NCBI GenBank assembly: GCA_002269645.1
Contig: NIVC01002033.1
Location: 124,001 to 188,000, forward strand
DNA length: 64,000 nt
Direction: 5' to 3'
DNA from: Macrostomum lignano
Taxonomy: Eukaryota
Positions 1 to 64,000 of this stretch are shown piece by piece. The notes under the pieces are model-generated. The model saw only the letters and a list, made by a program, of their open reading frames with translations. It was not told the origin of the DNA and made no database searches. How positions within the stretch are numbered: position 1 is the stretch's first letter; every line of letters starts with the position of its first letter. A program made the translations under genes and the position numbers.

Positions 1-4
1 TTAG

Positions 5-950
5 CCGAAGTCCGCGGCGGCCTCGGCGGTCGGCGACGCGGTGACGGCGGCGAAGATGCCGATTTCGACGGCGACGATAGCGACGGCCCGGGAGGTCCGC
101 TGATCAATCAGCCGGGAGTTCAGCTGCCGTACAGCGGCAGAGGCGGCGTGTCGCTGACGCTGGCCTGCGAGGCCGACTGGGAGAGGCGAATGCGCGACCT
201 GCTGGAGGCTGGCAGCGGCGGCAATCGCACCCGACAGGTCCGGAGCCGCTGCGCTCCAACAGTCGGCTTGTTGGCAACGCTGACGTGCCCGACGGTCAGG
301 ACGCCATCAGCCGGTGCCTCTACGGCGGCGGCGGCGCTGGCGGCATTCGCGGCCTGTCTGCTGCTAGTAGCAGAAGCAACAATAGGCAGTGGCGGCGCGG
401 TCAGTCCAGTCTGCACTATGACATCGGCTCGGTGCCGCTGCTGACCGCGGCTACGCCTAGAGACGGTCCGCGCCGAGTCGAACCCGGGACCTTGGGGCTG
501 GGCTCCGCTGTAGCCAATGGCGACGCCACGGTTGGGCATGCCGATAATCAGGCCGACGATGAGATCAACTCCAACTCCGACGTTGATGTCGACGGCGACG
601 ACGGAGACGAAGACGACGAAGAGACGGCGGCGGCGCTGCTGCCGCATCCGGGCGCCGATCTTGTCGAGCAGATTGACAATCTGGCCCCGCTGCCCTGCGT
701 AGCCGACAGCGTCTGCTTCACGCCGGCTTCCAGAGCCGTTCGAATTGAAATGCTTCGCCGACAGGCCCTGGCCCGGCTGCCTAAGGAGACATTCGACCGG
801 CTGGCCGAGTTTCTACGCGAAGCTCGTTCGACTGCAGGCTGGAAAGAGGCGGAACTGCAGGATCGTTTGGCTTCGATGCATCCTAGGCTAGCTGATTGTT
901 TCCTAGTTGATCAGCTGGTGTTCTTGGAGGCTTGCCAACGTGAGGAATAA
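5..950 (+). CDS. NEK11: 3' end of NIMA-related kinase NEK11-like gene (inferred exons 5-237 and 300-950; kinase domain lies outside the window)
   Basis: C-terminus LRRQALARLPKETFDRLAEFLREAR...EAELQDRLASMHPRLADCFLVDQLVFLE matches my recollection of the NEK11 C-terminal motif (MRESAMQKLG.EVFEEVYNYLKRAR...EAEIRECLEKVVPQASDCFEVDQLLYFE). A 62-nt intron 238-299 (GT..CAG, CTGAC at 280-284) joins open frame +1 to frame +3 in phase. AATAAA at 996-1001. Confidence 0.75.
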
Positions 951-2214
951 TCAGAAACAAATTGTTACACATGCGCTATTGTGCTACTATAAGTAAATAA
1001 AACAAAAATTTTCCGATTTTTTTAGAAATTGCAAGAAATTGTGAACTTTAAACTTTTTTTTACTACTATTAGTAGGCGTATAAAATTCTTCTACTAATAA
1101 ACAAAATCTACAGTGTTTTTTCTTTATTTTCGTTCTGTATTTGAAAAACAGTTGCGCTTATTTTAGTTTAGTAGATCAAAACATTGTGTAGAATCTCTCT
1201 TTATTGCCCTTTTAAGAGCACTAACATCTTAACTATATCTGTGATTTTTTTCAATAAACTGCCGTCCTTGTGATAAAAAGTGGGGTTATTTTTTATTATT
1301 TCTACTCACCAGTAGGCTATCGAGAATCTCGCTCTTATTTTCTGTTTCTGCAGCAGTCCCGTCTTCCCGGCTAAAATTCGTGTCTCAGAAGTTTCCTGCT
1401 GCGTTAATTAACGAATTAATTTGTTATAAACTGATTTTAGAATCTCGCCTTAAATGAATTCCGTCTTTTTTGTCCGCTTTATTTTTATTACTATTTAAGT
1501 TTCAAAAATACATATATATTGTCTCAACTTTTTAGACTCAAGTGACTCCTGTTTTTTTCATTAATTCTCTTCTGACACCCTACAGGGCTTCTAGCCACAC
1601 TCAGTGAACAGATACAGTGAACAGATTTTCTGCAAGTAGTTGATGATGATGGAGCATCCCGTTAAAAAACGTTGCCATGATCAGAATTGCTAGGACAACT
1701 AGAAAGTTGGACTGCTGTAAGCCTAGGTGCTTTCTCAGTGGTTAGGGCTAGTTGCTAACTAACTGGCTATGTAACAGGTTAATTAAGCTTTTAGAGATTA
1801 AAATTGCTTGTATACCTTGTCTACCATTAGCAATTATCACTTGGCTTAATCCCTAGCACAATAGGGTGCTACTTGGGGCGTCTGTTAGGCAGTTTTGCAA
1901 AAGCAAAGGGTAAAATGCAGATGACAAGTTGAGCTCCAGCACTTAGCAGGCGGCTCTATAAGAGAATAGAGATATTAGCCGAGGCAACACACCAGCTGCT
2001 CAGGGCGTTTGCGATTAAGTTTCTCTATTCAAGCGCACATGCCAAGTTGAATATTTTCCACCCATAGCTATGCCTTAATACCTTGCCTTTCTATTCTTCC
2101 GTCTCTATTCTTTGCATGGCATAGGAGACCGCCGTGGCTTCATCGTGTCATAGCTAGTAAATTTCTTCTTCATTCTCTCCCTGCGAGACTCGCCTAGCCG
2201 CTATTGAGTCGAAG

Positions 2215-5200
2215 ATGCAGCGTTTTAACAATAATAACAGCAGCGGTAACAGCTGTTTAAATAGCAATGGCGGCAAGTTGTCTCAGCAGCGCAGAGCCAA
2301 TCCGGAATTCTTAGGGTCACCGCAATCGTCCGTAGCGACAGATTACAACTTTGACAACGAGGCTGAAGAGGAGGAGGAAGAGGAGGGCGACGAGCCAGCC
2401 GACCGGATGTTGTACATGCAGCAGGATTTGCGCAGCACTCGAGCCGAAGCCGAACTATTGCGCCAACAGTTGCTAGCGGCTAGAAAAGAGCTAGCTACTA
2501 GTCAGAGAGATCGAGTCTACGAGGCTGGCGAAGCTAATAGGCGCGAATGCGATTTGCGCGCCGAATTAGCTAGAGTGCGCGCCGATGCCGAGAGTAGCGC
2601 TGCCGGGGCTAGCGGAGCCGAATGCGAATTGGCGCGTCTGCGAGCGGAATTAGCCGATCGAGAGAGGGAAAGACGGCTGAGGGAGCAGGAGATAAATGAG
2701 ATTAAGGCTGCGCATTCTAGTGAGATTTTTTATTAAACACTAACTTTTAATGCTTTGTTTAGGTTGCTCTGCTTCTTGTTCCAAAGTTGCAGTTGTAGTA
2801 CATATACATGTACATTCGGTTGTGAAGTGTGGGTTGCAGCGCCTCCGGTTGTGAAGTGTGGGTTGCAGCGCTTCCGGTTGTGAAGTGTGGGTTGCAGCGC
2901 TTCCGGTTGTGAAGTGTGGGTTCTTCCGGTTGTGAAGTGTGGGTTGCAGCGCTTCCGGTTGTGAATTTGAAGTGTAGGTTGCAGCTCTTCCAGTTGGGAA
3001 GTATGGGTTGCAGTACTTCCGGTTGTGAAGTGTGGGTTGCAGCGCTTCCGGTTGTGAATTTGAAGTGTAGGTTGCAGCTCTTCCAGTTGGGAAGTATGGG
3101 TTGCAGTACTTCCGGTTGTGAAGTGTGAGTTGCAGTACATCCGGTTGTGAAGTGTGGGTTGCAGTACATCCGGTTGTGAAGTGTGGGTTGCAGCGCTTCC
3201 GGTTGTGAATTTGAAGTGTAGGTTGCAGCTCTTCCAGTTGGGAAGTATGGGTTGCAGTACATCTGGTTGTTAAGTGTGGGTTGCAGTACATCCGGTTGTG
3301 AAGTGTGGGTTGCAGTACATCCGGTTGTGAAGTGTGGGTTGCAGCGCTTCCGGTTGTGAATTTGAAGTGTAGGTTGCAGCTCTTCCAGTTGGGAAGTGTG
3401 GGTTGCAGTACATCCGGTTGTGAAGTGTGGGTTGCAGTACATCCGGTTGTGAAGTGTGGGTTGCAGTACATCCGGTTGTGAAGTGTGGGTTGCAGTACAT
3501 CCGGTTGTGAAGTGTGGGTTGCAGTACATCCGGTTGTAAAGTGTGGGTTGCAGTACATCCGGTTGTGAAGTGTGGGTTGCAGTACATCTGGTTGTGAAGT
3601 GTGGGTTGCAGTACATCCGGTTGGGAAGTGTGGGTTGCAGTACATCCGGTTGGGAAGGTGTGGGTTGCAGTACATCTGGTTGTGAAGTGTGGGTTGCAGT
3701 ACATCCGGTTGGGAAGTGTGGGTTGCAGTACATCCGGTTGTGAAGTGTGGGTTGCAGTACATCCGGTTGGGAAGTGTGGGTTGCAGTACATCCAGTTGTG
3801 AAGTGTGGGTTGCAGTACATCCGGTTGTGAAGTGTGGGTTGCAGTACATCCGGTTGTGAAGTGTGGGTTGCAGTACATCCGGTTGTGAAGTGTGGGTTGC
3901 AGTACATCCGGTTGTGAAGGTGTGGGTTGCAGTACATCTGGTTGTGAAGTGTGGGTTGCAGTACATCCGGTTGTGAAGTGTGGGTTGCAGTACATCCGGT
4001 TGTGAAGTGTGGGTTGCAGTACATCTGGTTGTGAAGTGTGGGTTGCAGTACATCCGGTTGGGAAGGTGTGGGTTGCAGTACATCTGGTTGTGAAGTGTGG
4101 GTTGCAGTACATCCGGTTGTGAAGGTGTGGGTTGCAGTACATCTGGTTGTGAAGTGTGGGTTGCAGTACATCCGGTTGGGAAGTGTGGGTTGCAACGCTC
4201 CCGGTTCTCGTGGTTTGCTTGTATTTATTTCCGTCATGGATTTCTTCCTTTTTCATTAATTTCAATCAAGCGGAAACTCTAATCGATGTGCATATTTTAT
4301 CACTATCCAGAGCAGCTGGACAGTCTGCAAGAGGAGCTGGCCACAGCTAGATCGGCCATACAACAGCGAGCTGCCGAACAGGCAACTAGAGAGAAAGATC
4401 TGGCCGATAAAATTCGACATTTGGTTAGCGACTATTAATACTACAATATTAGTTTACTAAAATAATTAGGGTAATTATAATGTCGAAGTTTTATTTCACT
4501 TTTTAATCCACAATAGGGCGACGTTCTGGATTCTCGAAATGCCGAATTGGATTCTGTTAAACAGGAGATGCAGCAATGCAACAGTGATAAAAGCGATTTA
4601 GAATCGTGAGTGTTTGTTTTAATTTTTGATATATTTATGACATATTCCGTTCGTGATGCCACTTTTAAGTACGCAGCATTAAATCTTCCGCATTCACATA
4701 CTTTTTTGGGAATGTGAGCTTCGTCAATGTAAATCTCAGGCAATGTGAACCCTGTGAAATATGAATCTCAGGCAATGTGAACCCTGTGAAATGCGAATCT
4801 GAGGCAATGTGAACCCTGTGAAATGCGAATCTCAGGCAATTTGAACTCTGTGAAATGTGAATCTCAGGCAATTTAAACTCTGTGAAATGTGAAGCTCAGG
4901 CAATGGGAACCCTGTGAAATGCGAATCTGAGGCAATGTGAACCCTGTGAAATGCGAATCTCATGCAATGTGAACCCTGTGAAATGTGAATCTCAGGCAAT
5001 TTAAACCCTGGAGAATGTGAATCTCAGGCAATTTGAACTCTGTGAAATGTGAATCTCAGGCAATGTGAACCCTGTTAAATGCGAATCTCATGCAATGTGA
5101 ACTCTGTAAAATGTGAATCTCAGGCAATGTGAACCCTGTTAAATGCGAATCTCATGCAATGTGAACCCTGTGAAATGTGAATCTCAGGCAATGTGAACTC

Positions 5201-8200
5201 TGGGGAATGTGAATCTCAGGCAATGTGAACTCTGGGGAATGTGAATCTCAGGCAATGTGAACTCTGAGGAATGTGAATCTCAGGCAATGTGAATCTCATA
5301 CAATGTGAACTCTGGGGAATGTGAATCTCAGGTAATGTGAACTCTGGGGAATGTGAATCTCATGCAATGTGAACTCTGAGGAATGTGAATCTCAGGCAAT
5401 GTGTTGGTGAATGCAAATAAAATCTTCTTCAAACACAGCCGGCACAAAGCAGCGCTGGCCGAGTCAGCCGAGCTCCGTCAGTCGCTGTCATCAGCGGAGC
5501 ACACCGGCACTGAGCAGGCCAACGAGTGCCTTTGCCTCGCCGACCGCTGTCGAGAACTCGCCCTGGCCATCGGCGAGGCCGATCGTCGGATTCAATCGCT
5601 GACGGCTGAACTGGCAGCCGAGCGTGAGGCTCGATCAGCTGACCGGCTGCGAGCTGAAGCCAGCCAGCTGGGCTTGGACGAGTGCCAAGCTAAATTAGAG
5701 TCAGTCATTGCCGAGCGAGCGGATGCCGAGGCTAGGCTAGCCGAATTGGAGTCGCTGCTCAGAGAGGAGCGTCAGGGATCGCGATGCTATAGGGAGCAGT
5801 TTGAACGGCTGGAGACCGAGGCTAGCGGCCAGCGGTCTTGTCTGGAGGAGGAGGTGATGAGGATTAGTTATTAATTATTTTATTGTAGAATACAGATATG
5901 GACTGGGTGATATGTAAGGTGTGGGAGTAGACATGTAGGGACTGGGAGCAAACCGGAGGTAGGGACTGGGAGTAGACAGGTAGGGACTGGGAGCAAACCG
6001 GAGGTAGGGACTGGGCTGGGAGTAGACAGGTATGAACTGGGAGTAGACAGGTAGGGACTAGAAGTAGACAGGTATGAACTGGGAGTAGACAGGTAGGGAC
6101 TGGGAGTAGACAGGTAGGGACTGGGAGTAGACAGGTATGAACTGGGAGTAGACAGGTATGAACTGGGAGTAGACAGGTATAAACTGGGAGTAGACAGGTA
6201 GGGACTGGGAGTAGACAGGTAGGGACTGGGATTAGACAGGTAGGGACTGGCAGTAGACAGGTAGGGACTGGGATTAGACAGGTAGGGACTGGCAGTAGAC
6301 AGGTCGGGACTGGGAGTAGACAGGTATGAACTGGGAGTAGACAGGTAGGGACTGGGAGTAGACAGGTCGGGACTGGGAGTAGACAGGTATGAACTGGGAG
6401 TAGACAGGTAGGGACTGGGAGTAGACAGGTAGGGACTGGGAGCAAACCGGAGGTAGGGACTGGGAGTAGACCGGTAGGGACTGGGAGTAGACAGGTAGGG
6501 ACTGGGAGTAGACAGGTAGGGACTGGGAGTAGACAGGTAGGGACTGGGAGTAGACAGGTAGGGACTCGGAGTAGACAGGTAGGGACTGGGAGTAGACAGG
6601 CAGGGACTGGGAGTAGACAGGTAGGGACTCGGAGTAGACAGGTAGGGACTGGGAGTAGATAGGCAGGGACTGGGAGTAGACAGGTAGGGACTCGGAGTAG
6701 ACAGGTAGGGACTGGGAGTAGATAGGCAGGGACTGGGAGTAGACAGGTAGGGACTCGGAGTAGACAGGTAGGGACTGGGAGTAGATAGGCAGGGACTGGG
6801 AGTAGACAGGTAGGGACTCGGAGTAGATAGGCAGGGACTGGGAGTAGACAGGTAGGGACTCGGAGTAGACAGGTAGGGACTGGGAGTAGATAGGCAGGGA
6901 CTGGGAGTAGACAGGTAGGGACTCGGAGTAGACAGGTAGGGACTGGGAGTAGATAGGCAGGGACTGGGAGTAGACCGGTAGGGACTGGGAGTAGACAGGT
7001 AGGGACTCGGAGTAGACAGGTAGGGACTGGGAGTAGATAGGCAGGGACTGGGAGTAGACCGGTAGGGACTGGGAGTAGACCGGTAGGGACTGGGAGTAGA
7101 TAGGCAGGGACTGGGAGTAGACAGGTAGACTAGGAGTAGACCAGTAGAGATTGAAAGACAGGTTGTATACTAGAGAAACATTAGAATCGCTCATTTATCC
7201 GCAGGTACGCACCAGAGAAAAGCAGCGAGCCAGGCTAGAAAGCAAATTGGCCGAAGCGGAAACGGCCCTCAGCCGATTGCAGACTGAAGCTGAGAGTCAA
7301 AGCGAACGTTTGCAAGATTTAGATAAATCTTTTAAAGCGTTTATTCGTCAGGTGCAGACCGCCTGCGATAAGCATTTGGTAAATTTCTAACTTTCTTGTT
7401 TAGTCTACTTAGAGTATTACCATTAGAGTTTTGTTGTTAAAATTTGCTGTTTACGATTTTTTATTCATACAACAGTTCTTTATACGTTTGTTCGAAATTT
7501 TCTTTTACTATTATCATGGGTGGCTGACTATGTGGGATGGGGTGGCTGTCTATGGGGAAAGGGGTGGCTGTCTATGGGGAAAGGGGTGGCTGTCTATGGG
7601 GAAAGGGGTGGCTGTCTATTGGGGAGGGGTGGCTGTCTATGGAGAAAGGGGTGGCTAACTATAGGTGAGGGGGTGGCTGTCTATGATTGAGGGGGTGGCT
7701 GTCTGTGAGTGAGGGGGTGGCTGACTATAGGTGAGGGGGTGGCTGTCTATTGGGGAGGGGGTGGCTGTCTATGGGGAAAGGGGTGGCTGTCTATGGGGAA
7801 AGGGGTGGCTGTCTATTGGGGAGGGGTGGCTGTCTATGGAGAAAGGGGTGGCTAACTATAGGTGAGGGGGTGGCTGTCTATGAGTGAGGGGGTGGCTGTC
7901 TGTGAGTGAGGGGGTGGCTGACTATAGGTGAGGGGGTGGCTGTCTATGAGTGAGGGGGTGGCTGTCTGTGAGTGAGGGGGTGGCTGACTATAGGTGAGGG
8001 GGTGGCTGTCTGTGATTGAAGGGGTGGCTGTCTATGAGTGAGGTGGTGACTGTCTGTGAGTGAGGGGGTGGCTGACTATAGGTGAGGGGGTGGCTGTCTA
8101 TGAGTGAGGGGGTGGCTGTCTGTGAGTGAGGGGGTGGCTGTCTGTGAGTGAGGGGGTGGCTGACTATAGGTGAGGGGGTGGCTGTCTATGAGTGAGGGGG

Positions 8201-11200
8201 TGGCTGTCTGTGAGTGAGGGGGTGGCTGTCTGTGAGTGAAGGGGTGGCTGTCTGTGAGTGAGGGGGTGGCTGTCTGTGAGTGATGGGGTGGCTGTCTATG
8301 AGTGAGGGGTGGCTGTCTGTGAGTGAGGGGTGGCTGTCTGTGAGTGAAGGGGTGGCTGTCTATGAGTGAGGGGGTGGCTGTCTGTGAGTGAGGGGGTGGC
8401 TGTCTGTGAGTGAGGGGGTGGCTGTCTATGAGTGAGGGGGTGGCTGTCTGTGAGTGAGGGGGTGGCTGTCTATGAGTGAGGAATGGCTGTCTGTGAGTGA
8501 GGGGGTGGCTGTCTATGAGTGAGGGGGTGGCTGCACACATGGGTAGAAGGCTGCACATACTGGAGAAGGTGTCTAATTCATGAGGGTTGCCATCTGAGAA
8601 GGGGGTGGCTGTGCTCGGATGATTTGCAGCCCAGGCGTACCGCTTTCTTCGCCCTTCAGGAAGCCAGCCAAAAGTCCGGGCCAACTCTTCGCGCACCCAA
8701 GATGGTGCTGGACCAGCTGAACAAGCTGTTGAAATCGCAGCGCGATCGTCAGCAACAATTGGAGCAGGATTTGGCTGGACTGCGAGCCGAGGCTGGCAAG
8801 CACAATTCCACTGTGAAACAGTTGAGGGAAACCGCCTGGCAAAAGGATAAGAGTTTACAGGTGTGGCTTCTGTTATTTGTGTGTTTGTTGCATCAACGAT
8901 GTCTATCCTAGAGGTGTCTGTAAAAATATCTAGAGGCGTTATCAAGGATATCTAAAGGTGACGTTAAATGTGTCTACAGTTGACATCAAAGATATCTAGA
9001 AGTGTTTTCAGGGATATCTAGGGGTATCATCAATGATATCTAGAGGCGTCATCAAGGATATCTAGAGGCGTCATCAAGGATATCTAGAGGTTTTATCAAA
9101 GATGTCTAGAGGTGACATCAAAGATGTCTAGAGGTATCATCAATGATAGCTAGAGGCGTCATCAATGATATCTAGAGGCGTCATCAATGATATCTAGAGG
9201 CGTCATCAAGGATATCTAGATGCGTCATCAAGGATATCTAGATGTTTTATCAAAGATGTCTAGAGGTGACCTCAAAGATGTCTAGAGGTGTCATAAGAGA
9301 TGTTTAGAGGTGACATCAAATATGTCTAGAGGTGTCATCAAAGATGTCTAGAGGTGACATCAAAGATGTCTAGAGGTGTCATCAAAGATGTCTCGAGGTG
9401 ACATCAAAGATGTCTAGAGGTGACATCAAAGATGTCTAGGGGTGTCATCAAAGATGTCTAGAGGTGACATCAAAGATGTCTAGAGGTGTCATCAAAGATG
9501 TCTAGAGGTGACATCAAAGATGTCTAGAGGTGACATCAAAGATGTCTAGGGGTGTCATCAAAGATGTCTAGAGGTGACATCAAAGATGTCTAGAGGTGTC
9601 ATCAAAGATGTCTAGAGGGGACATAAAGAATATCTAGGAAGTTTATCAAGTATGTCTAGAGGGTTTATCAACGGTCTAGCGAGTTCAATTGGTAATCTAC
9701 ATCGGTATACCAAAAATTTCAAAAACAGAAATCCCCATTCGGTAATCCCAGGCCGCTCGCGAATCCGACACCGCTAACGCAGCCGAGGCGAAGCGGCTAC
9801 GCGACAAGCTGTCCGAAGTGGAGCGCCGTCAGGCCAGCGTCCGCGGCCTGTACACCGACGCCAAGCGTCAGCTAGAGACCGAGAAGGAGCAGCGACAAGC
9901 TCTGCAACAGGATCTGGATCGGATTGTTCGACTGCGTAGGAAGGAAGAATCTGACAGGCTGACATTTCTCAAAGCGCTCTATTTGCAATTGGGTGGCAAG
10001 CTAGACGAATGCTCGAAGCGATTGACCGCTGGACAGGTGCAGCACTGGCTGACCGAGGCGGTGGCCGCTCTGCTCAAGGAGGCCGAGGGTTGGCGGGGAC
10101 TGCTTGGTAAATAGCGGTGTTGATTGTAATTGGATCGTTTTGTTTTATTTTAACAATAAAAGTACAGAATGATTAAGATAGTAAGGCAGTGGGAAAGGTA
10201 GGGAAATTAATAAGAAAATAGGCCAAGAGATGGGTAGAGGTAGATAAAAGAGAGATGTATGGAGAGAGAGAGATATGGCTAGGTAGGGATCGTGAGATAT
10301 GGAGAGGTAGGGAGAAAGATAGAGAGATGGAGATAGGTGGAGATGGAGTGAGATAGGGAGATGGTAGGTGGAGAGGGAGTGAGATAGAGAGATGGTAGGT
10401 GGAGAGGGCGGGAGATAGGGAGATGGTAGGTGGAGAGGGAGTGAGATAGAGAAATGGTAGGTGCAGAGGGCGTGAGATAGGGAGACGGTAGGTGGAGAGG
10501 GAGTGAGATAGAGAGATGGTAGGTGCAGAGGGCGTGAGATAGGGAGACGGTAGGTGGAGAGGGAGTGAGATAGAGAGATGGTAGGTGGAGAGGGCGGGAG
10601 ATAGGGAGATGGTAGGTGGAGAGGGAGTGAGATAGAGAGATGGTAGGTGGAGAGGGCGGGAGATAGGGAGATGGTAGGTGGAGAGGGAGTGAGATAGAGA
10701 GATGGTAGGTGGAGAGGGCGGGAGATAGGGAGATGGTAGGTGGAGAGGGAGTGAGATAGAGAGATGGTAGGTGGAGAGGGCGGGAGATAGGGAGATGGTA
10801 GGTTAGAGAGGGAGTGAGATAGGGAGATGGTAGGTGGAGAGGGAGTGAGATAGGGATTGTAGGTTAAAGAGGGAGGGAGATAGGGAGATTGTAGGTGGAG
10901 AGGGCGTCAGGTAGGGGGGAGATTAAGAGAGATTTTTACCGACTACTGCTGGTAAAGAGGCAGCAGTTAGTAGTCTCAGAAGGTCCCATCCAGCTGTTGT
11001 CAGCAGATCGCCTCATTAATTATTCAGCCGACTCTCGAACTGAGCTCAGCCGGCGCGATCGAGCTCTAGCCGACGTTGACAATGCTGTCGCCGAGGAGAA
11101 GTCCCGCTGGGCCGCCGCAGCCGAGGAGCTTCGCCGTCAGAAACGGGAGCTGGCCGAGCACTACGAGGCGATGCTGCAGCAACAGCGAGACCAGATGCAG

Positions 11201-14109
11201 AAGCAGCAACAGCTGCAGCAGCATGAGCTACAGAATTCCGACGGATCTAGAGCTGCTGAAGCATCGACATCATCAGTGTCGGCGACGTCCCCGGCGGAGC
11301 TGTTGACGGGTCTAGCATTGGCCGTGTCAGCTCTGGTGCCGCTCAGCCGGCGTTGGCGTTCTCTGCAGCGACAGAAACGCTGCCTGATGAGCCTGCTGGC
11401 GGTTAGCGAGGCTCGAGCGGCCAAGCTGCGAATGCTGGCCGACACTCTGGATGGTCAGGACAGTCAAACTGGTCAGCAGCAGCTTCATCAGCGATGGCGC
11501 CGGCTGTACAGATTCCGTTCGGCTGTACTCGCCGTCATCGCTGCCAGACGTCTGCGTCGATTGATCAGCGTCTGTCATCAGAGTCGCGACAGTCGGATCT
11601 CGTCGACGCTTTGGCTGGGCGAATCGGCGCTAACAACGACGTCGTCGGATTTCGACGCCGAACAACAGTCGAACAACGCTCGGCTGACTGCGTGGCTGTC
11701 CAGCGATCGGCTGGCCTCGGCTGCCAGGGCTGCTCACGCCGAACTGAGTAGGAAAAGTCAGCATAGATTGGATTTGCGGGTCGCTGCCAGACAAGCTGCC
11801 GGTCATCTTATTGACCAATTAGACGCCATGTTTCCTCCGGCGTCCGCTGCCGTTCTGCTGTCCGACGGTGAGCCGTCGAGATTCCTTGGCACTGGCGTAG
11901 GCGGGGGCGGCATCGCTGAGCGGCTGCACCGCGGCGCCTTGGCGCTCTGTCGTCGCCTGTCGATGGCCGAGTCGGAGAGGGACCGGGCGGTGGCGGAGCT
12001 GGCGCAGGCTGAGGCCGAAGCGGTGAGCCCGTTGTGGGTTGTGCGATCTGATCATGTCACTCTGGAACCGGCTCTGTTGCGCTGCTTCCTGTTGTCCGTT
12101 TCTACCCTGGCGTCACTCTACCATCCGTCATTCTTGTCACTCTGTACTCTTCATCACTCTCTTTTCTTGTCACTCTCTACCCCACACGCACTCTTCTTGT
12201 CACTCTCTTCACCTTCCGTAACTTTTATCCCGTCACTCTTAATCTCGTCACTCTATCTACCGTCAATATTTTTTGTCACTCTCTATCCTTCGTTACTTTT
12301 CTTGTCACTCTTTACCCCCGTTACTCTTGTCACTCTTTACCCCCGTTACTCTTGTCACTCTACCTACCGTCACTCTTTCTTGTCCCTCTATGTTAGTCAC
12401 CCTATACCCTTCGTCACTTTTATCACGTCACTCCTATTTCTTGTCACTCTCTAATCTCGTCATTTTTATCATTCTACATACTGTCAACTCTTTCTTGTCA
12501 CTCTGTATGCTCGTCATTATTGTCACTATTCACCGTCAGTCAATTTTTATCCTGTCACTCTATGAATTCCGATCCTCTTCCGATGTCACCCTGCAGGAGC
12601 GCCTTCGCCGCGAGACCGCTCCCCTGGAGGAGCACCGCGCCCTGGCCGCCCAGCTTGCTTCGTCGCGCGATCGCGAACGTTGCCAAGGCCGCCAATTAGC
12701 CGCCCTGACCGCCCGGGTCCAGTCGCTGGCTGGCGAGGACGCCGATCGAGACCGGACACTGGCCGAAGCGCTCTCGGCTGTCCGGGAGTCGCGCGATCGA
12801 GTTGAAGCCACGGACGGCAGGTAATTCGTTAATTAATCGATAGTTGATATTTTAGATCCGTTAATTTATCGATAATTATTATGTTTGATGACGTGTGAAA
12901 TCGGTCCGTTTATTTGTCGATAATTGACTTTATCGATCCGTTGATTCATGGAAGATTAGCATTATCGATTCATTAATTTATCGATAATTGACATTGTGGA
13001 TCCGGTAATTAATCGATGATTGACATTGTGGATCCGGTAATTAATCGATGATTGACATTGTGGATCCGGTAATTAATCGATGATTGACATTGTGGGATCC
13101 AGTAATTAATCGATGATAGACATTATCGTTATCAATTCGTTAATTTATCGATAACTAATATAATCGACCCGTTAATTCATCGACGATTGACCTTATCGAC
13201 CCGATAATTCATCAATAGTTTATAGTATCGATCTATTTATTCATTTATCGATAATTTACATTATGAATCTTGTAATTAATAGATAATTACATTATCCATT
13301 AGTTGATTTATCCATAACTGATATTATCGACACGTATATTCTTTGATAATTTGAATTATTGATCCAGTAATTAATCGATAGTTGGCATTATCTATCAATT
13401 TATTCATCGACATTATCGAGTCGTTGACATTAACGACTCGTTAATTAATCAATAATTTACAGCATAAATCCAATTATATATCGATAATTGAGATTATCTA
13501 ACTGTTAATTCATCGATAATTTACATTATTGATCCGTTAATTCATTAATAAATTACAGTATCGATCCATTTATTTATCGATAATTGGCGTCGCAATTTGT
13601 TGATTCATTGGTAATCGATATTATCGATCCTTTAACGCAGAGAGCGCATGCTGACCGAACGGGCCGCCGCCCTGGAGTCCGCACTGGCAGCCTCCGGCCA
13701 GCGCCTTGCCGAGGCCAATCGCGATCAAGAAGCCGTCGCTGCCTACGCCGACGCCATCTGCCGGCTGGCCGATCGTCTCGTTGCCGACGGCGCCATTGAC
13801 ACCGGCGTCGGCGGCTCCGGCGACGGTGGACCGCAGGCGGCCTCCGATCTGCTGCAGAGTCGACAGCTGCTGCCCCCGGCCTCGGCTGGCGGTGGCACTG
13901 TTCTGGCTCGCTGCCAACGAGCCGTGGCCGGCGTCTGCGCCCTGCTAGCCGGGGCGGAGCGTCGAACAGCCGAAGCGCAGGAATCGCTGCTGGCTCATAG
14001 GAAAATGCTTGTACAACTGCGCAGAACTGCGGCCTCTGCGACCACGGCGACGGCTTCGGGGACAGCCAAATCTGGAAGTGCCGCTTCGCGGCGGAAGCAT
14101 CGCGTCTGA
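2215..14109 (+). CDS. CCDC171: Coiled-coil protein CCDC171-like, 10 exons, 1189 aa (2215-2719, 4311-4423, 4517-4605, 5439-5853, 7205-7378, 8630-8860, 9752-10106, 11028-12022, 12597-12820, 13641-14109)
   Basis: All introns are GT-AG and all exon phases match (total 3570 nt). Heptad-rich. Motifs EESDRLTFLKALYLQL, LLTGLALAVSALVPLSRRWRSLQRQKRCL and RFRSAVLAVIAARRL resemble recalled CCDC171 segments [43 protein letters not shown] and IFRKGVIAVLAANRL. Confidence 0.8.
2815..4205. repeat. Intronic minisatellite, 29-bp unit CCGGTTGTGAAGTGTGGGTTGCAGTACAT
   Basis: Direct tandem repetition, with variant units clustered at the left end. Confidence 0.95.
4735..5400. repeat. Intronic minisatellite, ~32-bp unit TGTGAATCTCAGGCAATGTGAACCCTGTGAAA
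   Basis: Direct tandem repetition. Confidence 0.95.
5900..7145. repeat. Intronic minisatellite, 21-bp unit GGGACTGGGAGTAGACAGGTA
   Basis: Direct tandem repetition. Confidence 0.95.
7535..8535. repeat. Intronic minisatellite, 22-bp unit GAGTGAGGGGGTGGCTGTCTAT
   Basis: Direct tandem repetition, G-rich strand. Confidence 0.95.
8900..9660. repeat. Intronic minisatellite, 22-bp unit AAAGATGTCTAGAGGTGACATC
   Basis: Direct tandem repetition; internal inverted repeat GATGTC..GACATC. Confidence 0.95.
10230..10915. repeat. Intronic purine-rich minisatellite, ~31-bp unit GAGATGGTAGGTGGAGAGGGAGTGAGATAGA
   Basis: Direct tandem repetition, almost all purine on the + strand. Confidence 0.9.
12100..12570. 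repeat. Degenerate intronic repeat (TCTTGTCACTCT core)
   Basis: Recurrent TGTCACTCT motif with a divergent spacer. Confidence 0.75.
12830..13630. repeat. Degenerate AT-rich intronic repeat (TTAATCGATGATTGACATT-like)
   Basis: Recurrent ATCGAT/AATT motifs. Confidence 0.75.
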
Positions 14110-14149
14110 CAGCTACGTGTTATTTTGGCTACTGTTTGTTTGGCACCGA

Positions 14150-14640
14150 TTCACCAGCATTGGCGCCCCTATAGCGCCCCAAGTTCACCAAGGTTGGCAC
14201 CTCTGATTCACCAATATTGGCGCCCCCGATTCACCAATTTTGAGGCCCCTTATTCACCAATATTGGCGCCCCCGATTCACCAATTTTGAGGCCCCTGATT
14301 CACCAATATTGGCGCCCCTGATTCACCAATATTGGCGCCCCCGATTCACCAATTTTGAGGCCCCTGATTCACCAATATTGGCGCCCCTGATTCACCAAGA
14401 TTGGCACCTCCTGATTCACCAATATTGGCGCCCCTGATGCACCAATATTGGCGCCCCTGATTCATCAATATTGGCGCCCCTGATTCACCAATATTAGCAC
14501 CAATAATTCACCATGATTGGCACCTCCTGATTCACCAATATTTGCGCCCCCGATTTAGCTCGTACCAGTATTGGCCCCCCGGATGCACAATATTGACGCC
14601 CCTGATTCACCAATATCGGCGCCCCCTTATACCAATTCGC
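14150..14640. repeat. Minisatellite just 3' of the CCDC171-like stop, 23-bp unit TTCACCAATATTGGCGCCCCTGA
   Basis: Tandem repetition containing palindromes CCAATATTGG and GGCGCC. Confidence 0.9.
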
Positions 14641-15354
14641 TACACCCTCTTTATTACCCCCATGACCGACTGGTAACTAATAAATAAATCAATTCTGCGA
14701 GTATTAAAACTAAGATAAACTGGAGCTTGTGTTTCTGTCATAATGCCCTTGCCTAAGTAATGTTATTTTCCGTTGTAAGCTTACCTTTTCTCATATCTGA
14801 AGCACGCTTGCCTATTCCTTCACTGTCAAAAATTATAGACATCATTTTCGCTTTGTCCTACTCAGTAGTAGCATCTAGTGCTTGTTGGTGTTTTGCTATT
14901 TTAACCACTGCCGTCCGATAAACAAAATCAATATAAAGGTATTTATTGATTGTGTAATCTTTAATACATTATCAGCTGATATATTGTTATATAGTTTATT
15001 TACAATTTCAATTGCTATATCTGTCTGTGACATTCCAAATTTTAAAGCGTATGTTTTACATTATGAGTAGCATTTTGAGTAGGAGTAGCAGGTTCTGTGT
15101 GCTCATCTTTATTACACGCGCGTTACGTCGTATTCTGCTGGTCAGATTTAGAATTTTAATGCTCTTTTTATTTCACCGTACTTGCAACATTGCAACAGAG
15201 CTCTTTTGTTATATATTTACATATAGCTCCTATATATACATATATACATACCGGGAAAATGTTTCCGACTGCCTACTGACTAGCAGTAGTGTATATTGAT
15301 CTGTGCTGTTTCTTCTGATTTGTTTTTATTCTTAACTTAAATATGGGGGCATAT

Positions 15355-15700
15355 GACTCCAGGGTTCTAGGGGGGGGGGGCGGATGACTCCAAAGTTCTA
15401 TAGGTGGATAACCCAGGGTTCTAGGGGGCGGAAGATTAGATTTCTAGGGGCGGAAGATAAGAGTTCTAGGGGGCGGAAGATTAGAGTTCTAAGGGGCTGG
15501 ATGAGGGTTCTAGTGGGCGGAAGATTAGATTTCTAGGGACTGGATGAGGGTTCTAGTGGGCGGAAGATTAGATTTCTAGGGGCGGAAGGTTAGATTTTTA
15601 GGGGGCGGAAAATTAGGGTTCTAGGGGGCGGAAAATTAGATTTCTAAGGGGCGGGAGATTAGGGTTCTAGTGGGCGGATTAATAAAGTTCTAGTGGGTGG
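15355..15700. repeat. Degenerate minisatellite TTCTAGGGGCGGAAGATTAG
   Basis: Tandem repetition. Confidence 0.85.
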
Positions 15701-15953
15701 TTGTCTCGGTGGCTTTAGGAGGCGGCTTATCTCCACAGTCAACTTAGTAGTTTAGACTTCTCTTATTAAATATTCTCTAAAAATAGTCAAATGAATGCAT
15801 AGGCTGATATTATATGGGTAGCTCGTACCTTTTTTACAACCTGACACAATCTCAATGTACTTTTATTGTTTTAATGTCGGTGCAGCGTGACTTCGCCCCA
15901 CATCGGCTCTAGAAGTAATTATATAAATATCGCCCATCCAATAACTTAGTATC

Positions 15954-17821
15954 ATGGATGACGATTTGTTCCTATCTTCCTTTGATCTGCCGCCAATGTC
16001 CGACATAGACAAGCTGGACCTGTCCGGCCTGTCCGGCGGCTTCTCATCGTCATCGGTTAACGGCGAGTTGGAACAGCTGCAGCGACTGCTCGACCTGCCT
16101 ATGGACGATCTGCACGAGTTGAACAAATTTGCCGCCTCGGTTGACGCTTTCGGCGCTAACAACGGCATCGACATTCACGCCGGGGCTGGCGACGGCGGGG
16201 ACGGCGACCCTGTGTTGCTGTCTGGCTACTCCACAGCGCCTGCGCCGCCACCACCGCCGACGCCCCCGCCGCCGCCGACGCCCCCACCGCCGCCGATGCC
16301 GCAAAAGGCGTCAAGTTTAGTTCAATTGCAACTGCACCGTTTTGCCCCTCCTCCGCCTCCGCCGCCGCCACCGCTGCAGCAGCCGCCGGTTTCGCGTCCG
16401 CCAACAACAAAAGGTCACCAAGTGATTTGGTTCGATCAGCCGGATGTCTGTCACGATGAACCGCAACCGGCGCTGCCACCTGCCGAGAGAATGCCCAGAA
16501 GTTTGCCAGAGACCGGATCGACTCCGACTATCATTATTGGACAGGCGTCGCAGCAACCGGCGGCTCCAGCACCGCCGCCGCCTCCGCCGACACCTCCGCC
16601 GCCGCCACCTCCCCCTCAGCCGGAGTCGCCGTCGCCGCCCCAGCCCCAGCAAGTATTCGCCTGTTCCACGTGTTTTCGTTCGTATCAATCAAGGTCGGCG
16701 CTTCGGGAACACCGAGAGGCTGCTCACATGTGAGCCTTTTGTGTGATTATATATTTGCAGTAACAGAGTTGAAGCTCGATTACTTCAGGGTAGCTGAAGC
16801 TGAAGTTCTATCGCTTCAGAGAAGCTGAAGTTCTATCGCTTCAGAGAAGCTGAAGTTCTATCGCTTCAGAGAAGCTGAAGTTCTATCGCTTCAGAGAAGC
16901 TGAAGTTCTATCGCTTCAGAGAAGCTGAAGTTCTATCGCTTCAGAGAAACTGAAGTTCTATCGCTTCAGAGAAGCTGAAGTTCTATCGCTTCAGAGAAGC
17001 TGAAGTTCTATCGCTTCAGAGAAGCTGAAGGTCTATCGCTTCAGTGAAGCTGAAGTTCTATCGCTTCAGTGAAGCTGATGTTCTATTGCTTCAGAGAAGC
17101 TGAAGGTCTATCGCTTCAGTGAAGCTGAAGGTCTATCGCTTCAGTGAAGCTGAAGGTCTATCGCTTCAGTGAAGCTGAAGGTCTATCGCTTCAGTGAAGC
17201 TGAAGTTCTATAGCTTCAGTGAAGCTGAAGGTCTATCGCTTCAGAGAACTCAGACACTCTAACTGTTCTATGAATAGCTGTGGCACTAATCTTTACTATA
17301 ATCATCTAAAAGAAGCTGGTCCAAACTCCAGGAACAGCCCGGTAACCTGCCTGATCTGCGCTCGCCAGCTGCGCTCCCGACACGCTCTGGTGCGCCATCT
17401 GGAGACTCAGCACTGCCGCATGACCTCGCGCGGCCTCTGCCTGCCGTTCGCCTGCGACCTGTGCGGCCGGGATTTTCCCAGCGCCGATGCGTTGCTGAGG
17501 CATCGCCGACGAGCTCCAGTGTGCTCGGTGGCTGCCACCTGTCCGGTCTGTCTGCACAAGTTCCTGAACTCGGGCGCTCTGGCCAGACACAGAGCTGATT
17601 GTCAGAAAAAGCTGGATAAAGTGAGCACACCAACTGCTCCCCTGCCGGCTAAATTGAAGTGCCAGGTGTGCAAACTGTTGCTGCCCAATCCCGATGCTTA
17701 CCGCTTCCATATGCACTATAATAAATGCCGGGACTCGGCTAGCGCGTTGGCCACGGCAGGCGCTGTGAAACGGGATCGGCCGGCGGATTTGGCTTTCATG
17801 AGGAAGCTGAATCGGTTATGA
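15954..17821 (+). CDS. Proline-rich C2H2/C2HC zinc-finger protein, 2 exons (15954-16729, 17332-17821)
   Basis: Fingers CSTCFRSYQSRSALREHREAAH, CLICARQLRSRHALVRHLETQH, CDLCGRDFPSADALLRHRRRAPVC, CPVCLHKFLNSGALARHRADC and CQVCKLLLPNPDAYRFHMHYNKC. Phase-2 intron AT|GTGAGC...CTCCAG|G restores an ATG codon. Acidic N-terminus plus poly-Pro tracts. Confidence 0.8.
16795..17248. repeat. Intronic minisatellite, 25-bp unit GAAGCTGAAGTTCTATCGCTTCAGA
   Basis: Tandem repetition; CTGAAG..CTTCAG hairpin in each unit. Confidence 0.95.
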
Positions 17822-17869
17822 CTTTTGTTCCTGTAATCTATTCTATGTTCCAGTTAATTTTATTTAGAG

Positions 17870-20075
17870 TGAGAATCACTCCTAACGGATCTGTGAAAAT
17901 CGCCCCTAATAGCTGTGTGAGAATCGCCCCTAATAGCTGTGTGAAAATCGCCCCTAATAGCTGTGTGAAAATCGCCCCTAATAGCTGTGTGAGAATCGCC
18001 CCTAATAGCTGTGTGAGAATCGCCCCTAATAGCTGTGTGAAAATCGCCCCTAATAGCTGTGTGAAAATCGCCCCTAATAGCTGTGTGAGAATCGCCCCTA
18101 ATAGCTGTGTGAGAATCGCCCCTAATAGATCTGTGAGAATCGCTCCTAATAGCTCTGCGAGAATCGCCCCTAATAGCTCTGTGAGAATCGCCCCTAATAG
18201 CTGTGTGAGAATCGCCCCTAATAGCTGTGTGAAAATCGCCCCTAATAGCTGTGTGAGAATCGCCCCTAATAGCTGTGTGAGAATCGCCCCTAATAGATCT
18301 GTGAGAATCGTCCCTAATAGCTGTGAAAATCGCCCCTAATAGCTGTGTGATAATCGCCCCTAATAGATCTGTGAGAATCGTCCCTAATAGATCTGTGAGA
18401 ATCGCCCCTAATAGATCTGTGAGAATCGTCCCTAATAGCTGTGAAAATCGCCCCTAATAGCTGTGTGATAATCGCCTCTAATAGCTGTGTGATAATCGCC
18501 CCTAATAGCTGTGTGAAAATCGCCCCTAATAGCTGTGTGAGAATCGCCCCTAATAGATCTGTGAGAATCGTCCCTAATAGCTGTGAAAATCGCCCCTAAT
18601 AGCTGTGTGATAATCGCCCCTAATAGATCTGTGAGAATCGCCCCTAATAGATCTGTGAGAATCGCCCCTAATAGATCTGTGAGAATCGCCCCTAATAGAT
18701 CTGTGAGAATCGCCCCTAATAGATTTGTGAGAATCTTCCCTAATAGATCTGTGAGAATCGCCCCTAATAGATCTGTGAGAATCGCCCCTAATCGATCTGT
18801 GAGAATCGTCCCTAATAGATCTGTGAGAATCGTCCCTAATAGATCTGTGAGAATCGTCCCTAATAGATGTGTGAGAATCGCTCCTAATAGATCTGTGAGA
18901 ATCGTCCCTAATAGATCTGTGAGAATCGCTCCTAATAGCTCTGTGAGAATCGCCCCTAATAGCTCTGTGAGAATCGCCCCTAATAGCTGTGTGAGAATCG
19001 CCCCTAATAGCTCTGTGAGAATCGCCCCTAATAGCTCTGTGAGAATCGCCCCTAACAGCTGTGTGAGAATTGCCCCTAATAGCTCTGTGGGAATCGCCAC
19101 TAACAGCTGTGTGGGAATCGCCCCTAATAGCTGTGTGAGAATCGCCCCTAATAGCTGTGTGGGAATCGCCCCTAATAGCTGTGTGAGAATCGCCCCTAAT
19201 AGCTGTGTGGGAATCGCCCCTAATAGCTCTGTGAGAATCGCCCCTAATAGCTCTGTGAGAATCGCCCCTAATAGCTCTGTGAGAATCGCCCCTAATAGCT
19301 GTGTGAGAATCGCCCCTAATAGCTCTGTGAGAATCGCCCCTAACAGCTGTGTGAGAATTGCCCCTAATAGCTCTGTGGGAATCGCCACTAACAGCTGTGT
19401 GGGAATCGCCCCTAATAGCTGTGTGAGAATCGCCCCTAATAGCTGTGTGGGAATCGCCCCTAATAGCTGTGTGGGAATCGCCCCTAATAGCTGTGTGGGA
19501 ATCGCCCCTAATAGCTCTGCGAGAATCGCCCCTAATAGCTGTGTGGGAATCGCCCCTAATAGCTGTGTGAGAATCGCCCCTAATAGCTGTGAGAATCGCC
19601 CCTAATAGCTGTGTGAGAATCGCCCCTAATAGCTGTGTGGGAATCGCCCCTAATAGCTGTGTGAGAATCGCCCCTAATAGCTGTGTGGGAATCGCCCCTA
19701 ATAGCTGTGTGAGAATCGCCCCTAATAGCTGTGTGAGAATCGCCCCTAATAGCTGTGTGGGAATCGCCCCTAATAGCTGTGTGAGAATCGCTCCTAATAG
19801 CTGTGGGAATCGCCCCTAATAGCTGTGAAAATCGCCCCTAATAGCTGTGTGAGAATCGCCCCTAATAGCTGTGTGGGAATCGCCCCTAATAGCTGTGAAA
19901 ATCGCCCCTAATAGCTGTGAAAATCGCCCCTACTAATAGCTGTAAAAATCGCCCCTAATAGCTGTGTGAGAATCGCTCCTAATAGCTGTGAGAATCGCTC
20001 CTAATAGCTGTGTGAAAATCGCCCCTACTAGCTGTGAGAATCGCCCCTAATAGCTGTGAAAATCGCCCCTAATGA
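17870..20075. repeat. Minisatellite, 24-bp unit AATCGCCCCTAATAGCTGTGTGAG (~2.2 kb)
   Basis: Tandem repetition. Confidence 0.95.
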
Positions 20076-20659
20076 AACGGCAGTGCGATTGTATTGACAT
20101 CAACTATATTATGCTTATTTAAAGGCATTACAAATGCACATTAGCTTCCATGAGATTGAGTACAAGCACTGTTTACTTATATAATTTCTAACTTTCTTTG
20201 TTGTGCATTGAATATAATAATATAGCTATTATAATGTAGTTTATCCGTGAAAAAAACTAATCATGCTTCTTTACTTGTAATTTTATTGTATTTCAAGTTT
20301 CAACTCATACCGGTAGACTAATTTGACTACTGCCAAAATAGCGTACTAGATGTTATAGTTAAAATATAGTTCTATACATTTTTAGTATACTGGATATACT
20401 GGTATCGCTACTATTTAATAAGCTAATTCTCTTAGTTTTGACCAAATCAAAAATGGCATTTCAATGCGCCGCCCTTGCGCGCAGCGTAAATTCAATACGT
20501 TGGATTGAAGTCTGCCAATTTTTGCTGATTTTGCATTTTTATTTTGGGTAAATTAAGTCTGATCTGTACTCCTAACTTGTACTTTTGCGAGTACATAGCT
20601 GCTTGTTATCTTAATTACAGTAGGTCATATGTTTTATTAACACAGGAGCATTAAGAAGT

Positions 20660-21480
20660 AGACACTGAGAAGTAGATAAAGAGTGGAAGAAGAGAGTAGC
20701 TTCAGGAGTAGACTGAGAAGTAGATAAAGAGTGGAAGAAGAGAGTAGCTTCAGGAGTAGACTGAGAAGTAGATAAAGAGTGGAAGAAGAGAGTAGCTTCA
20801 GGAGTAGACTGAGAAGTAGATGAGGAATGGGAGAAGAGAGTAGCTTCAGGAGTAGACTGAGAAGTAGATAAAGAATGGGAGAAGAGAGTAGCTTCAGGAG
20901 TAGACTGAGAAGTAGATGAGGAATGGGAGAAGAGAGTAGCTTCAGGAGTAGACTGAGAATTAGATCAAGAATGGAAGAAGAGAGTAGCTTCAGGAGTAGA
21001 CTGAGAATTAGATCAAGAATGGAAGAAGAGAGTAGCTTCAGGAGTAGACTGAGAATTAGATCAAGAATGGAAGAAGAGAGTAGCTTCAGGAGTAGACTGA
21101 GAATTAGATCAAGAATGGAAGAAGAGAGTAGCTTCAGGAGTAGACTGAGAATTAGATCAAGAATGGAAGAAGAGAGTAGCTTCAGGAGTAGACTGAGAAT
21201 TAGATCAAGAATGGAAGAAGAGAGTAGCTTCAGGAGTAGACTGAGAATTAGATCAAGAATGGAAGAAGAGAGTAGCTTCAGGAGTAGACTGAGAAGTAGA
21301 TAAAGAATGGAAGGAGAGAGTAGCTTCAGGAGTAGGCACTGAGAAGTAGATAAAGAGTGGAAGAAGAGAGTAGCTTCAGGAGTAGGCACTGAGAAGTAGA
21401 TAAAGAGTGGAAGAAGAGAGTAGCTTCAGGAGTGGCACTGAGAAGTAGATAAAGAGTGGAAGAGAGTGGCTTCAGAAGTA
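20660..21480. repeat. Minisatellite, 48-bp unit GAGTAGCTTCAGGAGTAGACTGAGAATTAGATCAAGAATGGAAGAAGA
   Basis: Tandem repetition. Confidence 0.95.
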
Positions 21481-21934
21481 GACAGAAAGGGGTATTCTAA
21501 TGACATGACAATAATTAATTAAAGCAATTAAAGCAATGCGCCAGCTATTCCTGTTTCATTTGCTTTTGTGCTGTTTTTGCTAATGTTTAAATAAATATTC
21601 AGATATTGGCTCTTGCGAATGCCGAATAAAATTGCCAACTCGAATTACCGCCCAATTATTCCACAAGTAAAACCCTGTGCTTCATCTACTTGGTCTTACT
21701 AGTCGTTGCCATAGATATTCTGTGTAGCTATGCGAAAATGAGTTATTCTTTGTCAATAAATATTTAACTGGTTGTTGCAATTCCAACTATTATTAATATT
21801 GTTATTTAAAAATAACAATGCTGCAATGCTCGATTCCAACCGTGCGTTGGCGAGTTTTTGTCTGTTCAAGCGCTTGCTAATAATGATTATTGTTTGGTAA
21901 GCGAAAGTAATAATATTACACAAAAGAGTTTTGC

Positions 21935-22080
21935 TGGGCCAGCCTCCCAGGTCCTCAGTTGCTGGGCCAGCCTCCTAGAGTATCAGTTACTGGGCCAGCC
22001 CCACAGATCATACGTTGCTGGGCCAGCCTCCCAGAGTGCCAGTTGCTGTGCCAGCCTCCCAGATCCTCAGTTGCTGGGCC
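21935..22080. repeat. Short array of the 28-bp GTTGCTGGGCCAGCCTCCCAGATCCTCA family
   Basis: Same unit as the large array at 50605-52252. Confidence 0.85.
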
Positions 22081-22794
22081 ACTGTCGACCTCCCACAGCC
22101 TACATTAGCTCAAAACAACGTTTTTCACGCATCATGCCGCATATAATTACTACAGACAACATGCATAAAGTAGTTGTTTGTTTGAATTACAAATGACTAG
22201 ACGATGGTTCCACCCCTAGCAACAGTATTTTTGTTTCTATTTTTAGAAGCACTTGAAGCGAAGAGCAGAAAAAATGCGCGCCCTAAACGAGGACAATTCG
22301 CTAGTAGCTAAATGACGCACAAACTAAGTTTGTGTTCGGGCAGACGATGACTCATGCACGCCTATATTAATGTTGCAATAACAATGGTCAGTATCTAAAA
22401 AATGTTGCTTCGAATAAAACTATCCTCGATTCCCAGAGCCGGCTCGTTTTCTTCTGTCACCTGATCTGACGGAATCAGTCCTTTATCTTATCTGCTAGTG
22501 TCGGGTCACGAGGCTCTTTACACCACTTTAACTTCTCCAGGGCCATCCAGTGGCCTGGAATCCTTGTTGTTCATTTGTAACTTTTGTCCAAAGGTTCGCG
22601 AGACCTCAATCAAAGCCAATCCGATCCGGACGACTGAAGATAGAGAAGCTTCAAGAGGTCTTCATATTGGAAAGCTCGATTGCAAAGATGATCAAATGTG
22701 TGCTTGTTTAATTACCAATGGCATAATTATCTGCATACGTTTCAGCCTAGCGTTATTACAATCATGTTGCTTTTAATAATTCACATCTCTTTTG

Positions 22795-23725
22795 GCGCCT
22801 CCCTTCACAGCTGATTTGGCGCCCCCTTCACAGCTGATTTGGCGCCCCCTTCACAGCTGATTTGGCGCCCCCTTCACAGCTGGTTTGGCGCCCCCTTCAC
22901 AGCTGATTTGGCGCCCCCTTCACAGCTGATTTGGCGCCCTCTTCACAACTGACTTGGCGCCCCCTTCACAGCTGATTTGGCGCCCCCTTCACAGCTGATT
23001 TGGCGCCCTCTTCACAACTGACTTGGCGCCCCCTTCACAGCTGATTTGGCGCCCTCTTCACAACTGACTTGGCGCCCCCTTCGCAGCTGATTTAACGCCC
23101 CCCTCCCCTTAACAACTGACTTGGCGCCCCCTTCACAGCTGACTTGGCGCCCCTTCACAGCTGATTTGGCGCCCCCTCCCCTTAACAACTGACTTGGCGC
23201 CCCCTTCACAGCTGACTTGGCGCCCCTTCACAGCTGATTTGGCGCCCCCTCCCCTTAACAACTGACTTGGCGCCCCCTTCACAGCTGGTTTGGCGCCCCC
23301 TTTACAGCTGGTTTGGTGCCCCCTTCACAGCTGGTTTGGCGCCCCTTTCACAGCTGGTTTGGCGCCCCTCCCCTTCACAGCTGATTTGGCGCCCCCCCCC
23401 ACACAGCTGGTTTGGCGCCCCCTTCACAGCTGGTTTGGCGCCCCCTTCACAGCTGGTTTGGTGCCCCCTTCACAGCTGGTTTGGCGCCCCCTTCACAGCT
23501 GGTTTGGCGCCCCCTTCACAGCTGGTTTGGCGCCCCCTTCACAGCTGGTTTGGCGCCCCCTTCACAGCTGGTTTGGTGCCCCCTTCACAGCTGGTTTGGC
23601 GCCCCCTCCCCTTCACAGCTGGTTTGGCGCCCCCTCCTCTTCACAGCTGGTTTGGCGCCCCCTCCCCTTCACAGTTGGTTTGGCGCCCCCTTCACAGCTG
23701 GTTTGGCGCCCCCTCCCCTTCACAG
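22795..23725. repeat. Minisatellite, ~23-bp unit TTGGCGCCCCCTTCACAGCTG(A/G)T
   Basis: Tandem repetition. Confidence 0.95.
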
Positions 23726-25286
23726 CAGGTTTGGCACTATACTCCCCTACAATCATACGTTTATTTAGCCAAATTCTTGATAAAGTTTTGAAACGGATAA
23801 CTTCGTGTTTATTTGATATTTTGCTACACATGCAGCTCTCTAGTGCTTGCGTATCCATGGTTATGTTTATACAATTGCAACTCTGTACGCTGTCAGTTCC
23901 AGTGTACAAATGTGAAAATGTACATCTACGTGTGCGCATTTGTCTGGGAGCCGGGCGAATCTAGATTGAGCTAATTGCAAACAATTGGAGGCTAGGAAAT
24001 GGTCGTGCGTATTTCAAGGTCGACTGTATCGTCATTGGTCACACCCACTTTGCACAATCTCATATGCCCTCTGTCTGTTGCCCGCCCTGTGGCCCTTGTT
24101 GTTCTGTCTAGATTAGTTTAGGAAAAGGGAGACAATAATTTCGTCAGCTTTAGTTTTAAGGGGGTGGGGTCTCATTGGATGGCGTAAACAGGTAAGAGTG
24201 CACTTGGTTTGCTAGAATCTTTCCAGAAAAATTTTGGACTTCGCCCTATTGAACTGTTTTCGGGTGCAATTCTTTGCCCTGAGGGGCCATCGCGGGGAAG
24301 AGGGTGGTTCAAGAATAAATGCAACCACACATTTTGTCGCTTCATTTGGGTAAAAAATAGGGTCAGACAAGGTCAGGACTGGGTGTTGGGGATCATTGGA
24401 ATAAATTATAATATTTTAATGGTAGGTAACAGTTCTATAGTTCTTGTACCGCTTCGTGAATTCTTAACATAGGCTATGTGTATGAATTGATGGATTTTTT
24501 CCCATGGTCACGCGCACCGGCTGCAAGTATAAAAAGCGTGGGCGTTAGCAACTATGCTTGAAGGCTGTGTGGTATATTCCTTTGATTATACGTTGCCTAG
24601 GGGAGGGAGGCTTCTCGACCAAGGCCTAACAGTAGCAATCAGCTGGAGTTTGAGTAGTGGGGGGGGGGAGTTGTGCCTTATGAGAACTTGTCGTCAGTGT
24701 AGGGTTAGGAAAATTCCACGTTGGAAATTTCCATGCCGGTCGTTTTCTCCCCCCCAGATGCTGGATAGCCGGATGAGGCCCGAGAAGCAGGAGTTGCGGT
24801 GTACATTGGTTGAGTTCTGTGATCCGTCTAGTTGAGTTGCTGTACAGAAGTGGGAAGGATTAGAAGGCTTGCTTAGCCTTAGGCCCGTTGTCCAAAATCC
24901 CAGCTGTGGGATCAAGTTCTATTCCCCAAATCCCCATCGACCATCGTCTCTGCCTTGCTTTTCTTGCCCATTTCTCTGTACAATTTGCACAGGCATTTTT
25001 CTTTGAACCACCCCGAGCCAAGGCAACGATAGAGAGAGAGAGAGAGAGAGAGAGTTTCTGGGTGGAGAGGAGGCAAAGAAAGCGCAGCGAGCCAGCCAGA
25101 ACCAGATCGCTCCGGAGGGGGGGCATGCAAGAGAACCGGTTTTGAACGAAAGGGACTGACGAAAAAAGGTCGGCCTATTCGACCTTGAGAATTTCTAGAG
25201 GGGGAGAGAGGAGGGCCAGGGTGGGTGAAGCGCTGGAATTCCGGGGCAGGAGGGGGGTGGGGCTGGCCGGCCGCCGGCAACCCCCC

Positions 25287-25292
25287 TATAAA
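25287..25292 (+). promoter_or_regulatory. Candidate TATA box of the UCP-like gene
   Basis: TATAAA in a GC-rich context ~210 nt upstream of the ATG. Confidence 0.5.
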
Positions 25293-25499
25293 TGCAAGCC
25301 CGATTCCGCGCCACAAAGCCCCTCTCAACAAACAGCTGAGCCTCCTGACTCGGAACCAGTTTGTGCAATTAAGCCGGCTAGAACTTCGAATGTTGACAAG
25401 ATTATCGCGGCTTCAAGCCAACAACGAAACCAACAAGAAGTCATTACCGCCGGATTTAATAGGTTCCTCTTCTAGTCAGTCCAGTTCCTCTCTACTAAA

Positions 25500-26483
25500 A
25501 TGTCTTCGTCAACGTCGTCAAGTAGCAGCGTCGGTAGCGGCGTCTCCAGCCCGGTCGGCAAGCTGCTCCTAGCTGGTACGTGCGCCTGCGTCGCCGACGC
25601 CCTGACTTTTCCCATGGACACCGTGAAGGTGCGCATGCAGATGGCACCAGCCGGCAGCGGCTTCCTCGCCACCCTGCGTCACGTGGCCGTCAGCGAGGGC
25701 CCCGCCGGCCTGTACGGCGGCCTGGGCGCCGGACTGCAACGTCAGTTCGCCTTCGCCTCGATTCGAATCGGATTCTACGAGCCGGTGAAACAAGCCTACA
25801 TGGGCCAGCTGGGTATGCGGCATCAGGACGCCTCCACCACGGCCCTGATGGGCGTCCGACTTCTGGCCGGCCTCACCACGGGCGCCTTGGCCGTCTGCTG
25901 CGCCCAGCCAACCGACGTCGTCAAGGTGCGCATGCAAGGCTCGGCCGGCCGCTACCCCGGCTGCGCCGCCGCCTATTCAACAATCTGGCGATCTGAGGGC
26001 CTCGCGGGCCTGTGGAAAGGCACCGGGCCCAGCGTCGCTCGCAACGCCATCGTCAACTGCGCGGAGGTCGTGTCCTACGACACCATCAAGACCTACATGG
26101 TGGCCCGCCTGGGCATGCCGAACGCTGTCGGCACGCACTTCCTGGCCGGCCTGTGCAGCGGCTTCATCGCCACCCTGGTCGCCTCCCCGGTGGACGTGGT
26201 GAAGACCCGCCTGATGAGCGCCAGGCCGGAGGAGCGCGCCGGAGTCGTCAGCGTCACGCGCGGCCTCTACCAGCAGAGCGGCCTGCGCGGCTTCTACAAA
26301 GGCTTCGGGCCGAGCTTCGCCCGCATCGCCGGCTGGAACATCCTCATGTTCGTGCTGTACGAGAAGGCCAAATCCGCGCTAGAAGTCGCCCCGGCGCTGC
26401 CGTCGCCTCATCTGGTGGCGGTTGCGGCTGTCGCGGCTTCCACGGGTGCCCCGGCTGTGCAGCCCAAGAAGCTGCAGCTTTGA
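25500..26483 (+). CDS. UCP2: Mitochondrial uncoupling protein, UCP1/2/3-type (SLC25 family), intronless, 327 aa
   Basis: Three carrier signatures FPMDTVKVRMQ, QPTDVVKVRMQ and SPVDVVKTRLM. UCP1-3-like segments GLQRQFAFASIRIGFYEPVK, PSVARNAIVNCAEVVSYDTIK and GFYKGFGPSFARIAGWNILMFVLYEK. The symbol means 'UCP2-like', not proven orthology. Confidence 0.85.
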   Translation: MSSSTSSSSSVGSGVSSPVGKLLLAGTCACVADALTFPMDTVKVRMQMAPAGSGFLATLRHVAVSEGPAGLYGGLGAGLQRQFAFASIRIGFYEPVKQAYMGQLGMRHQDASTTALMGVRLLAGLTTGALAVCCAQPTDVVKVRMQGSAGRYPGCAAAYSTIWRSEGLAGLWKGTGPSVARNAIVNCAEVVSYDTIKTYMVARLGMPNAVGTHFLAGLCSGFIATLVASPVDVVKTRLMSARPEERAGVVSVTRGLYQQSGLRGFYKGFGPSFARIAGWNILMFVLYEKAKSALEVAPALPSPHLVAVAAVAASTGAPAVQPKKLQL

Positions 26484-27139
26484 ATACTGGAATCCTGGAA
26501 GCCCCCCCACCCCCTTCCAATGAAAATGTTGTCAACCTGACTCTGAAGATCTCTGACAGCTGTTTTATATTTATGCATGATGATTGATTGGTTTTGCTTC
26601 TATGCTGCTTTAATCCACAAGTTCGGCAACTGTAATCGGTGGATGTGTTTTGTTTCTTGCCTGACCTTGGGGCGGCAGTCCTACTAGTCTGCAGGTTAAC
26701 TGATGCTTAGGAGCTTAGAAACATAAGCAAATTGAAATGTAATTATTCCTTTGTTATATTTGAGATGCTTTTAACTCGACAAGAAATCCTTTGCAATGCA
26801 TAAATAGTCTGATGTATAATGTATGTGTAAATGTATTCAGATTGCTCTACCAATTGTTTAATGTTGTCATCAATTCACTACAGATATACTAATTGAAAGA
26901 CTGTCTTCAATTATAATATGTGTGAAAATGCAAATATAATCATTGCAAATCCGACTATGTTTAAAACTTTCAAATGCAACTCGTTTCTTCATCATTTTAC
27001 CAACAAAAAGGCTTCGATCAACCAAGTCTACCAAAAACGTATGGAATTAGCGATTTTTTCAGCTAGCTACTTACAGTACTACTTTTTGTGAATATTTGCT
27101 GTTTAAATTAACTATTTTTTTCTACATTCATATCTGGCG

Positions 27140-27580
27140 TAGTTGGAGCCCCCTTCTGTAGCTGGCGCCATCCTTTCTAGTTGGCGCCATCCTCTGTAGC
27201 TGGCGCCATCATCTGTAGCTGGCGCCATCCTCTGTAGCTGGCGCCATCCTTTCTAGTTGGCGCCATCCTCTGTAGCTGGCGCCATCCTCTGTAGCTGGCG
27301 TCATCCTCTGTAGCTGGTGCCATCATCTGTAGCTGGTGCCATCCTTTCTAGTTGGCGCCATCCTTTCTAGTTGGCGCCATCCTCTGTAGCTGGCGCCATC
27401 CTCTGTAGCTGGTGCCATCCTTTCTAGTTGGCGCCATCCTCTGTAGCTGGCGCCATCCTCTGTAGCTGCTGGGGCCCCCTCTTTAGCTGCTGGCGCCCCC
27501 TCTGTAGCTGCTAGCACCGCCTCTGTAGCTGGCGCCCCCTCTGTAGCTGGCGCCATCCTCTGTAGCTGGCGCCCCTCAAT
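27140..27580. repeat. Minisatellite, 19-bp unit CTGTAGCTGGCGCCATCCT
   Basis: Tandem repetition. Confidence 0.9.
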
Positions 27581-27684
27581 AAGTATTCAGAGTTTGCAAG
27601 AAAATCTACGGCCAAAACTCCGGCTGGAGATAGTTTCTCTTTCTGGGCAAGCTTCGGGGACACAAATAATAATAATAACTGATT

Positions 27685-27945
27685 GCACCTGACCAATTTG
27701 GGCCAGATGTGCAACCGACAGCTCAGCCGCAGCTATTGCGCGGAGCATCTGAAGGCTGCGTACGGCTGTTCAGTCCAAGGACTGGGGGTCGCCATACACA
27801 CCCTCAATTACTTACAGCTGGGTGAACTGAAGCAATGCAGAGTTAAGTGTCTTGCTCAAGGACACGAATTGTTTCAGTGTCCTTTTACACCGCAATGTAC
27901 ACCGTCGGAAATCCAAATTCAATTCGTAAGCCCGACGCTCTAATC
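27685..27945 (+). repeat. Probable SINE/LINE 3'-tail remnant
   Basis: TACAGCTGGGTGAACTGAAGCAA...GTTAAGTGTCTTGCTCAAGGACAC...CCCGACGCTCTAA resembles, from memory, a widespread metazoan retroposon tail motif. Confidence 0.4.
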
Positions 27946-28299
27946 CCTAGGCTGCAACCCGTGAAGGAATTTCCAATATTACTCGTAGATTTTAAAATAC
28001 CCTTCTGAATGAGTTTTGGAGGGCAAATTGAGAGGTGCTTGATTGATGCTTTCACTGGGAAAAATTTGTACTTTAAAATTAAATCCAATCAATATTTTCA
28101 ATTGGCATTCTTTTGTATTGGATATTGCTTATGTTGTCAATGCCAATCATTGAAGTGTCAGTCATTTTCAGCAAACATTATTTGCTATTGAACCAGCTCA
28201 ACTTGTCGGATTTGCATTTCTCATAAGTCTTCTATTTCAGTCCTGTCATATATTGGAATTGGAATTTTGTCTGACACAGAGAACACAATTACAGACAGG

Positions 28300-28316
28300 C
28301 AGACAGGCAGGCAGGC

Positions 28317-28383
<67 letters not shown>

Positions 28384-28448
28384 GAGACATAGAGACAGAC
28401 AGACAGACAGACAGACTGACAGAGAGACATAGAGACAGACAGACAGAC

Positions 28449-28517
<69 letters not shown>

Positions 28518-28518
28518 T

Positions 28519-28593
<75 letters not shown>

Positions 28594-28594
28594 T

Positions 28595-28681
<87 letters not shown>

Positions 28682-28744
28682 AACAGACAGACACTAAGAC
28701 ACTAAGACAGACGGACAGGCAGACAGACAAACAGACAGACACTA

Positions 28745-28781
<37 letters not shown>

Positions 28782-28784
28782 CTA

Positions 28785-28817
<33 letters not shown>

Positions 28818-28825
28818 GGCAGGCA
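28300..28825. repeat. (AGAC)n microsatellite
   Basis: Direct; abuts the stop-codon position of paralog 1. Confidence 0.97.
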
Positions 28826-29471
28826 GCTCAGCACAGCCCCGGCACCAGCTGCAGCACCACCCGGCCCTGCTGGCTGCCGCTGTTGCCGCCGGTGACGCCG
28901 CTGCAGTCGAGGCCGTCGCAGGCGGAGCCGCCGCCCCTCCGGCGTGATTCAGGCCGAGACCCGCGCCGCCTCCGCTGAAGCCGCCGCCCGCGCCAGCGGC
29001 GCCTCGACGGCCACCGCCGCTGCCGCCGGCGCCGCCGCCTCCTCCAAAGCCGCCGACGCCGGTGTTGCCGGAGCCGGCAAGGCCGCCAGTCCAGCCTTCG
29101 GCGGGACCGCCGCCGCCGTCTCCATCATCAGTGCTCAGTCTCTGATTTATTGGCCCGCCCAGCCAGCCGGCGCCGCAGCCTCCGTGGTGGCTGTTTCTTG
29201 GGGTCCTGCTGGGGTCGTTGAAGCCCGGGCCTCCGTTGGTGCCACCAAAGCCGGCGTTATCACTATAAGAAGTTGAGTCGCTTCCGTTGGAGCCTGACTG
29301 ACCGGAAATGCCTGGTCGATGAAAACATTGGCAAGGAAAACCCGTAGAAGCGTCTCGAACTAATTATAAATGCCCGGCGGGAAATTCGAGGGCCGTGTGA
29401 GCTTTCTGTGTGAGCGTGTGTAGGAGCTTATATGTAATATGTGTTTGGGAATAAGGGAATGCACAGATGGT

Positions 29472-30987
29472 CCCGACGAAGTTCCCAACGAGGTGCTCAG
29501 ACTGCCCAAGGTCGCCCAGGAGATCGCCAGGGTGATCAACAACGTTCTCGATACTGGCGTCGCACCTCCGGAGTGGACCCGAGCACATATCGTCGGAATC
29601 CCCAAGAAGCCGGGCACCAACAAGATTGAAGAACATCGGGGCATCTCCCTGATGTCCTGTGCCGCCAAGCTGCACAACAAGCTGCTACTGTCGCGCTTGC
29701 AGCCAGTGCTGGACCCTTACCTGCGGTACGAGCAGAATGGGTTCCGGCCACGACGTGGTACAGTCACGCAAATTCTGGCGCTCCGGAGAATTATCGAGGA
29801 ATCGCGCATTCGCCAGTCGGACCTTTTCTGTCTGTTCATCGACTTCCTGAAGGCTTTCGACTCGGTGGCTCGAGGCGTGATTCCACTAGTTCTCCGAGCC
29901 TACAACGTGCCAGAGAAACTGATTGCAGCAGTGATGGCGCTCTACCACGACACGCACGCTGCTGTGATCACACCTGACGGCCTTTCCGACTTCTTCACCA
30001 CCTCATCCGGAGTCCTGCAAGGAGACACCCTCGCTCCCTTCCTGTTCATCCTCATCTTGGACTGGGTGCTGCGGACAGGACTACCGGACAACTCGGACGG
30101 CTACATCCTATGCAGGCGAACGAGCAGCCGGCACCCGGAGAAGCGGCTGGCAGTCCTCGGATATGCTGATGACCTCGCCCTGCTGGCATCCACTGCTGCT
30201 GGTGCTCAACGCCTCCTCGACGGCCTAGCTGCTGCCGCTGCGAAGGTTGGCCTTAAGATCAACGCCAAGAAGACGGAGGTCCTGACTGTGCCAGCCGATC
30301 TGCCAGCGGTCATCCGCCTTCCCAGCATGGACAGCGCAACGGCAGCACCGCTCCCCCGATGTGAGCAGTTCCGGTACCTTGGTGGTCTCGTGCCCAGCGT
30401 CCAGGAGGACCTGCGGCGTCGCAGAGGGCTTGCGTGGGCGGCTTTCCGCTCAGTGCGCATCGTGCTCCAAAGCGACGCCCTGCCAGACCAGCTGAGAACC
30501 AGACTGTTCCAGGCGGTGGTGGAAACGGTGCTCTTCTACAACGCCGAGACCTGGACCATGACGGATGTGCTGGAGCGCCAGCTGGACGCGGCGCACTCCA
30601 GCCTGCTGCGCGCTGCCTTCAGCGTGCACCGTCACGCCGAACACGTCACCAACCAGGCTCTCTACCAGCGGGCCAAGCTGAGCCCTCCCAGCGTGACCCT
30701 GCGACAGCGCCGCCTAAAGCTGGCGGGCCACGTCATTCGCGCCGAGTCCTACTGCCCGGAGCCGCTGCAGGAGGTCTTGCTGTACACGCAGCAGGGCCCG
30801 TTCCGGCGGGGGCAGGCGCGGACCCGGAGGTTCGTCGACTGTCTGACAGAAGACGCCAGGGCGCCTGATCAGATCAATGGCGCTACCTTCATCAGAGACT
30901 GCGCAGCTAAGCGTGCTTTTTGACAATGTCCCCCCCTTTCCTGACCACTTGTGGCCGGTGGCCATTGTATTTATTGTATTGTATTGT
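29472..30987 (+). mobile_element. 5'-truncated non-LTR retrotransposon (RTE-like LINE), RT ORF intact to stop 30923, antisense inside intron 3 of paralog 1
   Basis: RT motifs EQNGFR, FIDFLKAFDSV, GVLQGDTLAPFLF and YADD. 3' (TTGTA)n tail 30964-30988. 9-bp TSD ACAGATGGT at 29463-29471 and 30988-30996. No endonuclease domain. Confidence 0.9.
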
Positions 30988-31769
30988 ACAGATGGTGGGA
31001 CGATGTCGCCGAAGGCGTTGCACCAGGGTGTCCAAAGCCCACCTGCAAGCTGCAGATGTTACTTTTATTGGTTGGTCACTTTCTCATTCTGCTTCTGACA
31101 CTCGATCCCTGCAGCAGGAATATCTTAAAACTTTATTTCAGTATGTTTAATTATACTTAAGTGGAGTAAGAGCGTTCATGTCACTGGCACAGCAAATTTT
31201 CATAGATCTATCTTACATTTCATAAACAGTTTTAGTATTTTTCCTGAGTTCATTCAGTGCGTCTGGCTGTAGTGTAGAGTAGAGGTCAATAAGTGCCGGC
31301 AAGCGATAATTCAAAGCCGTTTTCTTTGGGTTGTGTCTCGACTAAAGAGCACCTGGAGCTGCTCATGCATTCCACATTGGGAGGCCAGTTCAAAGCAATT
31401 TCACTTGCCATTTCGTCTAAGGGACGCCCCGCCGCCGCCTCCCGCGGCGACCAGAAGGCGACCGTCGGCGCCGCCGACGAACACGAAGCTGCCGCCGCCA
31501 CCGCCTCCGCCGCAGTCGCCGTTGACGGCCGGTCCGCCGGCCTGACCGACCAAAACCGACAGCCGGACGCCGGCAGTCAGGTTGAAGCGGCCCGACATCG
31601 AGGCTCCGCTACCGCCAGCTGTGCCTGCGAAGCTGTTGGAGCCGCCTGCAGCGCCCCGGGCCTCGATTTGGTAGCAGCCGGTCAGCTCGACTGTCAGCTG
31701 CTGGATGGAGCCGTCGCGGCCCGAGCTCGAGTCTGGGAGTCAGTGAGGGTCAGCGGGGTCAGCTGAGTT

Positions 31770-32210
31770 GCTGTGAGAATGAGCTGGCATGAGAATGAGC
31801 TGGCATGAGAGTGAGCTGGTGTGAGAATGAGCTGGCATGAGAATGAGCTGGCATGAGAATGAGCTGGCATGAGAGTGAGCAGGCGTGAGAATGAGCTGGT
31901 ATGAGAATGAGCTGGCATGAGAATGAGCTGGCATGAGAATGGGCTGGCATGAGAATGAGATGGCATGAAAATGAGCTGGCATGAGAATGAGCTGGCATGA
32001 GAATGAGCTGGCATGAGAATGAGCTGGCATAAGAATTAGCTGGCATGAGAATGAGCTGGTATGAGAGTGAGTTGGCATCAGAATGCGCTGGCATAAGAAT
32101 TAGCTGGCATGGGAATGAGCTGGCATGAGAATGAGCTGGCATGAGAATGAGATGGCATGAGAGTGAGCTGGCGTGAGAATGAGCTGGCATCAGAATGAGC
32201 TGGCATGAGA
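31770..32210. repeat. Intronic minisatellite, 16-bp unit GAGAATGAGCTGGCAT (paralog 1)
   Basis: Tandem repetition; homologous array at 36655-36970. Confidence 0.95.
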
Positions 32211-32609
32211 ATGAGAACTTGAAACTGCGCCGGCGGCACGCACTTGAGAACTTGAGAACGAGTTCTCACGCACTTGAGAACTCGTGCGTGATGTTGAGCC
32301 TCCTCGACTCGATGACGCTGTCGATGTCGACCGCCTTCCACACCTCGGCGCCGGCCTCGGATCCCAGCGACCTCCACGCGTGACTGCGCGGCGGTCCGGC
32401 AGTCCGCGAGGCGTCCTCGACGAAGAGCAGCTGGCAGACGCGGCTGGCCTGCAGCAGGCTGACTGCCGCACAGCGCCTCGACCAGCAGCTGAGCAGGCAG
32501 TCTTGGATGGAGGCTGAGCTGGGCTCGCTGATGATGAGGCTGCTGACGGTCGGGTCGAGCAGGACTGGGCCGGAGGAGTTGATGAAGCGGCTGCAGCTGG
32601 CGAGCGCCT

Positions 32610-33095
32610 GCGTGAGGGAGGCTGGGACTGGCGGGCCGGGTTTGGGATAAGCGGCTGCGTGAGGGAGGCTGGGACTGGCGGGGCGGGTATGGGATGAGCG
32701 GCTGCGTGAGGGAGGCTGGGACTGGCGTGGGGGGGGGTTTGGGATGAGCGGCTGCGTGAGGGAGGCTGAGACTGGCGGGGCGGGTTTAGGATGAGCGGCT
32801 GCGTGAGGGAGGCTGGGACTTGCGGGGCGGGTTTGGGATGAGCGGCTGCGTGAGGGAGGCTGGGACTGGCGTGGGGGGGGGTTGGGATGAGCGGCTGCGT
32901 GAGGGAGGCTGGGACTGGCGGGGCAAGTTTGGGATGAGCGGCTGCGTGAGGGAGGCTGGGACTGGCGGGGCGGGTTTGGGATGAGTGGCTGCGTGAGGGA
33001 GGCTGGGACTGGTGGGGCGGGTTTGGGATCAGCGGCTGCGTGAGGGAAGCTGAGACTGGCGTGGGGGGGGGGTTGGGATGAGCGGCTTCGTGAGG
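32610..33095. repeat. 47-bp GC-rich minisatellite overlapping the exon acceptor (paralog 1)
   Basis: Unit GCGTGAGGGAGGCTGGGACTGGCGGGGCGGGTTTGGGATGAGCGGCT. Confidence 0.92.
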
Positions 33096-33950
33096 GAGTC
33101 TGGTACTGACTAATACATAACTTTAAATTTTCATAAATTAGATTCTTCTGATTGACTCAGTCTGCAAGATAAAAATTTCAATGCGAACTATATCATATCA
33201 GTTCAGAGCTCACCAGTCAAGATCCCGCAGGCAATGATTATAATTACTGGTAGGGCTCGCATTCTGCACCTGCTAGTTGCTATTCACAGTTTGAGCTTCT
33301 GCTTAAACTTTTCTGTCAGCAACTGGGAAAAGTTATAGCAGGCATATCGCAATTTCCTAATCGTTCCATCATTGGATGCCGGATTCATTGGACGAAATAT
33401 TTCTGGCAGTTGTTAAATTCAGTCCGGGGTACTTTTTTATAGCAAACAGTCTAAGGAAATGACTGCTGAGACGCAAGGAGGCCTCAGAATTGGAGCCTAC
33501 ATTCACAAATCTGTTCCCATGCTTCGCACATTGTTGCAGTTCTGAATGTGCAGTATTTTCTCTCTTTGGATAAAGCATTTTTCTCAGTTTTGTGTAAATA
33601 AGAAGCGCTCTTTCCAACATGAAACGTATTAATTAGCGCAGCTCCACCGATTTTATGAGGAACACGCGTGTCTTCCCTAACATAGCATCTTCTCCAGCAA
33701 TCAACGAAGACCGGAGGGGTGCTCTATCCTCCAAAGCAGACGATGGAGATTACACTTCAATAACTTCAACTTCAACTTCAATAACTGTTCCTGAATCTTC
33801 TTGGGCTTCTGCTTCTCTTACTCGAGGCTTCGCGACCCTCGGGATTCTTTCTGCTCTCACAAGGTCTATGGTATTGGTATACGGCATTGGTATATTCCCA
33901 CCAGATTTACGGGGCAGAAATGTCACAGAAATCTTCAGTCTTCATTAGTA

Positions 33951-34513
33951 TCGCTTTTGACTATCGAAATGGGAATTTGGACAATCAAAACGGGACGCCA
34001 TAGACATTAAAGCCACGCCACAGACTCGGGCCGCTTGGGAATACACAACCAGAATGTGGAATGAACAATCAAAATGGGAAAAATCCATTCGCCCAATTTA
34101 ATGTATTTTTATATCTCAGGGCCACTGGAATATTTAGAATTGAACAAAGTGTACCGGAAGCAAAACAAAAGTAATTCAGAACTCCTTGAGCGTCTGGAAA
34201 TAATTTTCATCGAGTTTCTCAACCAATTGAAATGGGCTGTAAATTACAGAGGGCTGTAAAATCTCAGTCCGATTCCCGTTTTGAATCGCTTCTTTCCATA
34301 TTGAATTTCCAAAGTTTTAGTCTATGGCCAAGTCTCCCTAAGTAGACTTTGCTCAAGGAGTTCTATAATTAGGAATTAGGATGCTCATTATGGAACTCCT
34401 TGACTTTGCTAAACTGCTTAAGTCCATGACTAGGGTGTGATCTGTGGCCTGGCTTGAATGTCTATGGCGTCCTGTTTTGAATGTCCAAATTTCCATTTGA
34501 TTGTCAAAAGCGA
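33951..34513. mobile_element. Possible MITE/foldback element with ~75-bp inverted repeats
   Basis: 33951-34025 TCGCTTTTGACTATCGAAATGGGAATTTGGACAATCAAAACGGGACGCCATAGACATT... is the near reverse complement of 34441-34513. Confidence 0.5.
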
Positions 34514-35414
34514 CAGCAAATTGGATCATAAACAAAGAGTTTATTTTTAGAACGGCTGAACTTCAAAGTAATCACGGACTTATTAGATGCTGAGATGAAG
34601 ATTTCCATTGAAGCCCAAATTCGGGATTCGACATCATCTAAAAGCCATAGACTAAAACTGCGAAAAATAAAGCTTGGAACTTGGCTAAGTGCTTCTTTTT
34701 GCGGGCATTATGGCGGCTACATCATGCTCGATTCGTGTTATAAAGAAGACGTCTGCAACTCCGTTATCACGTGACCTCATCAGCCAACTATACTTATGAC
34801 TAGAAGTTGAAGCTGCAGTTGTTAACGATCCCGACCAGCTGATGAGGCTGGCCTGTCACGGCTCCTGTTGTGGCTTCTGACAGGATTAACGCGATCAATT
34901 GGTGGAAGAGACAGTTACTCCGAGATCCGCAAGATCTTCAAGCAAATTGTCCAATTCTGGATTCAATGCGTATAGCTGCATCCAACGCCAGGAACCGGTA
35001 ATCCAGTCCATCGGTAACACTAGTCTGAGTTGCCAGCAAAGAAAGATAGAAAGCCCATCTCTTCGCGATGCAAATCTGCTGATATCACCACCAAAGTATG
35101 CAGTTCATGTCGAGCAAAGGCATGGCAATTTGCGTCGGATAAACAACGCAGAGAAATGTTGAAACACGACCCTAAATATACTTCTCTCAACTGACGAGCT
35201 GCAAATGAACCAGAAACTCTACCATAGCCTATGAAAATAATTCCATAGACTTAACAGTTATCCAATTTATATGTGTGCCAAGAGTTTCAGTCGTATTGAC
35301 TGGAGTATCCACACTCAGTTTCAGAATATTGGCTCTATAACTTGAGCGGATTCTCCTGAGAAAAGCGTACCTTCGAGCAACTTCTCAGTTCAATCATACC
35401 AACCTGAGTAAATT

Positions 35415-35702
35415 CTCAGTGTCAGGAGGTGGGCTCATGCTCAGTGTCAGGAGGTGGGCTCATGCCTCATGCTCAGTGTCAGGAGGTGGCATGTCAGTGT
35501 CAGGAGATGGGCTCATGCTCAGTGTCAGGAGGTGGCATGTCAGTGTCAGGAGATGGGCTCATGCTCAGTGTCAGGAGGTGGCATGTCAGTGTCAGGAGAT
35601 GGGCTCATGCTCAGTGTCAGGAGGTGGCATGTCAGTGTCAGGAGGTGGCATGTCAGTGTCAGGAGGTGGCATGTCAGTGTCAGGAGGTGGCATGTCAGTG
35701 TC
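35415..35702. repeat. Minisatellite, 21-bp unit GTCAGTGTCAGGAGGTGGCAT
   Basis: Tandem repetition just 3' of the paralog 2 stop. Confidence 0.9.
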
Positions 35703-36654
35703 ATGAACTGCCTGCCTCAGCACAGCCCCGGCACCAGCTGCACCACCACCCGGCCCTGCTGGCTGCCGCTGTTGCCGCCAGTGACGCCGCTGCAGTCGAA
35801 GCCGTCGCAGAAGGAGCCGCCGCCCCCTCCTGCGTGGTTCTGGCCGGTACCTGCGCCACCTCCGCTAAAGCCGCCGCCCGCGCCGCCCGCGCCAATCAGG
35901 CCCTCACCGCTGCCGCCGGCGCCGCCGCCTCCGCCGAAGCCGCCCAAGCCGGTGTTTCCCAGGCCAGCGAGGCCGCCGACCCAGCCTTCGGCAGAGCTGC
36001 CGCCGCCGTCTCCGTCATTGGCGCTGCGCCGAGCGTTGACCGGCTTTCCCAGCCAGCCGGCGCCGCAGCCGCCGTGATTAACCAACCGGAAGGTTTTCTG
36101 TGGCCTGTTGGAGCCGGGATTTCCGTCGGCACCGCCGATGCCCACAGCCACGGCAGCGGCTGTGGAGTCCGTGCCGTTGGGGCCCCGCTGCCCGGCGACT
36201 CTTGAAGAGCGACATTTGTCAGTTCCTCATCTACAAGCCAACTGCAGTGCGCCTACCTGTGGCATCGATCAGCATTGAGGAACCGTTCGCACCTGACTGG
36301 CTGTAGGACGCCCCACCGCCGCCTCCCGCGGCGACCAGAAGGCGACCGTCGGCGCCGCCGACGAACAAGAAGCTGCCGCCGCCGCCGCCTCCGCCGCAGT
36401 CGCCGTTGACGGCCGGTCCGCCGGCCTGACCGACCAAAACCGACAGCCGGACGCCGGCAGTCAGGTTGAAGCGGCCCGACATCGAGGCTCCGCTACCGCC
36501 AGCTGTGCCTGCGAAGCTATTGGAGCCGCCTGCAGCGCCCCGGGCCTCGATTTGGTAGCAGCCGGTCAGCTCGACTGTCAGCTGCTGGATGGAGCCGCTG
36601 CGGCCCGAGCTCGAGTCTGGGAGTCAGTGAGGGTCAGCGGGGTCAGCTGAGTTG

Positions 36655-36970
36655 CTGTGAGAATGAGCTGGCATGAGAATGAGCTGGTATGAGAATGAGC
36701 TGGCATGAGAATGAGCTGGCATGAGAATGAGCTGGCATGAGAATGAGCTGGCATGAGAATGAGCTGGCATGAGAATGAGCTGGCATGAGAATGAGCTGGG
36801 ATGAGAATGAGCTGGCATGAGAATGAGCTGGCATGAGAATGAGCTGGCGTGAGAATGAGCTGGCATGAGAATGAGCTGACATGGGAATGAGCTGGCATGA
36901 GAATGAGCTGGCATGAGAATGAGCTGGCATGAGAATGAGCTGGCATGAGAATGAGCTGGCATGAGAATGA
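36655..36970. repeat. Intronic minisatellite, 16-bp unit GAGAATGAGCTGGCAT (paralog 2)
   Basis: Tandem repetition. Confidence 0.95.
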
Positions 36971-37324
36971 GAACTTGGGACTGGACTCACTTGAGAACTC
37001 GTGCGTGATGTTGAGCCTCCTCGACTCGATGATGCTGTCGATGTCGACCGCCTTTCACACCTCGGCGCCGGCCTCGGATCCCAGCGACCTCCACGCGTGA
37101 CTGCCCGGCGGTCCGGCAGTCCGCGAGGCGTCCTCGACGAAGAGCAGCTGGCAGACGCGGCTGGCCCGCAGCAGGCTGACTGCCGCACAGCGCCTCGACC
37201 AGCAGCTGAGCAGGCAGTCTTGGATGGAGGCTGAGCTGGGCTCGCTGATGATGAGGCTGCTGACGGTCGGGTCGAGCAGGACTGGGCCGGAGGAGTTGAT
37301 GAAGCGGCTGCAGCTGGCGAGCGC

Positions 37325-38080
37325 CTGCGTGAGGGAGGCTGGGACTGGCGGGGCGGGTTTGGGATGAGCGGATGCGTGAGGGAGGCTGGGACTGGCGGGG
37401 CGGGTTTGGGATGAGCGGATGCGTGAGGGAGGCTGGGACTGGCGGGGCGGGTATGGGATGAGCGGCTGCGTGAGGGAGGCTGGGACTGGCGGGGCGGGTT
37501 TGGGATGAGCGGCTGCGTGAGGGAGGCTGGGACTGGCGGGGCGGGTTTGGGATGAGCGGCTGCGTGAGAAATGCTGGGACTGGCGGGGCGGGTTTGGGAT
37601 GAGCGGATGCGTGAGGGAGGCTGGGACTGGCGGGGCGGGTATGGGATGAGCGGCTGCGTGAGGGAGGCTGGGACTGGCGGGGCGGGTTTGGGATGAGCGG
37701 CTGCGTGAGGGAGGCTGGGACTGGCGGGGCGGGTTTGGGATGAGCGGCTGCGTGAGAAATGCTGGGACTGGCGGGGCGGGTTTGGGATGAGCGGATGCGT
37801 GAGGGAGGCTGGGACTGGCGGGGCGGGTTTGGGATGAGCGGCTGCGTGAGGGAGGCTGGGACTGGCGGGGCGGGTTTGGGATGAGCGGATGCGTGAGGGA
37901 GGCTGGGACTGGCGGGGCGGGTTTGGGATGAGCGGATGCGTGAGGGAGGCTGGGACTGGCGGGGCGGGTTTGGGATGAGCGGATGCGTGAGGGAGGCTGG
38001 GACTGGCGGGGCGGGTTTGGGATGAGCGCCTGCGTGAGGGAGGCTGGGACTGGCGGGGCGGGTTTAGGATGAGCGGATGC
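37325..38080. repeat. 47-bp GC-rich minisatellite in intron 1 of paralog 2
   Basis: About 16 tandem units; same family as 32610-33095. Confidence 0.95.
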
Positions 38081-38696
38081 AGGTGGCGACTTAGCAACAG
38101 AGCTTTTCAGCTTACCTATCGTCAGCAGGCAGAAACAGGCAAGAGTTATTGGTGCCATTTTGATTTACAAGATCTTAAATATTTTTCTTAAAAAGCGACT
38201 CTTTCCGAAGTAATCCTAGCAACTAAGCTGTTTGATAGAGACCATTAATTCAGTGTTAGAATTTTTTCGGCCAAGCCCAAGACTAATCTTCTCAAAGAGA
38301 CCCCTGACTTTTATGGTGATGCCTCTGTGGTGGGGAAAACTCAGTTTCACCCCTCATCACATGCTAAAACAGAAGTTGCATACAGATAATTACTTTTAAC
38401 TTAATTGGCCTTTTCTGAGAGCCTGGGACAGCCCCGCCTGCCGATAGGTAAAATGCGAATTTTCATTTATCGCTTACTTGGGATCGCTGAGAGGCTTTGA
38501 GGGATTGGATGCATTGGCACGAGGCTGTATCTGTGACAGTTGGGCAATTCGGTTGCCATGGCAACTGCCTACTGAGCACTCAGCTAGGTTATTGTCTCAG
38601 CTGGTCATATAAGGTATCGAGGTGTTGAGCTGTAAGAGTAAAAAGTTAGTTTGATTAATCTTTTTTATTTACTCTGCAAATTTGTAGCTGATAGAC

Positions 38697-38697
<1 letters not shown>

Positions 38698-38770
<73 letters not shown>
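38698..38770. repeat. (GA)n microsatellite
   Basis: Direct. Confidence 0.97.
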
Positions 38771-39371
38771 GCTAGCGAAGGCGTATTCAGTCCACCAGTG
38801 AAGTATGAGACAGGCCAGGCCTATGGGCTACGGTCTGCGATGCTTCACGCCTGCCCCTATCTTCAGCAGGTGGGGGTCGGTATGAGGTCTGCACCCCCAG
38901 CACTATTAATACAAATTATACTGACACATATACAGACACTGTCACTATACTACTGACAAGAAATATGCAAGTAGCGTGGTAATTTCTATATGGTACTTCC
39001 ATATGTACATCTCTCAATATACTAAAACTGACGCGATGCTTCAGAGGCTCGCTGGCTGTACAATCTCACTCTCTCCAAGCAATGGGGTGGTAGTGGTTGC
39101 GTCATCCCCCAAGTTCGGCCTCCAGACTGTATGAAGGCAATGCTTTCTATTTCTATTGAAAGTGTAGATGATAAAAGACGCCGTGTCGCGCTTTAGGTGA
39201 ATGAGGGCAGGGGAGGCGTGGCGGGGACTTAAATATGCGGACTTCACTACTTCCAGTATACTGCATGGGTAAAAGTGTCAAGTTTGGCAATACTGAAGCG
39301 GCTTGCGAGCGGTAGCTAGTTGAAAAGTAGCAGGCGAGCAAAAACAGTTTTCCGAGTATATTTGTTAGGGG

Positions 39372-41930
39372 CTACGAGCGTAGTTCTTTATATTCTTTAT
39401 ACGTAGTTCTTGGTCGCAAAACCGGCGTCGGGACTGGGTCGTCCGCGTCGATGACGACTGGCTTCAGCCTCTCGACTGACACCCGGTCGCGGCGAGTGCC
39501 CAGGTCCAGCAGGAAAGCTTTGGCGTCCCGCTCGAGGACCTTGAACGGGCCGTCGTAAGGTCGCTGCAGTGGAGGGCGGTGGCCGTCGCGCCGGATTAAG
39601 ACGAACTGGCAGGCGTCGAGGGCGGCGGGCCAGGCGGTGGGGCGGCTGCCGTGACGAGACGTCAGCGTCGGCCGGAATGCCTGGACGGCACCGCGGAGCC
39701 GGGCGGGGAACTGGTCGTGGTCGCCGGGCGGCGGGCTGGGCTGCAGGCACTCCGCCGGCAGGTCCTCCTTAGGGGCCGTCCGGATGCCAAGCAGCACCCA
39801 GGGCAGCTCGCTGACCCAGGCTGGTCCGGCCAGCCGCCCCATGAGGCACGGCCCCACCAGGTTGACGTGCACCTGGGCGAAGCGCTGGTCCGGGACGCGG
39901 ATATTGCCAACCGGGGCGGAGAAGTGCCGCTGCACCGTGGCCGTCTGACAAGCGACGCAGGACCGGGCCCACCGGCTGACGTCCTTGTTCATGCCGGCCC
40001 ACACAAACTTGGCGGCCACGAGGCGCCGCGTGCTGCGGATGGACGGGTGGGCGAGGCCGTGGATGGCATCGAAGACGCTGCGGCGGAAATCCGGTGGCAC
40101 TAACGGGCGCGACCGGCCCGTGGAGATGTCGCAGAGCAGGGCGACACCGGGGCTGAACTGCAGCGGGCTCTAGTTGTATGCTGGCGTCGGCCTGACTGGC
40201 CGTATCGGGCGCCTGCGCCTGCGCCATTGCCGTAAAATCCACTGCACCAAAGAGACCGTGCAGCGGGACAGCGCGTCTGCGACCGAGTTTTCCTTCCGTG
40301 CTGGATGTCCGTGGTGAACTCGGACACGTAGGCCAGGTGGCGCTGCTGCCGGGCGGACCACGGGTCGGACATCTTGGACATGGCGGCGACCAGTGGCTTA
40401 TAGTCCGTGAAAGCAGCGAATGTGCGGCCCTCGAGGAAATAGCGAACCGCCGCCAGGTACAAGGCGAGCAGCTCGCAGTCGAACGCGCTGTACTTCTGCT
40501 CGGGCGGGCGGAGCTGCCGGCTGAAGAAGGCAAACGGCTGTCAGGCGCCGCCAACCCGCTGCTCGAGCGCCGCACGGACTGCGGTATTGGAGGCGTCGTA
40601 TGGCCGCGGGTGCGCCAGCATGGCGGCGGAGGCCAGCGCCCGCTTCGCTCCGTCGAAAGCGGCGGTCAGCTCGGGCGTCCACCGGACGAACTTCTCCTTG
40701 CCGGCCATGGCCGCATGGATGGGGCGCAGCAGCTGGGCGGCGCGCGGCACGAAGCGGTGGTAGAAATTCACCATGCCGGCGAACTCCTGCAGGCCCTTTA
40801 GCGTGCCGCTGGCGACTTTAGCGGGCAGCGGCACGGCCCCTTGGGCGCTGATCCGGTGGCCGAGGAAGTCGATCTCGCTGCGGCCGAACCCGCACTTTGC
40901 CGGATTGACGATAAGGCCGTTGTCGGCCAGGCGCTGGAACAGCGTCCACAGGTGCTCCAGGTGCTGCTGCGGGCTGCGGCTGGTGACCAGGAAGTCGTCG
41001 ATGTAGTCGAAAACGAAGTCCAGGTCTTGGCAGACGCAGTACACCAGCCAATATTCGGCGTTCTTGAGGCCGAACAGCATTCGCAGGAACTCGAGAAGAG
41101 GCCAAACGGGGTGGTGACTGCGGTCTTGGTACGTCAACTGTGGCCACGGGCACCTGGTGGTAGCCGCGGACCAGGTCGATCTTGGAGAAGATCGAGCAGC
41201 CGGCCAGGCGCGCTGAGAAGTCCTGGATGTGCGGCACCGGGTAGTGGTCGGGCACCATGGCGTCGTTGAGCCGCCTGAAGTCGCCGCGGGGCCGCCAGAG
41301 GCCTTTGGCACCATATGCAACGGCGAGGACCACGGGCTGTTGGACCGGCGCACGATGCCGAGCTGCTCCAGGAGCCGGAACTCCTCCTTGGCCACCGCCA
41401 GCTTGTCCGGCGGGCCCTGCGTCGGGATGTGGTGCTCCACCACGTGTCGTGGCTCAGCCCGCTGGAAACTGGGCTCGGTGAGGGCGGGGAACTCGGCCAG
41501 CAGCCGGTTGTATGGGTCCGCAGCGGCGGCTGCGGCGAGCTGCAGTCCGGGCCCCGCGCCGTCCAGCAGGTGCACACTGGCGAGCGAGCGGGCGTCCAGG
41601 TGGCGTCGGTGCGACAGGTCCACCAGCAGGCCGTGGTGCCGCAGGAAGTCGGTCAGCCGGCCGGCTGTCCCAGAGCTTGTCCGCCTGCTGCGCTGCTGCC
41701 CGGGGGTCCGCGAAACTGACGGTTGTCATGGCCATGCGTACCTCCGGTGGCAGCTGTTGGCGGAACAGTTCCTCGAACAGCAGGCAGGGGCGGTGGTTCC
41801 CCAGCAGGGCGAGCATCTCGTCTATCAACTCGGACGGCCGCCGGTCGCCAAGGCCGGACATGCTGAGCAGGCGGCTGGCCCGCTGCTGAGGAGTCAAATC
41901 GAAAGTGCTGTTGAGGCGCTCCTTTAGCTG
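39372..41930 (-). mobile_element. Decayed Ty3/gypsy retrotransposon (gag-RT-RNaseH-integrase fragments, frameshifted, internally deleted, no LTRs seen)
   Basis: Gag QRASRLLSMSGLGDRRPSEL; RT WSSPLHMVPK, DFRRLN, FSKIDLVRGYHQVP, YIDD; RNase H DASNTAV, KYSAFDCELLA, TDYKPL; integrase HGLAHPSIRST...CVACQ and PYDGPFKVLER. Fragments lie in different frames. Confidence 0.9.
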
Positions 41931-42589
41931 GACGGAAATGGACGGTAAGAATTCGTTAACTGTTAGAAATGGAAATGTTTGGTCAGAGATAACAGGGAAA
42001 TTATGTGAATACGAGTCTGCTGACCATTGGATAGCCGTGGTAGTGTCTAATGCCTAAGGTGTTTGACCTAGCCGATGGGCTGGAAGGCCGGGGAGTAGTC
42101 TGGTCGCTAGCGGTCCCCCTCCTGATGTCGGGTCAGCCTTGAGGGTTCTTTTGGCCTACTGCCCGCCTGGTCAGGTGGAGCGGCAAAGAGGGTACTGCGC
42201 CCCCTCGAGGGTAGCCCACCAACATTTATCATGGCCTTCGAACCGACTAAGGATAAAAAAGCTTTACCTAGGGAAGGGGACCCTTCTAAACCCCAACCTC
42301 AGTCCGAAGGATCGGCCGGCTCTGCTGGCAGATCCAACGGGAGCCATCGAAACCAAGGTGCGGGGGCCAAAGCGGCGGCGCCCATCAAGGGTGATGAAGC
42401 AACCGGCTCCTCGAAGCAAACAGACGGGACGGTCGGTGGAGGCTCCAGCAGTTCAGCGGCGGCGCTCCCTGGAGATGCTGCTGCGACTGCTGAGGTTGAA
42501 ACCAAGGCGCGGCAAATGACCACGACCAACAAAGAGATTCCTTCTCGAGCTACCTTTGCCACAAAGGCCAGAATCTAGAAGACCAGGAC

Positions 42590-43180
<591 letters not shown>

Positions 43181-44120
43181 TCAGGGTAAGACTGCGATGT
43201 GCTGATTAGACCAGCTGTATTGTGGTAGTGTGGTACAATTCCTCGAGATTTCGCTCTCTCCAGCCAGTCTCAAAATTCTGCCACCCTCCCCAGATCTGTC
43301 ATATATGAAACTCTGATATTGATGAAGGTCAAAAATAATCAGTCAAGTCGAGAAATGAATGCCGTGGAAACAAAGTCAGAACTATCAAGAAGTTTGTCTG
43401 CAGCTCCAGCAGCGAAAAGAATTTCAAAGGAAAGGGCTGACCCCTACCAAGTGGCCAAAGGAACCGTGAACAGAGCTAACATACACATTGACCTGTTTTA
43501 GGAGTTGCATGCGTTTATCTTTGGTGTGCAGGACCTGGGGCATCCCGGGAGAGGTCAGTGCCAATGCCAATCAGACCCAAGGTTGTCTCCAATGAGTCCC
43601 AGGGCCTTCTGAAAGGCGTGCGGCATCGACCACCAATAGACTGCACTCTGTACTTCTCAGCGCAATTGTCATGCAGTAAAACAGTATCTGAACTGTTGCA
43701 CTGAACTGTCATTTAAACAGAGATGCCTTTGTTGCCATCTCTGTCCATTCCAGTGAGCGCAATCGCTAGTGTTTGGGAGTGAAGTTCAAAAATATCCCTG
43801 AGCCGGAATAAAATTCCTTTTTTGACTTCTCATTTCACATCATTTATGCCACACCCGTTAGTCACAATTACCTGAGAGACTGTCATTAAGCTAGCGAAGT
43901 GTCAATCAAAGTCATAAAAAGGTCATAAGAGTCAATTAGACTATTCAGCTGCATACACTTGCACTGACAAAACTCGGTGAGACACACTTTTGATTGCTTA
44001 GCTGTCATGAAGCAAAAATTGCTGCCTAATCTTCACAGACAAGCAAGCCATGCAGTCTCTGCTCCGCCCTGCTCACATGAAGGCTTTCAACTCAACCACC
44101 ATCGCCGCTCCGACCGGAAA

Positions 44121-44145
44121 CACGTGCCAATCCGATGTGCATAAA
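44121..44145 (+). promoter_or_regulatory. Candidate core promoter of prepropeptide copy A (E-box CACGTG, CCAAT, TATA-like CATAAA); duplicated at 46867-46891
   Basis: Motifs conserved in both copies ~80-105 nt upstream of the ATG. Confidence 0.4.
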
Positions 44146-44226
44146 TTCGCATCTGACGACTGCTCAAGATAACAAGCTCAGACTCGACTCAGCTCAAACA
44201 CTCGAATCGATCCTACTCAAGCAATC

Positions 44227-44415
44227 ATGAAGTGGCAACTCGCTCTCGGACTTTTGCTGTGCGCAGCCCTGGCTGTCGCCGTGCCCACCCAGGAGGAGAA
44301 GGCTGAGGCCATGGCCGTTCTGGAGGCTCTGTCCAACGTGGACGAGTCCAGCATGTCGGAGGAGGCCGTCGACAACGCCAAGAAGTTCGTCAGGGTCAGG
44401 GTTAGGCTTGGTTAA
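44227..44415 (+). CDS. Secreted prepropeptide, copy A (62 aa: signal peptide, acidic pro-region, KK, FVRVRVRL-G)
   Basis: MKWQLALGLLLCAALAVA hydrophobic signal; pro-region with 9 D/E; dibasic site; C-terminal Gly before the stop; GC3-rich codons like the host genes. Confidence 0.75.
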   Translation: MKWQLALGLLLCAALAVAVPTQEEKAEAMAVLEALSNVDESSMSEEAVDNAKKFVRVRVRLG

Positions 44416-45224
44416 ATGCTACCGCAGCCACACCTGACATCCAGCTCACTTTACCGAAGCTTGAGACTCGCTGGCACTGACGACAACTCACAAATGACCT
44501 TTGAACTTTGAATCCCGACCGCAAAATCACGGTTGTATTGACTGATCCGTTTTACAAAATATACCATCGAGAACACAGATTAAGATCTCAGCAGCACCTT
44601 AAGCTTTGTCTTATTGAACATTTTCAATTTCGCCAAGTCGCCAGTCCAGTCTTTGCGTAGTGAACTGATACTTGTGCTTATTTGAAGATAATAATTTATT
44701 GTAACTCAGTTACTACTGGAACGTTTTGTGATTTGCTAAATCTCCTTATTAACGGCTACAAAGCATTGGGGAAAAAGTATAATGCAGGAAGAATGCGTCG
44801 CCGGCAAGTCTAGTGCTCCCGAGCGCAAAATAGTGGCGTTGCGTAAGGCAGTGGTGGTCGACACCGTCAAGCAGTATTGCGCTAAGACACAGGAAGCTCT
44901 GACTAACTCCCTGGATCAGCTACGAGTAGTTGACGCATTTCACACTGAGGTATAGTGCCATACATGCAAGAACAGTCACGGTTCTACGGTTCGTCGACAG
45001 CCCGGGCTCTGAGCTTCATTATCTGTATTTCGTGCGGCCGAGAGATTCCCAGCGTGTTTTGGACCTGAGTAAGACATTTTAGATTGGGGATTGTCAGTTT
45101 TGCAATGAACGGAAGGTGACAAGCAGCTTTATTTATGAGATAGATATTTTATGAGACGCTTAACACTCCTACCCAATAGTCCTTGGTACCGTCCAAGAAT
45201 TCATAATAGTAAAATGTTCTCCGG

Positions 45225-45550
45225 AAGCGCCGGAGTGTTTCTGCGGATGTATTCGACAGCGCAGCATGTAACGTGTCCCTCGGCCCATTTTTTCCGGAGT
45301 GTTTCTGCCGATGTAGTCGACTGCGCAGCATGTAACATGTCCATCGGCCCATTTACTGCCGGAGTGTTTCTGCCGATGTAGTCGACTGCGCAGCATGTAA
45401 CATGTCCCTCGGCCCATTTACTGCCGGAGTGTTTCTGCCGATGTAGTCGACAGCGCAGCATGTAACATGTCCATCGGCCCATTTACTGCCGGAGTGTTTC
45501 TGCCGATGTAGTCGACTGCGCAGCATGTAACATGTCCCTCGGCCCATTTA
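45225..45550. repeat. Minisatellite, 65-bp unit
   Basis: CCGGAGTGTTTCTGCCGATGTAGTCGACTGCGCAGCATGTAACATGTCCATCGGCCCATTTACTG repeated about 5 times. Confidence 0.9.
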
Positions 45551-45559
45551 CTTTAGGCG

Positions 45560-46304
45560 TCAACGAGTTAAAGTAGGTGCTTGTCCCTTGAAAGGTCCAG
45601 CGTAGTCTGGGTGCACTCGACACCACTTCCCGTTCTCTTCCGTCCCTGCCAAAGTTCCATTGATTTAACTTCCCATGAGACTGGAATGCTTTGTGATCCT
45701 TGTGTCGCGCATCCAGCTTGCATTGTGGAGTTGTCTTATTGACTAACAAAGTGTCAATCCCTTTCATTTCTCTTTCGCCGCACGGGACAGCTTCACATGC
45801 ACTGACCAGACTTCACCTTCTCCCAAGTGATGTCCTTCAATTTTTCCTTAAGGAGTTTTCTGACAATCTACTTGATGGCCAAGAAAAATAAAAACTGGTG
45901 GCGGAGCCTATCGTTCAGGCCTGTCAATTCGAAGCTCTCGACCGCCTGATGAAGCCTTCTGGAGTAAGCAGCAGGTGTGTCTTCGCTATCCTCTTGCTTC
46001 CGACAGTGAAATACGTACCGATAGACCAGCCCTGACTTTGATTCTTTAGAAGTTCGTTCAGCTCGTCGAAAGTCTTGTCTTGTGGTTTGTGGGGAGTAAG
46101 GCCAGCAGGTTAAATGCTTTTTTACCGAGCTGATCGATGAATGCGTGTCTTCAGGACGTCCTCCTCCCACTTATTAACTTTAGCAATTGTCTCCAATGGT
46201 TGAAGGCATCGGCTCACTTCAGCCGAGACGTCTATCTCCAGGGTTTGATCGCAATCGTCGAAGTGTTGGTTTTGCAGTGAACGGAAGGTGACAAGCAGCT
46301 TCAT
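45560..46304 (-). mobile_element. Degenerate LTR-retrotransposon gag remnant
   Basis: Broken frames giving IAKVNKWEED, FHCRKQEDSEDTPAAYSRRL and RLRHQFL...IVRKLLKEK, typical of Ty3/gypsy gag. Confidence 0.55.
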
Positions 46305-46972
46305 TGGCGATGTGGCAACCAGCTAAAAAATAAAGGCTCCAGTTGAGCAGTTCATCACTGTTACGCTTGTTCTATTTTGAGCCCTGTGGCTCACACGTTT
46401 TTGGCAATCGAAGACTAACTAGGTCGGGAGAATAACTTAAACAGCTTTCCTGTAAGCATACGAGCTAGATCTTACGAGCGTATCGGGCATCTATCAGGGA
46501 TTATATTGGCTAGATCTGAGATCAAAGCCGCTTCATCGAAGATTGAGGCTGACTGAATCTGACAGCTCGCAGCTGACCGAACTGTGGCTTTTCGGGTAAT
46601 TCTCGCCAATGGCCCAAAACGATGAGAACTTCAGAGTCGATAAAGTGTCAATCAAAGTCATAAAAAGGTCATAAGAGTCAAATAGACTATTCAGCTGCAT
46701 ACACTTGCACTGACAAAACTCGGTGAGACACACTTTTGATTGCTTAGCTGTCATGAAGCAAACAATGCTGCCTAATCTTCACAGACACGCAAGCCATGCA
46801 GTCTCTGCTCCGCCCTTCTCATATGAAGGCTTTCAACTCAACCAACGTCGCCGCTCCGACCGGAAACACGTGCCAATCCGATGTGCATAAATTCGCATCT
46901 GACGACTGCTCAAGATAACAAGCTCAGACTCGACTCAGCTCAAACAATCGAATCGATCCTACTCAAGCAATC

Positions 46973-47161
46973 ATGAAGTGGCAACTCGCTCTCGGACTTT
47001 TGCTGTGCGCAGCCCTGGCTGTCGCCGTGCCCACCCAGGAGGAGAAGGCTGAGGCCATGGCCGTTCTGGAGGCTCTGTCCAACGTGGACGAGTCCAGCAT
47101 GTCGGAGGAGGCCGTCGACAACGCCAAGAAGTTTGTCAGGGTCAGGGTTAGGCTTGGTTAA
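46973..47161 (+). CDS. Secreted prepropeptide, copy B (identical protein to copy A)
   Basis: One synonymous difference (TTC/TTT) from copy A; shares ~330 nt of upstream sequence. Confidence 0.75.
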   Translation: MKWQLALGLLLCAALAVAVPTQEEKAEAMAVLEALSNVDESSMSEEAVDNAKKFVRVRVRLG

Positions 47162-47706
47162 ATGCTACCGCAGCCACACCTGACATCCAGCTCACTTCAT
47201 CGGAGGTTGAGACTCTGGGACTGACGAATTCAACTCTGAACTCTGACTCCTGACGGCATAATTATTGACTGATCAGTTTAACAAAATATAACAACATGAA
47301 CTCTGTTTCTCAGCAGAACTATAAGCTTTGTCTGATTTACCAGTTTCCCAAGTCGCCAACAGTACAGTAGGCGTAAGTACCTAGGGCTTATCTGAGCAGA
47401 TATTCATTGATTGTAACTTATTTAAGCCTAAATTCTGATGCTGACTCGATGACATATATAGACGCTAGAGAGCTTCGAAGTTCTAAGGAAAACATCGACG
47501 GCTGAATTTTTGAAGTATGTTTCGAAGAAGTAAGAAGTTATTAAGTGATTTATCACAGGTATAACGCCCATTCTGCCTCTCCGGTGTTGAGAATGTGGAG
47601 CACTTCATCCGTGAATGCCCCGGCCCGCCTTTACTCAGGACAGGCGCACCTTCCTCGTGGCCCAAGACCGGACCTTTCTGATGTTTTCAGGCCAGAGTAT
47701 TTCTGC

Positions 47707-48088
<382 letters not shown>

Positions 48089-50062
48089 GCAAGGACCACT
48101 TCGTTATAGAAGGATGTTTACACTCTCGATTCGTGTAAAAATAGTTGAAGGGGAATGAAGGCTGATTTTCGTTGTCGTATACTTTGCTGGGCCAAGCCGG
48201 TTTTGGAAATAGCGTCCAATTTTTTTGACCAATTACCCGGGCCGACTAGCACAATAATTCTAGTCTAATTTCGATCGCGTACTTTGAGAATAATTAAAAT
48301 AGCAAATTAAAGAGTAAATTAAAATAGCAAATAACAAATAGAAATACAGTGTAAAAACATGCATGAAATAGCAACAAGTCTCGGTTCTCGACAGAGAATT
48401 TCTATGAAAAAATTCGACATTCGACACCGCGTACAATATATTCTTATAAAACATCTACATAGTAGAGTACAGCTGTATAATTCCATGTATATTTCAATAT
48501 CTTATAAGTAATTAAATAGACAAAGATAAGATTAAATCGAAATTTCGATCTAAAAATCGAGAGCTATTTTGCGGAGATTTTAAAGCTTCTGGGGTTTAAC
48601 TAATATGTACAGTCGTGTGGTATCATCTAAGGAATGAGGGTTAGTTTAATAAAATTGATAAAAGTGCAAGTTGAAAAAAGTGGTTAATTAGCTTTTATTA
48701 TTAACTAGACATATTTTTTTAAATAAGCATTTGTGTGATTTTGTTTTAGTGTTATACCTCTAGCTGTTACTGTCAACAATTATTTTAACACGAAACATAA
48801 AAAATTTTTTTCAAAACGTTCCTCAGCCTAGACTAATCTAAATCTTTCAAATTAACAAGCCATCTCACAGAGATTTTGATTGAAGGCGATGCAGCCCAGT
48901 ACAAATTTCATTGAAATTCTAAGCAATCATAGAACATTTACCGAAGACAAAATAATCCATAATCTTTTCTAAATAAGTTAAAACTAACCATGATCACGCG
49001 ATCATGATCATGAATCCATGGTCATGATTTTTACTTAAACATGATTGTAATTTAACGCTTCACGGTCAGGGATTGTATTAGTGACTTTTAATTGTGATTA
49101 GAAATGTTATGTTTTTTTTAATCTTAAATATACGTTTCTAAGCTGCATATTAAGGTGCATATTAATCTCAAAGTACATAGGCGTTGTTTTTTTCGATACC
49201 GTATTTTTCATTTTAAGCCTGCTGTGAGTAATTTTCGAGTGTACACAATTACACAAAGAATGTAAAATGGTCTGTCAGTATCTATCTATCTTATTAACTA
49301 AAGTGCCAGACACTGTCAGCTATATAGTATATTCAAAAAGTTTACATTGTGTAAGATGCACTTTAAATTAAATAAGTATATAATTGACGTCTGAAAGAGT
49401 ATGAATGAATAAACTTGAAATATGCTTATATGAATAATTTATCTTGAGAAAAAGAAAATTAAATGTATCTAAAAGTAACCTATAAGTAAAGCATAGACTT
49501 TTCTATAGCCAAACTAATAAATATATGCGTTTAAAGATTCGTTTAAGCCAAAATGTTTCTTGCAAGACTTCAAATAAAACATAAAAGAACATAAAAGATG
49601 CAGAAGAAGCTAACTTTGAAAAAAAGAAGAAACCCATATACTAAAAATGAAAATATCTTTGCTATAACTGTTTTATCAGATAGACTTTCTTTTTTGTAAT
49701 TTTAATATATGTCCACTTTTATAAAGAATTCTGATCAGATAGAGTTATATTTCTTCTCCACCATTCTTACCAGAAAAAAACCAACACTAAAAAAGTTTTT
49801 GTACTTTAAACAATCATTTAAACTATATTATACTCCCTAAAATTATAGCACAGATGAGTTAAATTGTATTTGATTTTTTAAGAATAAATGTATCAAAATA
49901 TTTTATATCTTTCTATTTAATAACTATTATATTATGCTATACAACAATTTACCTTTATCTTAAACTATTAATTACGATTCAATTTATTGCATGCTTAGAA
50001 TCTAACTCACAATCACAATCTAAAAGCAATCGCTTTGTAAGCAGGGCAGACACAAGTCGGCC

Positions 50063-63993
<13,931 letters not shown>

Positions 63994-64000
63994 GTGAGTG

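What the first reader, a model, noticed from the sequence alone, without database searches (positions are those of the whole stretch)
28828..38158. Tandem secreted 'kinase-less ALK/LTK ectodomain' proteins: signal peptide + PAN/apple-like + glycine-rich domain
Seen: two minus-strand paralogs whose spliced products read PAN-like Cys module, then GSIQQLTVELTGCYQIEARGAAGG..FNLTAGVRLSVLVGQAGG..GGGGGGGSF..LLVAAGGGGG..GWLG..GFGGGG..GGGFSGG..GGGSF..GRVVVQL, and stop with no transmembrane or kinase domain; the signal-peptide exon is visible only in paralog 2. Established: this motif order is that of the ALK/LTK ligand-binding TNF-like/glycine-rich (polyglycine II) module. Inference: a stand-alone secreted GRD family that could act as ligand trap, lectin-like or mucus/adhesive protein; I know of no functional description.
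Basis: partly seen in the sequence, partly recalled or inferred. Interest (0 to 1): 0.7.

Follow-up and report, generated by a model that had tools for sequence, protein, structure and literature searches.

The report
Tandem secreted PAN plus glycine-rich-domain genes
Two neighbouring flatworm (Macrostomum lignano) genes encode secreted proteins whose main domain is the glycine-rich binding module of the human ALK/LTK receptors without any kinase; the module is common in phages, bacteria and corals, nobody knows what these versions do, and each copy here carries one disabling mutation.

Summary
Two minus-strand, four-exon paralogs lie in tandem in Macrostomum lignano DNA. Each reads signal peptide, PAN/apple-like module, then a TNF-like/glycine-rich domain (Pfam PF12810, ALK_LTK_GRD), then a stop. 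There is no transmembrane segment, and no kinase motif anywhere in the 64 kb window.

A family profile matches the LTK, ALK and SCD-2 ectodomains (E 2e-23 to 3e-14). An AlphaFold model of a 47%-identical paralog retrieves only ALK/LTK/SCD-2 structures (Foldseek E 1e-10 to 1e-6).

- Paralog 1 also has a signal-peptide exon (33262-33214).
- Paralog 2 has an in-frame TGA at a conserved Trp.
- Paralog 1 has a 1-bp frameshift near its 3' end and a LINE-like RT ORF in a 2.1-kb GC-AG intron.
- The 5' halves are homogenised (Ks about 0), while exon 4 is old (Ks 0.62, Ka/Ks 0.34).

"Kinase-less ALK" is misleading. The domain family is large (9,212 representative clusters) and occurs in phages, giant viruses, bacteria and corals. 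The flatworm proteins are much closer to coral PAN+GRD proteins than to ALK. UniProt already labels near-identical proteins "Apple domain-containing". No function is known; a secreted binding or recognition protein is the best inference. This is a new member of a known kind, of modest interest.

The parts
38116..38158 (-). Paralog 2 exon 1: ATG plus signal-peptide core MAPITLACFCLLTI; donor TAG|GTAAGC, phase 1
   Evidence: This is the only hydrophobic 19-residue window in the protein.
37319..38080 (-). 47-bp minisatellite (16.2 copies) filling intron 1 of paralog 2. It is open in all three minus-strand frames, so ORF 37055-38158 reads straight through it.
   Evidence: Each unit holds a phase-1 acceptor CCGCCAG|TC, and the last one lies at 37345/37344.
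36991..37344 (-). Paralog 2 exon 2: PAN/apple-like module (C-x3-C-x4-C-x11-C) plus linker up to ...NITHEFS; donor CAA|GTGAGT, phase 1
37055..37057 (-). In-frame TGA in paralog 2 exon 2 (codon 111), at the conserved Trp of the motif (E/Q/K)VWK
   Evidence: Paralog 1 has TGG at this position.
36658..36971 (-). 16-bp minisatellite in intron 2 of paralog 2
36293..36616 (-). Paralog 2 exon 3: start of the TNF-like/GRD module (NSSSGRSGSIQQLTVELTGCYQIEARGAAGG ... AAGGGGGASYSQS); donor CAG|GTGCGA, phase 1
35717..36198 (-). Paralog 2 exon 4: rest of the GRD and the closing beta strands (…GGFGGGGG…GGGFSGGG…GGGGGSFCDGFDCSGVTGGN…GRVVVQLVPGLC), then TGA
33214..33262 (-). It is not homologous to paralog 2 exon 1.
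32602..33108 (-). 47-bp minisatellite (10.6 copies) in intron 1 of paralog 1
32274..32627 (-). Paralog 1 exon 2: PAN/apple-like module plus linker, with the Trp codon intact
31774..32215 (-). 16-bp minisatellite in intron 2 of paralog 1
31409..31732 (-). Paralog 1 exon 3: start of the TNF-like/GRD module. The best-fitting donor is the GC type, ATG|GCAAGT, phase 1.
   Evidence: The junction reproduces the family spacing ASLRRNGISGQSGSNGSDS.
29439..30923 (+). 494-aa reverse-transcriptase ORF (LINE-like element) inside the 2,097-bp intron 3 of paralog 1, antisense to the gene
28828..29311 (-). Paralog 1 exon 4: rest of the GRD, then TGA. The G-run at 28934-28937 is one G shorter than in paralog 2, which shifts the frame of the last 36 codons.

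Best explanation
The region holds two tandem members of a multigene family of the flatworm Macrostomum lignano. Each gene has four exons separated by phase-1 introns.

Each encodes a protein of about 400 residues:
- a cleavable signal peptide;
- one PAN/apple-type disulfide module;
- one TNF-like beta-sandwich with an embedded glycine-rich domain (Pfam PF12810, the 'TG' module of ALK/LTK);
- five N-glycosylation sequons and a C-terminal Cys;
- no membrane anchor and no kinase.

Shown here: the domain identities, the gene structure, the absence of TM and kinase parts, family membership, and the lesions.

Inferred: the protein is secreted and acts as a soluble extracellular binding or recognition protein. 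The glycine-rich lattice would serve as a rigid scaffold for a binding surface, as it does in ALK/LTK (cytokine binding) and in phage tail-fibre adhesins (host-receptor binding). The PAN/apple module would add a second protein- or carbohydrate-binding site.

The pair evolves by birth-and-death and gene conversion. Exon 4 is anciently diverged under purifying selection, while exons 2-3 and their introns were recently homogenised. In this assembly each copy carries one disabling lesion, so one or both may be young pseudogenes or carry assembly errors.
For: Organism and family:
- The best hits are 15 M. lignano UniRef clusters, up to 93% identical, several named 'Apple domain-containing protein' and carrying PF12810.

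Gene models:
- All introns are phase 1 with good splice sites. The products align end to end with full-length relatives.

GRD identity:
- Family profile against PDB: LTK 2.2e-23, ALK 1.2e-22, SCD-2 2.9e-14 over profile positions 127-397.
- AlphaFold model of paralog P0008 (47% identical): mean pLDDT 79.5, above 90 through most of the GRD.
- The top 21 Foldseek PDB hits are all ALK/LTK/SCD-2, E 8e-11 to 1.5e-6, target-normalised TM 0.41-0.61.

PAN identity:
- The Cys pattern is conserved.
- The only PDB hits of the N-domain profile are the PAN/apple modules EtMIC5 (E 0.03) and SML-2.
- Foldseek gives HGF N-domain and SML-2 at probability 0.4-0.84.
- The Porites homolog has PF00024 plus PF12810.

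Secreted and kinase-less:
- The only hydrophobic segment is N-terminal.
- The stop codon follows the last conserved strand, where coral homologs also end.
- No kinase motifs occur in any frame of the window.

Binding role of the module elsewhere:
- ALK/LTK-ALKAL complexes are among the PDB hits.
- 77 viral proteins have the fold, including ones named virion structural or tail fibre proteins.
- PHROG 22713 matches at E 4e-27.

Evolution:
- Exon 2 Ks 0; exon 3 Ks 0.07; exon 4 Ks 0.62, Ka 0.21, Ka/Ks 0.34.
- The homology breakpoint lies at 31422/36306.
Against: - No expression or splicing data were available, so the exon models rest on splice consensus and homology only.
- Each copy has a disabling lesion: TGA at 37057-37055 in paralog 2, and a 1-bp deletion at 28934-28937 in paralog 1. 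As assembled, neither encodes the full protein.
- The TM-scores are moderate and the rmsd is 6-7 A.
- The PAN assignment rests on weak scores.
- No ligand, tissue or phenotype is known for any PAN+GRD protein, so the binding function is inferred from other contexts of the module.
- The signal peptide was judged by hydropathy alone.
Confidence: 0.75

Rival explanations
1. Both loci are pseudogenes, decaying copies of a redundant family. What is seen is a relic, not a working secreted protein.
For: - Paralog 2 has an in-frame TGA at a conserved Trp.
- Paralog 1 has a frameshift before its last 36 codons.
- Paralog 1 also has a LINE-like RT ORF in its intron 3, a non-canonical GC donor and a non-homologous exon 1.
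- Many close paralogs exist in the genome.
Against: - There is only one lesion per copy.
- Exon 4 shows Ka/Ks 0.34 over Ks 0.62, so the genes were constrained for most of their history.
- The frameshift lies in a G homopolymer, a typical long-read assembly error.
- Splice sites, N-glycosylation sequons and Cys residues are all retained.
- Copies with those two positions intact exist in UniRef (P0001, P0002 and P0003).
Confidence: 0.4
2. The proteins are soluble decoys (ligand traps) for the ligand of a flatworm ALK-type receptor.
For: They share the fold of the ALK/LTK ligand-binding module and are predicted to be secreted.
Against: - Sequence similarity to ALK is marginal: 16 bits against about 100 bits to coral PAN+GRD proteins.
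- The EGF-like module that follows the GRD in ALK/LTK is absent.
- None of the 259 closest family members has kinase motifs, so no cognate receptor was seen.
- To my knowledge ALKAL ligands are restricted to vertebrates.
- The family is expanded to at least 15 clusters, which is unusual for a decoy.
Confidence: 0.05
3. This is a low-complexity glycine-rich structural protein (loricrin-, cuticle- or PE-PGRS-like), and its likeness to ALK comes from composition alone.
For: - Glycine makes up 33% of the C-terminal 260 residues.
- Databases give relatives names such as 'loricrin-like' and 'PE-PGRS family protein'.
- An unrelated Gly run at 16235-16660 gave a weak tblastn hit.
Against: - The match covers ordered, non-glycine beta strands at both ends (IQ..TV..TG.Y.I.A.GA.GG, L.IVVGQ.G, G.V.I) in the same order as in ALK/LTK.
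- The model is confident (pLDDT above 90) and folds as the TG module.
Confidence: 0.03
4. Alternative gene model for paralog 2: intron 1 is not removed, and the 47-bp repeat is translated as a Pro/Ser-rich stretch of about 250 residues (mucin-like) between the signal peptide and the PAN module.
For: - ORF 37055-38158 is continuous and in frame from the ATG through 16 repeat units into the PAN module.
- Automatic models of paralogs read the repeat as coding (P0003 and P0013).
Against: - The period of 47 is not a multiple of 3.
- Copy number and indels differ between the paralogs.
- In paralog 1 stop codons separate exon 1 from the repeat.
- Both first exons end in strong phase-1 donors, and matching phase-1 acceptors lie at the end of the repeat.
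- Full-length relatives go from signal peptide to PAN within 10-25 residues.
Confidence: 0.1

Closest known systems
ALK / LTK / SCD-2 extracellular TNF-like + glycine-rich ('TG') ligand-binding module (PDB 7NX0, 7N00, 7LRZ, 7LS0, 7LIR)
   Same: - Same order of beta strands and glycine motifs.
- Profile E 2e-23 to 3e-14 across the whole module.
- The only significant PDB fold matches.
- Extracellular location.
   Different: - No EGF-like module, TM helix or kinase, and no MAM/LDLa region.
- A PAN/apple module sits in front instead.
- Pairwise similarity to ALK is marginal (16 bits).
- The long insert with helices seen in the ALK/LTK alignment is absent.
Cnidarian PAN_1 + ALK_LTK_GRD proteins (e.g. 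Porites harrisoni ABFA07_017308, P0019) and related coral GRD proteins
   Same: - Same architecture (PAN then GRD) and the same C-terminal end, GGGGGS(F/Y)C.G..C.GVTGGN...G.V.
- 38-45% identity over about 65% of the query, E 4e-27 to 3e-18.
   Different: - The coral proteins have a 20-residue insert (GDSVEVKGGQSTT...) and an extra 50-residue segment between PAN and GRD.
- Intron positions and phases are not shared: the Porites GRD lies in one exon and its introns are phase 0.
- They too are uncharacterised.
Phage and giant-virus glycine-rich-domain proteins (PHROG 22713; Pam3 gp24 and S16 gp38-type tail-fibre adhesins)
   Same: - TNF-like plus polyglycine-rich fold.
- PHROG 22713 matches at E 4e-27 over residues 122-396.
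- 77 BFVD models match at E <= 0.001, the best with TM 0.65 and rmsd 2.9 A.
- The module serves receptor binding there (PMC9608196).
   Different: - The viral proteins are parts of virion fibres, often trimeric and with other N-terminal domains.
- They have no PAN module, signal peptide or introns.
PAN/apple modules of apicomplexan microneme proteins (EtMIC5 1HKY, SML-2 2YIL) and the HGF N domain
   Same: - Cys spacing C-x3-C-x4/5-C...C.
- These are the only PDB sequence hits of the N-domain profile.
- Weak fold hits.
- These modules bind carbohydrates or proteins outside the cell.
   Different: - Scores are weak (E 0.03; probability 0.4-0.84).
- There is a single copy here, fused to a GRD.
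- Five rather than four or six Cys.

Membership tests
Pfam PF12810 (ALK_LTK_GRD; TNF-like/glycine-rich 'TG' module) | Significant profile match across the whole module | tested here: met
   - Family profile against LTK, ALK and SCD-2 chains: E 2.2e-23, 1.2e-22 and 2.9e-14, profile positions 127-397.
- PF12810 is precomputed on the 93%-identical P0001.
Pfam PF12810 (ALK_LTK_GRD; TNF-like/glycine-rich 'TG' module) | Ordered glycine motifs (GGGGGSF, AAGGGGG, GGFGGGGG, GGG(F/Y)SGGG, GGGGGS) between N- and C-terminal beta strands | tested here: met
   Nearly invariant columns in the 23-sequence alignment. All motifs are present in both paralogs.
Pfam PF12810 (ALK_LTK_GRD; TNF-like/glycine-rich 'TG' module) | Fold: beta-sandwich with an embedded non-helical, non-strand glycine region, similar to solved TG modules | tested here: met
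   - AlphaFold model of paralog P0008 (47% identical): strands at 129-243 and 390-410, with almost no regular secondary structure (three short helical turns, a few isolated bridges) between them at pLDDT above 90.
- The top 21 Foldseek hits are all ALK/LTK/SCD-2.
- The window's own spliced model could not be submitted.
Pfam PF12810 (ALK_LTK_GRD; TNF-like/glycine-rich 'TG' module) | Hexagonal lattice of polyglycine-II helices | not testable with these tools
DSSP shows almost only 'other' for the region.
ALK/LTK receptor tyrosine kinases | Transmembrane helix after the ectodomain | tested here: not met
   - No hydrophobic 19-residue window apart from the signal peptide.
- The stop codon directly follows the last strand.
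ALK/LTK receptor tyrosine kinases | Cytoplasmic tyrosine-kinase domain | tested here: not met
   - No HRD, DFG, P-loop or APE-type motifs in any of the six frames of the 64-kb window.
- None in the 259 closest family proteins apart from spurious Gly-run matches.
ALK/LTK receptor tyrosine kinases | EGF-like module after the GRD; MAM/LDLa region before it (ALK) | tested here: not met
   The protein ends 10 residues after the last strand. The N-terminal part is a single PAN-like module.
PAN/apple domain (PF00024, PROSITE PS50948) | Conserved cysteine framework around a helix packed on a beta sheet | tested here: met
   - C-x3-C-x4-C-x11-C is nearly invariant in the family.
- The model shows strands plus a helix at 54-65 and 78-87, at moderate pLDDT.
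PAN/apple domain (PF00024, PROSITE PS50948) | Significant profile or fold match to known PAN modules | tested here: inconclusive
   - Only weak direct scores: EtMIC5 E 0.03, SML-2 E 8; Foldseek probability 0.4-0.84 to the HGF N domain and SML-2.
- Indirect support: UniProt names the 93%-identical proteins 'Apple domain-containing'.
- PF00024 is on record for the Porites homolog, whose N-domain matches the family N-domain HMM at E 1e-21, although that sequence is itself one of the 10 rows the HMM was built from.
Classical secreted proteins | N-terminal signal peptide, no other membrane anchor | tested here: met
   - Both first exons encode an h-region (Kyte-Doolittle 19-residue mean 2.0-2.4), followed by ...TQA|LASC.
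- There is no C-terminal hydrophobic tail, and there are five NxS/T sequons.
- No dedicated signal-peptide predictor was available.

The most novel reading that the evidence does not exclude
PAN+GRD proteins are an ancient, still uncharacterised family of secreted metazoan recognition proteins, shared by cnidarians and flatworms. They would be the closest free-standing animal relatives of the module that ALK/LTK later used for cytokine binding. In Macrostomum the family would have expanded as a fast-turnover set of soluble receptors, for example for microbes, mucus or adhesion, or mating partners. Studying it could show what the polyglycine-II lattice bound before it was wired to a kinase.
Probability: 0.12. 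Interest if true: 0.6.

Novelty: new member of a known kind. Interest (0 to 1): 0.33.

Why it matters
The ALK/LTK glycine-rich module is usually presented as a structural oddity of two cancer-relevant receptors. This locus is a reminder that the same module is widespread as a stand-alone extracellular domain, and that animals other than vertebrates carry it in secreted proteins paired with a PAN/apple module.

If a ligand were found for these flatworm or coral proteins, it would say something about the ancestral use of the polyglycine-II lattice. For genome annotation it matters in three ways:
- Rule-based names such as 'receptor protein-tyrosine kinase' on these proteins are wrong.
- Gene predictors mis-read the open-frame intronic minisatellites as coding.
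- Both copies here need read-level checking before they are called genes or pseudogenes.

Tried and rejected
I used the M. lignano paralog P0008 instead.
- NCBIfam gave no family for the protein, nor for P0004 and P0013, which UniRef names 'protein kinase domain-containing'. Neither has kinase motifs.
- A third weak tblastn hit at 16235-16660 is a Gly/Pro low-complexity run in a zinc-finger gene region, not a GRD.
- Four literature searches found no functional study: 'PF12810'; Macrostomum with glycine-rich and secreted; Macrostomum with ALK; and ALK_LTK_GRD / Gly_rich. The one paper discussing non-ALK PF12810 proteins says no function can be inferred (PMC4859500). A sea-anemone multi-omics paper only lists Gly_rich and PAN_1 among its abbreviations.
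- Li et al. 2021 (PMC8639777) is not held.
- The comparison of intron positions with the Porites gene showed no shared positions or phases. It therefore says nothing for or against common descent of the architecture.
- Alternative splicing that would skip the TGA in paralog 2 (donor GAG|GTGTGA) needs a phase-0 acceptor and would delete 22 conserved residues. I judged it unlikely.
- TGA read as Trp applies only to flatworm mitochondrial codes, not to this intron-containing nuclear gene (my own knowledge).
- For the searches I replaced the TGA of paralog 2 with Trp, as in paralog 1. For the Ka/Ks codon alignment only, I placed an N at the frameshift of paralog 1.

Full report
**What is there**

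The window is nuclear DNA of the free-living flatworm Macrostomum lignano. The best protein matches to the spliced product are 15 UniRef clusters from that species, the top two 93% identical.

On the minus strand between 38158 and 28828 lie two paralogous genes in tandem. Using splice consensus and alignment to relatives, I built exact models:

| | Exon 1 | Exon 2 | Exon 3 | Exon 4 | Introns |
|---|---|---|---|---|---|
| Paralog 2 | 38158-38116 | 37344-36991 | 36616-36293 | 36198-35717 | 771, 374 and 94 bp, all GT-AG |
| Paralog 1 | 33262-33214 | 32627-32274 | 31732-31409 | 29311-28828 | 586 and 541 bp (GT-AG), 2,097 bp (GC-AG, ATG\|GCAAGT) |

All six introns are phase 1. The products (400 and 403 codons) align end to end with full-length relatives from M. 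lignano and from corals.

**Corrections to the observation**

- Paralog 1 does have a signal-peptide exon, MRALPVIIIIACGILT, with donor CTG|GTGAGC in phase 1. It is not homologous to exon 1 of paralog 2, because the duplicated segment ends at the upstream edge of the 47-bp repeat.
- Paralog 2 has an in-frame TGA at 37057-37055 (codon 111). Paralog 1 has TGG there, and the family has a conserved Trp in the motif VWK.
- Paralog 1 has a four-G run at 28934-28937 where paralog 2 has five. This shifts the frame of the last 36 codons.
- Intron 3 of paralog 1 contains a 494-codon reverse-transcriptase ORF of a LINE-like element on the opposite strand.
- Introns 1 and 2 of both genes are filled by minisatellites of 47 bp and 16 bp.
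- The 47-bp array is open in all three minus-strand frames. In paralog 2 a continuous ORF (37055-38158) therefore runs from the ATG through the array into the PAN module.

I favour the intron reading of that array for four reasons. The period is not a multiple of three. Copy number differs between the paralogs. Both first exons end in strong phase-1 donors, with phase-1 acceptors at the end of the array. Full-length relatives go straight from signal peptide to PAN.

**What the protein is**

*The C-terminal 270 residues.* These are a TNF-like/glycine-rich module of the kind first seen in ALK and LTK.
- A single-sequence search gave only marginal ALK hits (E 0.05, 16 bits).
- A 23-sequence family profile matched LTK (E 2.2e-23), ALK (1.2e-22) and C. 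elegans SCD-2 (2.9e-14) over profile positions 127-397. That span runs from the first beta strands to the closing strand.
- The 93%-identical UniRef protein has a precomputed PF12810 hit. The tool names this family ALK_LTK_GRD.
- The model has mean pLDDT 79.5, above 90 through most of the module. Strands lie at 129-243 and 390-410, with almost no regular secondary structure in the glycine-rich stretch between them.
- Foldseek against the PDB returned 21 significant hits, all ALK, LTK or SCD-2 (E 8e-11 to 1.5e-6, target-normalised TM 0.41-0.61), and then nothing below E 0.4.

*The N-terminal module.* It has the framework C-x3-C-x4-C-x11-C.
- Its profile hits only PAN/apple modules in the PDB: EtMIC5 at E 0.03, and SML-2 more weakly.
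- The model gives weak fold hits to the HGF N domain and SML-2.
- UniProt calls the near-identical proteins 'Apple domain-containing'.
- The Porites harrisoni homolog carries PF00024 together with PF12810.

I therefore accept PAN/apple, with weaker direct support than for the GRD.

*Other features.* The only hydrophobic segment is the N-terminal one. There are five conserved N-glycosylation sequons, 11 Cys in the mature chain and no C-terminal anchor.

**No kinase, no membrane anchor**

- The stop codons follow the last conserved strand, at the position where independent coral proteins also end.
- No kinase motif occurs in any frame of the 64-kb window.
- The neighbours are an uncoupling-protein-like carrier gene and retroelements.
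- Two relatives that UniRef names 'Protein kinase domain-containing' and one named 'receptor protein-tyrosine kinase' have no kinase motifs. These names are rule-based over-annotation, and phage proteins with the same fold carry the same label.

**How it relates to ALK**

The evidence points the other way.
- A profile search of 1.84 billion cluster representatives found 9,212 proteins at E <= 0.001 and 4,373 at E <= 1e-10. Many have several GRD copies in proteins of thousands of residues.
- The fold is common in phage and giant-virus proteins, with 77 BFVD models at E <= 0.001.
- The flatworm protein matches a phage family, PHROG 22713, at E 4e-27.
- The flatworm proteins score about 100 bits against coral PAN+GRD proteins (38-45% identity over 65% of the length) but 16 bits against human ALK.
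- Among the 259 proteins, only about 20 have the PAN-like N-domain. These include the named M. lignano proteins and the Porites protein; the rest come from a library without names or taxonomy.

PAN+GRD is therefore a narrow subfamily, seen here in a flatworm and in a coral, of a broad and mostly non-kinase domain family. Intron positions are not shared with the Porites gene, so I cannot say whether the architecture is inherited or assembled twice.

**Evolution of the pair**

Between the two copies:

| Region | Ks | Ka | Ka/Ks |
|---|---|---|---|
| Exon 2 | 0 (three replacements plus the stop) | 0.012 | not defined |
| Exon 3 | 0.07 | 0.041 | 0.62 |
| Exon 4 | 0.62 | 0.21 | 0.34 |

DNA identity is 92-96% from the 47-bp array down to the end of exon 3. 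It breaks at 31422/36306 and resumes at 84% in exon 4.

The simplest reading is an old tandem duplication kept under purifying selection, followed by recent gene conversion or unequal exchange of the 5' two-thirds, introns included. Each copy then shows a single lesion. These could be very recent pseudogenisation in a highly redundant family, or assembly or allelic variants. The frameshift sits in a G homopolymer. Copies with both of those positions intact exist among the UniRef proteins.

**How it most likely works**

Shown here: the domain content, the lack of TM and kinase parts, the secretory features and the family context.

Inferred: the proteins are secreted, glycosylated, disulfide-bonded soluble binding proteins. 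Wherever the module has been studied it binds something outside the cell: cytokines in ALK/LTK, and host recognition in phage tail-fibre adhesins. PAN/apple modules bind proteins or carbohydrates (my own knowledge of HGF, plasma prekallikrein and apicomplexan microneme lectins). An odd number of Cys, with a conserved Cys at the very C-terminus in the flatworm proteins, hints at covalent pairing, but that is speculation.

The family's expansion, tandem arrangement, conversion and lesions fit an environment-facing role such as immunity, mucus or adhesion, or reproduction. Nothing here discriminates among these. The 'ligand trap' idea has no support.

**What is known**

I found no functional study of any non-receptor PF12810 protein. 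The one paper that discusses such proteins says that no hint of function can be drawn from the sequence (PMC4859500).

**Verdict**

This is a new member of a known, uncharacterised kind, already auto-annotated in UniProt and Pfam. Interest is modest at 0.33. It would rise if a ligand or phenotype were found, or if the cnidarian-flatworm PAN+GRD family proved to be the animal precursor of the ALK ligand-binding module.

Noticed in passing
window 25500-26483 (+): Intronless 327-codon ORF for a mitochondrial uncoupling-protein-like carrier (PDB UCP2 E 1e-74, UCP1 2e-63). It lies about 2.3 kb beyond the 3' end of paralog 1.
   Followed up: partly
window 29439-30923 (+): Intact 494-codon reverse-transcriptase ORF of a LINE-like element inside intron 3 of paralog 1, antisense to it. 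A similar RT tail is fused upstream of a PAN+GRD unit in the unrelated gene model P0135.
   Followed up: partly
window 39372-41623 (-) and 57906-62071 (+): Retroelement pol fragments (integrase and RT) directly upstream of paralog 2. Further on there is a Gypsy-like element with gag (CCHC knuckles) and a 1,121-codon pol ORF.
   Followed up: no
window 37319-38080 and 32602-33108: The 47-bp intronic minisatellite has no stop codon in any of the three minus-strand frames. It therefore reads as a 47-residue Pro/Ser-rich protein repeat, and automatic gene models of paralogs (P0003, P0013) translate it.
   Followed up: partly
window 28291-28826 and 47635-48109: Long (ACAG)n microsatellites. The first (134 copies) starts right after the stop codon of paralog 1, so the frameshifted reading of that gene runs on into it as (CLSV)n.
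   Followed up: no
window 285-14109 (+): Several coiled-coil-type ORF pieces (285-950, 2215-2736, 5401-5874, 10895-12454, 12273-12824, 13648-14109). They look like exons of one large gene separated by introns full of minisatellites.
   Followed up: no
window 15954-17821 (+): C2H2 zinc-finger ORFs with long poly-Pro/Gly runs. The run at 16235-16660 gave a spurious weak match to the glycine-rich domain.
   Followed up: yes
homologs P0004, P0013, P0014 (M. lignano) and BFVD phage entries: Kinase-less GRD proteins are named 'Protein kinase domain-containing protein' or 'receptor protein-tyrosine kinase' in UniProt/UniRef, including phage proteins. This is a systematic rule-based mis-annotation tied to the ALK/LTK GRD signature.
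   Followed up: partly
L001 10001-13388 (Porites harrisoni, GCA_040938025.2): The coral PAN+GRD gene has three exons with phase-0 introns and an extra 50-residue middle exon (…SCEEIKMSEGQVVASKKYWMICINQDMAVLAYCNM…). By eye it recalls the start of a fibrillar-collagen C-terminal or fibrinogen-like domain. Not tested.
   Followed up: no
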